A DNA stretch of 60,449 nucleotides, from positions 1 to 60,449 of the IMG/VR virus record IMGVR_UViG_3300037247_000601; one strand, 5' to 3'. The position numbers and the translations under genes are program-made. Under the pieces are notes generated by a model. It saw only the letters and a list, made by a program, of their open reading frames with translations. It ran no database searches and was not told the DNA's origin. Shown here piece by piece: positions 1 through 60,449 of this stretch (within the stretch, counting starts at the first letter, position 1; each line of letters opens with the position of its first letter). The stretch comes from a virus (Duplodnaviria > Caudoviricetes).

Positions 1-127
1 CGATGGTCTTGGATATATCTACACCGCCGACCGGGGCTGTGGTGGACCAACTCTCGCCCACACAGGTGACAGCGACCTGCCCGCAGCGGAAAACCGCGCC
101 AACGCCGCGCTATACGCCGCCGCCCAC
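1..127. repeat. Terminal direct repeat (identical to 60323-60449); circular-assembly overlap
   Basis: Exact 127-bp identity of both ends; an ORF reads through the join. Confidence 0.95.
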
Positions 128-331
128 AACGCCGCCACCATTGCCGAGGATTTTGGCTACGACGGACAGGCCGCCGTGGAAGCACTGCCTGAAATTCTGA
201 GAGGCCTGTGGCGGATTGGCTACGAGCCACAAGGCAACCCAGAGGCCTCGCATAGCGGAGTCTTGACCAAGTGCGAAGACATAGCCCGCGCGCTTCTCAA
301 TGCCATCAAGACCAAGGAGCCCACGTCATGA
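2..331 (+). CDS. 3' part of small early hypothetical protein that starts at 60252 across the circular join
   Basis: Open frame DGLGYIYT...ARALLNAIKTKEPTS* continues the ATG at 60252; ATGA overlap with next gene. Confidence 0.75.
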   Translation, partial: DGLGYIYTADRGCGGPTLAHTGDSDLPAAENRANAALYAAAHNAATIAEDFGYDGQAAVEALPEILRGLWRIGYEPQGNPEASHSGVLTKCEDIARALLNAIKTKEPTS

Positions 332-546
332 TTATTGAGATCGCAACCGCAATCCATCACGCCACGGATGCGCTCGGCAAGGAACGTGAGGAAGATTGCT
401 GCGGGTGTTGGCACATCATCTTGAACGAAGGTGCCCGCTGGCCAGTCTATGCCCGCTGCAACGAGTGCGGCGAGTATAGAGAAATTGGACACACCGATTT
501 AGTCGAGATTCCGGCCGCGCCCGCCATTCAGGAGCCCACGCCATGA
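328..546 (+). CDS. Small Cys-rich hypothetical protein
   Basis: AAGGAG SD, ATGA overlaps at both ends, CxxC motifs. Confidence 0.65.
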   Translation: MIIEIATAIHHATDALGKEREEDCCGCWHIILNEGARWPVYARCNECGEYREIGHTDLVEIPAAPAIQEPTP

Positions 547-785
547 CCTTCTCCGCCGCCGATCTGGCCCGCCTACGCGCCATGGCCCGGCGCTTCGACG
601 CCGAGGAGGTGCGCTATCGCAAGTACGTGGCCAACGCCGGTTACGGCGCCACCGTGAACTCCGAGCAGATGGCCCGTGACGCAGCCGCCGATGCGCGCAC
701 GATCCGTCGGGTTCTGCGGCAGATCGACCCCCTGATCGAAGGCCCGCGCCAGACGCTCGCCGCCATCGCGGGCGCGGCGGAGTAG
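543..785 (+). CDS. Hypothetical protein
   Basis: AGGAG SD, ATGA overlap. Confidence 0.7.
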   Translation: MTFSAADLARLRAMARRFDAEEVRYRKYVANAGYGATVNSEQMARDAAADARTIRRVLRQIDPLIEGPRQTLAAIAGAAE

Positions 786-789
786 CGCC

Positions 790-1002
790 ATGCTGGCCGC
801 CACGCCCCTCGCGCACGCCACCGCGTCCTACTGGATCGCCTCGACCCTTTCCATGACGGCAAGCCGCGGCGGCTTCGAGGACATGCTGGCCATCCGGGCG
901 CTGAACGACATCCTGGTCGCGCCGCCCAGCGAGCGGCTGAAGTGCGCGGCCAGCGGCACGCTGGTCAGCACCGCGACGCAAGGGGAGTTGCGAGGATCAT
1001 GA
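790..1002 (+). CDS. Hypothetical protein
   Basis: GGAG SD, tightly packed in operon. Confidence 0.6.
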   Translation: MLAATPLAHATASYWIASTLSMTASRGGFEDMLAIRALNDILVAPPSERLKCAASGTLVSTATQGELRGS

Positions 1003-1595
1003 GACGCCTTGACGGCACCAAACACAATCGGCGGCATTCGCAACGCGGCTTTTGTGTTTATCCAGATTGCGAGCGGCGCAAATATGCCCGCGATTGGTGC
1101 CAGTACCATTACACGCGCTGGTATCTCACAGGTGATCCTTCCCCCGGCAAAAAGAATCCTTGGGGAATACCGGCCAACAAACGGTTTGATGATTGCATAA
1201 TGCCAGAGCCGAATTCTGGGTGTTGGCTGTGGACTGGTGCGGTCAGCTCTGAGGGTTATGCTGTCTTTGAGGTTGCGGGCAAACAGGTCCGCGCGCATCG
1301 CTTTTCGTATGAGCGCTATCGGGGCAAAATCCCTGGTGATCTCACAATTGACCACCTTTGCCGGGTTCGCTGCTGTGTAAATCCGAACCACTTAGAGGTA
1401 GTGACGATACAAGAAAACATTAGGCGACGCGAACACTGCAAGGGAGAGGCGAATGGGCGCGCGAAATTGACTTCTGAGCAGGTCTTGCAAATTCGCACTG
1501 CCTCACGGTCTGGCCCGGCACTGGCACGGGAGTTCGGTGTTAGTACGACAGTTATCTACAAAATACGCAGACACGAGCTGTGGGGGCACTTATGA
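999..1595 (+). CDS. HNH homing endonuclease with C-terminal HTH
   Basis: CWLWTG...RAHRFSYE...DHLCRVRCCVNPNHLE motif; GEANGRAKLT...LAREFGVS HTH. Confidence 0.9.
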   Translation: MRRLDGTKHNRRHSQRGFCVYPDCERRKYARDWCQYHYTRWYLTGDPSPGKKNPWGIPANKRFDDCIMPEPNSGCWLWTGAVSSEGYAVFEVAGKQVRAHRFSYERYRGKIPGDLTIDHLCRVRCCVNPNHLEVVTIQENIRRREHCKGEANGRAKLTSEQVLQIRTASRSGPALAREFGVSTTVIYKIRRHELWGHL

Positions 1596-1933
1596 ACCCC
1601 CGCAACATTGCAAAAGCCGAACCCGGGTTCTTTAGGGTCAAACAAACAAGGGGCGGGGTCTGGGTCGCAGCAATTGTGTTCAGACCGTGTCCGATAGAGT
1701 TCGAGCCCGAGACCTTCCAGGCCGTGGACCGCTGGCCCCACCTTGAGGCCGAAATCGACGGCAAGCCTGCAGACGTAGATCGGGTCTGGACAAGCGGCCG
1801 GCGCATCCCGATCGCCGAATACCTGTTCCTGAAAGACGACCGAGCCTGGGCGCGCGAGTGGGCGCCGCAGTCGCCCGAGGCCAACCCCAGGCAGCCGGTC
1901 GACTTCGACACGCTCCCGCCACCGGAATTCTGA
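1592..1933 (+). CDS. Hypothetical phage protein
   Basis: ATGA overlap, protein-like composition. Confidence 0.7.
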   Translation: MNPRNIAKAEPGFFRVKQTRGGVWVAAIVFRPCPIEFEPETFQAVDRWPHLEAEIDGKPADVDRVWTSGRRIPIAEYLFLKDDRAWAREWAPQSPEANPRQPVDFDTLPPPEF

Positions 1934-1943
1934 GGAGACGACC

Positions 1944-2192
1944 ATGAAACTCGAACGCATCACGATCCGCGCCGCCGGTCCCTACGATAAGTTCACCGGC
2001 TACGAGGGCGAGATCACATTCTCTGGAGTACGCGGCGATGTGAAGATCCGTACCGGCGATGAGATGAGCCGCCGCATCTTGGAGGTGTGCGCCGACGAAC
2101 TCGTAGCCGCTAGCCAGCAGGTGGCGCGCGAGTTGACCGCGAACATCATCGAGCAGGTCGCACAGTCCGCCATCGAAACCCCCGCCGAGTAG
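1944..2192 (+). CDS. Hypothetical protein
   Basis: GAGGAG SD. Confidence 0.75.
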   Translation: MKLERITIRAAGPYDKFTGYEGEITFSGVRGDVKIRTGDEMSRRILEVCADELVAASQQVARELTANIIEQVAQSAIETPAE

Positions 2193-2201
2193 GAGATCAC
2201 C

Positions 2202-3050
2202 ATGACCGACGCCACCCTGCCGCCCGCTGGCACCGACAACTTCGGACTCAAACCACCAAAGCCGCCAGCCCCGCCCGGAATAGGTGACAATTTACCGCCC
2301 GATGATGCCAACCCGCTCCAGGACCGTCTAACCGAGGACCATGCCGATCTCATGGCCCGTCGCGACGAGCTGCTGGCTGCGGCCGAGCGCACGCCGGAGA
2401 CGGTCGACGACGAGGAGATGAACAAGAAATTCGCCACCCTGGCCAAACTGCTCGCCGCCCTGGTCAAGAAGACCGAGACCGAGCGCGTCGGCGAGAAGGA
2501 AGTCTATTTGGCCGGCGGCCGGCAGGTCGATGGCTGGTTCAAGCAGATCACCGACCCTGTCAAGAAAGCCAAGGTGTCGATCGAGACGCGCCAAACCGAG
2601 TGGCAGCGCAAGGTGGCGGCCGAGGAACGCCGGCGCCGGCAGGAGGAGGAGCGCAAGGCCCGCGAGGAAGCGGACCGGCTGGCCAAGGAAGCCGCCGCGA
2701 GGGAGCGGGAAGCCCGGGACGCCAAGACCCTGGACGATGCGGTCGCGGCCGAGGAAGTGGCCAAGCAGGCCGCAGCGGATGCCGAGGTCGCCGCCAAGGC
2801 CGCGGATGCCAAGCCGGCCGACTTGAGCCGCACCCGCAGCGACGAGGGCGCGGTGGCGAGCCTGCGCACATGGTGGGACTTCCGGTACGACAGCGCCGAC
2901 GCTTTCCGCCGGGACCTCGACCTGGAGTCGCTGCGCCAGCATTTGGGCCTCGATGCCTTGGAGAAGGCGGTCAGGTCATTTGTGAAGGCCAACGGTCGCA
3001 AGCTGGACGGGGTTGAGATATTCGAGAATTCCCGAACCGTCAACCACTAG
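2202..3050 (+). CDS. Coiled-coil protein of the recombination module
   Basis: AGGAG SD; PGIGDNLPP motif, long E/R/A-rich helix; lies upstream of recT. Confidence 0.75.
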   Translation: MTDATLPPAGTDNFGLKPPKPPAPPGIGDNLPPDDANPLQDRLTEDHADLMARRDELLAAAERTPETVDDEEMNKKFATLAKLLAALVKKTETERVGEKEVYLAGGRQVDGWFKQITDPVKKAKVSIETRQTEWQRKVAAEERRRRQEEERKAREEADRLAKEAAAREREARDAKTLDDAVAAEEVAKQAAADAEVAAKAADAKPADLSRTRSDEGAVASLRTWWDFRYDSADAFRRDLDLESLRQHLGLDALEKAVRSFVKANGRKLDGVEIFENSRTVNH

Positions 3051-3059
3051 GAGGGCGCC

Positions 3060-3275
3060 ATGACCAAGCCGCTCTACAGGCGCGGACCACCGATCCGAGA
3101 TATCTGCGCTGTGGTGGCGCTGCTTGGTCAAGGTCAACGCTTCTATTGGGCATCCGACCCGCGCCCGAAGGCTCCCTTGATCTTGGCCGCAATGACCCTG
3201 AGAACACTAGAGAACGCAGCGCGAAGTGGCCACCTTCGGCTTGCCCTTTTGAGACAGGAGGATATCGCAACATGA
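3060..3275 (+). CDS. Hypothetical protein
   Basis: GGAGG SD, ATGA overlap with recT. Confidence 0.65.
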   Translation: MTKPLYRRGPPIRDICAVVALLGQGQRFYWASDPRPKAPLILAAMTLRTLENAARSGHLRLALLRQEDIAT

Positions 3276-4480
3276 GCACCCAAGTAGCAACCAAGCAGGC
3301 GCAGAGCCCCATGGAGGTGATGCGCACCCAGGTTCATAAGATCGAGATTGCGGACGTGTTGCCCGAGCATATCACGGAAGAAAAGTTCCGGCGCGTGGCC
3401 ATGACCGCCATCAACCAGAACCCGGATCTGTATAAGTGCGACCGCGGGTCGCTCTTAGGCGCGCTCTTGAACGCCGCCACTGACGGGCTGCTGCCAGACG
3501 GCCGCGAAGCAGCCCTGGTGCTGTTCGGGAAAACCGCCGTCTACATGCCAATGATCGCCGGGGTCTACAAGAAGGTCCGGAACTCTGGTGAGATATCCAC
3601 GCTCTCGTCTCACGTGATCTACGACAACGACGATTTTTCGTATTGGATTGACGAGGGGGGGCCACACTTGCGTCACGCCCCACTGTTATCTGGCGACAGG
3701 GGGAAGGTCACGGGGGTTTACGCGGTATGCAAGCTCAAAGACGGCAGTGTGGAAATCGAAACCATGACCGTCGTGCAGGTCGAGGAGGTACGCGCCGTCA
3801 GTCGCTCCAAAGGAGGGCCGTGGAACGATTGGTGGGATGAAATGGCGCGTAAGACGGTTGTGCGCCGTCTGTCTAAGCGCCTGCCTATGTCGAGCGACCA
3901 GGAGGGTGTCTTGCGCCGCGACGACGACATGTACGACCTGGACACCCCCACAGTCGAGGCGCCGCCCCGACCCCAGCGGGTCGCGCACCAGCCAACCCCG
4001 CCGCCCCAGGGCGAGGACCTGGACGAGCAGTACCGCCAGACCATGGCAGACGACGAGACAGAATCAGCCAGCGGTGAAACCAATGGGGACCATGACGGCC
4101 CAGGAGAAGAAGCCGCCACCGAGCAGGGCCGCAAGACTGTTAGCGCTGGGGCTTCCGACGCCAGCACTGGCAGCGTGAAAGCCCCTGCGCCCGAGCGTGA
4201 AGGTGCGGATAGCGCCGGGCAACCCTTCCTGGCCGAGGACGGCCGCGTGATCCTGTACGACGGCGCCGGCAAGGAGCTGTACCGCTATGAGCTCGCCAGG
4301 AATTTCTTCAAGGCCGTTAAGGCGCAGATCCCCAAGGACAACAACCCCCGCGCCTTCGTCGAGCGCGCCGCGCGCGCAGCCAACCACTTTGTCAGCAAGG
4401 ACGAGAGCCTGATGGACGTTTGGGACGAATGCGGCAGGGCCGCCACCGACGCCGAGGCCGCGCGGGACAACATGGAGTAG
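3272..4480 (+). CDS. recT: RecT-family single-strand annealing protein with long acidic C-terminal extension
   Basis: KFRRVAMTAINQNPDL..C...SLLGALLNAATDGLLPDGREA, GPWNDWWDEMARKTVVRRLSKRLPMS. Confidence 0.92.
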   Translation: MSTQVATKQAQSPMEVMRTQVHKIEIADVLPEHITEEKFRRVAMTAINQNPDLYKCDRGSLLGALLNAATDGLLPDGREAALVLFGKTAVYMPMIAGVYKKVRNSGEISTLSSHVIYDNDDFSYWIDEGGPHLRHAPLLSGDRGKVTGVYAVCKLKDGSVEIETMTVVQVEEVRAVSRSKGGPWNDWWDEMARKTVVRRLSKRLPMSSDQEGVLRRDDDMYDLDTPTVEAPPRPQRVAHQPTPPPQGEDLDEQYRQTMADDETESASGETNGDHDGPGEEAATEQGRKTVSAGASDASTGSVKAPAPEREGADSAGQPFLAEDGRVILYDGAGKELYRYELARNFFKAVKAQIPKDNNPRAFVERAARAANHFVSKDESLMDVWDECGRAATDAEAARDNME

Positions 4481-4538
4481 GCCATGACTGCCCCCCGCCA
4501 CATCACCGCCCAGCACCTGGCCGGGATGAGGAGTTGAG

Positions 4539-4769
4539 ATGATGCCCATTCCCAAGGAAGAACTGGACCACATGGCTGGTGAGGGCTGTATCGTCACCTA
4601 CCAGTACGGCTACGAGACAACGACCAACATTCTGGATGCCAGCTCGCTGGAAAATGAGGTTTGGCAGGAAGCCGCTTTCACGAACGGCCCACCGCTAGTG
4701 AAGATCACCATCGAGTTCGCGCCGGAAAAAGCGAAGAAACTGGTCGCGCAGCAAGCGCGCTCGAAATAG
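4539..4769 (+). CDS. Hypothetical protein
   Basis: GAGGAG SD. Confidence 0.7.
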   Translation: MMPIPKEELDHMAGEGCIVTYQYGYETTTNILDASSLENEVWQEAAFTNGPPLVKITIEFAPEKAKKLVAQQARSK

Positions 4770-4825
4770 AGGGAGACCACAACATGACGCCCCGCCATGT
4801 CAGGAAAGAATGAGGAGTAGAGGTG

Positions 4826-4936
4826 ATGAAATGGCAAGGCTGGATCATCACGGCAGACTGGTACGACGACATGGAATCAGGTCATTTCTGTGGTGCGGTC
4901 CATCGTACCAGGGTAGAGGCGATCATCCGTTTGTGA
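4826..4936 (+). CDS. 36-aa hypothetical protein (MKWQGWIITADWY...)
   Basis: GAGG SD; stop lies inside the junction repeat. Confidence 0.5.
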   Translation: MKWQGWIITADWYDDMESGHFCGAVHRTRVEAIIRL

Positions 4937-4947
4937 GGCTGACGATG
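4926..4947 (+). repeat. Junction repeat TCCGTTTGTGAGGCTGAYGATG (copies at 5063-5084 and 6064-6086)
   Basis: 17/17 identical core at 4926 and 5063, one mismatch at 6064; each precedes an ATG. Confidence 0.85.
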
Positions 4948-5058
4948 CTTGACCATACATGCGACGGCAAGTGCCCAGAATGCCTTCGATGGCAGCGGTG
5001 GCAGTTGTACTGCTGGCTCCGGGCCGCTGTCCTGCGGCGCCTGCTATATGGCCGGTGA
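4945..5058 (+). CDS. 37-aa hypothetical protein
   Basis: ATG supplied by junction repeat; CxxxCPEC. Confidence 0.45.
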   Translation: MLDHTCDGKCPECLRWQRWQLYCWLRAAVLRRLLYGR

Positions 5059-5081
5059 AATGTCCGTTTGTGAGGCTGATG

Positions 5082-5246
5082 ATGGCTGATGTAATTGAGT
5101 TGGAGGAGATTACGGTGTGTCCGGAATGCCACAGCCGAGAGTGGATTGTGGTTGAAACCCGATCATCTGGCGGGCCGTTCTGCCGCTGTGCTCAGTGTGG
5201 CTGGCAGGCTACATCCCGTTTCGAGGCTGAACAGGAAGATAACTGA
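5082..5246 (+). CDS. Small zinc-ribbon protein
   Basis: CPEC...CAQCGW; ATG in junction repeat. Confidence 0.65.
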   Translation: MADVIELEEITVCPECHSREWIVVETRSSGGPFCRCAQCGWQATSRFEAEQEDN

Positions 5247-5247
5247 A

Positions 5248-5688
5248 ATGGCCCACAGACCCCTCGAATACTGCTGCGCTTGTGACGCCCCGACTGGCCG
5301 TGCTGGGAAGGGCGAAGACAGCCTATATACGTCGAGCGGTGATCTCGGTCCGTACTGTGAGGACTGCTGGGATGACGTGAAATTCTGGCGTAAACTTGCC
5401 GAGCAGTACAGCTCCATGGTTGTGCGCAATAGCGACCAGATGGATTTCTTGGAGGCTGAGGTCGAGCGGCTGCGGGAGGCCCTGTTGAGCTACGCCGCAG
5501 TTCAATTTCTGCCCTCGAAATCCCCTGGTCAGATCCAGCGCGATCTGAGAGCCATCGCTGGCGAGGAGCATATCCACGTCGCCATGATTAGCGACAGCCG
5601 CTGTCTGATCTGCCGCCACGATCTGCGCCACGAAGTTCACACACGGCTCCCGCAAAAGTCCGCTTTAGACACCGAGGAAACCACATGA
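5248..5688 (+). CDS. Hypothetical Zn-finger/coiled-coil protein
   Basis: CCACD, CEDC, EAEVERLREAL, CLIC motifs. Confidence 0.7.
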   Translation: MAHRPLEYCCACDAPTGRAGKGEDSLYTSSGDLGPYCEDCWDDVKFWRKLAEQYSSMVVRNSDQMDFLEAEVERLREALLSYAAVQFLPSKSPGQIQRDLRAIAGEEHIHVAMISDSRCLICRHDLRHEVHTRLPQKSALDTEETT

Positions 5689-5693
5689 ACAAT

Positions 5694-5863
5694 GTCCGCT
5701 CACGGACGGCTTCTAGAGGATACTCTAGAACTCAGGAGCGCGCAGGGGGCGTGTCCGTAGTCCATCCTGCCCCCGGCTGCGTGGGAGAACAATCAGGCCC
5801 TAGGGGTACTGGTGCCGATTGGACGCAGCGCAAATTGACCCCCAGGCGGGTGCAATGCCCGCC
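5694..5863 (+). ncRNA. Candidate structured RNA
   Basis: Five consecutive stems, e.g. TTCTAGAG/CTCTAGAA and GCTGCGT/ACGCAGC; possible pseudoknot. Confidence 0.4.
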
Positions 5864-5892
5864 GCCGAATTTCTCCGATTACGAGGCTCCCG

Positions 5893-6087
5893 GTGACTAA
5901 AAAATGGCCACAACAAAATCCTAATCACCGACACCCGCTCCAGATAGAGAACGAGCGGCTGCGGGCGGAGGTCGCAGCATACGAGCGGCTAGTTGGCGGC
6001 ATGAAGCAGATGATCAAATCCTTCGAGGACTGTTCGGTTATCGGGCGGTGGAAGCCGTATGCGTCCGATTGTGAGGCTGACGAATGA
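5893..6087 (+). CDS. Hypothetical protein
   Basis: GAGG SD with GTG start; ENERLRAEV coil; ends in junction repeat. Confidence 0.65.
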   Translation: MTKKWPQQNPNHRHPLQIENERLRAEVAAYERLVGGMKQMIKSFEDCSVIGRWKPYASDCEADE

Positions 6088-6362
6088 CTCCATATCAATA
6101 TGCCCGGGCGGCGGAAAAAAACCTCGATCTGGGCTTGTCCGACGACCAGCGCATGGAACTGGCGCGACTGTTCCGGCTGGCGTTGGATCAGGGCTGTACG
6201 AGCTTTCGATGCGCGTTGGAGCAAATAGCAGAGGAACATGACGCAGGGCGGCACGACGGGCTCCCAGAACCCTGCCCGGCCTACGATGACCCCCATACAC
6301 CTTGGCTAATCGCCCGTGCGGCCCTGTCCGATATCGGACACCCGCCAGAGTCCGAAAGCTGA
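6084..6362 (+). CDS. Hypothetical protein
   Basis: ATGA overlap; IARAAL C-terminal motif. Confidence 0.7.
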   Translation: MTPYQYARAAEKNLDLGLSDDQRMELARLFRLALDQGCTSFRCALEQIAEEHDAGRHDGLPEPCPAYDDPHTPWLIARAALSDIGHPPESES

Positions 6363-6371
6363 GGATTAGAG

Positions 6372-6531
6372 GCTTTTCAAATGAGTGCTGCGGCCATCAC
6401 GCGAGGTGGTTTTATCCTGAAAAACCGAACAGCTTCGGCAGTAGTAGGTTTAGGCGGTATAAAAAAAGGTTCGCCCTTATCCGCCCGGTCGGTGAGCGCG
6501 CGCAAACCCGACCAGCACTCTTTTGAGAAGC
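6372..6531 (+). ncRNA. Candidate multi-stem structured RNA
   Basis: 19-nt closing stem (6372-6390/6513-6531) enclosing four hairpins, two with UUCG loops. Confidence 0.55.
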
Positions 6532-6553
6532 GTCAACAAACGAGGATTAGCTC

Positions 6554-6763
6554 ATGCCTAGATGGACACATAGAGCCTATGCGTGGTTGCTGGGATATTT
6601 CTGGCTTCCCTGCCCAATCTGTGAACGGAACTTTGGTGGGCATGAGGTCAGGGGCCTGGGGCTAATGAAAACCTCCGGAAGCGGGAAATGTGTCTGTTCA
6701 AACTGTCAAGCAGAGGCGGCACGGCTGAATGAGCAAAACTTCGGGATTCGGGTGCTCGAATAG
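6554..6763 (+). CDS. Small Zn-finger hypothetical protein
   Basis: GAGGA SD; CPIC...CSNC. Confidence 0.7.
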   Translation: MPRWTHRAYAWLLGYFWLPCPICERNFGGHEVRGLGLMKTSGSGKCVCSNCQAEAARLNEQNFGIRVLE

Positions 6764-6782
6764 GAGCCCTGGGAGCATCACG

Positions 6783-6968
6783 ATGGAACGGAAATGGATC
6801 GAAGCTATTTGCACGGAAGGCCCACGAAAAGGCCAGCGATTCCGCGCGCAGCCTGCTTACGTCGGATGGTCAGTACAGATGCCAGACGGGACATTGGAAC
6901 TGTGGGCTTGGCCGCTGTTGAGACGACCGAATTATCGCGGCGTTATTGATTTCAGCGCGGCATCATAA
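6783..6968 (+). CDS. Hypothetical protein
   Basis: GGAG SD. Confidence 0.6.
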   Translation: MERKWIEAICTEGPRKGQRFRAQPAYVGWSVQMPDGTLELWAWPLLRRPNYRGVIDFSAAS

Positions 6969-6981
6969 ACCAGGCAGAGTG

Positions 6982-7224
6982 ATGGACTTAGACAAGCTTT
7001 CTCCGGCGGCCCTTTCGGCGGCGATGCGCGGCGGAACGCTGAATTGGGGCCGACACGGCTCATCCATTGACCACGTTCGCTATGCCGAGCCCGCGCCATC
7101 GGAATCGCGGCGGCGCTGCCACTGTGGCTGCAAGCGCCGAGCGACACATGCCGGAATGGCAAATGGTGTCGCACTCACGATGGGCTGCGAACTGGCAATG
7201 GCCCGGTGGGTCCGCGGCGGGTGA
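6982..7224 (+). CDS. Hypothetical protein
   Basis: CHCGC motif, operon packing. Confidence 0.65.
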   Translation: MDLDKLSPAALSAAMRGGTLNWGRHGSSIDHVRYAEPAPSESRRRCHCGCKRRATHAGMANGVALTMGCELAMARWVRGG

Positions 7225-7250
7225 TGCCATAAACGAGCGAGGAGTGAGCC

Positions 7251-7727
7251 ATGAAACAACTATCAAAACACATGGGAATGGCTCTGAAAATGGCACGAGA
7301 GGCCGCCGATGAAAGCCTACACCGCTGGCCCGGGGGCTTCTGGACGGGCGATCCGTGGCGAGGAAGAGACGGCCCACGGGTGCCCCAAGAACACGTTGGG
7401 ACTGTGCAAAGTCCCGAACAGCTCAAGAGCACGCCCGGCGCTGGGATTACAACTACGAACGACGCTGGCGGGCTGTCCTTGGTAATTAACGACAACAAAC
7501 GAAGAGACGCAGACGTGATCCGTTTCAAGGGAAACAAGATCGTGCGATTTCTGCTGGACGCAGGACCGTTCGACCTAAATCAGTTGGCCCGGATGCCCTT
7601 CGACGCAGAGGACCACGAGCAGCTTGCCCAGCTAATCGGATACTCGGTCAGTGGATTTGGGGAGTTGTCATATGCCTCGGACGAGGCCATTGAAGCCGCC
7701 GACAAGTTGGCGGAAGAGGTGCCTTAA
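7251..7727 (+). CDS. Hypothetical phage protein
   Basis: GGAG SD; C-terminal RFKGNKIVRFLLD...QLAQLIGYSVSGFGELSY block recalled from other phage hypotheticals. Confidence 0.7.
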   Translation: MKQLSKHMGMALKMAREAADESLHRWPGGFWTGDPWRGRDGPRVPQEHVGTVQSPEQLKSTPGAGITTTNDAGGLSLVINDNKRRDADVIRFKGNKIVRFLLDAGPFDLNQLARMPFDAEDHEQLAQLIGYSVSGFGELSYASDEAIEAADKLAEEVP

Positions 7728-7786
7728 AAAGGAGCTTTTCCTTACATCCTGAGATCGCCCGCCAGTGCCGCGCGTACCACTTCATC

Positions 7787-7816
7787 CTGTGTCATAATTG
7801 AGGACTTATGAAGACT
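7787..7816. other. Putative Xer-type (dif/cer-like) recombination site
   Basis: CTGTGTCATAA-TTGAGGAC-TTATGAAGACT, intergenic where the two genome arms converge. Confidence 0.35.
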
Positions 7817-7821
7817 TTCCA

Positions 7822-8487
7822 TTATAACATGGCTTTCACGTAGCCATCCACATCATGGCGTGAGATTGGACCAGGCCACCAGCTTACCGGCGCTAGGCGT
7901 ATTTCAGAACCGGGATGCACCAAACCCCAGATGGGTGGCCATGAGGGTGCAAAGTCCATAGGCATGACAAAGCGTTTCACAGGCGCCTCAATGGCGACAG
8001 CCGCCGTCCGATCCAATGTCTTGGGGGCGCCGAAAGTCACCAGTCCGGCCAGCTTCCAACCTGGGAAGGTCGCTGCGTACCAGGCAGCAAACAAGGTGCT
8101 CAACGCTCCGCCCATGGAGTGCCCCGCCACGTAAAGTGGGATATCGTCAGGTACGCGCTTGGCCATCGTGGCAGCGTCGAGCGCAATGGCCGCCAGCGCG
8201 TTCCGGTAGCCCGCATGGCAACGCCCAGGCCCGAGCCAGGACACGGGCCAAGGGCGCGTGAGGTTGCGCCACAGATCGATGATCGAGCCTCGTGATGCCT
8301 CGGTGCCGCGGAATACAATGGCCTGCCACTTGTCGGCCTTCACCAGCATTGCCTGCGTGCCGCGCCGGTCCAGCGTGGCTGCAAAATGCAAGTTCAACTT
8401 ATCCAATTCGCGCTCAACCTCGGACCAGGGCCGATAGACCAGTGCAGAGAGTTGCGCCAGTTGGCCAAGAGGGTGACGGGATTTCAT
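7822..8487 (-). CDS. Class 3 lipase (alpha/beta hydrolase)
   Basis: IVFRGTE, HAGY, GHSMGG nucleophile elbow, TFGAP, D..P, C-terminal His. Confidence 0.9.
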   Translation of the reverse strand: MKSRHPLGQLAQLSALVYRPWSEVERELDKLNLHFAATLDRRGTQAMLVKADKWQAIVFRGTEASRGSIIDLWRNLTRPWPVSWLGPGRCHAGYRNALAAIALDAATMAKRVPDDIPLYVAGHSMGGALSTLFAAWYAATFPGWKLAGLVTFGAPKTLDRTAAVAIEAPVKRFVMPMDFAPSWPPIWGLVHPGSEIRLAPVSWWPGPISRHDVDGYVKAML

Positions 8488-8651
8488 GGGGCTTCCAGGA
8501 GCCGCTGGAGGTCGCCTACGGTCACGGGGCGATCCCAGGTGCCTCCGCACAGCAGATCAACGCCCTGCCTGTCCGTGGGGCTCTCAAGCCTATGGTAGGC
8601 GCCCAGGGTCATGCCGCAGGTGGATTGGCCCTCGATGCGGATGTCAACCAT
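8484..8651 (-). CDS. Small hypothetical protein in lysis cassette
   Basis: Overlaps both neighbours. Confidence 0.5.
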   Translation of the reverse strand: MVDIRIEGQSTCGMTLGAYHRLESPTDRQGVDLLCGGTWDRPVTVGDLQRLLEAP

Positions 8652-9051
8652 CGGTCTCTCTCGGTGTTGGTTCGGACAATGGTGCAGAATCGGCACCGAG
8701 TGCATTGGCTGCTGGTTCCCACGGCTTGCCACTCTGCCAAATTACGCTGGCCTTGGGGTGTTCGGGCGCATACCAGTTGCCGGGATCGGCATACCATTCA
8801 AGCGCCGTGATAAGTCCGCGCAGCTTCTGTTCCGCATGTTTCCTGTGGTCGATATTCTCGGCCGCGAGCTTCGCAAGCATCTCGTAACGCTCACCTAATT
8901 CAAGGAACTCGGCCAGATAGTCATCCTGATCCTCGATGCCATATTTGATCAAAGCATCCTGTTGAACGGCACAGGCCCCCAGCAGCAGGGCCAGGACGAT
9001 GGCGGCTACGATCTTGGTCAGACTGGCCCAGCCTTTAATCATAGGTGCCAT
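8644..9051 (-). CDS. Predicted lipoprotein in lysis cassette
   Basis: Hydrophobic signal and lipobox LLGAC. Confidence 0.65.
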   Translation of the reverse strand: MAPMIKGWASLTKIVAAIVLALLLGACAVQQDALIKYGIEDQDDYLAEFLELGERYEMLAKLAAENIDHRKHAEQKLRGLITALEWYADPGNWYAPEHPKASVIWQSGKPWEPAANALGADSAPLSEPTPRETDG

Positions 9052-9128
9052 CAAAAAGTGGGTATGTAGGCGATGGGCCGACCGATTGTCAAACCGGCAC
9101 CGCCGATCATGTCCCAATCTCTACTCAT
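9051..9128 (-). CDS. 25-aa peptide MSRDWDMIGGAGLTIGRPIAYIPTF
   Basis: GGAG SD; TGATG overlap with lipoprotein gene. Confidence 0.4.
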   Translation of the reverse strand: MSRDWDMIGGAGLTIGRPIAYIPTF

Positions 9129-9137
9129 GTCGCTCTC

Positions 9138-9869
9138 CTATTCGTGAAAGTTTCGCCGGCCCTGAAGCATATCTTCGGCATGCCGGGCTTCGTGCTCGGG
9201 GAATAGGCCCAATGATCTAGCGCGCATGTAAATCAGCGGCCACCCATTGGTGTACCACCGAGGCGGCACGGTGAAGGCATCCTTGACCGCCGGATCGATG
9301 CCATGCTGGCGTGCTAGAACGTCGAACTCGTTATCGGGCATCCAAACAGTCTTGGCCTTGCCCCTGGTGGCGGTCCACAATTCGAGCGGCTTGGGCAGGC
9401 TGGGCTCCAGGCCGATGCTCGCACGGTCAAGCGCCATCACGGCCCCGGCGCGCAACGTATCCTCGCCATAGGGCTGAGCACCGTTCTCGTGCTGGATAAT
9501 CGCAGCGGCAAGATTCATCAGGGTCGCGGGATCTTCGGGATCGATTACCTGGCTCTGCTCAACGTCCAGCGCGTCCCTGACTTGTGCCGCATAGGCATCG
9601 GTGGCGTTCTCGGACGGCGGCGCCCATCGGTCGATGATCTCCTGTACGGTATCGATCCGGCTCCCATCACTGGCCCGTCTGTGTCGGTGGTAGGTCAGCA
9701 GAACCTTGCACAGCGCCCGGATGCCATGGCGGGCGGTATCGAAGGTGGTAAAACGGGGACGGGGATGATCTTCCAGACCCAGTTCACCAATCCAAGGATC
9801 GCGGGCAAAAGCCGCTGGATTGAAGTCGAGATTTCCGGGGTTGTGATTTCGGATTCCGCGCGCGGTCAC
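9138..9869 (-). CDS. Endolysin (lysozyme-like RGIRNxNPGN family) with C-terminal extension
   Basis: RGIRNHNPGN, GIRAL, IIDRWAPPSEN.T..Y, IIQHENG. Confidence 0.82.
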   Translation of the reverse strand: MTARGIRNHNPGNLDFNPAAFARDPWIGELGLEDHPRPRFTTFDTARHGIRALCKVLLTYHRHRRASDGSRIDTVQEIIDRWAPPSENATDAYAAQVRDALDVEQSQVIDPEDPATLMNLAAAIIQHENGAQPYGEDTLRAGAVMALDRASIGLEPSLPKPLELWTATRGKAKTVWMPDNEFDVLARQHGIDPAVKDAFTVPPRWYTNGWPLIYMRARSLGLFPEHEARHAEDMLQGRRNFHE

Positions 9870-9997
9870 TTCTTTTTCTTCCCGTTCAACAGAGTTTCCA
9901 GGCGCACCAAACGGCGGTCAAAACGCCACAGCATGGCCAGCACGGCAATGATGGCCAGATCGCCACCGGCCCCGAGAAGCTGCAGAATGTCGGTCAT
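9866..9997 (-). CDS. Putative holin (43 aa)
   Basis: MTDILQLLGAGGDLAIIAVLAMLWRFDRRLVRLETLLNGKKKK: one TM segment, basic tail, GGAGG SD, overlaps endolysin start. Confidence 0.6.
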   Translation of the reverse strand: MTDILQLLGAGGDLAIIAVLAMLWRFDRRLVRLETLLNGKKKK

Positions 9998-10329
9998 GCG
10001 GCCACCTCCAATGCTTCGAGTTCAAGCAGCTTGTAATATCCCGCGTGGCAAATAATTTGCGCGTCCACACCGGCCAGGATTTTGTTGAGCCGGTAGATTT
10101 CGGTCCTGAGGCAGCCCATCCACCAATCCGGCATGGCGTCCGGGTCGGGCCATCGTATCTCAGTCAAGTCTATTCTCTTCACTGCTCCATGACAAAAAAA
10201 TGCCAGCACATAGAGACCTTGGGTATGGTTGAGACCAACGCGCGCCCCTTTGTGCCGGAGTTCGTAAGGAGCGTAGCGACGATCCCATTTCCGAGTTCTG
10301 CTCTGCCGCCGCAATAAGAGGCGCATCAC
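9994..10329 (-). CDS. OmpR/PhoB-like winged-helix protein
   Basis: L...WPDPD...LRTEIYRLNKIL...GYYKL pattern. Confidence 0.65.
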   Translation of the reverse strand: MMRLLLRRQSRTRKWDRRYAPYELRHKGARVGLNHTQGLYVLAFFCHGAVKRIDLTEIRWPDPDAMPDWWMGCLRTEIYRLNKILAGVDAQIICHAGYYKLLELEALEVAA

Positions 10330-10353
10330 GTCTCCGGCGCCACGGGGCGACCC

Positions 10354-10794
10354 TTAGACCTCGAAGCGCAGCGGGTTTGGTACTGGGAGGTTGAAACTTC
10401 TCAAGAATGCCTCGACCAAAGACTTTGAGAAGGCCTGCCCCGCGCCTTTGCCGGTATCGACGGTTCGCTTCCCAGACATGAGGATAACGCAGCCGGCGGC
10501 GTCCGCTAAGGTCGCGATAATTTGATTAGGAAACTTCCGTGGGACGTGGAAGAGATAGACCACGCCCACGAAAGACACCATCGAGGCACCGCCGGTCTGT
10601 CGCACGAAGGCCCGCGCCTGGTCGCCTTCAAGCATCCCCCACATCACCGTGCTGGGCATCGGCCTCGGCGGCGTCTTGAAATATTCGAGCATCTCACGGG
10701 GCCCGATGCAGACCGCCTCGCCGGCCGCCGAGCGCGAAAACGACAGCGCCGCGACCGCGGCAAGGATTAGCAAAGCCGCGCACAGGCGGCTCAA
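10354..10794 (-). CDS. Secreted/membrane hypothetical protein (start uncertain)
   Basis: Signal-peptide-like RLCAALLILAAVAALS...AAG. Confidence 0.65.
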   Translation of the reverse strand: MSRLCAALLILAAVAALSFSRSAAGEAVCIGPREMLEYFKTPPRPMPSTVMWGMLEGDQARAFVRQTGGASMVSFVGVVYLFHVPRKFPNQIIATLADAAGCVILMSGKRTVDTGKGAGQAFSKSLVEAFLRSFNLPVPNPLRFEV

Positions 10795-10892
10795 GGAAAA
10801 TTTCGCATGGGGTTTCTCCTTTACTGATGTGCCACCCTTCGCAATGCCGAAACTCATGCGAGAGCGGCTGTCAGAGAAAAGAAATTCGTATA

Positions 10893-12488
10893 TCAAAGCT
10901 CCGATTCTGCTGTCCAGTGAAAACCCTTCAATTCGTCGATCGCACCGCTAGTGGCGAACGCCGCGTGGCACCCACTGTCGCCGATATCCTCTAGCGTGAT
11001 ATCGAAGTCGGCCCCGGTGGTTAGGTCGCGGTACTTGCCGCTCGCTCCCGTGGTGCTGTAGCCAGTCATGGTCGGCGCGGCGTGTTTGACGACCTTGAAG
11101 TGGATCGAGATGCTGCCCGCCGCCACCGGATCAGTGAGCCGCACCGCACCGGCCTCTGTGGACGTACCAGGCACGGTTCCCTGGTCGTATGACTTCTCAT
11201 AGTGCGGCAGGCACAGAGCCAGTTCCTCAGCGTGCGACCGCCGCGGGAATGGAATGGCGTTCGGACCGGGAACGACTAGGAGATCCGCTATGTAAAGAAA
11301 ATCTCCGACCGTTGTGGTCACGTCATCGGACCAGATAAAGAGGCCGGCATTCGTAGCACTCGCCGTGTCGATCGATATGTTTTCAATCTTGAATGTTTGA
11401 TAGCTGGTCGTGAGCGCCGCCAGGCTGGCTGGCGTGTTCTCATAGGTCCAGTTCGCCACTAAAGTCGGGTTTGTTCCCGCCGCTTCCCAGGCCGAGACCG
11501 GGTCCGAAGTCACGCTGTCAGCGGTCGAATCCCAGGAGACCAGGGCGGCTCGCAAATTAGCAATGCTGGTCCCGGTTCGGCGCGCTTTGAAGCTCAGACT
11601 GCCCACGCCAGAGATTAACACCGCTGCATCCCGGGCCACCAGAATTTGGAAATACCCGAACTTCTTGTTTGCCGTCTCGACATCGAAGCGCCAAGCCGCA
11701 TAAGAGCCGGTGGGAACAACAGATGTTTCCTGTGTGACATCGACAACATTGTTGCCGTCACTTAGCAAAATTCCCCTATCCAGCAACACCGTATCGTCGT
11801 TGTTGGCTGGTGTGGTTGCAGAGGTGTACGCCGTACCATCACCGCGTCGTTGATCTTGGCGGAAGTCGCCGTTTTTCAGGAGATTGCGGACCGGGTAGGC
11901 CACGGTGGCGGTCGGAGTGAGCAGTTGCATATACGTGCCGTCGTATTTCCACATATGCCATGAGCCGGATTCCAGGTCACCGTCTGCCAAGTCCAGATCA
12001 TGGTTTTTCTTGATCGTCTTGGCAGCAAAGGCCGTTCCCCCCGCCTCTGTAATGGCGAGGGTCGCCGACCCCGTGTTGGTGAAGTTCACCTTGGCCGCGA
12101 AAGAATCACCGTTCGCCAAGGCCGACATGGTGCGATTGACCGTCAGCGCATAGGCATTGGCCGAGCCCGTGGTGTCCAGGGTGGACTTGATCGTGTCGTC
12201 GATCAGAGAATCATTGCTGCCACGGACCGGATCGGAGCTCGAAATCTGAACGTCGCCGGAATCCGACAGCACGACCTTGTAATCCTGGTCCTTCAGGAAG
12301 ATCGCGCCCCAGCGGCCGGCACTGTCCGCCACAACCGGATTGGCGTTGGCCGAACTCAGTGCGTCGTCCGAGTAGGTGTCGAGCGGGGTCGAGGTGCCCG
12401 ATTCGTAGAACTGAAGCTTGCCACCGGCCAGAACACCGCCGGAGGCGTTCTGCGCCTCGGCGCGGGGCATGTGAAAACGATTGGCCAT
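10893..12488 (-). CDS. Tail fibre / receptor-binding protein
   Basis: GGKLQFYESGTSTPLDTY...ANPVVADSAGR anchor; NLLKNGDF and EELALCLPHYEKSY carbohydrate-binding-type region. Confidence 0.85.
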   Translation of the reverse strand: MANRFHMPRAEAQNASGGVLAGGKLQFYESGTSTPLDTYSDDALSSANANPVVADSAGRWGAIFLKDQDYKVVLSDSGDVQISSSDPVRGSNDSLIDDTIKSTLDTTGSANAYALTVNRTMSALANGDSFAAKVNFTNTGSATLAITEAGGTAFAAKTIKKNHDLDLADGDLESGSWHMWKYDGTYMQLLTPTATVAYPVRNLLKNGDFRQDQRRGDGTAYTSATTPANNDDTVLLDRGILLSDGNNVVDVTQETSVVPTGSYAAWRFDVETANKKFGYFQILVARDAAVLISGVGSLSFKARRTGTSIANLRAALVSWDSTADSVTSDPVSAWEAAGTNPTLVANWTYENTPASLAALTTSYQTFKIENISIDTASATNAGLFIWSDDVTTTVGDFLYIADLLVVPGPNAIPFPRRSHAEELALCLPHYEKSYDQGTVPGTSTEAGAVRLTDPVAAGSISIHFKVVKHAAPTMTGYSTTGASGKYRDLTTGADFDITLEDIGDSGCHAAFATSGAIDELKGFHWTAESEL

Positions 12489-12555
12489 GATTACTCCAAC
12501 GGAAAAAGCCCGCGTGTTGCGGACCGGGACGGTTACCACTCTTACGAAAAAGTGA

Positions 12556-12584
12556 TTGGACTCCGCGCGCTGAACATATATATT
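12556..12584 (+). promoter_or_regulatory. Sigma70-like promoter, antisense to late operon
   Basis: TTGGAC-N17-TATATT in AT-rich intergenic DNA. Confidence 0.5.
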
Positions 12585-12718
12585 TTAATCACTCATGAGT
12601 AAAATATACGGACGCGAACTGAATGTTAACGGTTGTCACCCGAGGGCTAGTCATATCCTCCGCTGGACAGGGAAGATAGTCATGAATCTTGAAAAAGACA
12701 ACGGATTCTGATATCCAG

Positions 12719-12749
12719 TATAAAGGGCCGCTTGAAGCGGCCTTTTATA
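12719..12749. terminator. Bidirectional intrinsic terminator
   Basis: TATAAAGGGCCGCTT-G-AAGCGGCCTTTTATA. Confidence 0.8.
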
Positions 12750-12762
12750 TGGGCGGGTCGAA

Positions 12763-15700
12763 TTATGGACTAGCGGCCTGCACGCCAATGCGGAGGCGAG
12801 GATGAACGCGGCTTTCCTTCTCGTACCGGTCCCGGCGCTCGATCAGATAGTCACGCATCTCGCGGTACTCGTCGCGCCGATGTTCCTTCTCTTCCTCGGA
12901 CAGGCTCTGATCGCGCCCGAGGTTCCGCATGGCTCTGGTGACTTTCTTGATCTCCCAGCGGTAGCGCGAGAGATTGCGGTCGCGCGTGTCCTCCGGGTTG
13001 ACCGGGTAGATGTTGACGCCTATCAGCCGGGCCGAGGCCTGCATGGCGGTCAACGGCGGGTCGCCGCGGTAGTTCGGCTGGTCGGTCAGCGAGCGATACA
13101 TGTGCCCGGTAAAGCCGATGTCGGTTAGCCAAGTGGGGGCCACGAGACGCCAGGAGTATTGCAGAATCTTGAGGGCCGCAACCCTCGGCGGGTCTGTCTC
13201 CCGGACAATACTATAGCCGGTGAAGGTGTCTACACCTGTCGTGGCAGCAATCGCAATTTGAGGCGCCGGGCCGCCGAAGATCCCAAAATCTTTGAACAAC
13301 TCCAACCCGCCCTCTCGAACTTCACCTGTTGCTATCTTGACCGCAGAGGTGAACGCTTGCTCGTGGGCACCCCACGGCATGAAGTAACTAAGGTCGATAG
13401 GCTGCCAGCGTCCCTTTTCATCCTGGACCGGCCAGAGCATCACAAGCCCCTTATCGTGCATCCACTCGGGCAGCGCCTTCAACAGCGCGTTGATATCGTC
13501 GTCGTCAACGTCATGCAGCGCCTTGACGAGAGCCTCGCCCAATATGTAAGGGATTGCGTAATACATGAACATGCGCCCGGGGTGCCGCGCCGCGCCGCGC
13601 AGGATAGCCGGCGCCGCTTTATAGAAGAACGTGACGAACGGGGCCCCAACTGGAGACCGGCGAGCCTGCTTGATCCAGTTTGGCACGGCCGAATAATCGA
13701 ACAGCGCCTCTTGCGCCTTGGCCACGGCCTCCTGATCGGTGGCGCCGCGACGCTTCTGGTCGATGATGACCGCCGTTTTCCCCCAGGTTTCGATGAACTG
13801 ATAGAAGTTTGCCGCACCTTCAACTTTGTCCGCCACCGTGAATGCTACTTTATAGGCAAACCCCAAGAATCCGTCTTGCTCCCCTTTGATGCGCAGAACG
13901 TCTTTATGCAAATCTTTAAGTTCGTTGGCCTTGAACGTGCTCGCGGGGATACCAGACCTGATAGCCAGGCGGTAGTTTTGACCGTTATTGCGAATCTCTC
14001 GGAGCGCCTGGCCCATGCGCAAGATTGGATTCCGCACGTCCCCGGCAATGTGCATCAGGACCATGCCGGAGAAAATATTGCGGTTTACCGTGGGCGGGTT
14101 GAGCGGCACCTTGGACAGTTTCCAAAACGCATGGGCAACCCGAGCAGCTTCAAGAGTCTTATCGAGGACCGTCTCCTCGCCGAGGATCGTTCTGCGCGAG
14201 CCCATGATGTCGTTCCAGATATCCTTGCGGACATAGGCGCCGCGGAGATCACCGTATCGTGGATTGTCGGGAAGCTTCTCGAATTCCTCTAAAATGGGGC
14301 GCGCAACCTGGTCCCGGAACAGTCCCAAACCCTGCTCGCCCAGAGCGTCCATCTCCTCGGCCAGCCCCCGCATCCCCTCGGCCTGGGCTTTGTCGACGTG
14401 CCGGGAGCGGTCGCGGAGCGCTTGGGCCTCGGCCTTGAGCCAGTAGGGCGTCACTTTCCGGCTGCTGCGGATACCCGGCGGTTTCCACTCGACGAAGCTA
14501 TTGGGCAACATCCACTCGGGATTGCCCGCTATGTCGTGGAGGAAGTCCTCCATGGCCATATCGTGGGCAGGAACCGACAGCGCGCGGCGTACCAGGAAGC
14601 CCGGGTCTTTGATCTCCCCCAGGTACAGGTCGCGATACTCGGCCGGCAGATCCTCGATGCGTTCTTTGAGATAGCCCCGCTCGCCAATCTTGAGGCCCGC
14701 GCCGCCCGACCCCGTGTGCCGTTCCAAGAGAAATTTCAGGTAGACCCTCGGCAGGTACTCGTCGGCGTATTTGTCAAAAGACTTCTGGGGCAGAATCCCG
14801 CGCCGGACCATTTCCTTGCCCAGCTTCTTGATCGTGGATTTGGCCGCCACCGCGGCGTTGCGCAGACTCACGGGCTTTTTCTTGAACACTCGCCCCTTCT
14901 GCCGGATCAGGACCGGACGGTGCGGGATCATGTTCGGGTTCGCGCCCTTGGTGGTCAGGTATTCTATGACCAATTTCGCCTCCACGTCCGTAGCGTTGTC
15001 GAACACCTGACCCAGATGATCGGCAATCCGCTCGGCGCGCCAGGCGCGACCCATGGCAGCACGATAAATTTCGAGATACTGTTCCGCGCCCTGCTTCCCC
15101 AGCGCCGTCATGTGGGGGTCTCGGAAGGGGTAGCCCTTGGTGGCCTTCTGTATCCAGCTCAGATCGGCGATATAATCGAGCGCGCGATCGGCAATCTTGC
15201 CCCATTGTTTCTGGGCCGCAGGGAGGTTGATGCCGGCGTGGAGTTCAATTTCACCCTGTCCACGCCCCGCCACGTCGAACAGCCCCTCGTCGGCGGGCTT
15301 CTGCGCGGCCTTGGCCTTCGCCCGGCCCTGCATCTTGCGCTCGGCAAGTTCGCGGTCGCTGATCTTTTCAGCGCCGGGGAGGACGGTCTGAGGGCCTTGG
15401 GGGGTGGGCTCGACGGTGGGTTGACGATCTTGCTCAGCAGCAAAGGCCTCGTCAAATTCCTCCGTCGCGGCCTTATATTCCTTAGCCGCTACCTCAAACT
15501 CGGAATCATCAGCCATCCGAGTTCGGTATAACTCGGCAATTTTCTTGTACTTTCGGGTAGCAATATCGTGTTTTTTGATGGCGGCCCGATATTCCGGGCT
15601 TAGTTCCGCGCCTTCTCCCGCTGCCGCACCACGATCTCCTGCATCTCGATCAGGTTGGGCAGCCCCTTCTTCGCCTCGGGCGAGAGGTTCGGCCTCTTCA

Positions 15701-18687
15701 ACATCTTCTTGAGATACTGGAGTCGCCTGCGCGAGCGTGCGAGATTCGAAGTCGGCTGTGTCATCGGGATAATCCTCGATGTAGCGGTCGATGTCATATT
15801 CTGCCCAACCGTCGTCAAAGTCACGCCCTTCCTGCTCGGCCCGAATCTCCATCTCCCGGGCCACCGCCAAGGAGAGGCCAGTGTCGTCCAGCCGGTCGAC
15901 CGCTTCCTGGGGGATGCCGAGCTCGAGCGCCTTATCGGTCGCCGAGGTGCGTTCTACCGCCGCCTCGTCCTCATCGCGCCGGGCTTCGGCCATATCGAGA
16001 TCGGCGGGGTGGTAGATTTTTTTGATCGCGTTTTCGCGGATCAGTTCCCCTACGGCGTGGTCGTAAGAGCCTTCCGGCAGCAATCCAAGCTGCTCGAAAT
16101 GCTCGCGGAACCAGTGCTGGGACTTGCCGTCCTTGCGGATCAGGCCACGGGTCAAATGCAGATCCTGCGCCCGCGTTTCATCGCTGGGCTGCAAGCCGCC
16201 TTGTTCTTTGATGATGGCCACGATATCGCGAGGCACAGTTTGGTTCGGCACCAGACCAGTCCTGGTCAACCACCCGGTCGAGCGAAGATGCCCCTGAAGA
16301 CGGATCGCCGCGTCTGGGCTGATCTTGAGTCTGCGGGCCAGCATGCCAGGCGTGACCTTACCCAACTTGCCCTCCTGGCGGCGCCAATTAATGAACGCTT
16401 TGCCGGGCTCGACAGAGAGTTGCCAGCTTCCATCCGGCTCCGCGGCCTCCTGGGGGCCCACAGGAGCCACTTCGACCTTAACTGGGTAGACCAGGTCCTG
16501 TGCGATAATCCCGCGTCTTCCTTGGTCCCGTCGCAACTGGCCTTCTTCTGTTAACTGGTCGGCTCTGCTGGCAATCTCCGTAGCCACCACCCTGTTGACA
16601 TATCTACCTTCGGATGTGACGAAGCCATCATCGGACTGGATTTCTTTTGCCTCGAAACCCGCCTCCCTGGCCCGCTCCATCGCTGCACTGTGGAACTCGC
16701 CAGTGAAAACTTCGCCCGAAAGTGTTCTGACGGCAGAAGCGACAATGGTCTCGCTGGGAGCCGCTGTGGTGGCGATCTCAGCCTCGGAAGGTGCCTGGGG
16801 CACCTTAAACGGCTCCGCGCGCACAGCGGGCCGCCCTGGCCCCGTGGGGACGGCCTCTGTCTCGCGTATGAGGTGGCCCTGGAACCGGGGCGCGGATGTT
16901 TCACGTGAAACATCCCCTGGTTCGGCCCGCTTTCTTACGGCCTCATCGACGAGCCGCTGATATTCCGCCTGATAGGCCGACGCTTCGCGTTCGCCGAAGT
17001 TCTGGCGTATGGCCTCAATTTTGGATTCGATCGACTTTGTGGCCATGCCGAACTGTTCGAAATCCTCCCGCGCCTTGTCGGTGATCTCCTGGCCGACGGC
17101 CTCGGCCCGGGCTTCCAAGACCTGTTCGGGGGTGATAACCTCCGGCCGTGCCTGAATGGGTTGTACAGTGGTGGCAATCTCTGGACCCAGTTCTACGGCG
17201 GTGGCTGTCGGAGCCGGCCGTGGCTGTGTTTCTGGTGCAGGCGGCTGTGGTTCTGGCGCTGCTGTACGGCCAAGCCGTTGTTCGATGTCTTCGATTGTCG
17301 GTGCTGGCTGTGCTTCTTCTGTGGCGGTTGTTTTCTCGTCCGCCCCCTTCTTTGAGCGCCGCACCCGAACGCCCATCATCCCTGCCAAGGTATTGAACAG
17401 CGCACCAACCGTGAAGCCGACCTCGCCAGCCTCGGCCGCGCCCTGGAACATCTCGCGCTCCGTATCGTAGAGACCCTGGGCTATCAGGTTCTCCGATACC
17501 GATTGGAACAGTTCCTGCACGCCCTCCTCGACACCGCCCTTGAGCGCGTTGATGAAGATGCGCTGGAATTGTCCGCCGGACGCCTTGTCGTAGCGGTCCA
17601 GCAACCGCGCGACCGGCAGTGCCTCCGAGGTGCCCACGAGACCCGCCATCTTGGCGGAAGTCATGGCAGTCTCAAAGGACGCCCCGCTCTGCACGGCGTC
17701 TCGGAAGGTCGCGGACCCGTTGACCAGCGCACCAGTTCCAGCGGTGACAAGTGTCGCCGGCATGCGCAGCACCCGCCCGGCAATGCCGGTGAGGAGGAAA
17801 GCGCCCGTCGAACCGACGCCTTTGCCCGCCTGGACGACGAAACGGCCCTCATGTTCCTTGGGAATGGGGAACGCTTCCTCGGTACTCTCGCGCAGTGTTA
17901 GTCCCCATTTGTAGGCCGGTTCCTCCGAGACGGGCCTGATTCCAGCCCCGATCTTATCCCGAAGACCCTCGCGGGTCGCCTCGTCCGCGCTCATGTACTG
18001 GATCAAGTCCGCTGTCTGGAACGGAAGTTTCCCGATATTCCTCAGACCCTCGCCACGATCGATGGCGTCGAATATCGACATGGTTTGCCGGAGCGCATTC
18101 TGTCTGGCTATGCCAACTGACTCGGGCAGGCCCGCCGCAGTGCCGGCCGCACCCTGAACCACACCGTAAAGCACACTGCGGGTGAGGCTCTGGGGCTCTG
18201 CCGCTTCCAACCGGCCCAGGATGCTGTCGAGGGTCAGAACCGTGCCCAGGCGCGCCATAATGCTGTTGAGCGTCGGCGCAATAGGCTCGACGGTCGTCTG
18301 TTGCGGCGCGGCCAGTCCCCCACCCAGATCGACCGGGGCAACCGCCGGCATCTCAGCAGCCATGGCCCCTCCCAGGTTGACCGGGACCGCGGCGGAGGCA
18401 GGAACGGGGACAGCTACCGGCGGTGGGGCAGCCTGGGCGACCTGGGTCGGCGCCGGGGTTCCCTGGAGCGCTCGCTCGAAAGCCGCCTTGCCGCCATACT
18501 TATCAAGCACGTTCTGCAAGGCATCGCGGTATTCCGCAGCCTGCGGCGTCACCCCCCGCATAGACAGGCCGCGCGGGTTGTCTGACGTGTAAATCGTTGG
18601 AGGCTTGAGCGCGATCAGGCGGTCGAGATCCTGTTGAGCAGCACCGTCCAAGCGGGCCTCGATACTAGCGAGAGTAACCGGCGGCAT
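12763..18687 (-). CDS. Large internal virion / DNA ejection protein (1974 aa, mosaic)
   Basis: Size; position between ejection genes and tail fibre; Gly/Ala-rich hydrophobic N-region. Confidence 0.8.
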   Translation of the reverse strand: MPPVTLASIEARLDGAAQQDLDRLIALKPPTIYTSDNPRGLSMRGVTPQAAEYRDALQNVLDKYGGKAAFERALQGTPAPTQVAQAAPPPVAVPVPASAAVPVNLGGAMAAEMPAVAPVDLGGGLAAPQQTTVEPIAPTLNSIMARLGTVLTLDSILGRLEAAEPQSLTRSVLYGVVQGAAGTAAGLPESVGIARQNALRQTMSIFDAIDRGEGLRNIGKLPFQTADLIQYMSADEATREGLRDKIGAGIRPVSEEPAYKWGLTLRESTEEAFPIPKEHEGRFVVQAGKGVGSTGAFLLTGIAGRVLRMPATLVTAGTGALVNGSATFRDAVQSGASFETAMTSAKMAGLVGTSEALPVARLLDRYDKASGGQFQRIFINALKGGVEEGVQELFQSVSENLIAQGLYDTEREMFQGAAEAGEVGFTVGALFNTLAGMMGVRVRRSKKGADEKTTATEEAQPAPTIEDIEQRLGRTAAPEPQPPAPETQPRPAPTATAVELGPEIATTVQPIQARPEVITPEQVLEARAEAVGQEITDKAREDFEQFGMATKSIESKIEAIRQNFGEREASAYQAEYQRLVDEAVRKRAEPGDVSRETSAPRFQGHLIRETEAVPTGPGRPAVRAEPFKVPQAPSEAEIATTAAPSETIVASAVRTLSGEVFTGEFHSAAMERAREAGFEAKEIQSDDGFVTSEGRYVNRVVATEIASRADQLTEEGQLRRDQGRRGIIAQDLVYPVKVEVAPVGPQEAAEPDGSWQLSVEPGKAFINWRRQEGKLGKVTPGMLARRLKISPDAAIRLQGHLRSTGWLTRTGLVPNQTVPRDIVAIIKEQGGLQPSDETRAQDLHLTRGLIRKDGKSQHWFREHFEQLGLLPEGSYDHAVGELIRENAIKKIYHPADLDMAEARRDEDEAAVERTSATDKALELGIPQEAVDRLDDTGLSLAVAREMEIRAEQEGRDFDDGWAEYDIDRYIEDYPDDTADFESRTLAQATPVSQEDVEEAEPLARGEEGAAQPDRDAGDRGAAAGEGAELSPEYRAAIKKHDIATRKYKKIAELYRTRMADDSEFEVAAKEYKAATEEFDEAFAAEQDRQPTVEPTPQGPQTVLPGAEKISDRELAERKMQGRAKAKAAQKPADEGLFDVAGRGQGEIELHAGINLPAAQKQWGKIADRALDYIADLSWIQKATKGYPFRDPHMTALGKQGAEQYLEIYRAAMGRAWRAERIADHLGQVFDNATDVEAKLVIEYLTTKGANPNMIPHRPVLIRQKGRVFKKKPVSLRNAAVAAKSTIKKLGKEMVRRGILPQKSFDKYADEYLPRVYLKFLLERHTGSGGAGLKIGERGYLKERIEDLPAEYRDLYLGEIKDPGFLVRRALSVPAHDMAMEDFLHDIAGNPEWMLPNSFVEWKPPGIRSSRKVTPYWLKAEAQALRDRSRHVDKAQAEGMRGLAEEMDALGEQGLGLFRDQVARPILEEFEKLPDNPRYGDLRGAYVRKDIWNDIMGSRRTILGEETVLDKTLEAARVAHAFWKLSKVPLNPPTVNRNIFSGMVLMHIAGDVRNPILRMGQALREIRNNGQNYRLAIRSGIPASTFKANELKDLHKDVLRIKGEQDGFLGFAYKVAFTVADKVEGAANFYQFIETWGKTAVIIDQKRRGATDQEAVAKAQEALFDYSAVPNWIKQARRSPVGAPFVTFFYKAAPAILRGAARHPGRMFMYYAIPYILGEALVKALHDVDDDDINALLKALPEWMHDKGLVMLWPVQDEKGRWQPIDLSYFMPWGAHEQAFTSAVKIATGEVREGGLELFKDFGIFGGPAPQIAIAATTGVDTFTGYSIVRETDPPRVAALKILQYSWRLVAPTWLTDIGFTGHMYRSLTDQPNYRGDPPLTAMQASARLIGVNIYPVNPEDTRDRNLSRYRWEIKKVTRAMRNLGRDQSLSEEEKEHRRDEYREMRDYLIERRDRYEKESRVHPRLRIGVQAASP
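16897..16912. promoter_or_regulatory. parS: Perfect parS centromere site
   Basis: TGTTTCACGTGAAACA inside a 22-bp perfect palindrome (16894-16915). Confidence 0.85.
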
Positions 18688-19757
18688 CAGTTGTAACCGA
18701 GTTCACTCAGTCTGGCGGCGAGCGCATCCAACACAGCCTGGGGCGGTTTCTTACCGCTGGCTTTGAGTTCCTGAGTATATGCCCTGATATCCTCGACACT
18801 CATTTGCGAGGGGTTCTTGTCAGCCTTCGCCTTCGGCACGGCTTTGGGCTTTTCTGCTGCCGCTCCACTCCCGCCGAAGCCAAACAGTTCTTGCAGCCAG
18901 GAGCGCCCTTCCTCGGAGTCAGGCTCGGCCTCCGGCGGCTTCACCCGGCCATAGGCCAGATCCCCGATGGCCGTGGCCTGCTCGAAGGCACGGTCGGCGC
19001 CATACCCGGCCGACGCATAGCGCGCCGCAAGATCGCGCACATAGGCGTCGTAGCTCTTGTCCTTGCTCTCCAGTTTGAGCGCCAAGGCGTCTTTCATGCT
19101 GATCCCGGCCAGCTTGGCGATGAACGGAACATCCTTTTGCAAGGCCGTCAGCCCACCGGCTCCCGTCGTGGCCAGGGCCCTTTCGCCTTTCAAGTAGCCG
19201 GGCCTCAACTCCACCCCACCACCCGGCACATTCCGGTATCCGGTCGGCGGCGTGGGTACCTTGGCGATCTGGCCCAGCACCGCCTCGCCGAGGGCAATCT
19301 GTTCGCTGGTCCACTGGTCGTCGTAGGCGGTCGGCGCGCCCTTGATGTTCAGCCCCTCGGCTTGGGCGCGCTCCAGCGCCACGCCCCACATCTGCGCACG
19401 CCGGCCCACCGGGGCGGACTGGACCACCTTCATCAGATTGACCTGGGTCTCCAGACCCTGCTTGAACTCGTCCTGCTTGCGCTTGTCCGCCTTGGCGTAG
19501 AAATCCACGATCTGCGCGGTCTTTTGGGGATTGGCCGCCATCCCCTGACCGATCGCAGCCTGGTCGCCGGCGATGATCTGCGGCACCAGCGCGTTGTACT
19601 GGTTCCGGCGGCCTTGCGCGCCCTGCATTTCCTGTAGCTGGGCCTGGCGCAACGCGTTGGAGGTGCGCTGGCCCTGGCGCTGCTGCGCCCGGTCCCGGAT
19701 GGCCGGCATGTCGATGCCGCGGGCCTGCAAGGCCGGATAAGAGGTGAACGTGGGCAT
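18687..19757 (-). CDS. Internal virion / ejection protein
   Basis: GGAG SD; Q/A-rich helical protein; position matches P22 gp20. Confidence 0.7.
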   Translation of the reverse strand: MPTFTSYPALQARGIDMPAIRDRAQQRQGQRTSNALRQAQLQEMQGAQGRRNQYNALVPQIIAGDQAAIGQGMAANPQKTAQIVDFYAKADKRKQDEFKQGLETQVNLMKVVQSAPVGRRAQMWGVALERAQAEGLNIKGAPTAYDDQWTSEQIALGEAVLGQIAKVPTPPTGYRNVPGGGVELRPGYLKGERALATTGAGGLTALQKDVPFIAKLAGISMKDALALKLESKDKSYDAYVRDLAARYASAGYGADRAFEQATAIGDLAYGRVKPPEAEPDSEEGRSWLQELFGFGGSGAAAEKPKAVPKAKADKNPSQMSVEDIRAYTQELKASGKKPPQAVLDALAARLSELGYN

Positions 19758-19767
19758 CCGTCTCTCC

Positions 19768-20310
19768 CTAGTACCAGTTGTACGCGGTGCCGGAATATGG
19801 CTGGCTTTGCCATCCGCGAGTTCCGCCACCGTCCTCGTCATCGTCCCAGAAGGCATCGATCGCGCCCGCATAGCCCTGCATCAGAGCATTGCTCGAGCCG
19901 ATGTACCCCGAGGCCTGCGCCTGGCCGCCCGACATGATGGTCTGACTCAGTTGCCCCGAGGTGGCGCCGTACTGGCCGGCCGCGCTGGCGCCAAGTTGGC
20001 CGGTGTACTGCGTGGCCGTCTGGCCGATGCCCGCCATCGAGGCCAGGCGATTGGCATAGCTGTTGAATTCCGAGCTCGCCAGACCCTGGCCGTAGCTGGT
20101 CAACTCCCGCAACAGCCCGCCGGACATCAGCTTGCCCTTGGCAGCCGCCGAGCGTTCGAAGGCACGCGTGCCTTCATCCATGCGGAACTGGTAGCCGGGG
20201 GACTTGTAGAACGGAGAGTAATCCGGCGAGCCCCCACCGGCCTGCATCGCTGTGGCGATCTGGCCCCCGATATCGGCAATCTGGATGTCAAGTTCTTCGA
20301 TGCTTGGCAT
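19768..20310 (-). CDS. DNA transfer protein, P22 gp7-like C-terminal half
   Basis: SPGYQFRMDEG..AFERSAAAKG.LMSGG...YGQGLAS.EF. Confidence 0.8.
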   Translation of the reverse strand: MPSIEELDIQIADIGGQIATAMQAGGGSPDYSPFYKSPGYQFRMDEGTRAFERSAAAKGKLMSGGLLRELTSYGQGLASSEFNSYANRLASMAGIGQTATQYTGQLGASAAGQYGATSGQLSQTIMSGGQAQASGYIGSSNALMQGYAGAIDAFWDDDEDGGGTRGWQSQPYSGTAYNWY

Positions 20311-21314
20311 TACTTCGAGCCTTTCCGATTGGCGGCCTTGTTGGCCCGGATGAGGAAGTTGCGGCCCAGCATCTTGACCGCCGGCCGCGACATCACGACC
20401 TCACCCTCTTGGGCGGTGATCCGCATGTTGTTCCGGTATGTCTTGGGGTTGTGGTCCGTCACTGGACCGCCCTTGTGCCATCCCGGTCCGGCGGTATCTT
20501 CTCCAGTTTGGCCCCCGCCGCCCATCCCGCCGCTATAATCGCCGCCATCACGATCACCGCCACCCTGGGCCGCTGCTTCCGATCCCGGCCCCGCGCCAGG
20601 CCCCGCTCCGCCGGCTGCCGTAGCAGCGGCAGCGATGTCACCGGCAACGCTCGGATCAATGCCGCCACCCGCATCGCCGGTGGTCTCAGCGCTGTAAATT
20701 TGGTTTGCCAGACCCGAGATGATGCCGACTGGCCCACCGAGGAAGGACGCGACCGTACTGGCCCAATCCTCGAATGAGCCGCTCCATTCAGCGACGCCAA
20801 AGTCGTTGTCGCGGCCTTGCGGATCATCCGCGCCCGCGCCCGGCCCGCCGTCACCACCCCGGCCGGCGTCCCAGATTTGCCGCAGAGCCCCAAGCTGTTC
20901 CTGTGACAAGCCGCCCTGCGCGCCAGCCTGTCCCGACGCTCCGCCGCCAGTCGTCAACCGTGCCCGCTGGGCCCGCAGTTCGTTCAACTGCCCCTGCAGT
21001 TGCACCATCTGGTGGCCGCCAGGAATGAACATTTGGTTCATGGTTTGCAACGCGCCCGCGCCCGTGGCCCGGTAAGGCGCCAGGTCCGCACGGCCAACAT
21101 TGTAGGCCTCTTTGGTGAAAGCCAGGGCGTTGCGGCTTTCGCCGGCGGCGATTTCGGCGGCCCGCACCATGGCTTGGGAAGCATCTTCGGCAGCGCCGGC
21201 CGCTTGCGAGCCAGCGAACAGCGAAATGCCGGCGCTCAGAATATCGCCGAAGTTGAAATCGCAGAATCGAGCCCGCAGGAATCTCGGTTCAAGGAGTGTC
21301 GGATCTTGTTTCAT
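20310..21314 (-). CDS. DNA transfer protein, gp7-like N-terminal half plus Gly-rich linker and GGxV...GEVV module
   Basis: AAGAAEDAS...DLAPYRATGAGAL; HKGGPV...AQEGEVVMSRPAVKMLG. Confidence 0.7.
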   Translation of the reverse strand: MKQDPTLLEPRFLRARFCDFNFGDILSAGISLFAGSQAAGAAEDASQAMVRAAEIAAGESRNALAFTKEAYNVGRADLAPYRATGAGALQTMNQMFIPGGHQMVQLQGQLNELRAQRARLTTGGGASGQAGAQGGLSQEQLGALRQIWDAGRGGDGGPGAGADDPQGRDNDFGVAEWSGSFEDWASTVASFLGGPVGIISGLANQIYSAETTGDAGGGIDPSVAGDIAAAATAAGGAGPGAGPGSEAAAQGGGDRDGGDYSGGMGGGGQTGEDTAGPGWHKGGPVTDHNPKTYRNNMRITAQEGEVVMSRPAVKMLGRNFLIRANKAANRKGSK

Positions 21315-21325
21315 ATCAACCTCTG

Positions 21326-22189
21326 CTACGCCGTTCGATAGGCCGTGATGCGGAGCGTCAAGCTGCCCGCGGTGTAATCGGTGGTGCCGCCGCTGTACTT
21401 GCCCACGATGTCCGTTCCCGAGGCCGAGGCGGCGAACAGGTGCGAGGCCGTGGCTGGGTTGGGCATGCCGGCATCGCCCCAGCGCGCAACCGCGAGGCTT
21501 TGCAGCGTGGCCGCCGGGATGACCGACCAAGTGCTTGTACCGTCCGTGATATCGAGCAGCCGGTCCCCACCGCCGCCGGAGAAGTCCGTTCCGTCCCCCG
21601 ACAGCACGATATCGAGCACCTTCCAGGTCTCGTCCGTCGCGGCATCGAGCAGTATCTTCTCGGCTGCGCTCGCTAGATCAGCCTGGCCGACCGTCATCTC
21701 GAAGACTTGGAGCGCCACGTCTATGGTGGGGTTGCCCGAAACGCCGTCACCATCGGCCCAGAAGGCACCGCCAGCGGCCGTGATGGTCCTTTGCGCCCAG
21801 GTGTTCGCCCCCGTCCTAACGGCTATCCCTGTGCTTCCCAGGGCCTCCAGGGCCGCAATATCATCAGCCAGCGCCAGCGTGGGATTACCCGCCACCCCGT
21901 CGCCGTTGGAAACCGAAATGCCCGCCGCTGGGCCCGTCAGGGTACGCTCCACATAAGCCGCCGCGGCGGTCCGCACCACCAACCCCGTGCCAGCCAGCGC
22001 CGCCAGGGCGTCGAGGTCCGCGTCCCAAGCCTGCACCGTGACGCCCAAGTCACCGGCCAGCAGAGCCGTGACATCTCCCGCCCCGCCAGAGCGCAGCCAC
22101 ATGGCATGGAAGAACCATCGCCACTCCCGGTTGACGGGTTTATCGCCCGCAATCGGCACATTCGGAATCGGAATCTGGGCTTCGGCCAT
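21326..22189 (-). CDS. Tail needle-like / minor tail protein
   Basis: Follows gp10-like gene; REWRWFF N-terminus; two GDGVxGNPT repeats. Confidence 0.7.
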   Translation of the reverse strand: MAEAQIPIPNVPIAGDKPVNREWRWFFHAMWLRSGGAGDVTALLAGDLGVTVQAWDADLDALAALAGTGLVVRTAAAAYVERTLTGPAAGISVSNGDGVAGNPTLALADDIAALEALGSTGIAVRTGANTWAQRTITAAGGAFWADGDGVSGNPTIDVALQVFEMTVGQADLASAAEKILLDAATDETWKVLDIVLSGDGTDFSGGGGDRLLDITDGTSTWSVIPAATLQSLAVARWGDAGMPNPATASHLFAASASGTDIVGKYSGGTTDYTAGSLTLRITAYRTA

Positions 22190-24843
22190 CAGGCGCGGCC
22201 CTGCCGGGGGTTCAGGTGGGCCGCCAGGATGCTGCGCTTCACCGGATCGGAGACCACCACACTGAAGATACGCTCGCGCGCCGAGCCCATGCGGGTCCAC
22301 CGAAGGCGCTTCCGATACTCGCCCAGCTTGCCCATCGACCGGAACGGCTTGCGCGCCGACCAGGTGCGCCCGCCGTCGTCGGACCATTCGAGCCAGATTT
22401 GCGGGTCTGACCCCTGGCCGGTCGTCAGGCCGATGCCGGATTCGATATCGAGTTCGAACTTGCGGTGGGAAACTCTCGTGCGATCGGCATGGATGACCGA
22501 GCCGGTCGCTCTCCCTTGCATGGTGACGCCGTATTCCTGGTAGGTATCGAGGTCCAGCTCCCCGATCTTGCCGTCCTGGAAGTCGCCCACCAGGTGCTTG
22601 CCATAGGCCTCGATATGCGTGCTGACCCGCCAGCGGCCCATGCCGAACGACTGGCGCTCGTGCCACAATTTGGTCGCAATATCATAGACCCAAGTGTGAT
22701 CTTCGGCCGGGAAGGTGCAGACGTAGAACTTGTGGCCCGCCATGGTGTAAATGAGCGCGCAGGCGTCATCGATCACCGTGTATTTCCGCAACGCCTCCTC
22801 GATGCCGTGCTGGCTGATCCGCACCGGTTGATACCCGTCAGCGCGGTAGAATATCCGGTCCTCGCCGAGCCAGAAGATGCTGTTGTCGTCCTCCGCTACC
22901 GAGAACGCCGCCGCGCAGCCCCGCTCGATAAATCCGCCTTCGTATCTGGAGAATGGGGGCGAGCCTGATCCGCTGTTATACCAAATCTCGATAGTCTCGG
23001 CACCGAACAGCCACAACTCTCGCCTTTGGGAGATCAGCGACACCAGGTTGTCCGGGTCGCCCTCCGCGGTCGCGATATCGGTCGCGGTGTAGAGCGTGCC
23101 GTCGTTCAGGTTGGACAGGAACCACTGGCCCGTGCCGTCACGAATGAAAACGAAATACTGGTCTTGGAAATCCACCACGCGGCTGGGGTAGAAATCGTCG
23201 TCGGTGATCTCCACCAGTCCGCCCGTCGTGGTGTAGATCCAGCCGTTCGTTCCATCAACGATGACGAGCTGCGACGGGCCAGCATCGTTGTGCGACATGG
23301 ACACTTTGTTGATGCAGCCCGGCGTCGTACCCGTTCCATCGCTCCCCGGCATGACAAAGCCACCTGCCATGGTGAGCGTATTGTCGTCAACCGCCATGTC
23401 GCCCGTGGTGGTGATGATAATTACTGAGCCGTTGGAGGCCGTTCCGCCGGCCGAAGTTCCAGAGGCCCCTGTTATTGTGACTTGGTTGCCCGCCACGGTG
23501 ACAGCCCAAAGCGTCGTGCTGAACGAATATTGGTAGACCGTGTTGGTAGACGTGCCGAGGATATAAAGATCGCCCCCGTCTTGGTGGATGAACATCCACC
23601 TGGGCTGACTTTCTTCCCCAGCGACGGAAAACGACCGCTCGGCATAACCGGCCGTGGTCAAGTCGCCCTTCACCGTCATGGTAAATTCATAAATGATGCC
23701 GCTGCCCGATTGGAACTGGTCAACGACGAAAAACTGATGGCCATTCAAAAGGAAAAAAGAACTCAGAGCACCCGTGAACACACCACCCGACGCCGTGCCC
23801 GGGTTGAAGCTTGAAATAAACGTGAGGTCCAAAGCATTGTAAGCCGCACCCGTGCTGTATTCGCTAATAAGCCCGTCTATATCGCAAATGTACGCCTTTG
23901 AACCGTCGTCATTGAAGGAAAGACTGCGGGGGGCAACGCTGAACCTTACCCTTTGGCCGTACGTATGGTCCGCCGATGAAATGTCATACGCGCCACCACA
24001 GACGACTTTGTATATCGTCTTATAGGTTACCTCGCATATCCAGACGGTCAGGCCATCGGGCGACCATGTGTGACCCTGCACATCGTCAAAGCCGGTTTGA
24101 TTTACGCCATCGCCGCCTGAGATTTTTTCCGATTCAAAACTCGCCGTGCCGCCATAATCAAACGTCACGCTGTCATAAGATGCAGTATCTACTCCACCTG
24201 GGGTTGGCAGGGAATATTGATACATCTTGTCAGTCGAGCCAGACCCGGAAGCAGCAGCGAACATCTTGGTTTTACCGGACGAAAAACTCAGGCCATCGGT
24301 ACTGCTAATTGACGACGGGTTGCTTCCAATATCGAAGGACTTGATGCTCGGCCCCGGAGGCAACTTGATAAACGTGCCAATGATGGTCTTGAGCCATTCG
24401 GCCGTCACCTCGTCACTTGTCGCCCAAGTGACCGGCGCGGCCAGAATTTCGTTTCCATCAACCGTAATCGACGTGATCTGGTTCGCAGAATCAGCCGTCC
24501 CCCCAGTGATGGAGAAGCTGGCCGATGCCCCCATGGACACGCCCGGCTCGCCCTCACCGCCCTTCTGAATGCTGCCCAGCGGGACAGCTTTACCGTTCGC
24601 GTCCACGCTATAGAGCGTACAGCCCGAGACGGCGTACAGCACCCCGTCCATCTTCTCCGTGCCGCGAATCGGGCCGTCGCCCACGGCGGGCGCCCACTCC
24701 TTGATGCCGGGGCTGTTAAACAGCACCACCGGGCTCTTGGCGTCGTTGGGCGCCGCCTCGGCGAAATAGTTCACCAGTTGCTGCGCCGAGAGCGGCAGGG
24801 CCCGTGACTGGTAGCTGTTGATTGCGAAGCGAATGGGGGGCAT
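22189..24843 (-). CDS. P22 gp10-like tail hub (packaged DNA stabilization) with ~400-aa insertion
   Basis: ATAEGDPD, IERGCAA, TWVYDIATKLWHER, WSDDGGRTWS, GKLGEYRKR. Confidence 0.88.
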   Translation of the reverse strand: MPPIRFAINSYQSRALPLSAQQLVNYFAEAAPNDAKSPVVLFNSPGIKEWAPAVGDGPIRGTEKMDGVLYAVSGCTLYSVDANGKAVPLGSIQKGGEGEPGVSMGASASFSITGGTADSANQITSITVDGNEILAAPVTWATSDEVTAEWLKTIIGTFIKLPPGPSIKSFDIGSNPSSISSTDGLSFSSGKTKMFAAASGSGSTDKMYQYSLPTPGGVDTASYDSVTFDYGGTASFESEKISGGDGVNQTGFDDVQGHTWSPDGLTVWICEVTYKTIYKVVCGGAYDISSADHTYGQRVRFSVAPRSLSFNDDGSKAYICDIDGLISEYSTGAAYNALDLTFISSFNPGTASGGVFTGALSSFFLLNGHQFFVVDQFQSGSGIIYEFTMTVKGDLTTAGYAERSFSVAGEESQPRWMFIHQDGGDLYILGTSTNTVYQYSFSTTLWAVTVAGNQVTITGASGTSAGGTASNGSVIIITTTGDMAVDDNTLTMAGGFVMPGSDGTGTTPGCINKVSMSHNDAGPSQLVIVDGTNGWIYTTTGGLVEITDDDFYPSRVVDFQDQYFVFIRDGTGQWFLSNLNDGTLYTATDIATAEGDPDNLVSLISQRRELWLFGAETIEIWYNSGSGSPPFSRYEGGFIERGCAAAFSVAEDDNSIFWLGEDRIFYRADGYQPVRISQHGIEEALRKYTVIDDACALIYTMAGHKFYVCTFPAEDHTWVYDIATKLWHERQSFGMGRWRVSTHIEAYGKHLVGDFQDGKIGELDLDTYQEYGVTMQGRATGSVIHADRTRVSHRKFELDIESGIGLTTGQGSDPQIWLEWSDDGGRTWSARKPFRSMGKLGEYRKRLRWTRMGSARERIFSVVVSDPVKRSILAAHLNPRQGRA

Positions 24844-25145
24844 CAGGCAATCCCGTCGTCATCAAAAGGATTAACAATCCGGCGTGTATCGGATTTGGTA
24901 ATCTCTCTCAGCAGACAGACCTTGACATACTCCGGCATGGCTCCGGACGGTATCCGACCATCGTGCGGGGCAAACCAATTGGCGTCGTAGCCACGATCCT
25001 TATCCCAAGCAACCACCGCATAGCCTGCGATGTTGGGCATCGCCGCGATGGTCTTCACATCATCTTTCAACATCGACCGTGTTCGCTTTGCCTCACGCTG
25101 AGCGCGGTTGTTGCGATGAACGGACAGCGAGACGGGCTGGCTCAT
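24843..25145 (-). CDS. Hypothetical protein
   Basis: Overlaps both neighbours. Confidence 0.65.
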   Translation of the reverse strand: MSQPVSLSVHRNNRAQREAKRTRSMLKDDVKTIAAMPNIAGYAVVAWDKDRGYDANWFAPHDGRIPSGAMPEYVKVCLLREITKSDTRRIVNPFDDDGIA

Positions 25146-25282
25146 CGCTTACTCTTCGGCTTGCGACCGGTCGCCAAGCTCTTGCCTGTCTTGGCCTGTG
25201 CGATCCGCGCGGCCTTGCCCTTCGATGCGCCTTGCCGGCGGATAGCGTCGTACATCTTATGCACCTTGGTATTTTTGGGCAT
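25142..25282 (-). CDS. 46-aa basic protein (MYDAIRRQGASKGKAARIA)
   Basis: GAGG SD, ATGA overlap. Confidence 0.6.
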   Translation of the reverse strand: MPKNTKVHKMYDAIRRQGASKGKAARIAQAKTGKSLATGRKPKSKR

Positions 25283-25285
25283 CGG

Positions 25286-25699
25286 TTACCCCTCGTCAAT
25301 GTCGTAGGCGCTCACCCGGCGGGTGAAGTAGCGCGGGTGCAGCGCGCGATCAACCTGCATGTCGTCGTCGAACTCGAGCGTGCCCAACTGGAAGGTCTTG
25401 AACGCCGCGACCGCGATGGCCACCACCGAGGCGGGCGCGTCGATGCCATCCCACTCGGCCGCCAAGTGAACCGCAAGGTTGTAGCGGATGCCTTTCAGGT
25501 ACTTGTCGTGGACCAGGAGCTCGTCGTCTTGGGCCACGGTCGACCAGCCGATGTGGATACCGGCGTTCTCCCAATCGTGAACCATCTCGTTCAGCGCCGC
25601 CAGGCCGTCCACAGCGTCCTCGGCAGAGGCGGTCTCGCCGGCTTCGATGGCATTGATGAGCCGCAGCGCGCGAGTGATGATATCGATTGCCGTGGCCAT
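25286..25699 (-). CDS. P22 gp4-like head-tail adaptor
   Basis: TAIDIITRALR.I...DGLAALNEMV..W, IRYNLAV.LA. Confidence 0.85.
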   Translation of the reverse strand: MATAIDIITRALRLINAIEAGETASAEDAVDGLAALNEMVHDWENAGIHIGWSTVAQDDELLVHDKYLKGIRYNLAVHLAAEWDGIDAPASVVAIAVAAFKTFQLGTLEFDDDMQVDRALHPRYFTRRVSAYDIDEG

Positions 25700-26379
25700 C
25701 AGGCGGCCTCCCCTGCCTTCTTCTCCGCGCGTGCAATCAGCTCGCCGAAATTACCCCGGTAGGCCTTGGATCCGATGTGCCACAGCGTCATGTTGGGATC
25801 GAGAAAGACCTTGCCGCCCGCGGCGTTCCAGCGTCGGCAGAACAGGGCGTCCTCGCCGGTGATCCGACCGTTGGCTATCTCGACATCGAACAGACCGTAG
25901 CAATCGTTTCCATCTCTATCCTGGTATTTGGTGTCCTGGTGAATCTTGGTCAGCTTCTCGATGGCCCGGCGGGAAATCTTGAGGAACCCGGTCCCCAGGT
26001 AGTCGACCTCGATCAGCCGCTGGCCGCCGGGCTTCATGCCGCCAATATTATACATCTCCGCGTCTTCGCGCTTCTGCCGATATGCCCCGCCAATCACGTC
26101 ATGGGGCGACAACGCAAGCCGGATCGCGTCCTCGGGCTCCCAAGAGATATCGGCGTCAATGAACAACAGATCGGTCGCCCCCGACGCCATAAAATCCGCC
26201 ACCATGCGGTTGCGCGCGTCTTGAATGATCGCATTATTCATCAAGAACGAATGGGTGAACACAATGCCGGCCTGCGCCAATGCGGGCAGGGTCAGGATCA
26301 GGCTCTTGGTGTACTCACAGTACACCTGGCCCGAGTGGGACGGGGTGGCTATGAACAGGTGACGGCGGGGCTTGCTCAA
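25699..26379 (-). CDS. GT-A fold glycosyltransferase
   Basis: IATP, ARN, LFIDADI (DxD), GTGFLKI, GEDALFC. Confidence 0.82.
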   Translation of the reverse strand: MSKPRRHLFIATPSHSGQVYCEYTKSLILTLPALAQAGIVFTHSFLMNNAIIQDARNRMVADFMASGATDLLFIDADISWEPEDAIRLALSPHDVIGGAYRQKREDAEMYNIGGMKPGGQRLIEVDYLGTGFLKISRRAIEKLTKIHQDTKYQDRDGNDCYGLFDVEIANGRITGEDALFCRRWNAAGGKVFLDPNMTLWHIGSKAYRGNFGELIARAEKKAGEAA

Positions 26380-26487
26380 TTCCGTGATCCTTTGCTATGC
26401 TGTGCGCGCGTCAGGAGGGTTACCGGGGTTTGGTCCCATGGGCCTGTCCTTTCCAGCGGCGATCTTTCTGGCGCACCCTTGGAAAGG
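26372..26487 (+). promoter_or_regulatory. Promoter and structured leader of antisense moron
   Basis: TTGCTC-N18-TATGCT with extended TG; long G-U-rich stem and anti-SD pairing. Confidence 0.45.
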
Positions 26488-26495
26488 AGAAACCC

Positions 26496-26858
26496 ATGAC
26501 TTACTCAGTTGAAGACACTGCTTTTGTTATCGACAAGGCCGCCGATCATGAGGAATGCCCGGAGTGCAAAGGTGGCACGCTGCCACCACTCCAAATGACC
26601 ACGACCTACGCTCACGCCCTTACTTCACCGGGCGCCGTCTTGCAGGTCTCCCATGAACAGCCGATCCCAGATCAGTTTGCACACCTGCCGCATGGCTATT
26701 CTTGTTCGAACACCGACTGCTATTTTGGCAAGATACTGACGCCTTACGAGGAGAAGATGCAGAAGATTATCTATTCCTTGTCGAACAAAGTAAAGTTCGC
26801 CGAGGTAGAACGTGCCGCACCACTGAGTAGCCGCTTGATGGCCGCCTTCAAGGGTTGA
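26496..26858 (+). CDS. Moron-like Zn-binding hypothetical protein on the opposite strand
   Basis: AAGGAG SD; CPEC...CSNTDC. Confidence 0.7.
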   Translation: MTYSVEDTAFVIDKAADHEECPECKGGTLPPLQMTTTYAHALTSPGAVLQVSHEQPIPDQFAHLPHGYSCSNTDCYFGKILTPYEEKMQKIIYSLSNKVKFAEVERAAPLSSRLMAAFKG

Positions 26859-27273
26859 CCGCGGCTGCGTCCAGAGCTTCCAGCATCTCGATCACCGCCA
26901 CCTTGTTGGTGCCGGCCTTCGGTCCCTTGCCGGTGCGCCGCTTGAGAGCAGATTTCAGGTCGTTGAACTTGTGGTCCGCGTAGGGCCTGGACAGCGCCGA
27001 ATCATCGGGAGTCGGTTCGACCTCCTCGTCCTCAAGAACCGGAACAGGGGGGTCATTCTGCTCGCCAAACCATGCCTGTGTAACCGCCGCCGCAAGGTGC
27101 GATCCGTCCACGGCCTTGTCGACCTTCGCCGGGCTGTCGACCCAGCCCTCTGGCAGTGGCTCGCCGTCAAAAATTTCCTTCTCGATCTCGCCATCTCCGC
27201 CGCGGCGATACCCGAAGGTCGGGTTTGCAAATTTGAGGATGCGGGCCTGCATCTTGGCGTCAGGCTGCTGCAT
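26848..27273 (-). CDS. Hypothetical protein with Rho-N/SAP-like C-terminal helices
   Basis: LPEGWVDSP; FNDLKSALK...TNKVAVIEMLE. Confidence 0.65.
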   Translation of the reverse strand: MQQPDAKMQARILKFANPTFGYRRGGDGEIEKEIFDGEPLPEGWVDSPAKVDKAVDGSHLAAAVTQAWFGEQNDPPVPVLEDEEVEPTPDDSALSRPYADHKFNDLKSALKRRTGKGPKAGTNKVAVIEMLEALDAAAVNP

Positions 27274-28579
27274 TTTCTGCTTGCTCCTTGATGTCTGTAG
27301 GTTCACGGCGGATCAAGGCCGCGTGCTGTTCAATGAAATCAACTCGTCGACCGTTCTCCGCGCACCATTCCACTATGGCCGTGCCATAGGCTCGGTCGTC
27401 GGCGTCATCGACAATGATGGTCTCGGTGCGGTGGCCGAACCGCTCGTAGAACCCCATCCGGTCGCCGACGAGCCGCGGTGGGCCGTCGTTAAGCCCCAGC
27501 GCGAATTCGGTCGGCAGCTCGGTCTCATAATCGCTCAAGTCGTACCAGCCGTCCTTGATGGCACAATCACATACACCAATCCCGGAGACGCCGGATTCCT
27601 CTATCATTTCCCCTAGTCGGATTGCCCAGAACGGATCATGCTCCAGACAATAGATTGGCTGGTCTGTCACTGCGGCCATAAGAATAGTCGTCAGACCACT
27701 CCCGGCCTCAATAATTGGGCCATCGGCTTTCTTAGCCATGGCAACGCAAACAAGCAGAACATCCGCTGGGGGAGAATAGAGATTGTCCATGTACTTAGCC
27801 GCTTCCATGAACAGCTTCGGTTCCATACTGCCCTTGGCTAGTTCCTCGGTCACATATCGCAAGGTGGTGCCATTATCACGCCGGAGAGCCGCGCCGAGAC
27901 TATCCTGCATAATGGTCTTGGTTGCATGGCCCAGATACAGATCCGGAGCTGCCCAGACTTTGCCGCCGTCGGCAATCCACTTGTGGCAGAAACTAAGATC
28001 CCCACCCCAGCGAGTGCCATCTTTGTAGGTACGCTCGAACAACAATGGGATCATAGAACGCCGATCGCCATCGTTATGGTAATGCTGGGCGTTGCGAGCA
28101 AGAGTTTCCAGCACCCTTCGCCTGATACGCATAAAGCCCGTTGGAAGTCCCGCGACCTGGATTAATCCTTGGTCGTTGGGCTTTATCTCGCCGGGGATCA
28201 TTAGAATTGGCATGTTGAAAGAAGACGCTGTGCCCTCACGGCGATACGGATAAATGCCCCCGACGATATCGCAATCGTAGGAAACCAGCGCAATGAGTGA
28301 TTCCGGATCCCACGATACATCGGCGTCAATGAAGACCAGATCCGTGCAATCGGTCAACAGGAATTCTTGAACCAATCGGTTCCGAGCATCGTCAACGTGA
28401 CAGTTACCCGAAAGCAGCATGTAGGAATTCAAAAACCCCGCATCTTCCAGCGCCATCCGGCTGCGCTGAATGGAGAAAGTGTAGCTGGCATCGAGATTGT
28501 CATAAGCCGTGGTCGCTAACATGATCTTTTGAACGCCGGTCATTTCGGCATTAGTGTGGTCGAGAAAGAAATCTGACAT
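27260..28579 (-). CDS. Glycosyltransferase fused to class I SAM methyltransferase
   Basis: FIDADV, PTGFMRIRR, GGDLSFC; then IIEAGSGLTT, LEHD, DGPP, IVDD. Confidence 0.82.
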   Translation of the reverse strand: MSDFFLDHTNAEMTGVQKIMLATTAYDNLDASYTFSIQRSRMALEDAGFLNSYMLLSGNCHVDDARNRLVQEFLLTDCTDLVFIDADVSWDPESLIALVSYDCDIVGGIYPYRREGTASSFNMPILMIPGEIKPNDQGLIQVAGLPTGFMRIRRRVLETLARNAQHYHNDGDRRSMIPLLFERTYKDGTRWGGDLSFCHKWIADGGKVWAAPDLYLGHATKTIMQDSLGAALRRDNGTTLRYVTEELAKGSMEPKLFMEAAKYMDNLYSPPADVLLVCVAMAKKADGPIIEAGSGLTTILMAAVTDQPIYCLEHDPFWAIRLGEMIEESGVSGIGVCDCAIKDGWYDLSDYETELPTEFALGLNDGPPRLVGDRMGFYERFGHRTETIIVDDADDRAYGTAIVEWCAENGRRVDFIEQHAALIRREPTDIKEQAENAAA

Positions 28580-28620
28580 GGTCAACCTTGTAATTATTGG
28601 TAAAGAGCAACTCGATAGAC

Positions 28621-28884
28621 TTACGACGTGACGATCAAGCCAAGATTGACCATGGCGGTGTATAGCCGTGTGACTGCCGCCTCGTTGGTGCCGGTGGTGG
28701 CGGTTGTCACAACCGCCGTAACGGACGGCCGGGCAATCGGCGTGGCGCCATAGAACCCAACCGTGCTAGTCGCGCTTTCGCCCACTTTGGCTCCCGTAGC
28801 GGCTAAAGCATTGTGGAGTTTCATGCGATCCTGAGACTGGAGGTTCGGCAACAGCCGCGTAAGGTGTCCGCTTTCGGTAGCCAT
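28621..28884 (-). CDS. Putative head decoration protein (paralog B)
   Basis: VGFYGATPIAR...VNLGL; follows coat gene. Confidence 0.65.
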   Translation of the reverse strand: MATESGHLTRLLPNLQSQDRMKLHNALAATGAKVGESATSTVGFYGATPIARPSVTAVVTTATTGTNEAAVTRLYTAMVNLGLIVTS

Positions 28885-28907
28885 GATGGTTCTCCTTCAA
28901 GCCGGAA

Positions 28908-28932
28908 GCGGGGGAGTTTTTAATTCCCCCGC
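28908..28932. terminator. Hairpin between decoration paralogs
   Basis: GCGGGGGA...TCCCCCGC inverted repeat. Confidence 0.45.
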
Positions 28933-28944
28933 CCGTCGATAAGC

Positions 28945-29181
28945 CTACGTCGTGGTATACAAGCCGAGATTGACCAAGGCCGTATTGATCGCCACGATCG
29001 CCGCTTCATTGGTGGCCGTGGTGGCGGACGCGGTTGGCGCCGTAACGGTCGCCCGAACAATCGGTGTAGCGCCGAAAAATCCGATCTTGCTCGTCGAGGT
29101 TTTCCCGAGACCCACACCGTCGCCGGTCGGGTTGCCGTTGTACCAACGGACATTGGAAGTGGTAACGCTGTTGACAGTCAT
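28945..29181 (-). CDS. Putative head decoration protein (paralog A)
   Basis: IGFFGATPIVR...VNLGL; GAGGAG SD. Confidence 0.7.
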   Translation of the reverse strand: MTVNSVTTSNVRWYNGNPTGDGVGLGKTSTSKIGFFGATPIVRATVTAPTASATTATNEAAIVAINTALVNLGLYTTT

Positions 29182-29247
29182 TGTCTTCTCCTCACGGAGA
29201 CAACCCCCCGGAGGGGGCCGTGCCGTGTCATATGATGGATGTTGCGC

Positions 29248-30483
29248 TTACGCGGTGCCGCTCACCCGGGTCGCCAATTCCGGATAAATCGCTTTCACGC
29301 CGTAGAGAATATCGCCGCGGATGATCTCGACATCGTTATCGATATCGTAATCCTTGACCAGCCGCACACTCAACCCGCGATGGGTCTCGCGCGCCTTCCA
29401 CTGGACAGAGTCCGGCATTTCGAGTGGCACGTTCACCAGAGCGAAGGCGTTCTTGTGGAACACCATGTTCTGGGGAGTGATTTCCGCCGCCGTGGTCGAC
29501 TTGTAGATGATCGTGGCATTGTTGGGCGCCGAGTTCGAGACAGTCTGATACGGACCCGAAGTGATGATCGGAGGCGAGATGGAGAGCGTCGTGTCGCTGG
29601 TCGTGGTGACGTTGGCCGTCACATCGGCCCGGAGAACGAACTCCTGCAGGAAATCCAGCGTCACCTTCGACACCGGATTGACCGCGAACACCGTATCGAT
29701 GGTGAACACATCGCCCTCGAAGAGGGAGTCAGCGGTGGTCCAACCGTCCGTCACGAGATCCATCTTGTAGGCGGTCAGCACGTTGGCATAGGTGGTGCTT
29801 TGAGCAGTGGTCACAAGCGGCGTGCCGTCCCCACCCGGGCCAGTGGTGTGACGGGCGACGTTCTGGTCCATGTAGGTTTCCAGATTGGCCACCCGGCCCA
29901 ACCGGGCCTGACGGTAGGCTTCCGCCTGTGGACTGGCAGGCTGGTCGGTGAGAGTGAGCCCCGCCAGGTTACCAATCATCGCCCAGGAATCGGCCGGAGC
30001 CAGAACGGCGTTGCGCTGATCCTGCGGAACCGCCATCTCGTCGAGCCGCTGGGGCGCCTTGGATAGATCGGCGAAGCTGTTGATGGTATTGGACGGGGTT
30101 CCGACCCAGTTCCAGATCTGCTTGTAGAGATCGAGCAGATCGGTATCGACCTTGTTCGCCAGCGCGATCATGGCCGGCTTGATGTAGCGATAAGCGTACT
30201 CCTCGATCGACAGCGTGAGGTCCTGAGTGGAGAAGTTCCAGGAGACGTGCTTGCGCTTGTCGATGGTGATGTTGGTCGATGCTTCCTCCACGTCCTGGTT
30301 GGTCCTGGTCGCACCGTCGGTAACGACGAACTTGACCGGCTTGCGGATCGAAACCGTCTCGCCGACCTTGACGAACTCCTTGCGGTAATCGCGATGAACG
30401 AGATTGCCCATCACGAGGTTGTTTTCGAGCTGGAACAACGCCTCCTTGGCGATGATGCTCGGGGTAAGGATTCTCTGTACCAT
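29248..30483 (-). CDS. Major capsid protein, P22 gp5 family
   Basis: ILTPSIIAKEAL..LENNL, KVGETVSIRKP, YIKPAM..LAN, FHKNAFAL, DILYG. Confidence 0.95.
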   Translation of the reverse strand: MVQRILTPSIIAKEALFQLENNLVMGNLVHRDYRKEFVKVGETVSIRKPVKFVVTDGATRTNQDVEEASTNITIDKRKHVSWNFSTQDLTLSIEEYAYRYIKPAMIALANKVDTDLLDLYKQIWNWVGTPSNTINSFADLSKAPQRLDEMAVPQDQRNAVLAPADSWAMIGNLAGLTLTDQPASPQAEAYRQARLGRVANLETYMDQNVARHTTGPGGDGTPLVTTAQSTTYANVLTAYKMDLVTDGWTTADSLFEGDVFTIDTVFAVNPVSKVTLDFLQEFVLRADVTANVTTTSDTTLSISPPIITSGPYQTVSNSAPNNATIIYKSTTAAEITPQNMVFHKNAFALVNVPLEMPDSVQWKARETHRGLSVRLVKDYDIDNDVEIIRGDILYGVKAIYPELATRVSGTA

Positions 30484-31686
30484 CTACTTGATCTTTCCTG
30501 ATCGCCTCCCCGCGATGTATTCGTCCATCGACATCTTTTCGGGGCTCGGGCGCATGGCAGCGCCAGAACCGCCCAATGTCGGGACAGGCGGGGGGGCTGA
30601 TGTGGGGGTGGGGACCGGCTTCGCTTGCTGGCCCGGCTTGTCGGCGGGCGCCTGTTCGGCTGCCGCTGCCGCGGTGTTGTCCTCCGGCTTTGCAGCCGGG
30701 GCGGCCTGTTCGGCCGTCAAGGTGAATTCGATCTTCGCCAGAGCGCGGCCAAGGTCCACGTCGATCATGTCGAACATGGCTTTCGATTCGTCCTGGTGGG
30801 TCGCCAAGTAGTAGGCGAGACCCGGGCCCTGCTCGGACTGCCAGATTGCCTGTGCGGCGCGTGGATCAATCGCTAAGGACAAGTCGTACACCACGTCATC
30901 GTAGTCCTTGTGGAGCTCGCGGGCCGCTTCCTCCCGCTCACCAAAGGTCTCCATGGTCTCGGCTTGACGCTCGGCAGCGGCGCGATTGGCCGCCTCCTGG
31001 CGGGCCTGTTCGGCCTTGGTTTCGGCTTTGGTTTCGTTTGCCGCCACCGTGTCCTTGGTCCACTTGCCCATGGCAGTGGCCCATTTCTCGTTGTCGAAGT
31101 CGTGGTCCTCGAGCGTCGGCGGCTCGGCAGGCACTTCCTCGGCCTTTGCGGCCGCTTCCGCCTCTGCGGCGGGTGCCCTCTCCCGGAGCTGCGCCTGAAG
31201 CCCGGCCAGTTGCTCCTGAAGCGTCTGGATGGCGCGGCCCTGCTCGCGACGCTCGCGACGGGACTGGGAGCGGCGCCGGGGCTTGGTCTTCTTCGGCTCG
31301 TATTCCTTGTCCTCATCGTCCGCGAGGTCGGCGGCTTCGCTACCTGCGTCGCCGCCGTCCTCGTCACCGCCCGGAGCGGGCTCTGCTTGAGCCTTCGGGG
31401 CGGCGTTGTCAGATTCCGGGGCTTCGGTGTCCTTGGCGACGAGCTCGGCCAGTTGCTCGGCCGTTGGACCTGCGTCTCCCTTGTCGCCTTCCGCGGCCTC
31501 TGCGGCCTCCTCGTCACTGGCAGGTTCGTCAGGCAGGGGGTCGTCCTGATCCCGGAACATCGGGTCGATCCACTGGGTATCCTGGCTTTCGCTGTCGGCA
31601 ACGGGCGGGGTCTCCGGATTGACCGAAGGAACGCTCATGGCGGGTGCGGGTTCGGGGGTGGCAGTCTGTGCCTTGGAATCTGGCAT
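30484..31686 (-). CDS. Scaffolding protein
   Basis: Acidic; GPGLAYYLA; TSAPPPV...KMSMDEYIA C-terminus; directly upstream of coat. Confidence 0.88.
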   Translation of the reverse strand: MPDSKAQTATPEPAPAMSVPSVNPETPPVADSESQDTQWIDPMFRDQDDPLPDEPASDEEAAEAAEGDKGDAGPTAEQLAELVAKDTEAPESDNAAPKAQAEPAPGGDEDGGDAGSEAADLADDEDKEYEPKKTKPRRRSQSRRERREQGRAIQTLQEQLAGLQAQLRERAPAAEAEAAAKAEEVPAEPPTLEDHDFDNEKWATAMGKWTKDTVAANETKAETKAEQARQEAANRAAAERQAETMETFGEREEAARELHKDYDDVVYDLSLAIDPRAAQAIWQSEQGPGLAYYLATHQDESKAMFDMIDVDLGRALAKIEFTLTAEQAAPAAKPEDNTAAAAAEQAPADKPGQQAKPVPTPTSAPPPVPTLGGSGAAMRPSPEKMSMDEYIAGRRSGKIK

Positions 31687-31828
31687 ACCTTGCTATCCTT
31701 CTTCAGGTGCGACGGCCTCTGCGGCCGGTGCGTGGGTATGGAAAAGCCGCCCGGAGGCGGCTGGTGGTGGTGTCTTAGATCGACCCCGCTGTCAGACGGG
31801 GCCGGGCTTTATTCTGCCGACGGTAAAC

Positions 31829-32011
31829 TCAGGACTCACAGGGCATCGCCTCCTCACGCGGGTGGTTGTATCCACAGCGCCACCACTTGACCCAGCCGCT
31901 CGGCGCGGGGTCCGACAGTATGCGCCGTAGGGTGTTTTTGCTGCCTGCCCAGCCTTCTCGTCTGCACTTACGTCCGCATTCAAAGGCTTCTTCGATCCAT
32001 GTGGTCGCCAT
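31829..32011 (-). CDS. Small protein with weak Rmf/CrpP-like pattern
   Basis: AFECGR...G...WWRCGY; AGGAG upstream. Confidence 0.4.
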   Translation of the reverse strand: MATTWIEEAFECGRKCRREGWAGSKNTLRRILSDPAPSGWVKWWRCGYNHPREEAMPCES

Positions 32012-32032
32012 TTCGTAAATACTCCTGATGGG

Positions 32033-32272
32033 TTAGTCCATCCAGTTGCCGCCCCAACTCTGATAGTGATATTTCCGCAGCATAGGAAGGTTGTATGGGA
32101 CGCTCTCTTTGGCGATGCGGCAACATTCGGCGCGAATAGCCGCTAATGCCGTCGTTCCGGTATCGCAAAAGACCACCGTCGAAAGGTTTTTGGGATATTT
32201 GACGAAGTGCCGCTGCCACATCGGGGCGAGTTCCCGCCGCACCGCCATATCGATCATCTCCTCACGGGTCAT
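32033..32272 (-). CDS. Hypothetical protein
   Basis: GAGG SD. Confidence 0.6.
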   Translation of the reverse strand: MTREEMIDMAVRRELAPMWQRHFVKYPKNLSTVVFCDTGTTALAAIRAECCRIAKESVPYNLPMLRKYHYQSWGGNWMD

Positions 32273-32282
32273 GGACTTGCCT

Positions 32283-32555
32283 CTAAGCGTAGTGGTTCGT
32301 CTGGCCGTTCATGCTCTTGTCGCGGCTCTTGCGCGCCTTGCTGTACTCGGAATACGGCATCTTGCCCATCTTGCTCGGGCTCATCCCGATGTACTCCAGG
32401 GCTTTGGCCTGCTCCTTGGCCTTCGCCATCGCGGCCTTGTAGCGGGCCTTGTCTTTCTTGATCTCGCCGGCCTTGATCAGCGTCCGAACGTCGCTCTCGG
32501 ACTGGTACTTCTTGTCCATTGCGGACATCTTGGAAAAGCTCTCTCCGTGCATCAT
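32283..32555 (-). CDS. Small basic phage protein
   Basis: ESDVRTLIKAGEIKKDKARYKAA; GGAG SD. Confidence 0.7.
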   Translation of the reverse strand: MMHGESFSKMSAMDKKYQSESDVRTLIKAGEIKKDKARYKAAMAKAKEQAKALEYIGMSPSKMGKMPYSEYSKARKSRDKSMNGQTNHYA

Positions 32556-32583
32556 GACGGCGGTCTCCATCATTTGAAGTGTT

Positions 32584-32862
32584 TCAGTTGAGCGGCGATT
32601 CGAAAAATGCCGACTTATGGTAGATGTACATCGGCTGGGCACGCAGTCTATCCATCGCCGGATTAACCACACGAGAAGCAAACTCATCGAGAGTGAGGGT
32701 CATGTTGGCCGCTCGTGGCTGAATCGTGGCCGCTTCGCCCGGCGCTGCGGCGAAGAAGCCCTCAGCGGGCGTGACCGTCATTACGACCGAAGCACCAGAT
32801 GCTGCGGCCACTGGGACAGCAGACAGCGCGGCCAAGAAAGCGCGGCGGGACAAACCCTTCAT
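32584..32862 (-). CDS. Twin-arginine-leader protein carrying capsid-derived segments
   Basis: SRRAFL leader; segments align with this phage's coat protein. Confidence 0.7.
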   Translation of the reverse strand: MKGLSRRAFLAALSAVPVAAASGASVVMTVTPAEGFFAAAPGEAATIQPRAANMTLTLDEFASRVVNPAMDRLRAQPMYIYHKSAFFESPLN

Positions 32863-32873
32863 CTCTCGTTTCC

Positions 32874-33062
32874 TCACTGAATTGTGGCTGGCTGCTGACC
32901 CATCCACACCACATTGAGACCTTGAGCTTCGGCGATCCGGTGACGGCCTGCGACCAAGACCCGCGCGCGCGCCGTGTCGTCGTCACTCAGCGCGGCCTCG
33001 ATGGCATCGAGCAGCGAGCACATGTCAACCGCCCAAGCCTCGTAGTTCACTTCGCCGGTCAT
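32874..33062 (-). CDS. Hypothetical protein
   Basis: ATGA overlap with portal. Confidence 0.6.
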   Translation of the reverse strand: MTGEVNYEAWAVDMCSLLDAIEAALSDDDTARARVLVAGRHRIAEAQGLNVVWMGQQPATIQ

Positions 33063-35221
33063 TGCACCGGCACCGAGCCGGCCCCATTGGTAGGATACGC
33101 TTGCGGGGGCTGCGGAGCAACTGGCCCAGTCGGTGCCACGGTGGGCATCTGCACCGGTGAATCGGGCGCCAGAATATCCCGCAACACCGCCTCGACCTGG
33201 CCCTCGATCATGGACTTGAACTGGCCGTTCGCCATCGCGAACTCGAACGCCTTCTCCAGGTTCTCCAGCTTGATCTGCTCGGTCTCTTCCTCGGTCTTGG
33301 CCACCTCGGCGGCCATCTCGATGATTTTCGCATTGGCCTCCGTGTCCTTGCGGGCCTGATCGCGCTGGTCGGTCTCGATCTTGGCCTTGGCCTCGATCTC
33401 CTCGGGCGAAGGCGGCGGCGGCGCGGGCTCCTCCTCGCCATCCTTCAACTCCACCATGCCCGGCGGCAGCATCTTGCGGAACCGCTCCGCTAGATCGTCC
33501 GAGCCCGGGAAATCGAGGGCTTTCACGATGATGTCCATCGCCACCTTGCCCGCTTCGGGCACGGCCTTCACCAGTTGCAACAGCGAATCAGCCGCCTCGG
33601 TCCGTTTGGTAGAATAGGACGGCCCGGTGGTGACCGCAACGTCGTAGACCCCGACCGCTAGATCGTTGACCCGGTGCTCCTGGCCGGCGTCGTCCACCAC
33701 CGTCTGGTTGATGCGCGCCGCCTCGGTGGTCCCGTCCTCGTTCAGCAAGCGGATGACTCGATCGCTGTCGTAGACCTTGGGGATGATCCGCACCAACTGC
33801 CGCCCGCAAGCCACGATGGCCAGTTTCAGATTGTCGCTGTAATTGAAAGTCGAGATGTCCGATTGACGCTGCCGGGCGATTATTGCCTTGCCACTGGTCT
33901 CTGGTAGGCTGGGCGCGCGGGCGGCATCAAAATAAACCCCCGTGGTGGCCTTCATGTCGTCCTGGGCTATCAGGATTTCCTGGTGCATCGACGGGCTGCC
34001 CAGGGCTGGCTGGACACGCTGGGGCGGCAGGCCGCTGTTATTATCGTCCGGCGCGTAGGGCAAATACGGCATGTTGCGCGTGTTGGCCTGGTTCCACAGG
34101 GCCTCGACGCCGGCGATATTCTTCGGGGTAACCATGAAGGGCGATTTGGGCTGTAGCGCGATCTGCTCGGTCTGCGCTGCGCGCCAGTAATTGTACATCC
34201 GCTGCGGGTCTTTGGCGTGGCGAATGATGCCGTTCCTGATGGTGCGCCGGCCGATGTGGGTCTCATCGCCGATCACTGGAATGATCGGAATATCGGTGCC
34301 GATCCACTCGAACGGCCCTTCCAGCACCTCGTGGCCGTTGATGATGCGCATCTCGACCTTGTTGCGCTCCACCACTCGGCGCCTCTTGATGTAATGCCCC
34401 TGCCCAGTCTCAGCATCCTGCACCACCCCATCGCCCTCGTTCATCTCGGTGATGTCGATCGTCCGCCCGTCATCCAGTAGCGCCAGCGTCCGCTTCTCCA
34501 GAGTCTTGGTCCAATATTCGGCGACCCGGATTTCCTCGCCCTGCCGCCAATCGCCCAGATGGGTCGAGTCGGCGTCCATGAAGTCGAAGCCGACCAGGGC
34601 CGATTTCGGATAGCGCGCCTTGTAGGTCTCCAAGCCCATTGCCTCCTCGTAGAAGCAATACATCGCATCCGAACGGTCGAGTTCCACCGCCTGCGGATCC
34701 CAGGTCACCGCGTAGGGGTCGACGATGCGCTTGATGCGGATCACCTGGTCGAATGCCTGCTCGTGAGAATACTCGGTCGTGATCCGAAAGTGGCCGATAC
34801 CGCACTGCGCCGCACCCTCGGCCGCGGTCACATAGGCGATAACAGCGTTCGACTGATGCTCTATATGCCGGATCGTCCCGGTGAAGATATCGGCAATTTC
34901 ATCGTCACTGGTATCGTCGCCCGGTAGAACTTTGATGGCCGGCCGGTTCTGGCGAATTTCGTTGACGATCTGCTTCACGAAGGCCGGCATCCGGTTGATG
35001 GTCAGTATCGGGCGGCCATCCTCGTTGCGCTCGCGACGAATTTCCTCCGGCCATTGGTCGCCAGCCATGAATTCCAGGTCTTCGATACCGGCGTCCCGGT
35101 TGTCCTGCTCATGGTCGACCGCGATCTGATAGCGGTCGCGGGCGATGCGCATGAGTTCGGCGTCCTTGCCGCCGATGTCCTCGACATCGGGCAGTTTGTC
35201 CTCGACGCGCTCAACCATCAT
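33059..35221 (-). CDS. Portal protein, P22 gp1 family
   Basis: GDQW, RPILTINR, AKDPQRMYNYW, TSGKAIIARQ, GPSYSTKR. Confidence 0.95.
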   Translation of the reverse strand: MMVERVEDKLPDVEDIGGKDAELMRIARDRYQIAVDHEQDNRDAGIEDLEFMAGDQWPEEIRRERNEDGRPILTINRMPAFVKQIVNEIRQNRPAIKVLPGDDTSDDEIADIFTGTIRHIEHQSNAVIAYVTAAEGAAQCGIGHFRITTEYSHEQAFDQVIRIKRIVDPYAVTWDPQAVELDRSDAMYCFYEEAMGLETYKARYPKSALVGFDFMDADSTHLGDWRQGEEIRVAEYWTKTLEKRTLALLDDGRTIDITEMNEGDGVVQDAETGQGHYIKRRRVVERNKVEMRIINGHEVLEGPFEWIGTDIPIIPVIGDETHIGRRTIRNGIIRHAKDPQRMYNYWRAAQTEQIALQPKSPFMVTPKNIAGVEALWNQANTRNMPYLPYAPDDNNSGLPPQRVQPALGSPSMHQEILIAQDDMKATTGVYFDAARAPSLPETSGKAIIARQRQSDISTFNYSDNLKLAIVACGRQLVRIIPKVYDSDRVIRLLNEDGTTEAARINQTVVDDAGQEHRVNDLAVGVYDVAVTTGPSYSTKRTEAADSLLQLVKAVPEAGKVAMDIIVKALDFPGSDDLAERFRKMLPPGMVELKDGEEEPAPPPPSPEEIEAKAKIETDQRDQARKDTEANAKIIEMAAEVAKTEEETEQIKLENLEKAFEFAMANGQFKSMIEGQVEAVLRDILAPDSPVQMPTVAPTGPVAPQPPQAYPTNGAGSVPVQ

Positions 35222-35414
35222 GGAGTCCGATCCGCTGCAGTTGGTCTTTCCGAATCAGCCGATAGCGGCCGATAGTACCGATGGCGGTCCACACGACTCC
35301 GTCGTCAGATTCGTCGTCAATCCAGCACAAGAGAGGGACCCGAGCGCAATCATGGCTCGAAGCTGTGCAAAACTGTGTGTGCATCAGACGGTGGGCGACT
35401 GGATCAATCATCAC
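35211..35414 (-). CDS. Hypothetical protein
   Basis: Overlapping packing between terL and portal. Confidence 0.5.
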   Translation of the reverse strand: MMIDPVAHRLMHTQFCTASSHDCARVPLLCWIDDESDDGVVWTAIGTIGRYRLIRKDQLQRIGLHDG

Positions 35415-35605
35415 GGGTTGATCCGCAGCACCTGTTCGATATGCCCCTGCCCCTGCGTGTCCGAACTGATTTGTACCGACGTCTCACCGCCGGCGGCATC
35501 ATCGCAATAGGCATACACCAGCCCATCATCGCCGACAGCGAGGCGCTTGCAGATAAGGCCCTCTGGCAGGGTGACGAAGTGCCGGATGCCGCTAACGTCT
35601 TCCAT
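35411..35605 (-). CDS. Hypothetical protein
   Basis: Operon packing. Confidence 0.5.
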   Translation of the reverse strand: MEDVSGIRHFVTLPEGLICKRLAVGDDGLVYAYCDDAAGGETSVQISSDTQGQGHIEQVLRINP

Positions 35606-35845
35606 CTACGCCCCCAACTTTCCAAAGGGAACAATTACGTCAAAAGATTTGGCGGTCCAAGTTATACGCAAGGCGCCCGGCAATAATTTCAGACACGCAA
35701 GCAAACCATGCCGGTAAATTCGAGACCGAGGGCGTTGCACAATACGCCAGAGCCAAAAACCAACTGCCTCCGCCCAAGGCCAAACGCCTTCGCGGCCAAA
35801 GATTGGTTGGTGATTGCGCCGCATCCGTTCAACTCCACTCATCAC
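35606..35845 (-). CDS. Hypothetical protein
   Basis: ATGA overlap with terL. Confidence 0.5.
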   Translation of the reverse strand: MMSGVERMRRNHQPIFGREGVWPWAEAVGFWLWRIVQRPRSRIYRHGLLACLKLLPGALRITWTAKSFDVIVPFGKLGA

Positions 35846-37428
35846 GCCCCCATCCAGCTACCGGCCGCGCCTCGGCGGCGCCCGCCCAGCGGGTTGATCT
35901 TCGACATGTCGATGGTCAGCGGCGCCTTGGCGGCGACCAGCACTTCCTCGTCGCAGATGCGCGACAGCGCATCAAGCGCGTCCTTGTGGGCGCCGACCGG
36001 GAAATGCTCGATCTCCTCGTCCAGGAACTGCCGCACCACATCGACCGTCTCACCTTCCCAATTCGGCCGCATGAGCCGTTCCAGCAGATAGATCCGGTGT
36101 GCCTCGAAAATCGGCTGCAAGCGCATGATCCGGTCATCCTTGTGGAGCTGGCGGCCCAAGGGAGTCACGTCGAAATGGTAGGTTTCCTCTTCCTGACGCC
36201 ATTCGATCGCCTCGATGTCGGCCTGGAGCCCGTATTGCTCGTAGCCGACGAACATCGGCTTGTAGGCGCGGTGCAGTTCGATCACCTTGGCGACCTTCTC
36301 GGTCAGGTTCATCTTGTCGAAGATCAGATCGATCATGTACCAGTTGTCGTCGGCGCCGTAGCCCAGCACCCACATGGCCGTGAAATCGCTCTCGCGCTTT
36401 TTCTTCGAGGCCGGGTCGACCAGGATGATGCGGCACAGGTTGTCGTGGTTGCCGCCCTTCCAGAACCGGATATCCTCGCGCTTGAAACCCAGCGTCGCAT
36501 CGGCGCGCGGGTCTAGCAGCATCTGGCAGTTGTAGACGTAGGAGCCCATGTCCCGACGCTTCCGCGCGTTCTCCTCGGCGCTCATCAACACCGGCTCGCC
36601 GTCGACCGTGCCGTCCACCGTGGCCGGGTATCGGCGCTCCTTGGCGGCCTTGCGGCGCAGGATTTCCTCGTAGGGGTCAGCCTGGTGATATTTCGAGCCC
36701 TTGTAGCGGATCACGCCACCGCGCCGGCCAAGGTTCAGCGAGGTCGCCCAGGCGTTGGTGCATTTCTTGATCTTCTCGGAGGCATCGCGCCCCGATACGG
36801 TGTCGAGCGTCACCAGATCGTCGTAGTCCAGCACATGAAAATGCTTCGATGTCGGCTGCGATTCCACCACACCCCACGCCTCGACCGTGGCTTCATTGGG
36901 GTTGGTCTTGCGTTTGACCACGATCCCGTTATCGAGCGACCAGCGCGAGGCTTGGTTCTTCGGGTCACGCCACAGCACCTCGGGATAGAGGAACTTGAGA
37001 TCGTCGTTGGTTTCCAGTTCCAGCTTGATCTGGCGCAAGAATCCCTTGGCGATGTCGCGGGTGTGGCTGAAAATCCCGATGGTGATCTCGGGGTTTTTCA
37101 GGATCGTCTGGATGTTTAGCGCGAAGGTCGAAATGGTCGATTTGTAGTGCTCGCGCGACCACAGATCGAGATAGCCGTCCGGCGCATTCTGAACTTCCCG
37201 GGCCCGGTCGAAAATCCACGGATGCAGCGCGTCCTTCCGTTTCAGGATGTAGACCAGCAAATAGAACAGATCGTTGCGGCCCAGGAAGGCGCGCGCCTCG
37301 TGGTAGCCGTCCTCCCCACCCGCCTCGAACGCCTGGTTCAGGTGGCGCGTGTACCAGCCGATGCGGTCGCGCAAGGCGTCGGCCGAAGGGGCGGGGGGAA
37401 CCCGACGATCAATGGAGGACTGGGACAC
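35842..37428 (-). CDS. terL: Terminase large subunit
   Basis: REHYKST Walker A variant, LDYDD Walker B, ILVDPA...DFTA and HKDALDAL nuclease motifs. Confidence 0.92.
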   Translation of the reverse strand: MSQSSIDRRVPPAPSADALRDRIGWYTRHLNQAFEAGGEDGYHEARAFLGRNDLFYLLVYILKRKDALHPWIFDRAREVQNAPDGYLDLWSREHYKSTISTFALNIQTILKNPEITIGIFSHTRDIAKGFLRQIKLELETNDDLKFLYPEVLWRDPKNQASRWSLDNGIVVKRKTNPNEATVEAWGVVESQPTSKHFHVLDYDDLVTLDTVSGRDASEKIKKCTNAWATSLNLGRRGGVIRYKGSKYHQADPYEEILRRKAAKERRYPATVDGTVDGEPVLMSAEENARKRRDMGSYVYNCQMLLDPRADATLGFKREDIRFWKGGNHDNLCRIILVDPASKKKRESDFTAMWVLGYGADDNWYMIDLIFDKMNLTEKVAKVIELHRAYKPMFVGYEQYGLQADIEAIEWRQEEETYHFDVTPLGRQLHKDDRIMRLQPIFEAHRIYLLERLMRPNWEGETVDVVRQFLDEEIEHFPVGAHKDALDALSRICDEEVLVAAKAPLTIDMSKINPLGGRRRGAAGSWMGA

Positions 37429-37945
37429 TGGCCAGCTTCTCCTCGAGTTCCTGGTTCATTTCCTCAATGATCTTGTCCATCTTGTCGCGCGTCAGGTTGT
37501 CGACGCGATCGGTCGCGCGGCCCTCGAGGAGCTCGTACATCTTGGACGCCCGCTCGCTGACCTCAACTAGGGCGCGGATATCGGCAGCCTTGCAATTGTC
37601 GACCTTGATCTTGGCCAACATCTTGATGGCTTTGCTCAGGCTCTCGGTGGCCACTGTATCGAACTGCGCCGCGCGGGTAATCACTTGGGCCGTGGCGGTC
37701 GTGGCTATTTTCTTAGATGCAGCGGCCACCACCTTCTCGTCATGCTCGCGCGCGCATTTGACCCATTTACGCTTGGCGCGCCAGTAGTCGAAAGTGCTCT
37801 CAGATGGTGCCCGCCGCCCGGTGGCCAGAAAGGCCTCACGGACCCGGCGCACTGAACGGCGGCCATCAAGCGCGATGTAGGCCGCACGCGCCTCGGGTTC
37901 TCTGACCAAGGGCGGAAGGCCGTTGGTGGGCTTCTTCGCCATCAC
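37409..37945 (-). CDS. terS: Terminase small subunit
   Basis: N-terminal HTH with W..K.KW, helical; directly upstream of terL. Confidence 0.7.
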   Translation of the reverse strand: MMAKKPTNGLPPLVREPEARAAYIALDGRRSVRRVREAFLATGRRAPSESTFDYWRAKRKWVKCAREHDEKVVAAASKKIATTATAQVITRAAQFDTVATESLSKAIKMLAKIKVDNCKAADIRALVEVSERASKMYELLEGRATDRVDNLTRDKMDKIIEEMNQELEEKLASVPVLH

Positions 37946-38310
37946 GCCGGCGCCGCCAGCAAGAACAGCGGCCCATGGCCCAGGTGGGTCACGTTGCCCG
38001 AGGAATCGGTGATCTGGAGTATCTGCATGAAGCGCCCCGATTTGCCGTCCAGGTCTGAGTTGTCGACCGTGATCACCGCCTGACCGGCCGTGAGCGCGAT
38101 CTCGCCCGCCGTGCTGGTCTTGCTCGCCACCGACTGTCCCGTCCAGGGCTTGCGCCGGCGCCGCGGCACCGCCCGGTAGACCTTCCAGGCCGCGCTGGCG
38201 CTCACGACACTCAGGTCGTCGCCGTCCGAATCCTTGAGCGCGATCGTGATAGTGCCATCGGTGCCGACCGCATATTCCATCTCGTGAAAGCGGCGCAGGT
38301 CTCGGCTCAT
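37942..38310 (-). CDS. Putative structural Ig-like (BppU-N-like) protein
   Basis: TITIALKDSDG..L, AVITVDNSDL beta-sandwich pattern. Confidence 0.6.
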   Translation of the reverse strand: MSRDLRRFHEMEYAVGTDGTITIALKDSDGDDLSVVSASAAWKVYRAVPRRRRKPWTGQSVASKTSTAGEIALTAGQAVITVDNSDLDGKSGRFMQILQITDSSGNVTHLGHGPLFLLAAPA

Positions 38311-38513
38311 CAGACTTTCCCTGTTCCAGATGGTTTCGGCTGCCTGCCTGTGGCGCTTTGGCTCGGCTGGATTCCCGTGGCGGTGTGTGCGTCTTGACGA
38401 CCTGTCAGCGTGGCCTCGTGGATAATCACGGCGGCGTCCGCAGCCCAGGCGCCAGCAATCCAACTGGTCTGCTCCCAAGCGCCCGCTACCCAGGCGTCCC
38501 CAATTACTAACAT
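38310..38513 (-). CDS. Small Trp-repeat protein
   Basis: AW.AGAW..TSW.AGAW; TGATG overlap. Confidence 0.6.
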   Translation of the reverse strand: MLVIGDAWVAGAWEQTSWIAGAWAADAAVIIHEATLTGRQDAHTATGIQPSQSATGRQPKPSGTGKV

Positions 38514-38516
38514 GGG

Positions 38517-41384
38517 CTACACACCATCGAATGGGGTTGCATTTCCGTCTCCGACAATCTCCGCATCGTTGATACTTTTGACGTTCGCATCAAGTTCATT
38601 GGCCTTTGTAAAGGTGAAGGCATCCGAAATTGCGGTGTCGGCCTCGGCATTGATATTCGTCAGATTTAACGCGACCTCTAATTCAATGTTGATATTCGTG
38701 CCATTGTTCGTGAACTTGAGAATGCCGCGCGGTCGGACGGTCATGTCATTGCAGCTGGCAGCAATGATAAGCTGACCAGCAACGAATTCGGCAGTTATCA
38801 CGTCGGCAGCAATTCCGTCTACTAATTCTACCCCACCAGAGTGATCTCGGATACTCACCTTCGTCACACCTGACCCAGGGAAAGTGAGCGTGGGCGACGC
38901 GTCTCCCGGCATAGCACTGCGACAACCTGCGAACATGTGATTATCATATGCTCGAAGTGCAATGTCGCCGCTCCACCAGCACTTTTCGGCAATAATTTCA
39001 GCAGAAGCGAGCGCTATCAATGAACAAGCGAACGCACGCATCTGCCCGGTCCCGCCCTGTGTCCCGGTTAGGATGACATTGTAGAATTCGGAATTATCAA
39101 CGTCCTGCGAGCCCAACGTGATCTTGTTACTAAGGCCAAGACCGACAAATATATAGCCCTCATAAGTCTGAGCCAGCGTAGCTTGAGTATCGTTAATCAG
39201 ATAGATTACCTGAACGCCAAGAGCCACCGCGATGGTGGTCACCGCAGCAATCGTGCTGACGGGATTCTCAATCGTCCCATCAAGCCCGAGCGTTGTCCCT
39301 GTGTTTGCTGCTCCATCATCAAAGTAAACACCTGGGCCATGCGGACCGGCGTAGGCTGTCATTGTAATGGCCGCACCAACGGTACCTTGCGTTTGATGCC
39401 CCGAAAGCGCCTCATCCATTGCTGCATCGCCAATCTCACTCTTCATACCTGTTGACATGCCGCCAAGATCAGTCAGCCCAGCGCCTGCGGTGCCGATCTC
39501 GGTGGCGTCAACCAGGATGTCAGCGATGTCCGAACCCTTCCACGCACCGCCGATATTGACCGTCGGGCTTCCGGTCAAATTATTGACAATGCTCTTATAC
39601 GACCCTCTTATCTCAACAGTCGCGTCTGCGCCGTTCAACGTCACTGTCCCGAGACGGCCATTAATGGTAATTGTATCACCAGACTCCAGCCCAGAAACCG
39701 TAATGCTGTCCATCCAATTGCGCCATTCAGCAGTAATTGCCTGGCCCGCAGTTTTTGTGAAAGTCGAGGCACCCGCTCCCGCAACATTGCTGTAGCAATT
39801 ATGGTATTCATAATCACCTGCGAGAGTTTGAGTAACAGTGCCGCCAAATGCACAGAAATCGAAGTGCCCAATCTGGACCGACATTGTGCCAATATCACAA
39901 CCTTCATAATGTACTTCTGTCGCTGATGTCCCAACACCTGTTACATGAGCACCTTGAAAATAAGCCCCGTCCACATCCTGACCGCCGAGCGCAAGCGTCC
40001 AGTTGTCGCCAAAGTAGCTTTCATTGACCGTGCTCTCGGCCAAAGTTACGCTCGACCCATTGATGATGTGGAAATCCGAAATCCCGGTCGTTGTCGAAAG
40101 TGCTTTGATATCCGCAACAGTCAAACAAGGGTTATCCGCCACCCCGTTGACAAACGCCTCGGTTCCAGCAGTACCGTTGTTCGTGTCTAGCCATAGCTGG
40201 CCGTTGGCATACCCGACCGTCTGCCCAATACCAACTGCCTCGATAAGCAGCTCATCAACGCCGAGGACGTGGCCGGCAGCGGTGGCGTCCACAAAGCGAA
40301 TGAGAACCTTGCCGATGTCGGCGCCAGTAAGCTCCGTATGTTTCGACAGCAGGGGGATCACTAGTGTCTGATTCGTCGCCTGTGCTGTGCCTTGCAAGAC
40401 CGCGCGGGTTTCCCAGTCAGTCCCCACGAAATCGTAAGCCTGAATGTTGACGGTGTCGTTGTTGCCCGTCAGGTAGCCGTGGAAGTTGATAAGTGATGCC
40501 GTCCGACCGCCGCCTACATCAATCTGATAGACCCAGTCGAGATTATCATTGTCGTTGGTCAGGACGTGATACGTGCCGTCAAGCGCCTCGGCGTTCGCGA
40601 ATGTTCCAGCTTCGGTGCCAACCTTGCCGATAGTCTTGATGGTCGAAATTATGGTTTCCGAGCCACCAAAGGTTTCCGCCGCATAAGTTTCGGTGATCAC
40701 GATCTCATTGGTGGTCTCGCTGACAATCGTGTACGCATTGTTGTAATTCGTTGACCCGGCAATCGTTACCTCGAAACCAGCTGTAAAGGCATGGCTCGTA
40801 ACCGGAATCCCGACCAATCCGGAACCCTTATCTACCGCGGCTGCATTGTCGATCGTGTCGGTGATGGCATTGTCAGTCTCAACCTGAAACGAAAGCGAGC
40901 CACCGGACGCCGAACCAATGTTACCAACTTGTGACTGAGTTGCCGGGAAGGTATCCCCCGTCAGGCCAGTGGTGTCATACTGAAGTTCAAGATTGTCGGC
41001 TGCCGTACTATCGCCGGAAATCTTCGTGACATCGACCTCCACGAACCTGTTCTCGATGCTGAAGGTTGCCACAACGGTGCCGACCGCGCTCACGCTGTCG
41101 ATCGTGCCCGTCGTGATGATCACAAGATAGTCGTTGGCGACGGCATAGAAGCCGTCGGCGCTGAGGTCCAGGCGGACGTGGTTCAATCCCACTAGGCCAT
41201 CGTGGTCGACGCCCAGGGTGATCCCGGCCGTGGATTGTGCATCACTGTTGGCCTTGTAGACACTGAGAACGGGCGACCCAGCCAGGACCGTGGGAATGTC
41301 GGCGGCGCTGAACGAGGTAAAGCCGAAGTCGACCGTCGCGTCTTCTTTGCGGTCGCCGAGGTCGATGACGCCGTTTACCGACAT
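38517..41384 (-). CDS. Large fibre/adhesin-like structural protein (955 aa)
   Basis: T/G/D-rich beta composition; two G..DNP/ENP beta-helix-like modules. Confidence 0.7.
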   Translation of the reverse strand: MSVNGVIDLGDRKEDATVDFGFTSFSAADIPTVLAGSPVLSVYKANSDAQSTAGITLGVDHDGLVGLNHVRLDLSADGFYAVANDYLVIITTGTIDSVSAVGTVVATFSIENRFVEVDVTKISGDSTAADNLELQYDTTGLTGDTFPATQSQVGNIGSASGGSLSFQVETDNAITDTIDNAAAVDKGSGLVGIPVTSHAFTAGFEVTIAGSTNYNNAYTIVSETTNEIVITETYAAETFGGSETIISTIKTIGKVGTEAGTFANAEALDGTYHVLTNDNDNLDWVYQIDVGGGRTASLINFHGYLTGNNDTVNIQAYDFVGTDWETRAVLQGTAQATNQTLVIPLLSKHTELTGADIGKVLIRFVDATAAGHVLGVDELLIEAVGIGQTVGYANGQLWLDTNNGTAGTEAFVNGVADNPCLTVADIKALSTTTGISDFHIINGSSVTLAESTVNESYFGDNWTLALGGQDVDGAYFQGAHVTGVGTSATEVHYEGCDIGTMSVQIGHFDFCAFGGTVTQTLAGDYEYHNCYSNVAGAGASTFTKTAGQAITAEWRNWMDSITVSGLESGDTITINGRLGTVTLNGADATVEIRGSYKSIVNNLTGSPTVNIGGAWKGSDIADILVDATEIGTAGAGLTDLGGMSTGMKSEIGDAAMDEALSGHQTQGTVGAAITMTAYAGPHGPGVYFDDGAANTGTTLGLDGTIENPVSTIAAVTTIAVALGVQVIYLINDTQATLAQTYEGYIFVGLGLSNKITLGSQDVDNSEFYNVILTGTQGGTGQMRAFACSLIALASAEIIAEKCWWSGDIALRAYDNHMFAGCRSAMPGDASPTLTFPGSGVTKVSIRDHSGGVELVDGIAADVITAEFVAGQLIIAASCNDMTVRPRGILKFTNNGTNINIELEVALNLTNINAEADTAISDAFTFTKANELDANVKSINDAEIVGDGNATPFDGV

Positions 41385-41431
41385 GGCCTAAATCCCCTGC
41401 CGCTTGGCCTTGATGCCCTGAAGCCGTTCGG

Positions 41432-42817
41432 TCATGGGCTCTGCCAAGAATTGCCGGTTTCAAACGTCCCCACCACGTCGGGCATAATGGTCACTACCTC
41501 CGCATAATTCCCGGTTATCTGGCTATCCACCCAAGGCTCGTTTCCGTTGGAGGTGCAGCGGATATCATTGCTACCGTTGCCATCGCAAATGTTGTCTTTA
41601 ACGAATACCTGGCTGTAGACCGCACCGGACGTTCCCTTAACTAAGATGATGCCTTCCCCGGCGTTATCTCGAACGATGTTGGAGGAAATATTGGTGCAGC
41701 GGTGAGCCTTGCCCGGGAAATTCGCCTCGAAAATAATCCCCTTACCGCTATTGTTGCGAACCACGTTGGCCGTTATGTTATTTCCTTCAAATATACCGTT
41801 GACCGCTGATATTCCATGCCAGTCATTGCCCTCGCAACAATTGCTCGTCACCACTGTGTGGTTGCAGTCGGGCTTTAGTGCTATCCCGGTCTCTGCATTG
41901 CCCTCACAGACATTCCCGGAAACCACAATACCTGTGCAATCTCTCAGTCGTATCCCATCCGCTCTGTTGTTTCGAGAGATGTTGTTCGCCACCAAGGATT
42001 TACGAACCCAAGTGGCCTCGGTCGATGCGCCGGTTAAGCTAATGCCCGATCCAAGATTGTCCCTGATGTTGTTCCCAGTTACGATAATTCCGTCGCCGAT
42101 GTCCGTGGCCGTATCATCTCCAGAAATCTTTATCCCGGCCTGCCCATTTCCGAAGATGTTATTTCCTGTGACAATCGCACGGTTCGAATTAATGGAAAGC
42201 CCCGTGTGAGCGTTATTGAATATTTTGCAGCCATTGACACTCCCATCTGTTTCGCCATGGGCCGCATTCCCGCCGTTGCCCAGCCACAATCCCCTCGTGA
42301 CGCCGTTGGCAACGCTGTCCCTGATGGTGCAATTGGCCCAATTGTTCCGGGTGCCTCCGAAGGCCATCGCTTGAGCACTCGCAGCACCGGCAAAAATTTC
42401 TATGTCCTCGACTTGCGTATCCGTGCATCTATCAAGACCGGGGCCTAGTGCTGCAATACCATTAAGATCAAAAATTAAATCCTCAATGGCGCAGCGCACA
42501 CACCCCCGTAATTCAAAAAATTCTGGAACTGACGCATTTAACATTACTTGACTTGGAGGAGCCATGAGTTTGAGAGTCGCACCCGGCCCAATAATTTTTA
42601 CGTGAGACATTCCAGTCATATTCAGACCGGCCCAACTGTCACTTCCTAAAGGATACACGCCGGGCAGGAAACGCAACGTGTCTCCATTCGATAGCGAACG
42701 TATTGCTGCCTGAACTTCGGCGGCACTGTCGGCGCTCTCGACCGTAACTGTGCCGGTCGTGCGGTCATCGGCTCTAGGTTTGCGTGCCATTACCAACCAC
42801 ACCAAAATCCTTGACAT
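41432..42817 (-). CDS. Right-handed parallel beta-helix protein (depolymerase-like)
   Basis: LRFLPGVY start motif; many xGNxxxxNxxxGI repeats. Confidence 0.85.
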   Translation of the reverse strand: MSRILVWLVMARKPRADDRTTGTVTVESADSAAEVQAAIRSLSNGDTLRFLPGVYPLGSDSWAGLNMTGMSHVKIIGPGATLKLMAPPSQVMLNASVPEFFELRGCVRCAIEDLIFDLNGIAALGPGLDRCTDTQVEDIEIFAGAASAQAMAFGGTRNNWANCTIRDSVANGVTRGLWLGNGGNAAHGETDGSVNGCKIFNNAHTGLSINSNRAIVTGNNIFGNGQAGIKISGDDTATDIGDGIIVTGNNIRDNLGSGISLTGASTEATWVRKSLVANNISRNNRADGIRLRDCTGIVVSGNVCEGNAETGIALKPDCNHTVVTSNCCEGNDWHGISAVNGIFEGNNITANVVRNNSGKGIIFEANFPGKAHRCTNISSNIVRDNAGEGIILVKGTSGAVYSQVFVKDNICDGNGSNDIRCTSNGNEPWVDSQITGNYAEVVTIMPDVVGTFETGNSWQSP

Positions 42818-42823
42818 TGATCG

Positions 42824-44209
42824 TCATGACGTAAGGGCCTCCATGAACGCTTGAGTCTTGCGAACGTTGTTGAAATATTGAACTTCTTGATATGTTGCTT
42901 GCTCAATATTCTCCGTTCCACCTGGATGATCCCCCAGGGAAAGCTGAGTTAAATCCTCGGGAAGGGTTGTAACGCTAGTGTCTGTTACCACTGACGAGCC
43001 ATCGACCACCATCTCAACATCATCAATTGCCCAAGCCAGAGCCACCTGATGCAAAGTATCGACAGCGGGAATGCCGCCGGTATTAATTGAAACATCGCTG
43101 TTACCGTCTCTTATTCGAGCTTGAAAAGCATCAACACTGCCATGAAGATTGATGCGGAATGTATCGGTGTTGCTGCCATCGTTGATGGAAATCACTGGCT
43201 GCGTGGTGCCGTTCTTAATGCCCCCGCCATTTATGTATTTTGTATACAGGGTGCCGGGTGCACTGCTATCAGCGAACCAGCTCAAAGTTGTTTCAACGAT
43301 GAGGTCTTCCGTCCGCGTCACGGCCCCCGTAGTGGTGGGTATGAAAGAAGTGACGTGAGCCGAGTCAGCGTCAGTACCAACTTCCTCAAGCTGGAACCCT
43401 CCCCAAAATACACTGTTTGTCACTTCTGCCGTATCAACCCCATCAGCAGTCGTATTGATAATTTCAAAACGCCCGTCCGTTTGCCCCGTTACGATCTGAC
43501 CGCCCCCTTCGATGCGAAAAACGCCGCCACCGACATCTGTCATTTTTGCACTGTTGGACGAATAAGACCCAGTACCAACCGCTTGAGCAGTACCTACGTT
43601 CCCAGTGCTCAGATCGAACCACGCCTCGAACCCGTTATCCCCGTCAGACTCGTCAATCCACGACATTTTCACCCAGTCGTGACTTCCCGTAGTGCCCTGA
43701 CTGACAAAAGCCGAAATGCCGACTTTGGTGTTGTTCGTGACCGTTATGGTCTGCTGGATCGTTTCGGCGCTGTCCCCATGCAGCACGTCATCCATTGTGG
43801 CGTTGCCATCAGGGAAAGTACCGGCATTCGCCGTAATCGTCGTGTTGGTGCCGGGGTTAGTCCATGTGGTTTCAAGGTCATTCGCCTGGAGGCATTTATT
43901 GACCCGCTGCGTTTCCCGTAAAAGTCCCTCTGCCGCGCCAGTTACAGGATGGTGAGTGAAGCGCGGTTCGTTATTGGTTGTCGAGACAAGCGCCGCATTT
44001 TCGTCCCAGATCAAGCTGGTGCCATTGTTGCCCGTATAGGTTGGCACTGGGCCTTTGACGACCGACTGCGCGATGGTGGAGCCGGAGTCGAGCAGGTAGA
44101 TGTAGTGAAGCGTGAGAGAGGCGTCGCCAGTGGACGGAGCAAATAGCACCACCGCTGCAATCAGCGCGGTACTACATAGCAGCTTGCTCCGGGGTTTCAG
44201 ACAGCTCAT
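42824..44209 (-). CDS. LamG/ConA-like spike-fibre protein
   Basis: PRF...GLLRE.QR.N, FWGGFQLE, TSFIPTTTGAVTR, GTLY, VALAW. Confidence 0.75.
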   Translation of the reverse strand: MSCLKPRSKLLCSTALIAAVVLFAPSTGDASLTLHYIYLLDSGSTIAQSVVKGPVPTYTGNNGTSLIWDENAALVSTTNNEPRFTHHPVTGAAEGLLRETQRVNKCLQANDLETTWTNPGTNTTITANAGTFPDGNATMDDVLHGDSAETIQQTITVTNNTKVGISAFVSQGTTGSHDWVKMSWIDESDGDNGFEAWFDLSTGNVGTAQAVGTGSYSSNSAKMTDVGGGVFRIEGGGQIVTGQTDGRFEIINTTADGVDTAEVTNSVFWGGFQLEEVGTDADSAHVTSFIPTTTGAVTRTEDLIVETTLSWFADSSAPGTLYTKYINGGGIKNGTTQPVISINDGSNTDTFRINLHGSVDAFQARIRDGNSDVSINTGGIPAVDTLHQVALAWAIDDVEMVVDGSSVVTDTSVTTLPEDLTQLSLGDHPGGTENIEQATYQEVQYFNNVRKTQAFMEALTS

Positions 44210-44679
44210 GCTGGGAGAATCCCCACGCGGATCGTCAGGTCCGAAGTCGAGGCATAATTGGCCGTCCCGCGTTCCATGATCGCCGCATAGAGCGCCGTGT
44301 TGCTGAACGGGATAGCGAGATTCAACGCCTGGCCGATCGAGTTGTCGTTGAAGTCAATCCAGGTGGTGACCTGCGCGACCCCGAGGATGTTCACCAGATC
44401 GGCGTCAGCAATATCCAGCGCCGCATTCTCGGTGAAGGTTGTGTTCGACGGGTTGGTGTCGAAGAACACCACATCCTTGTCGATGTCCTGCTTCGCCAGA
44501 TCGGTGATGAGCACCGACTGGATCAACCCGCCGCCGAACTTCTTCTCCGATTCAATGTCCGAGATGTTCAACAGCCCTCCCACCAGATCGCCGCTGGAGT
44601 AATCGGGTGTTGCCTCCACCGTTACGGGCAGTTCGACAAAATACACCCCGCCGCGCTTCGACACAGTGCGTGCTACCAT
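44206..44679 (-). CDS. Putative structural protein
   Basis: YSSGDLVGG jelly-roll-like; GAGG SD. Confidence 0.65.
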   Translation of the reverse strand: MVARTVSKRGGVYFVELPVTVEATPDYSSGDLVGGLLNISDIESEKKFGGGLIQSVLITDLAKQDIDKDVVFFDTNPSNTTFTENAALDIADADLVNILGVAQVTTWIDFNDNSIGQALNLAIPFSNTALYAAIMERGTANYASTSDLTIRVGILPA

Positions 44680-44797
44680 GAGCGTTTCCTCTCGGTCATG
44701 AAAAACCCCGCTCTCGGCTGAGTGCCGGACGGGGAGAGAGTCGAAGGCGCGCTAGCTACTGAGCCAGACACGCCGCACAATTGTGAAGAAGCGGCCG

Positions 44798-44953
44798 TTA
44801 CCTCTTAGGCCGGCTGTAGCCCTTCATGGGTCGCTCCTTCGCCACAGCGGCCTTGGGCGAGGCCCTGGCGGCCTTGGCGGGGCGGGGCCTGGCCACGGCA
44901 GCACGGGCCTTGGGACTGACCTGGGCGGGCAGCGTGGGGCGGCGACGGGGCAT
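44798..44953 (-). CDS. Small highly basic protein, first late gene
   Basis: GGAG SD; R/K/A/P-rich. Confidence 0.55.
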   Translation of the reverse strand: MPRRRPTLPAQVSPKARAAVARPRPAKAARASPKAAVAKERPMKGYSRPKR

Positions 44954-44968
44954 GGCTGATTCTCCACA

Positions 44969-45003
44969 GAAAACCCGCCGCGGGCGGTGCCGAGCAGGCG
45001 GTT
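44969..45003 (-). terminator. tR'-like terminator after late promoter
   Basis: CCGCC...GGCGG stem followed by TTTT on - strand. Confidence 0.5.
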
Positions 45004-45053
45004 GTCTCACGCGAAATAGTGCGTTTAGCGCAAATATCCAACGCTGGGGCGAA

Positions 45054-45083
45054 ACCCTATGGCATTTCGGGCATTTCGGGCAA
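45054..45083 (-). promoter_or_regulatory. Putative late promoter with 9-bp tandem repeats
   Basis: TTGCCC-N18-TAGGGT; GGCATTTCG tandem; just downstream of late regulator. Confidence 0.5.
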
Positions 45084-45091
45084 GTGTTTTT

Positions 45092-45547
45092 TCAACCTGC
45101 TTCGGCCAGCTTGTCCAAGATATCCTGGACCCCATCGGCATACCAACGGCGAACCGTGCGGCTATTGGTGCCCAGCGTCTTGGCTATCTGCGCCCACGAG
45201 TAAGCCGGTCGCTCGCTTAACGGATGAATCAACATGCGACCTGACACTGCCTTTCGATGGTGTGGGAGATTCATCATCAGCAGCCATCCCAGCACCTCGT
45301 CCAAGCGGGCTATGGCCGGCCGGTCGGCGTGCAGTTTGGTGGTATTACGAATCTGCGCCAGGGCCTCTTGCCGCTCCGCCACGCTGCCCTGGTCCGCCTT
45401 GCCGGCCACGTCCCAGAACCGTTGCAGTACGTCGGGCCAAGCTACATTGTACCCCGCTGGCATACCATCGACGGGCATGGGCAGCATCATCAGGGTCTTG
45501 CCCGCATCCTCGAGCCGCCGCTTCACCTCATCGCGCAAATCAACCAT
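45092..45547 (-). CDS. DUF6362-like late regulator / antiterminator
   Basis: RRLEDAGKTL..LP, WPD, RLDEVLGWL, SWAQIAKTLG..RRWY HTH; Q-like position. Confidence 0.75.
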   Translation of the reverse strand: MVDLRDEVKRRLEDAGKTLMMLPMPVDGMPAGYNVAWPDVLQRFWDVAGKADQGSVAERQEALAQIRNTTKLHADRPAIARLDEVLGWLLMMNLPHHRKAVSGRMLIHPLSERPAYSWAQIAKTLGTNSRTVRRWYADGVQDILDKLAEAG

Positions 45548-45707
45548 CGGGGCGCTTCATGCTTTTCTTTATTATCCGATCAGCTTCCTGGCCCATGATT
45601 TTCCCAAGCTGTTCATGGACTGCATCAAAAAACCGCCACACCGAAACTGGCCGGAACCGTACTTCTCGAAAGCGAAGCTCGATCTCTCTTGCCGTTTGCG
45701 TGTTCAT
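45540..45707 (-). CDS. Hypothetical protein
   Basis: 55-aa ORF filling the gap. Confidence 0.45.
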   Translation of the reverse strand: MNTQTAREIELRFREVRFRPVSVWRFFDAVHEQLGKIMGQEADRIIKKSMKRPDG

Positions 45708-45813
45708 TTTGAGGTCGCCCCCTTTCTTTCTGGATCATTCCTTGCACCTCCGCGTCGGGTCATGGATATGGTCCGCTGTGCTGTTGCTGTCTCGGTCATT
45801 GATTTGGCCTTCG

Positions 45814-46116
45814 TTATTGTGCCAACTCGGCTTTCGCCGGTCCCTGGCGGCTGATGTCATGCCAACCCTCGGCGTCTTCCATCCTCTCGGCCAGCAGAGC
45901 GCCAATCCGTCGAGCCGCGTCGATGAATAAATCTTTCCGGTATTTCCGCCGCTTTAGTATCTCCACGGTGTCAGTAAATCTCGTGAGGTTCCGACACCGG
46001 GATGGCGGCTCGATGTGGGAAAGTCCTCGCGCGTTTACGCCATCGAGGTTCAATCTCATGGTGTACCGCTGGCCATAGGGACCGATCATCGACATTTCCA
46101 GAAACCAATCTTCCAT
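45814..46116 (-). CDS. Hypothetical protein
   Basis: GAGG SD. Confidence 0.65.
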   Translation of the reverse strand: MEDWFLEMSMIGPYGQRYTMRLNLDGVNARGLSHIEPPSRCRNLTRFTDTVEILKRRKYRKDLFIDAARRIGALLAERMEDAEGWHDISRQGPAKAELAQ

Positions 46117-46146
46117 CGCTCAGTTCCTCTCTCCCGTCCTTTACCG

Positions 46147-46332
46147 TCAAGACCCACCCCCGAACTGGTGCTCCGCCACTTCGACGATCTTCGCCCGAAT
46201 ACCTGCGTCCTCCACTTGGCTCAACCTCACCACCAAGGTCTCGTGGTTCTCCCAGGCCCGGGCGCCCAGGGCATTAAGTTGCGCCCGGGTCGTGGTCGGC
46301 ACCGTCTGGATGCGGGCGAGGCTGTCTTTCAC
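46147..46332 (-). CDS. Hypothetical protein
   Basis: GTGA overlap with initiator. Confidence 0.5.
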   Translation of the reverse strand: MKDSLARIQTVPTTTRAQLNALGARAWENHETLVVRLSQVEDAGIRAKIVEVAEHQFGGGS

Positions 46333-47351
46333 GGCTCGCCACCGCTCTGAACAATCTTGAACTTCTCCATCACCTCGGTAGCGATCTGGCAGTCCGGCTC
46401 GCCCGGCTTCGGCCCCCAGTGGTCCATCCACTCGCCGGTTGCGTCCAAGCGTACCAGCTGGCGGTACTGTTCGCGCAGGTTCTCCTCGCCCTCGATCAGG
46501 TATGGGCCTTGGTCCTGACCGTTGCCGCCTGGGTATTTGCCTTCCACGATCTTGGCCAAGTTAGCGGGTTTGATGACCCAGTCGATATCGGCCTTAAACG
46601 GCCTATCACGGCCTGGTCCGGGTGCCACCTTACCGGTCAGGAACTCGCTCGCCGCTATACGCTGGCAGTAGGCTCGCCATTGTTCGATGTCGTTGCCGAA
46701 GTCTTCCTTGAGCCGGAGGGCCAATCCCTTGGCACGCCCGCTCGGCAGCTTGACCGCCTCTGCCAAGCCGACCTCACCGCAAACCTCGTTCCAGATTTCC
46801 ATCATCTCCCTCGCCGCGCCAGCGGCGCTGGTTTGTGGTTCTGGTTTGTTGTTAGTGGTTAGTGGTACTGGTAAAGGAGATCGAATGGGTATCGAAGGGG
46901 TATCGATAGGGTCTGCCATGGGCCACCCTTCCCTATCCGATAGGGTATCGGAAAAATGATCGAGTTGCGGTTCGAGAAGTTCCTTAAGTGACTGGTACAC
47001 ATTGGTATTTTGCGGAACACGATTGACAAGCATCAAGGCATGTATGGCAACTTTAACGCTTCTGATCGGGTCTTTTCGCAACCCATTGACGATTAGGGTC
47101 CAGCCAGTGGTTTCGTCGCGCACGATGAAGCCCGTTCGAGACATCTCCGATAGGGCTTCGCATACCCCTTCGATACCCCATGCGCCAAAGCGCGGAATGT
47201 CTGAGATGGCACCCACGCCGATCCGGAAACAACCGATCGCGTTCCGATGCGGGCCAGTGATCAGAAACAGCCCGAGTAGGGCCGCGCGGTCGCTCAGCGC
47301 CGCGATCTTCTCCCCGTCCCAGTATTCTTCGTACACCTTGCCGTAGCTCAA
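46329..47351 (-). CDS. Phage replication initiation protein
   Basis: YGKV...YW.....LSD.A.LL.LFLIT.PH.N.IG.F; FKADIDWVIKP.N..KIVEGKY; contains iterons. Confidence 0.8.
   Translation of the reverse strand: MSYGKVYEEYWDGEKIAALSDRAALLGLFLITGPHRNAIGCFRIGVGAISDIPRFGAWGIEGVCEALSEMSRTGFIVRDETTGWTLIVNGLRKDPIRSVKVAIHALMLVNRVPQNTNVYQSLKELLEPQLDHFSDTLSDREGWPMADPIDTPSIPIRSPLPVPLTTNNKPEPQTSAAGAAREMMEIWNEVCGEVGLAEAVKLPSGRAKGLALRLKEDFGNDIEQWRAYCQRIAASEFLTGKVAPGPGRDRPFKADIDWVIKPANLAKIVEGKYPGGNGQDQGPYLIEGEENLREQYRQLVRLDATGEWMDHWGPKPGEPDCQIATEVMEKFKIVQSGGEP
46881..47180. repeat. 11-bp iteron-like repeats (putative origin)
   Basis: TCGAATGGGTA/TCGAAGGGGTA/TCGATAGGGTC tandem at 46881-46913; CCGATAGGGTA at 46937; inverted copy at 47163-47173. 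Confidence 0.65.
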
Positions 47352-47394
47352 AACGGCCTCCTATCGCTCGAGTTCTATTTCATCCGGCGCTTGC

Positions 47395-48696
47395 TCATAA
47401 CGCCGCTCTCATGAACGCCGCCGCGACTTGCGGGACGATGGCATTGCCGTAGGCGCGCAGCTTGCCCACGCGGGCGGGAATCCCATGATCCAGCGGGAAT
47501 GTTCCGGGCTCAACGCGCCGCGATTTTCCGTCTCCGCAAGGGATGATGTCGTAGGCGTCCCAGAAGCCAAGGTCGCCATGTGGTGGAGAGACAATCCTTT
47601 CGACACGCCCCGCTCCATCCGGTTCTTCTCGGTTGACACCTTGCGCATCTTCCGACCGTCCCGGTGGTTCTGGGTATCTGGAGTTGCCCACCCGGCGATC
47701 GCCGCTGCATCCGGGGTCGGCCAGCCTGCCAATGCAGTCTGCGTCTCCAGACTCGCCTGGCGCTTGCTCCCCGCCGGCTGTGTTTTTTTTATTCGCCCGC
47801 CGTTCGGGACGTTCGGCGTTGCCCAGCCCGCTAAGTAAACCTGATCCTCCAGCCGGCTCCTGTGATTGAGCGCCCTGTTGGGGTTGCCCGTCGTGTGGCC
47901 GCTCTCCACAGAACGCGGCGTGCCCCACCCGGCCAATTCCGCCACTTCGTTGAGGGGCCTCGCATTCTTTCCGTGCTGGTTCGACTTGTCGCCCTTCCAG
48001 TCCCGCGCCGAGGTCGTTGGCCAGCCCGCAACCAAAGCCGTCGTCTTGCGACTGCTGTCGTTGTTCCCCGCCTCGTTGTAGCCCTTCTGGGCCGGGGGGC
48101 CCGCCATCGGCGTTGGCCAGCCACCAAAGCCGCTGTCGGGGGTGCGGCGCTCCGACGCTCGCAGCGCACAAATCCGAGGCGGCAACGGCAAATCCGAGTA
48201 TCTCCAGCGAACCTCGTACTCCGGCGAACCAGCGCCGGCCATCGATGCTTTCAACCTGCTCTCCAAAGACGATTGCAGGGCGGAGCTCGGTGATGAGGCG
48301 CCATGCTTCCGGCCAAAGGTGCCGGGAATCTTCGTCCCACGCGTGGCCGCAGTCGGCGCATATGAAGAAGCCAGTTCGTCGAGGGCACGGGACAAGCAAC
48401 GCGCTACCGCAGCTTGGGCACGTCTTCTGCTTGCCGGCGACGGAGAATGGGGGACAGGGGCATGAGGCTGTCCAAATAGGTCGGTCGTCGGGGATGCCGG
48501 CGAGCCTTGCAGCCGCGGCCCAACCGCCGATTCCGGCGAACAAGTGGACTTGTCCGTAGCCCTTGAGGTCATCGCCCGCCACCTCCCGGATATCGCGCTC
48601 GTCCACCTCGCCGGCGGGGATATGCCCGGCCGCGATCAGGTTGCGCAGCCAAGCCGCGCAATAGGCGTCGATCTCGTTGTAATAGGCAGAGGCCAT
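47395..48696 (-). CDS. DNA cytosine-C5 methyltransferase, main frame (motifs I-VIII, X)
   Basis: LFAGIGGW, SCPCPPFSVAG, GEQV, PHPRQRLW, YGNAIVPQVA. Confidence 0.9.
   Translation of the reverse strand: MASAYYNEIDAYCAAWLRNLIAAGHIPAGEVDERDIREVAGDDLKGYGQVHLFAGIGGWAAAARLAGIPDDRPIWTASCPCPPFSVAGKQKTCPSCGSALLVPCPRRTGFFICADCGHAWDEDSRHLWPEAWRLITELRPAIVFGEQVESIDGRRWFAGVRGSLEILGFAVAASDLCAASVGAPHPRQRLWWLANADGGPPGPEGLQRGGEQRQQSQDDGFGCGLANDLGAGLEGRQVEPARKECEAPQRSGGIGRVGHAAFCGERPHDGQPQQGAQSQEPAGGSGLLSGLGNAERPERRANKKNTAGGEQAPGESGDADCIGRLADPGCSGDRRVGNSRYPEPPGRSEDAQGVNREEPDGAGRVERIVSPPHGDLGFWDAYDIIPCGDGKSRRVEPGTFPLDHGIPARVGKLRAYGNAIVPQVAAAFMRAAL
47409..48572 (-). CDS. Nested alternate-frame subunit of the C5 MTase (WPTP repeats + motif IX)
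   Basis: Six GW[P/G/A]T[P/T] repeats; LSPEHSRWIMGFP; start uncertain. Confidence 0.75.
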   Translation of the reverse strand: MTSRATDKSTCSPESAVGPRLQGSPASPTTDLFGQPHAPVPHSPSPASRRRAQAAVARCLSRALDELASSYAPTAATRGTKIPGTFGRKHGASSPSSALQSSLESRLKASMAGAGSPEYEVRWRYSDLPLPPRICALRASERRTPDSGFGGWPTPMAGPPAQKGYNEAGNNDSSRKTTALVAGWPTTSARDWKGDKSNQHGKNARPLNEVAELAGWGTPRSVESGHTTGNPNRALNHRSRLEDQVYLAGWATPNVPNGGRIKKTQPAGSKRQASLETQTALAGWPTPDAAAIAGWATPDTQNHRDGRKMRKVSTEKNRMERGVSKGLSLHHMATLASGTPTTSSLAETENRGALSPEHSRWIMGFPPAWASCAPTAMPSSRKSRRRS

Positions 48697-51330
48697 TCAA
48701 AAAACGATCTCCTCCTGGTTCTCCTGTTCCGCCGCGTCCCCCTCGTGAAACCGCATGCGCGGCCCGTCGAACTCCACCGTCACGCTGCCCGTGGGCCCGT
48801 TGCGCTGCTTGGCCACGATGATCTCCGCTTTGCTGCGCTTGTCTTCCAGGCGCGTGTACCAAGTGCGCTCGCGTCTTTCGAACGTCTCGTCTGTCTCATT
48901 GCCGCGGCGCTGGGGCTTCTCATTTCGCAGATAGTATTCCTCGCGGTACAGGAACATCACCACGTCGGCGTCCTGCTCGATCGAGCCCGATTCGCGCAAG
49001 TCCGGCAGGCGCGGCCGGTGATCGTCGCGACTGTCAACTTGGCGCGAAAGCTGGCTGAGCAGGATCACCGGCACGCGCAACTCCTTGGCGATACCAGTCT
49101 TGATCTGCCGCGTCATCTGACCGATCTCTTCGTAACGCTGCATGCCATGCGGCCGGCGGTCGTCGCCCATCAGTTGCAGATAGTCGATCACCACCAGATC
49201 GAGCCCGCCGGCCCGCTGCATGCGCCGCGCCCGCGCCCGGATACCCGCTACCGAAATGGTCGAGGTATCGTCGATATGAAGCGGGAGTGCTGCCAGCGCC
49301 TCGCGGCACTGCACCACTTGGTCCATCTCGGCCTCGCTCAGCCAGCCGTTGTTGATGTTTTTGGAATCGATTCCGGTGATCCGGCTGATCTCGCGCTGGA
49401 TCACGTCCTCGGCGGTCATCTCCAACGAGAAGAAGGCGGGCCGCTGGCCAGATCGCGCGGCATTGAAGGCGATTCCCTCGGCGGCCGCGGTGTTGTGAGT
49501 CACGACGAAATCATCGGTTATATATTGGCGAGACGGGTGTGTGACGGAAATACAAGTTGCGTCAGCGATCCTGGTTGGAACAATAGAAAGAATGGTTGGC
49601 TTTCTTGTGCGGGAAACAGGACAACCCGCTCTCTCTCGTTTTCGTCCGAGGGTAAAAAGCTCATCTTTCGGCAGAGAACAAATGTTCACAACCCAGGAGG
49701 GGCGCCGCTTGAGAATTCCTTTGCTGGTGCGGTAGTGGGTGGTTTTAGCCCTCTTGGTTACCCACCCGCCTAGAGACCGAGCAAGGTCGACAACTTGACC
49801 AGCGAGTCGCTCGCTACTGCTGTAAAACCGAACTGTGCCGTGTGTCTCAATAGAGCCATCAGTATCCAGCAACCCTCGAAGTAAGGCCAAACGATCTGCG
49901 CGCGGAGCCGTTAAATAAATCCCCGGGATGAATTTTTCTGTAGACAGCAAATTCCAAATTCCAAGTTTCTCCAATTTTGAAACGAGTTGATTTGGTTGCG
50001 ACCCGCTACGCCGCATAGGAGTGCCATGGTCACGGTAGGCAACACGACGCGCCCATTTTGCGCGGCCACAACAAAGAGCAGAACACCACTTTCTACTTCT
50101 ATGGCCGCCAGATATTTCAACACCACAATATTCACAGTTTTTGGCTTTTACGCCGACTATCCGATAAGTAATATCTCCAACCGTCTTAGATAGAATGAGG
50201 CCATCGCCGACCGCGGCAGCAACACCGTGAACTATTTCTTCATCCACCGACGTAATGTTCGCCGTTCCACCATGGAAAGCGCCATCCCCAAGGAGAACCC
50301 CCAAGAGCCACGAGTCGATCGGCAAAGATTGCTCATGGCCAAAATCCCCATTGAAAGTGTCGATCCGAAGACGTTTTTCGTAACTCGGACGCTTCAGGAG
50401 TCCTTCGAGATCGTTCGTAGAAAGCACCCGCGCTTCTCTCCATCCCCGATTATTGACACGCCATAAATGCTCGCCGCAGCACTCCGCAAAGCGACCGTCC
50501 GAGAAAGTCACTCTATAAATTTGCTTCTGTCCTTGCGGGAATACGCCGCTGACCAAGGAACGGCGACCATCCACCGAAGCGAGTTCGTCACCAGGTTTCA
50601 GATCCCGCATTGTGGCCCAACCCACCGGGGTAAGAATTTTCGCGTCAAGAGGCTGCGCTTTCCCCATGGAGGTCGCGCCCGCCAGCACGTAGAGCTTGCC
50701 CGGCTTCAACCCGCCGATCAGTTTATCCAGGCTTTTCAAGCCGGTGCACAAGCCCGCCGCGCCGGTCCCTTGCGCCTTGTAGGCGTCTTGAATCTGCTCC
50801 AGCGCGCCCTCGACCCGGTTTCCCAGCGGCTCCAACCCGCCGCGGTCGCCTGCACCCAAGATGGCGTCCAGGCCGCCCTGCGCTTCCTCGATAATGGTCT
50901 CGGCTGGGCGATCCAGGTCAACGTCATGCAGCGCCTCGATGGTGTCCTGGGCGCCCAGGATGGCCTCGCGCCGGCGGTACAGGTCCACCAGGGTGGCGGC
51001 GTACTGGCCCGCCTGCTGCGTGCCCGCGGCCGCCAAGGTGAGCTCGACCAGATATTGCGGGCCGGTCATGCCGGGGGCGGGCTCGTCGGCCTCGAACAGC
51101 GCCCGCAGGCTGAGGGCCGAGGCGGTCTGGCCGCGCTCGATCAACTTGGCCATGGCCTCGTAGATGCGGCCGTGGAGCGCGTCGTCAAAGTGCTCGGGCT
51201 TGAGCGCGTCGGCCACTTGATCGTAGGCCGCGTTGTCGGCCAGCAGGATACCGAGTAGCGCCTGTTCGATCTCGGAATTCGCCGGCGGCGGCCGGGGCGC
51301 GGGGTCGTCGATCGTGAAGGGATCGGTCAT
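48697..51330 (-). CDS. dnaB: Replicative DNA helicase DnaB (intein-containing)
   Basis: EIEQALLG, GATSMGK|T, FSLEM, VIDYLQL, LSQLSR, LRESGSIEQDAD, KQRNGP. Confidence 0.95.
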   Translation of the reverse strand: MTDPFTIDDPAPRPPPANSEIEQALLGILLADNAAYDQVADALKPEHFDDALHGRIYEAMAKLIERGQTASALSLRALFEADEPAPGMTGPQYLVELTLAAAGTQQAGQYAATLVDLYRRREAILGAQDTIEALHDVDLDRPAETIIEEAQGGLDAILGAGDRGGLEPLGNRVEGALEQIQDAYKAQGTGAAGLCTGLKSLDKLIGGLKPGKLYVLAGATSMGKAQPLDAKILTPVGWATMRDLKPGDELASVDGRRSLVSGVFPQGQKQIYRVTFSDGRFAECCGEHLWRVNNRGWREARVLSTNDLEGLLKRPSYEKRLRIDTFNGDFGHEQSLPIDSWLLGVLLGDGAFHGGTANITSVDEEIVHGVAAAVGDGLILSKTVGDITYRIVGVKAKNCEYCGVEISGGHRSRKWCSALCCGRAKWARRVAYRDHGTPMRRSGSQPNQLVSKLEKLGIWNLLSTEKFIPGIYLTAPRADRLALLRGLLDTDGSIETHGTVRFYSSSERLAGQVVDLARSLGGWVTKRAKTTHYRTSKGILKRRPSWVVNICSLPKDELFTLGRKRERAGCPVSRTRKPTILSIVPTRIADATCISVTHPSRQYITDDFVVTHNTAAAEGIAFNAARSGQRPAFFSLEMTAEDVIQREISRITGIDSKNINNGWLSEAEMDQVVQCREALAALPLHIDDTSTISVAGIRARARRMQRAGGLDLVVIDYLQLMGDDRRPHGMQRYEEIGQMTRQIKTGIAKELRVPVILLSQLSRQVDSRDDHRPRLPDLRESGSIEQDADVVMFLYREEYYLRNEKPQRRGNETDETFERRERTWYTRLEDKRSKAEIIVAKQRNGPTGSVTVEFDGPRMRFHEGDAAEQENQEEIVF
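49492..50658 (-). mobile_element. Class 3-type intein (389 aa) with LAGLIDADG endonuclease, in DnaB P-loop
   Basis: Ala1 (AQPLDA), CCGEHLW, LLGVLLGDG, LLRGLLDTDG, TCISV, VVTHN|T. Confidence 0.92.
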
Positions 51331-51584
51331 GGCGCGATCCGCCCTTCATAGATGCCCCAAGCACGCGCCTTGATGTAGTCCAGTGCCGAGAATGACCAGC
51401 GGCCCACGATCGCTCGGTTGATCATGCCAAAATTAATCCAAGCCTGATCGTGGTCGCGCTGCCGCAAGCAGAACGCATAGGTGAGCGCCACGCCGTTACG
51501 GGTCATCTTCGGCATGGCGATCTCTTCCAGAATGACCCTCTGGGGGTTGACCAGTTTCACACGCAGGCTGGTTTCTTGGCTCAT
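51327..51584 (-). CDS. Hypothetical protein
   Basis: ATGA overlaps at both ends. Confidence 0.65.
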   Translation of the reverse strand: MSQETSLRVKLVNPQRVILEEIAMPKMTRNGVALTYAFCLRQRDHDQAWINFGMINRAIVGRWSFSALDYIKARAWGIYEGRIAP

Positions 51585-52027
51585 GGTGCCTCGCTGGGCT
51601 GGCGCCTGTGGCAGCGCGCGTCGTGAACCGGGCAATAGCTCGATCCAGGCTGGACCGCTGCAGGGCAGCGCGGAGCGTCGGCGTAGAGCGTGAAGTCGCG
51701 GCCTTTTTCGCCTTCGATGAACTGGCAGGCGCGGCGCGGGGGTGCGACTGGCTCCGGTTGCGCAATCGGCTCAGAAATCGGGTTTGGTTGCGGCCGCGGT
51801 TCCGCAACTGTCTCTGTCGTGCGGCGCAGCGCCACCTTGCGCGTCGGCGCTACCTGGCCGACGCGAATAATTGGCCACGGCCGGGATTCCAGGCGCATCC
51901 GATGGACCTTGCCCGCCACGGCGTTCTTGGACACGCCCAGCGCCTTACCGATCAGGCTGGCCGAGGTGCCGGCGTCCCACAGTTCGGTCAGCCGCGCGAC
52001 GCGCTCTTGGGTCCAGGTCTGGGTCAT
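51581..52027 (-). CDS. gcrA: GcrA-family cell-cycle regulator
   Basis: WTQERVARLTELW..G.SAS.IG..LGVSKNAVAGKVHRM; CQFIEG...C.....GSSYCPVH. Confidence 0.85.
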   Translation of the reverse strand: MTQTWTQERVARLTELWDAGTSASLIGKALGVSKNAVAGKVHRMRLESRPWPIIRVGQVAPTRKVALRRTTETVAEPRPQPNPISEPIAQPEPVAPPRRACQFIEGEKGRDFTLYADAPRCPAAVQPGSSYCPVHDARCHRRQPSEAP

Positions 52028-52254
52028 GTCGAGGGCGCCCGTCGCCATTTGGTGTAGGTCATGGTCTCAGGGTAGAGCCACCGTACCTCGCGGATCAGCC
52101 CGAACCATCGCTTCCGTGTTCTGATCTCCCCCTTGAGGTGTCGGCCCTTGCCTGGGCACGGCAGGTACATGGTCGGGTCAAAATCGTCGTCGCTCGCTTC
52201 GTCTCTGATCCCAACTAAATCGCTGCACTCAGAACAGATAATCGAGACGGTCAT
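52024..52254 (-). CDS. Hypothetical protein
   Basis: GGAGG SD; CSEC. Confidence 0.6.
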   Translation of the reverse strand: MTVSIICSECSDLVGIRDEASDDDFDPTMYLPCPGKGRHLKGEIRTRKRWFGLIREVRWLYPETMTYTKWRRAPST

Positions 52255-52313
52255 TCGTCGTCCTCCAGCGTTGGTGTGGAGTCGGCCCACGCTATCTCGG
52301 TGTTCTCCGCCAT

Positions 52314-53897
52314 CTATGATGGTGCTCCCTCGAACAATGGCGTATCGGCGCCCTCGACGTGTGCTAGGCGCCGCCGGATGTCGGCGACGAACCGCGCCTC
52401 TTTCTCGATCACGATGGCGTCGAAACCTTCGCGTAAGCAGGCCATGGCGGTGGTGCCCGATCCGGCGAAGGGGTCGAGAACCAGTCCGCCCGGCGGCGTG
52501 ATAAGGCGGCACAGATAGGCCATTAGGTCGACGGGTTTCACCGTGGGGTGCTTGGAGCCCAGGCGGTCGGCCTTGTCCGCCTTGGCGGTGTAGAAAAATC
52601 GTGCGGCGGTGCCTTGGTCTCCATACGCCTCAAAACCACCGGCTCGGTCCGGCATGTCGCCATAGACGTTGGCGAAGGGTGAGGACGGCTCGGCTCCAGT
52701 CAGTGAGCCACCTGGGCCGGTTCGGGGGAACGCCTGCAGCACCTCCTCGGAGCCGTCGTGAATGCAATTTGCCGGCCATCTTCCCGCCGGTGAGCCCCCG
52801 CGCGGCCCAGGCGTTGCCGCAAAGTCAGTTGAGCCTTTTTCGGCGTAACGACGATCAGCCGACGCCTCGCCGTCACGGCCGTTGCCCTGATAGGCGTTCG
52901 GCCGATAGCCGTGCTCATGGTTTGCTTGGTTAAATCTGTCGGTCCCCGGCGGCGTCGTGTTTTTGAAAGTCCCCACCCTGCACCCGTCGATGTTCAGCGC
53001 CCCCGTGCCATGCTCCAGCACGTTCGCCGCGACGGTCTTTTCCGACAGCGGCTTGCGGGCTAGGCAGATGATCTCGGTGGCGGGCTTCAGCGCTGTGCCC
53101 CAGCCTTCCCATTGCTTGGCGGCATCGGTCGCCGGGGCGGTTTGGTCCCCACCGACAGAGCCGAGACGTTCGCCGCCGAGGCCACCCATGTCCCCGTCAT
53201 GCTGGCCCGTTATTTCGCGCTCGGTTTCTACTCGTTCAATCAGCGCCAACCAATCATCTGCCAGCGATAGAAGTGGTTGCAATATTCGCCATTGTGCCCG
53301 CGTCGGGACGTTGTGACCCCTTGCCCAGTTAACGGAAGCTCCACCGTGATTGTGATTGTCGTAGAAATGTCCCGCGCCACATATTGCCGCATGGGTAAGT
53401 CCGGTTTTATGGCGCTGTTGTTCGTAGTGTTTTGCAAACTCGCTGAACATTCCTGCCCGCGGTGCCCCCCTATCTATCCCCTTGCTCACGTCATGTGATT
53501 TCGGAAAACCGGTGCCGTAGTGCCACATGATGGTGTCGCGAATCTCAAACCCCGCGTCCTCGATCGCGCAAGCTAGGCGGTGGTAGGTACGCGTGCCGCC
53601 AAATACCAGCATGTGCCCGCCGGGCTTGAGCAGTTCGAACGCCAGCCGCCAGGTCTCGGGCCGGAACGCAATATCGCCGCCGTCCCAAGTTTGGCCCATA
53701 AAGCCAGCCGCAGCCCGGCCGTAAACGCCCGTCGCGCCGTCGCTCTTGACCGGCGCGCTGCCGTCCTTGCCGAAGCGCTTCACGATGCTGACCAAATGAT
53801 AGGGTGGATCGCAACAGACCGAGTCGACCTGGACGCCTTCCTCATGGAGTCGCGGCATCACTTCCAGGCAGTCGCCGTGTTCGACCCGCACGCTCAT
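52314..53897 (-). CDS. N6A/N4C DNA methyltransferase (beta class) with internal HTH
   Basis: HGDC, DPPY, GFPKS, HPTVKP, LDPFAGSGTT. Confidence 0.92.
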   Translation of the reverse strand: MSVRVEHGDCLEVMPRLHEEGVQVDSVCCDPPYHLVSIVKRFGKDGSAPVKSDGATGVYGRAAAGFMGQTWDGGDIAFRPETWRLAFELLKPGGHMLVFGGTRTYHRLACAIEDAGFEIRDTIMWHYGTGFPKSHDVSKGIDRGAPRAGMFSEFAKHYEQQRHKTGLTHAAICGAGHFYDNHNHGGASVNWARGHNVPTRAQWRILQPLLSLADDWLALIERVETEREITGQHDGDMGGLGGERLGSVGGDQTAPATDAAKQWEGWGTALKPATEIICLARKPLSEKTVAANVLEHGTGALNIDGCRVGTFKNTTPPGTDRFNQANHEHGYRPNAYQGNGRDGEASADRRYAEKGSTDFAATPGPRGGSPAGRWPANCIHDGSEEVLQAFPRTGPGGSLTGAEPSSPFANVYGDMPDRAGGFEAYGDQGTAARFFYTAKADKADRLGSKHPTVKPVDLMAYLCRLITPPGGLVLDPFAGSGTTAMACLREGFDAIVIEKEARFVADIRRRLAHVEGADTPLFEGAPS

Positions 53898-53977
53898 GCT
53901 GTCTCCCCGCAGTCCCCGGGTCGCTCCAATGCGTGCCGGCAGAGTGCAATCCAGTGTATGAGTGTCAAAAACTTCAC
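53894..53977 (-). pseudogene. Probable C-terminal remnant of a methyltransferase gene
   Basis: HWIALCRHALERPGD resembles, from memory, the end of phage MTases that start MxQNxSSAVM. Confidence 0.5.
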
Positions 53978-54603
53978 AGCAACCGCCCCACGAATTCCGC
54001 TGGCATCATAATGTTCTTCCGGTGATTGCAGGAGGTACACGAAATGACGAGATTTTCTGGACCATTCGATCCCCCGCGTGCCAAGGCAATCCGGTGGTCG
54101 ACGCGATACTTCTTGCCGACCTTCTTATTGCACCACCAGCAGCGGCCTTTCTGACCAACGAGCAGTTTCTTTATATCATCGGCGGTATGGTTGCCGGGTG
54201 CTACCAGCTTCCGCGCGCGATACCTATGTGCCTTGGCCCGAGCCAGCTCTCTGTTTCGCTCGGGGTTGTTTTCGATCCACCGCTTTATGATCTCTTTCTT
54301 TTTCTCGCGGTCTCGACGGCACCGCATGCGATCATACGCGCGGATTTGATCTCGCTTCTTATCTCGGCGGGCGCGATCTTTGGCAGCAGCATTTGGGCCC
54401 GCTCTCCATCGCGCCCTTGTGGAGTCGGCCACGCATTGGCGGCACTTCCGACAGAACCACAGCTTGCCATTGGGCTTCCCTGTCGTCCCAAAATATTCCA
54501 GGGACAAAGGCTTCATTTGAAGGCATACCCTGCAAGTTCGAACCGAAGAATCGGCCGGCTCGATCCGCTGGGCCATGACCGCGCTGGAGGTGTTCTGGGT
54601 CAT
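53974..54603 (-). CDS. HNH endonuclease
   Basis: CRVC...CRQC; QKGRCWWC, VDHRIALARGGSN...NLVISC..CN. Confidence 0.9.
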   Translation of the reverse strand: MTQNTSSAVMAQRIEPADSSVRTCRVCLQMKPLSLEYFGTTGKPNGKLWFCRKCRQCVADSTRARWRAGPNAAAKDRARRDKKRDQIRAYDRMRCRRDREKKKEIIKRWIENNPERNRELARAKAHRYRARKLVAPGNHTADDIKKLLVGQKGRCWWCNKKVGKKYRVDHRIALARGGSNGPENLVISCTSCNHRKNIMMPAEFVGRLL

Positions 54604-55011
54604 CTAGGCCGCCTCCCCCTGCCCGCTCGCGCCGAACAGCGGCCCCTCGGCATGTTCGGCGTCCCAGGGCCAGACCCGCACTTCGCATTGCGCGATGCCT
54701 GCCGCCCAAGCGATAGTGACCGACTCGGCGTTACGGTCGTCGTCAATCAGGCGGTGGCGCACCAGCAGATCCTCGGTCGCCTTGATGTAATTGCTGGCGT
54801 CCATCAAGGACCGGCGCTTCGACTGAGGTAGCAGGATGGTGAGCGTAAAGGCGCCATGGATGGGCTGGAGTCCGACCCGCTGGGTCAACAATTCGTTGCC
54901 AGCCGCTCGCAGCCAGGTTCGATATCGCTCGGTCTTGGCCCGTCCGCGGCCCGGCACGTTGCGGTACAGTGAGTTGGTGCTGGGGGGCATGGGCAGCGAG
55001 AGGGTAATCAT
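54604..55011 (-). CDS. rusA: RusA-like Holliday junction resolvase
   Basis: LPMPPSTN, DASNYIKATEDLL...IDDD. Confidence 0.85.
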   Translation of the reverse strand: MITLSLPMPPSTNSLYRNVPGRGRAKTERYRTWLRAAGNELLTQRVGLQPIHGAFTLTILLPQSKRRSLMDASNYIKATEDLLVRHRLIDDDRNAESVTIAWAAGIAQCEVRVWPWDAEHAEGPLFGASGQGEAA

Positions 55012-55520
55012 GTCATCCCCTCAATGCGTCGCCGCACCTCCACCGTGCCATCGATCTTCCGCCGCAGCCGCGTGTCGAACGGGCGCGATTGCAACTTGGC
55101 GCCACGGCGCTTCTTCGGCTTGACCAGCCTCTTGTGGTGTGCGCGCTCGGCCGCCTCCTTGGCGGACTTGCGGTTGTGGCAGTCAAAGCAAAGGAGTCGC
55201 AGGTTGCCGAGCAGGAAATATTTGCGGCGCTGAGCGGGTGGCAGATCGGTCACTTTCCAAAGCGGTACCTCGTGATCAACTTCCAGAAAAGCACCGTCCG
55301 GGCCACAGTCCACACAAGCGGCGCCATCACGTTCGATCAGTTGGGGTTTGAACCGCGAGACATTCTGCGCCATCCAATATTCGTCCGCACAACCCTTGTG
55401 CATCGTGGTTTGACGAGCATGCGCCTTGCCATTCTTCTTGAGCCGTGGCTCGATCGGCTCGTCGCACCACCGGCACCAGCCGGGCCGTGCGGGGCTCAAT
55501 GGTGGCTTGCGGTGGCTCAC
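55008..55520 (-). CDS. HNH endonuclease
   Basis: CRWC; ERDG..CVDC, EVDHEVPL, NLRLLCFDCHNRKS. Confidence 0.88.
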   Translation of the reverse strand: MSHRKPPLSPARPGWCRWCDEPIEPRLKKNGKAHARQTTMHKGCADEYWMAQNVSRFKPQLIERDGAACVDCGPDGAFLEVDHEVPLWKVTDLPPAQRRKYFLLGNLRLLCFDCHNRKSAKEAAERAHHKRLVKPKKRRGAKLQSRPFDTRLRRKIDGTVEVRRRIEGMT

Positions 55521-55523
55521 CCC

Positions 55524-55820
55524 TCACCTCCCGAAAAAGCCGCCGCCCCCTCCGCGCCTGATAAGGCTGCGGTCATGGGGACGGCGTAGGACAGGGAGGC
55601 ATCGCGGGGAAACAGGAAGCAACCCCGCGACTACACCGGATGGGAACCGGTGTTCGGTTGCTGCGGGCCGGGCGCTACCCCGGCTCTCGGCTGTTACGGT
55701 GTCAGAGGCCTTGCGGCCTATCTCCGCCGGGCCGAACCCGTGGTGCGTGTCTTGCTTTCGCATAGCGGGGCCGTCCCGCATCCACGCCGCCGCAGCAATA
55801 AGTCGCGCCAGTACCTTCAT
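55524..55820 (-). CDS. Hypothetical protein (doubtful)
   Basis: Fills gap; low-complexity C-terminus. Confidence 0.4.
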   Translation of the reverse strand: MKVLARLIAAAAWMRDGPAMRKQDTHHGFGPAEIGRKASDTVTAESRGSARPAATEHRFPSGVVAGLLPVSPRCLPVLRRPHDRSLIRRGGGGGFFGR

Positions 55821-55829
55821 GCTCTCAGC

Positions 55830-55863
55830 CTACCTCAGGGAAATCGGTAGGGAAACCACGGCC
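55830..55863. repeat. 34-bp exact direct repeat, copy 1
   Basis: CTACCTCAGGGAAATCGGTAGGGAAACCACGGCC, identical at 56775-56808. Confidence 0.95.
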
Positions 55864-55898
55864 CCTACGCTGGCACGGCTCATAGAGAAGGATTGCTG

Positions 55899-56276
55899 TC
55901 ATGGGGCGCTCCGCCCAGGCACCGGGTCGCCCATCAGGGCCGCCGTCACGTTGCCGCGCACGGACGCCGGCAGTCGGTCAATCTCGGTCGCGGCCCGCGG
56001 GTCGTCCTCGAAGCAGCAGCCGGCAGGCAGCTGTTCACTCGCCGCCCTTTTGTTCGCGCCTAGCCGCCCTAGCCCCCTGGTGCGGCGCGGCAGGCCCAGT
56101 ATGGACGCGCGCACCGTCACCGCGCTGGACGTGCGGCCCAATTCCTTGGCGATATCGTCGATCGGCAAGCCCCCGGTCCACATGAGGCACAGGCGGTCGA
56201 GATCTTCCTCGGTCCATTTGAGCGGCCTTCTGCCGTACAGGCCCAGGGCCGGACGGGCGTTGAGCGGGCACATCAT
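55899..56276 (-). CDS. GcrA-like HTH protein
   Basis: WTEEDLDRL..MW..G...DDIAKELGRT..AV..RA..LGL. Confidence 0.75.
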   Translation of the reverse strand: MMCPLNARPALGLYGRRPLKWTEEDLDRLCLMWTGGLPIDDIAKELGRTSSAVTVRASILGLPRRTRGLGRLGANKRAASEQLPAGCCFEDDPRAATEIDRLPASVRGNVTAALMGDPVPGRSAP

Positions 56277-56473
56277 CGTCCCCTCGCTTGGTGCATCCGC
56301 CGAAACAGGCTGTTCACGGCGTCGACCACGCCTGCGAAATCAAAGCCGGCTGTCGCGTGCAGCGTCGGATCGCCGAACGGCATGGATCGACCGCCGAAGG
56401 CCCGGCGCCGAAAAGTCGAGCGCTTTTTGCGCCGCCGCCGGGGGCTCTTGGCCTTGAGACTGGCCCGGCTCAT
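56273..56473 (-). CDS. Basic hypothetical protein
   Basis: GGAG SD, ATGA overlaps. Confidence 0.55.
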   Translation of the reverse strand: MSRASLKAKSPRRRRKKRSTFRRRAFGGRSMPFGDPTLHATAGFDFAGVVDAVNSLFRRMHQARGR

Positions 56474-56721
56474 GGGGCACTCCAATTCCATGGTACGGGC
56501 AGGCAGCAATACACCGCGGCACTGGTCGCAATCGGCGGCTCCTTCACGGCACAGTGAACGCAGCCCCGCGTGAACGGCGCGTTGCCCTTGCCGCAAGCGG
56601 GACAGAGCCAGCCGAGGCGGAGGCGGTGGCGAGCGTTCATAGGAGCATCACGCCAACCCTGGTCAGGACAGCCCTTCGCGGTGACTTCGTGAAGCGACGA
56701 TCCGCAGATATTGCAGGCCAT
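56470..56721 (-). CDS. Cys-rich zinc-ribbon protein
   Basis: CNIC, GWLCPACG..NAP...C.HC. Confidence 0.65.
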   Translation of the reverse strand: MACNICGSSLHEVTAKGCPDQGWRDAPMNARHRLRLGWLCPACGKGNAPFTRGCVHCAVKEPPIATSAAVYCCLPVPWNWSAP

Positions 56722-56931
56722 CTATCCCGTGCTCCTCGGTGTGTTTGCCCTTAACCACCACCAGCGCCAGCGGTCTACCTCAGGGAAATCGGTAGGGAAA
56801 CCACGGCCTGTTCGGTCAGGATAAGTACAACTCAAAGAGGCCCGTGTCCTGGCGGCGAACATTCCGCACATGCAGTCGTGGCAATAGCAGCGGCCACAAT
56901 TCGGGCACTGTCCCGTGCAGTTACGGGCCAT
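56722..56931 (-). CDS. Cys-rich hypothetical protein
   Basis: CPNC..CYC..C; operon packing. Confidence 0.45.
   Translation of the reverse strand: MARNCTGQCPNCGRCYCHDCMCGMFAARTRASLSCTYPDRTGRGFPTDFPEVDRWRWWWLRANTPRSTG
56775..56808. repeat. 34-bp exact direct repeat, copy 2
   Basis: Identical to 55830-55863. Confidence 0.95.
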
Positions 56932-57159
56932 CTAATCGGCTCTCATGGGCGCCGCTTCCTCTCGAGCGCTAACCACTTGCTGTTTGTTCTCCATGGACTT
57001 CCATTTGATACGAGCATGCAGGAGGGCATCCAACGCCAACTCGATGCTGTGCCAGTTTTCCGCACGAGCGATGATCAGGCAGATCGCATCATCGACACGC
57101 GATAGACCGGATTGCGGTGCAGAGCCCAGATTGGGGCCGTTCTCCACGCGGAGTGCCAT
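56932..57159 (-). CDS. Hypothetical protein
   Basis: GGAGG SD. Confidence 0.6.
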   Translation of the reverse strand: MALRVENGPNLGSAPQSGLSRVDDAICLIIARAENWHSIELALDALLHARIKWKSMENKQQVVSAREEAAPMRAD

Positions 57160-57453
57160 CTATTTTCCTCCCTTCCCTGTCACTTCGACCCGGCCGCGCT
57201 TGTGGCCGTCCAGTCGTTTCAACCCATAGGCAGGCCAGCCGTCTGGTTCCATGTCCCCTGCCTGCAGACCGGAGCCGATTTCTGGCGCTGGCGGGCGGTC
57301 CCCGTCATCGCCGTGCGTCTCAGGCTCGGCCATGCGGCGGCGGCGCTTTATGCCAGCCCAAAATGCTCGCAAGCTCCACCACGTCAGGGCCAAAACTAGG
57401 CCCATGACTAAAATCCAGAGAATGTTGGCCAGGATGGCGGGGTCGTCGAGCAT
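57160..57453 (-). CDS. Single-pass membrane protein
   Basis: N-terminal hydrophobic helix then KRRRR. Confidence 0.65.
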   Translation of the reverse strand: MLDDPAILANILWILVMGLVLALTWWSLRAFWAGIKRRRRMAEPETHGDDGDRPPAPEIGSGLQAGDMEPDGWPAYGLKRLDGHKRGRVEVTGKGGK

Positions 57454-57455
57454 GG

Positions 57456-57953
57456 TTACGACGCCTCTTGCAAGGGACGCATCTTGTCCATACGCGCGAA
57501 CAGCGCCCGGGCCGTGCCCTCGCGACAGGCAAAGTCACCCTTCCGCCAGCGCGCCAGCGTGGTATTGGCCACGCCCTCGGCTCGGCAAACGTCGTCCAGG
57601 CTGACGCCAAGACCGGCGCAGCGGGCCTCGAGCTGCTGCAAATACGATTTAACCGCGGCACCAAGATCAATAGATAAATTCGGGGATTTCTGGGTTGGCG
57701 GAAAAGTCAATAATACAGGAAGATGCGCCGTCAACATTTCTGGCGCGAACCGAAACCACTCGCCCCGGATTCGGAGATTGCTAAATCTTTCGTGCAGCGA
57801 ACGCTCAACACCACGTTCACCGGGGAACGACCTTAGAATTCTGAGAACATCGTGATGAGCGGTTTGCAGTGCTGAGCGGCGTTTTTCGACATTCTCCGCG
57901 CACCCAATCTTCACCGGACCATCGTCGCCTGCTTGGATGAAATAGATCAACAT
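57456..57953 (-). CDS. T5orf172/GIY-YIG-family domain fused to C-terminal HTH
   Basis: IYFIQ...VKIG...R..LQ...E..LH.RF....RGEWF; LDDVCRAEGVANTTLARWRKG. Confidence 0.8.
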   Translation of the reverse strand: MLIYFIQAGDDGPVKIGCAENVEKRRSALQTAHHDVLRILRSFPGERGVERSLHERFSNLRIRGEWFRFAPEMLTAHLPVLLTFPPTQKSPNLSIDLGAAVKSYLQQLEARCAGLGVSLDDVCRAEGVANTTLARWRKGDFACREGTARALFARMDKMRPLQEAS

Positions 57954-57987
57954 GCGCGGAGCCCTGCTCACGCAGTGGGATTGGGAA

Positions 57988-58188
57988 TCATGCTGCGCCC
58001 CGTTCTCTGTAGAAATCGTTGGGCTGGACCTGTCCATCAGTCATGCCCTTAATTGCGAGCATGGTCGATAGATCGGGAATCGCCTCGCCCCTTGCGGCAC
58101 GTGTAACTGTTGAAACTGACCGCCCAATTCGCGCCGCAAATTCAGTGGCTGTTAACTCGTTAATTCTGAGATATTCGGATAAGGTCAT
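57988..58188 (-). CDS. Cro-like XRE HTH regulator
   Basis: MTLSEYL...EFAARIG.S..TV.R...G...P...T.GQV.PNDF. Confidence 0.88.
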   Translation of the reverse strand: MTLSEYLRINELTATEFAARIGRSVSTVTRAARGEAIPDLSTMLAIKGMTDGQVQPNDFYRERGAA

Positions 58189-58193
58189 GCCCC

Positions 58194-58259
58194 CTTATAA
58201 AAGTTTTTTGCAGCGGGCGCAAGTTTTTTCTTGACCTATTTTGCGGTTTGTGCAATTGT
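58194..58259. promoter_or_regulatory. Divergent early promoters with two TTGC-N7-GCAA operators
   Basis: - strand TTGCGC-N17-TATAAG; + strand TTGACC at 58231; palindromes at 58208-58222 and 58241-58255. Confidence 0.7.
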
Positions 58260-58354
58260 CCCCCATTGGTTCGCCCTTGGACCGCTCCCCGGACCCCCGG
58301 CGCCACCCGCAACCCACTTCCCCTAGGCGCCGGGGCAGGGCTAGGAGGAAAGCG

Positions 58355-58609
58355 ATGAACCGCATCATCATCAAACGCATAATCGACGGCTACACCATCA
58401 AGGCCGTGGCGCATTACCTCCCGACCGAAGACGGCTGGGAATGCCGCGTGAAAGAAGGCGCGGTCTGGGTTGAGGCGCGCGATCCCGATGAAACCGGCAA
58501 TGATGTCTGGGCCACGCTGGTCGACATGATCGACCTCGCCCTGGAGACCGCACGCCAGCGCGACGCCATGAACGCCGGCCCGTTTTCCAGCGCACAGTGC
58601 CACGCCTAA
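58355..58609 (+). CDS. First early hypothetical protein
   Basis: AGGAGG SD. Confidence 0.7.
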   Translation: MNRIIIKRIIDGYTIKAVAHYLPTEDGWECRVKEGAVWVEARDPDETGNDVWATLVDMIDLALETARQRDAMNAGPFSSAQCHA

Positions 58610-58643
58610 CAGCCCCGAGGGGCCAGGATGAGAGACAACAGCC

Positions 58644-58940
58644 ATGCCGAAGACCCCGAAGATCCACGTAATGCGCCACAAGCTGGAACTCGACATCGAG
58701 GTCGATCCCACCAGCCACAAGTCGCTCGACAACGCAGTGAGCGTTATGATGCGCGTCAAGGTGTACGTTGCAGGGCTTGAAGCCAGCCTGAAGGTCACCG
58801 ATTCGCGCCTGACGCGCGTCCCTGTCCCTGTCCCCGAGTCGGTGCAGGAAGCGCCGGAGCCCGCGGCCGCGGAACCAGCCGACAACCTGGAGCCCCCGGC
58901 GAATCTGCGCCGCGTGCCCAAGCCGGCCGCCGCGGAGTGA
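58644..58940 (+). CDS. Hypothetical protein
   Basis: ORF with protein-like composition. Confidence 0.7.
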   Translation: MPKTPKIHVMRHKLELDIEVDPTSHKSLDNAVSVMMRVKVYVAGLEASLKVTDSRLTRVPVPVPESVQEAPEPAAAEPADNLEPPANLRRVPKPAAAE

Positions 58941-58944
58941 CGCC

Positions 58945-59304
58945 ATGAACAATGCCCTACTTTCTCTCATCGCGGCAGAGTGCAAAGAGCCCTGTGCCAA
59001 CGAGCCCGATCTGCTGAAGCGAATCAAGAAAGCCATGGTGCCCGTCGCCAACGGTCACTGGATGGTAACTGACGAGGATATGTGCATCCGAGGCGCTCTG
59101 GCTGCGGTTCTGCTGGACCCAGAGACAACGGAAGATGACAAGCAGCGAATTACCTTGACGCTCGAACAGATGCGCTCGATCAGCGCCATGATATCGGGCG
59201 TTCCAGTAGACATTGAGCGTGTCCTGGACAACCCAGATGGAGTTGAGACAGTCCCCTTAGTCAAGCTCTGGCATGAGGCCAAGGCTAAGGAAATCACACC
59301 ATGA
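58945..59304 (+). CDS. Hypothetical protein
   Basis: GGAG SD. Confidence 0.7.
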   Translation: MNNALLSLIAAECKEPCANEPDLLKRIKKAMVPVANGHWMVTDEDMCIRGALAAVLLDPETTEDDKQRITLTLEQMRSISAMISGVPVDIERVLDNPDGVETVPLVKLWHEAKAKEITP

Positions 59305-59543
59305 TGCAACCAATGCCCCCCGAAGGCCAGGGCGGCTACGCTCGCAAGGTGCAGGACATCGCAATCGAGCGCGATCAGCTCAAGACGGCGAACGCGGAGC
59401 TTATCGCCGCACTGGAGAGTGTTTCTCATTGGCAGCGGGCTAAGTGCGAAGACGCGAGCGCCGAAATGCTGTTCATGTTGCTCGACAATAAGGTCGGTAT
59501 TGCACTCATCGCGCTGGCCAAGACCAAGGAACCCACGCCTTGA
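59301..59543 (+). CDS. Hypothetical coiled-coil protein
   Basis: ERDQLKTANAELIAALE; ATGA overlap. Confidence 0.7.
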   Translation: MMQPMPPEGQGGYARKVQDIAIERDQLKTANAELIAALESVSHWQRAKCEDASAEMLFMLLDNKVGIALIALAKTKEPTP

Positions 59544-59902
59544 CCAGCTCTTACCTGGAAAGGCCCCTCAGAACCGAAGCCGAGGCACGTGCCATGACCG
59601 ACCTCGCAGCGATTGATTTGGAGGAGATCAAAGCTCGCCAGCACGATATCTCGGCAAACAGCAGTCAATTGCGCGGAGACAAGAACGCCCTTATCGCTGC
59701 CGTCGAGGCGCTGCGGGAGCGCGTGGCGGAGCTTGAGGGGGATATGTTTGTTGCACGAGTCCATGCTGCCGAGGCCCACGCGACCGAGCTGGCAGGGGTG
59801 CTAGATAACATAGCAAGGGTGTCCAGTAGCTTCCCCTCCCGACAAGCAGCCCGCGCCGTCCTCAAGGCCCACGGTCCAGTCAAGCAGGAGTCCGCGCCAT
59901 GA
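59540..59902 (+). CDS. Hypothetical coiled-coil (Ead/Ea22-like) protein
   Basis: DLEEIKAR...ALIAAVEALRERVAELE; ARAVL. Confidence 0.7.
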   Translation: MTSSYLERPLRTEAEARAMTDLAAIDLEEIKARQHDISANSSQLRGDKNALIAAVEALRERVAELEGDMFVARVHAAEAHATELAGVLDNIARVSSSFPSRQAARAVLKAHGPVKQESAP

Positions 59903-60255
59903 CCGAGAGAGCCGAGAAGCGCGCCGAGCCGACGCCGGAGCGCGACTGTAGGCCGGGAACTGGCCGTTTTGAGTGTGATGAAAACGGCTTAGTCGTTGAA
60001 CGGTTTGCTAACGGTGACTGTTCCTTTGATATTTTTGACGCGAGCGAGTGGCCGGGCGGTGACGAAGACGGAAACTTTTATGCCCGCTTGATAGCCGACA
60101 CCGCAGCCGAGCGCGACCGGCTTCTGGTGGCCAACGCGGAGCTGGTGGAAGCGCTGGAAGCACTGTTGAAACAGGCTGTCTGGGATTGCCGCGAAACATA
60201 CGCTGTTGAGTTAGCCCGCGCCGTCCTGGCCAAGGCCAAGGAGCCCGGATCATGA
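59899..60255 (+). CDS. Hypothetical protein
   Basis: ERDRLLVANAELVEALE; ARAVLAKAKEP. Confidence 0.7.
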   Translation: MTERAEKRAEPTPERDCRPGTGRFECDENGLVVERFANGDCSFDIFDASEWPGGDEDGNFYARLIADTAAERDRLLVANAELVEALEALLKQAVWDCRETYAVELARAVLAKAKEPGS

Positions 60256-60449
60256 CCCAGCGCAGCGGGAAGTTCACCAGGGGGCCGTGTGTATTCGACG
60301 ATATCTCGCGACCGAATGAAACCGATGGTCTTGGATATATCTACACCGCCGACCGGGGCTGTGGTGGACCAACTCTCGCCCACACAGGTGACAGCGACCT
60401 GCCCGCAGCGGAAAACCGCGCCAACGCCGCGCTATACGCCGCCGCCCAC
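60252..60449 (+). CDS. 5' part of hypothetical protein continuing across the circular join
   Basis: AAGGAG SD; open to the window end and continues to 331. Confidence 0.7.
   Translation, partial: MTQRSGKFTRGPCVFDDISRPNETDGLGYIYTADRGCGGPTLAHTGDSDLPAAENRANAALYAAAH
60323..60449. repeat. Terminal direct repeat (identical to 1-127)
   Basis: Exact identity. Confidence 0.95.

What the first reader, a model, noticed from the sequence alone, without database searches (positions are those of the whole stretch)
32584..32862. Twin-arginine-leader mini-protein stitched from two capsid fragments (possible capsid decoy)
Seen: a 92-aa ORF between portal and scaffold starts with a Tat-like SRRAFL plus hydrophobic leader. 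Its segment NMTLTLDEFASRVVNPAMDRL aligns without gaps to the phage's own coat segment DLTLSIEEYAYRYIKPAMIAL (9/21 identical, most others conservative). A few residues later, YIYHKSAF matches the coat's MVFHKNAF, which lies roughly 240 residues further along in the coat. The segments are diverged, so this is not a recent duplication. Established: some anti-phage systems, such as CapRel, are triggered by capsid proteins. Inference: this could be a membrane-tethered or exported capsid mimic acting as an immune decoy, an assembly modulator or a superinfection inhibitor.
Basis: partly seen in the sequence, partly recalled or inferred. Interest (0 to 1): 0.78.

Follow-up and report, generated by a model that had tools for sequence, protein, structure and literature searches.

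The report
Tat-leader mini-protein carrying head-protein fragments
A small phage gene between portal and scaffold belongs to a previously undescribed family of tiny proteins that join an export (Tat-type) leader to short copies of conserved portal and coat segments, which looks like molecular mimicry but has no tested function.

Summary
The ORF is real: window 32584-32862, minus strand, 92 aa, ATG with a GAGGA ribosome site 8 nt upstream. Its residues 51-75 match the first half of the coat spine helix. A profile of that coat region scores 22.3 bits, and 0 of 20,000 shuffles reach this. The second match (the HK.AF motif) is only suggestive. The main result is that the ORF has relatives. Thirteen proteins of 69-92 aa share a highly conserved twin-arginine leader. 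The NCBIfam Tat model scores above its cutoff in 5 of 5 tested. Behind the leader the "cargo" varies: in-frame pieces of P22-like portal (10 of 13, E down to 3e-20) or coat (3 of 13), in different orders. A relative (L083, portal 77% identical) carries a portal-fragment member at the same position. A second relative (L084) lacks the gene. Both relatives also have a small ORF ending in a coat N-arm copy kept by strong purifying selection. My best reading is a fast-evolving accessory mimic peptide routed to the Tat system and acting in phage-host or phage-phage conflict. The partner and function are untested. No publication describing this was found.

The parts
32584..32862 (-). CDS of the 92-aa mini-protein P0001 (stop codon included)
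   Evidence: The frame is supported by homologs P0005 and P0007. GC by codon position is 0.61/0.54/0.645, against GC3 0.73-0.92 in neighbouring genes.
32871..32875 (-). Shine-Dalgarno-like GAGGA, 8 nt before the ATG, overlapping the stop codon of the upstream 62-aa ORF
   Evidence: Read. No promoter-like or terminator-like site on the minus strand in 31500-33400.
32782..32862 (-). Twin-arginine (Tat-type) leader, residues 1-27: S-R-R-A-F-L followed by an uncharged Ala/Val/Gly-rich stretch
   Evidence: TIGR01409 scores 18.1 bits against a cutoff of 16.7. M1, L4, R6, R7, L10, A15 and G23 are invariant in 13 of 13 family members. AF2 predicts a helix at 6-21 at low confidence.
32713..32781 (-). 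Linker, residues 28-50. Ala/Pro/Gly/Thr-rich, with no recognisable relative.
   Evidence: Not covered by any hit. pLDDT is below 50.
32638..32712 (-). C1: coat-like segment, residues 51-75. It corresponds to coat 86-110, the short helix plus the first half of the spine helix.
   Evidence: It is the best-conserved part among P0001, P0005 and P0007. AF2 predicts helices at 58-66 and 68-75. The coat model has helices at 86-90 and 93-122.
32602..32631 (-). C2: tail motif, residues 78-87 (HK.AF). It resembles coat 339-347 (strands 339-343 and 347-351) or, alternatively, the portal stem motif.
   Evidence: Statistically weak. The sibling P0016 shares it.
30160..30222 (-). Coat residues 88-108, the parent-like segment of C1
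29443..29469 (-). Coat residues 339-347, the possible parent-like segment of C2
33059..35221 (-). Portal gene. Its residues ~69-88 and ~336-378 are the segments copied in sibling mini-proteins.
32874..33062 (-). 62-aa ORF between the portal and P0001. No relatives found.
32283..32573 (-). 96-aa ORF downstream of P0001. 63% identical to a homolog in L084.

Best explanation
P0001 is a genuine accessory gene of the head-gene cluster of a complete 60-kb P22-like-headed phage. It belongs to an undescribed family of 69-92-aa proteins built as [conserved twin-arginine leader] + [variable cargo]. The cargo consists of short in-frame copies of conserved segments of P22-like portal (an N-terminal wing segment; stem plus start of clip) or coat (start of the spine helix).

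Proposed mechanism, step by step:
1. The gene is translated together with the head genes. Its own ribosome site is shown; co-transcription is inferred.
2. The leader takes the roughly 10-kDa, largely unstructured product to the host Tat translocon. There it is either exported or held as a signal anchor. This is inferred from sequence only.
3. The cargo acts as a linear mimic of a conserved head-protein surface. It competes for a protein that normally recognises that surface. This is inferred from the copied segments and their conservation.
4. Cargo differs completely between close relatives, and the gene is absent in one of them. The partner is therefore more likely a conflict partner than a core assembly partner. 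Candidates are a host sensor of head proteins or a protein of a competing or superinfecting related phage. This step is speculative.

In P0001 the cargo is the coat spine-helix start plus a weak second motif.
For: Family:
- phmmer over 1.84 billion representatives found two small homologs.
- Profile searches raised the family to 13 proteins, all at E <= 3e-6 and all 69-92 aa.

Leader:
- Invariant or near-invariant at 13 positions.
- TIGR01409 scores above its cutoff in 5 of 5 members tested, out of 13.

Cargo:
- A portal HMM hits 10 of 13 members at E < 0.01, the best at 3e-20. Two separate portal regions appear in either order.
- A coat HMM hits P0001, P0005 and P0007 at one and the same place.
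- The C1 sub-profile gives 22.3 bits with 0 of 20,000 shuffles reaching it.
- Pfam PF16510 scores above its cutoff in P0008.
- C1 is the most conserved stretch among P0001, P0005 and P0007.

Context:
- L083 (portal 77% identical) carries the member P0012 as the second small gene after the portal, as in the window. Its start overlaps the stop of the preceding ORF (TAATG).
- L084 (portal 78%, coat 84% identical) lacks the gene, with no gap left.

Peptide-level selection on copied head segments in this lineage:
- The coat N-arm copy of L084 differs from its own coat N-arm at 19 of 31 codons synonymously and at only 3 by amino acid.

Rarity:
- Among 23,104 ORFs of 161 sources, only L083 and L084 show such secondary fragment ORFs at E < 1e-3.

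Structure:
- The AF2 model is low-confidence except for a helix at C1, as expected for a peptide that folds on a partner.
Against: - No expression or export data exist.
- Genomic context is known for only 2 of 13 members.
- GC3 of P0001 (0.645) is lower than in neighbouring genes and hardly separates its frame from the opposite-strand frame.
- P0001 has the most divergent leader of the family.
- Pfam TAT_signal did not match P0001 at E <= 1. It stays below its cutoff in the two siblings where it matched, P0005 and P0008, of the four scanned.
- The P0012 portal piece differs from its own portal at 12 amino-acid-changing codons against 6 synonymous ones, so selection on that cargo looks relaxed.
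- A periplasmic location would separate the peptide from cytoplasmic head proteins and sensors, unless it acts before export.
- Ascertainment bias: members were found through protein searches that reward in-frame leader and motif.
- No partner is identified.
Confidence: 0.4

Rival explanations
1. Own-head assembly modulator. The peptide (and, in relatives, the coat N-arm-copy protein) binds the phage's own scaffold, portal or coat. It would tune nucleation or portal incorporation, possibly at the membrane.
For: - It sits inside the portal-scaffold-coat cluster.
- The copied coat N-arm in L083 and L084 corresponds to the region that in P22 binds the scaffold hook. This rests on passages of PMC12005531 naming Asp14, Glu15 and Glu18 of the N-arm.
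- That copy is under strong purifying selection.
- There is translational coupling in L083.
Against: - The gene is absent in L084 and in all 80 more distant relatives.
- Cargo differs completely between the window and L083 despite 77% identical portals.
- Tat topology would place the cargo outside the cytoplasm.
- GC3 is typical of an accessory gene.
Confidence: 0.17
2. Recombination debris. The ORFs are non-functional scars of illegitimate recombination at conserved portal or coat sequences next to a small Tat-leader gene. They stay open by chance and by the bias of protein searches.
For: - Mosaic order varies, and there are internal deletions between members such as P0009 and P0012.
- GC3 is low.
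- The synonymous to non-synonymous ratio in the P0012 cargo looks relaxed.
- Several tails have no recognisable relative or only a weak, diverged one.
- The family is small and seen only in metagenomes.
Against: - All 13 members are open, of similar length, and keep their pieces in frame with the leader.
- C1 is the best-conserved part across three members that are only 45-51% identical overall.
- P0001 has a good ribosome site, and P0012 has a start overlapping the preceding stop.
- The neighbouring N-arm copy shows that copied head segments in this lineage are kept by selection.
Confidence: 0.2
3. Ordinary exported moron with chance resemblance. P0001 would be a small Tat-exported protein unrelated to the coat, and the two matches would be coincidence.
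For:
- C2 fails the profile test.
- Pfam's coat model does not match P0001.
Against: - 0 of 20,000 shuffles reach the C1 profile score.
- The same coat position is hit in 20 of 80 loci, and by the siblings P0005 and P0007.
- Ten siblings with the same leader carry unmistakable portal pieces.
Confidence: 0.05

Closest known systems
Twin-arginine (Tat) signal peptides, especially uncleaved signal anchors such as that of the Rieske Fe-S protein (PF10399), and leaders of Tat 'hitchhiker' chaperones such as MelC1
   Same: S/T-R-R-x-F-L motif, an uncharged Ala/Val/Gly stretch of 19-25 residues, and often Pro plus a basic residue after it. TIGR01409 scores above its cutoff. Siblings give sub-threshold matches to PF10399 and to the MelC1 leader. 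The Atlas feature neighbours are small Tat-signal proteins (a lead only).
   Different: The passenger is not a cofactor enzyme or a folded domain. It is 40-65 residues of copied phage head-protein segments. The gene is phage-encoded and lies within the head operon. Cleavage and export are untested. That the Rieske signal is uncleaved, and that MelC1 works by hitchhiking, are recalled and come from no call.
P22-type coat protein gp5 (PF11651) and P22-type portal gp1 (PF16510)
   Same: C1 aligns with the start of the coat spine helix and keeps the nearly invariant coat columns L91, P103 and A104. Sibling cargos align with the portal N-terminal wing segment and with stem plus clip start. Domain limits are taken from passages of PMC12005531. 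The mapping to P22 numbering is by offset and is approximate.
   Different: Only 20-45-residue pieces are present, not the fold. The pieces occur in variable order and are fused to an export leader. P0001 is not a member of either family (Pfam found no hit).
Short capsid-derived peptides or capsid proteins that bacterial defences recognise (T4 Gol peptide with Lit; major capsid protein with CapRel; portal or terminase with Avs). Recalled knowledge, not tested here.
   Same: The concept that short or conserved parts of head proteins are recognised by other proteins, so that a copy could act as decoy or competitor.
   Different: Those are parts of the structural proteins themselves. No separately encoded, leader-fused copy is known to me. 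No defence system was examined here.
Small phage periplasmic regulators with N-terminal signal-anchor domains (for example the T4 antiholin RI). Recalled knowledge.
   Same: Similar size (about 90-100 aa), an N-terminal membrane-targeting segment, and a short C-terminal part acting outside the cytoplasm. RI is linked to sensing superinfection.
   Different: No sequence similarity was tested or seen. RI uses a SAR domain, not a Tat motif, and carries no copies of head proteins. P0001 is not next to lysis genes.

Membership tests
Tat signal peptide (TIGR01409 / PF10518) | Twin-arginine motif S/T-R-R-x-F-L near the N-terminus | tested here: met
   S-R-R-A-F-L at residues 5-10. R-R is present in 13 of 13 family members.
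Tat signal peptide (TIGR01409 / PF10518) | Model score above the curated cutoff | tested here: met
   TIGR01409 gives 18.1 bits against 16.7 for P0001, and passes in 5 of 5 members tested. Pfam PF10518 did not match P0001 at E <= 1. It is sub-threshold in P0005 and P0008 (16.9 and 16.2 against 22.7).
Tat signal peptide (TIGR01409 / PF10518) | Moderately hydrophobic h-region followed by a signal-peptidase site (A-x-A) | tested here: inconclusive
   The uncharged stretch is 19-25 residues with mean Kyte-Doolittle 1.6-2.3. P0001 has A-A-A and S-G-A candidates. Most siblings have Pro right after the Ala-rich end, so an uncleaved anchor is equally possible. No signal-peptide predictor was available.
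Tat signal peptide (TIGR01409 / PF10518) | Tat-dependent export | not testable with these tools
   Needs reporter fusions in tat+ and tat- cells.
P22 coat protein family (PF11651) | Full HK97-type coat fold matched by the family model | tested here: not met
   No Pfam hit at E <= 1. Only residues 51-74 match positions 90-113 of my own coat HMM.
Leader-plus-head-fragment mini-proteins (family defined here) | Conserved N-terminal leader (M-x-x-L-[ST]-R-R-x-[FV]-L ... G at position 23), total length 69-92 aa | tested here: met
   P0001 scores E 3.6e-26 against the family profile, but its own sequence is in that profile. Independent support comes from phmmer with P0001 alone, which found P0005 (E 1.3e-5) and P0007 (E 1.7e-4).
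Leader-plus-head-fragment mini-proteins (family defined here) | Cargo recognisable as piece(s) of P22-like portal or coat | tested here: met
   C1 is significant. 10 of 13 members carry portal pieces and 3 of 13 carry coat pieces. P0016 has no significant piece (portal HMM E 2.4).
Leader-plus-head-fragment mini-proteins (family defined here) | Position just downstream of the portal gene | tested here: inconclusive
   True for the 2 members with known context, the window and L083. The context of the other 11 could not be fetched.
Decoy or trigger of capsid-sensing defence (CapRel, Lit, Avs type) | Interaction with, or protection from, a defined defence protein | not tested
   No defence gene was examined. 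This idea rests on recalled knowledge only.

The most novel reading that the evidence does not exclude
A modular 'leader plus captured epitope' device. This phage lineage repeatedly captures short pieces of the most conserved head-protein segments (portal stem/clip and wing, coat spine helix and, in a neighbouring gene, the coat N-arm). It places them behind one Tat leader. The peptide binds, in the cytoplasm, whatever protein recognises that segment: a host sensor of portal or capsid, or a rival phage's assembly or ejection protein. It then drags that protein to the Tat translocon, as in hitchhiker export or jamming, or neutralises it in the periplasm. Cargo swapping between close relatives would be the trace of an arms race.
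Probability: 0.15. Interest if true: 0.9.

Novelty: categorically new. Interest (0 to 1): 0.78.

Why it matters
If the family is functional, it would be the first case known to me of a phage encoding separate, export-tagged copies of short conserved pieces of its own structural proteins. That would be a protein-level mimicry module with exchangeable cargo. It would offer a handle on what recognises conserved portal and capsid surfaces in infected cells, whether defence sensors, rival phages or assembly partners. It would also suggest that the Tat pathway is used in phage conflicts. Even if the function turns out to be modest, two findings stand. Copied head-protein segments can be kept by strong purifying selection: in the N-arm copy, 19 of 31 codons are changed synonymously and only 3 by amino acid. 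And fragment ORFs near head genes should therefore not be dismissed as debris. The claim of novelty rests on three full-text searches and on finding no match in PHROGs, Pfam or 50,697 phage records. These are limited checks.

Tried and rejected
- Close-relative searches with P0001 found nothing: the word-indexed protein search (self only), tblastn against 50,697 phage records, IMG/VR pattern scans and GTDB genome contigs with P0005 and P0016.
- P0012 against phage records hit only portal genes. No cultured phage has a member.
- The metagenome scan returned mostly portal genes. Only L083 held a member. Weaker leader-only matches may have fallen below the 80 loci kept.
- Complex prediction of coat plus P0001 residues 45-92 gave no verdict (score 0.00, mark 0.32). 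It is neither for nor against binding.
- No RNA holder was listed in the public runs. Only two DNA runs hold the stretch, one of them the probable source.
- Laying contigs: in run X2 a 342-nt contig matches only 32693-32905 (leader, linker and upstream). The bin covering the 3' half of the cargo (32547-32667, which includes C2) has almost no cover, and no listed piece lies on 32584-32692. This would fit a different cargo in that relative. It is one short contig and I could not read its sequence, so I do not count it.
- Idea rejected: the 96-aa ORF downstream carries a copy of the scaffold C-terminus. There was no hit between scaffold and 32283-32573 at E <= 1.
- Idea rejected: the 62-aa ORF is the homolog of the N-terminal part of the L084 N-arm-copy protein. 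BLASTP gave E 0.55.
- The weak match of P0001 residues 22-74 to the 78-aa and 87-aa ORFs after the coat (E 0.002-0.07) lies in Ala/Thr/Gly-rich sequence. I take it as compositional.
- The AF2 model of P0001 is too poor (pLDDT 47) for a fold search, so none was run.
- Atlas neighbours only echo the Tat leader.
As a result the 24-kb, 14-kb and 13.8-kb contigs of P0005, P0016 and P0007 could not be read.
- Supplementary files of papers were not consulted.

Full report
**What is there.** The window is a complete virus record of 60,449 bp with direct terminal repeats and 60% G+C. On the minus strand the head genes run in this order:
- large terminase (35842-37428)
- portal (33059-35221; PF16510, E 2e-176)
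- four small ORFs of 62, 92, 96 and 79 aa
- scaffold (30484-31686; phrog_8865, E 7e-17)
- coat (29248-30483; PF11651, E 2e-57)

The finding is the 92-aa ORF at 32584-32862. It starts at an ATG. A GAGGA lies 8 nt upstream and overlaps the stop of the 62-aa ORF. No promoter-like or terminator-like site lies on its strand nearby. Its GC3 (0.645) is lower than that of its neighbours (0.73-0.92), so composition alone does not prove coding.

**The observation.** Segment 1 (residues 53-73) is 9/21 identical to coat 88-108. The evidence that this is more than chance:
- tblastn of the ORF hits exactly this place in the coat genes of 20 of 80 loci fetched through the portal, E 0.006-0.45.
- A coat HMM built from 84 sequences ranks the ORF first after the coat itself among 557 sequences, E 0.0012.
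- A sub-profile of coat 84-112 scores it at 22.3 bits. 0 of 20,000 shuffles reach that; the highest shuffle scores 11.8.

An AlphaFold model of the coat (pLDDT 86.7) places this segment at a short helix (86-90) and the first half of the 30-residue spine helix (93-122).

Segment 2 (I-Y-H-K-S-A-F) is weaker. BLASTP gives E 0.19, and its sub-profile score is reached by 1135 of 20,000 shuffles. On the other side, a post-hoc pattern occurs 27 times in coat genes and only once elsewhere in 1.97 million ORF residues, and that one place is this ORF. The same tail aligns about equally well with a portal motif carried by a sibling protein. I therefore treat segment 2 as unresolved.

**The ORF has relatives, and they change the picture.** The word-indexed search found only the protein itself. 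phmmer over 1.84 billion representatives found two small homologs, P0005 (81 aa) and P0007 (86 aa). Two profile searches raised the family to 13 proteins of 69-92 aa, all at E <= 3e-6.

All 13 share one N-terminal leader. M1, L4, R6, R7, L10, A15 and G23 are invariant, and six further positions are identical in 12 of 13. An uncharged stretch of 19-25 residues follows. NCBIfam's Tat-signal model scores above its cutoff in all 5 members I tested, including P0001. Pfam gives sub-threshold matches to the Tat signal and to the Rieske-type Tat signal anchor in siblings.

Behind the leader the sequence is not conserved as a whole. It is made of recognisable pieces.
- A portal HMM built from 126 sequences hits 10 of 13 members at E < 0.01 (3e-20 to 0.0017).
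- The hits fall at two separate portal regions: HMM positions about 58-79 (window portal about 69-88) and about 319-361 (window portal about 336-378).
- These occur singly, in the portal's own order, or in reverse order.
- The three misses are P0001, P0007 and P0016.
- The coat HMM hits P0001, P0005 and P0007 at one and the same place.
- Longer alignments show that several tails I had first taken as unexplained are diverged continuations of the portal pieces.

By offset to the P22 portal, the second portal piece would be the stem helix plus the start of the clip, and the first would lie in the N-terminal wing (domain limits from passages of PMC12005531). This mapping is approximate.

**Context.** Only two members have readable context.

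In L083 (5.4-kb metagenome contig, portal 77% identical to the window's), P0012 is the second small gene after the portal, as in the window. Its ATG overlaps the stop of the preceding ORF (TAATG). Its cargo is portal stem/clip followed by the portal wing piece.

L084 (portal 78%, coat 84% identical) has the order portal, small ORF, homolog of the 96-aa ORF, scaffold, coat. There is no leader gene and no room for one.

So the gene is accessory, and its cargo differs completely between close relatives. GC by codon position is alike in P0001 and P0012 (GC3 0.645 and 0.648), against about 0.81 in the portals.

Among 23,104 stop-to-stop ORFs of the window and 160 loci, only L083 and L084 show secondary small ORFs with coat or portal pieces at E < 1e-3. 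The habit therefore belongs to this lineage, not to P22-like phages in general. No cultured phage has a member.

**A second kind of copied segment.** In L083 and L084 the small ORF right after the portal ends in a copy of the coat N-arm (coat residues about 3-35; E 1e-12 and 7e-12). In L084 the copy and the phage's own coat N-arm compare as follows over 31 codons:
- 9 identical codons
- 19 codons changed only synonymously
- 3 amino-acid changes
- nucleotide identity 0.68, protein identity 0.90

That is strong selection for the peptide sequence. In P22 the N-arm is where the scaffold hook docks (passages of PMC12005531). The window itself has no such copy. This matters for the finding because it shows that copied head-protein segments in this lineage can be functional. 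By contrast, the P0012 portal piece shows 12 amino-acid-changing codons against 6 synonymous ones relative to its own portal. P0001 C1 shows 12 against 4. Selection on these cargos therefore cannot be shown from the two DNA sequences available. At the protein level, C1 is the best-conserved stretch among P0001, P0005 and P0007, which are only 45-51% identical overall.

**Structure.** AlphaFold with the three-sequence alignment gives a poor model of P0001 (pLDDT 47). It has helices at 6-21 (leader) and at 58-66 and 68-75 (C1). This fits a short, mostly unstructured peptide. The complex prediction with the coat gave no verdict and is not used as evidence.

**Interpretation.** The following are shown:
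- a real family
- a Tat-type leader by sequence
- cargo made of portal and coat pieces
- accessory status
- the position after the portal in two genomes

The following are inferred: targeting to the Tat system, as a cleaved export signal or as an anchor, and action of the cargo as a linear mimic. The partner is speculative.

Cargo turnover and presence/absence among close relatives point to conflict (host sensors of head proteins, or rival and superinfecting relatives) rather than to a core assembly role. I put this reading at 0.4. An assembly-modulator role gets 0.17, recombination debris 0.2, and pure chance 0.05. The rest is left for things I have not thought of.

The topology problem is real. 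If the peptide is exported, it meets cytoplasmic proteins only before export, as in the hitchhiker route. Otherwise it acts in the periplasm, for example on proteins ejected by a superinfecting phage. Knowledge of Rieske anchors, MelC1 hitchhiking, T4 RI, and CapRel, Lit and Avs is recalled and was not tested here.

**Novelty and limits.** Three full-text searches returned nothing that describes leader-fused copies of portal or coat segments. These were Tat plus portal plus phage; capsid decoy or mimic and anti-defence; portal or capsid gene fragments and partial duplication. For these I saw listings and abstract starts only. PHROGs and Pfam have no family for it.

The limits are:
- only 13 members, all from metagenomes
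- context for only 2
- no RNA or protein evidence
- no signal-peptide predictor

The source habitat, as recorded for the probable source run, is a marine sediment metagenome.

Noticed in passing
L084 2134-2484 (+) and L083 about 3021-3257 (+): The small ORF directly after the portal ends in a copy of the coat N-arm (coat residues about 3-35). In L084, 19 of 31 codons differ only synonymously from the phage's own coat and 3 differ by amino acid. This is a strongly selected mimic of the scaffold-docking arm. The window has no such copy.
   Followed up: partly
L083 3530-5402: After the mini-protein gene, L083 carries genes of unknown function (phrog_4652, phrog_15946) instead of scaffold and coat. 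It then has a low-complexity stretch with long ORFs open in several frames. It could be a rearranged genome, a satellite-like element or an assembly problem.
   Followed up: partly
window 32283-32573 (-): A 96-aa Lys/Ala-rich ORF with very high GC3 (0.92). It is conserved at 63% identity in L084 at the same position. It has no Pfam, PHROG or NCBIfam family.
   Followed up: partly
window 28621-28884 and 28945-29181 (-); L084 2821-3084 (+): Two paralogous-looking Ala/Thr-rich ORFs of 78-87 aa lie right after the coat. An 87-aa ORF of L084, lying between the 96-aa homolog and the scaffold, matches phrog_12296, annotated as 'tail fiber protein' (E 7e-11). These are possibly small head-decoration or fibre-like proteins.
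   Followed up: no
window 12763-18687 (-): A 1974-aa ORF with no PHROG family at E <= 1e-5. Its size and place suggest an internal or ejected virion protein.
   Followed up: no
window 47395-48696 and 52314-53897 (-): Two large DNA methyltransferase genes and a primase-helicase fusion (48697-51330) sit in a genome with a P22-like head module. At 60 kb the genome is much larger than the 33-40-kb phages whose coats are most similar.
   Followed up: no
window 32547-32692 (run X2): A relative in a second study matches the leader, linker and upstream region (32693-32905), but no listed piece lies on the cargo part and the bin 32547-32667 has almost no cover. This may be another cargo variant. It rests on one short contig only.
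   Followed up: no
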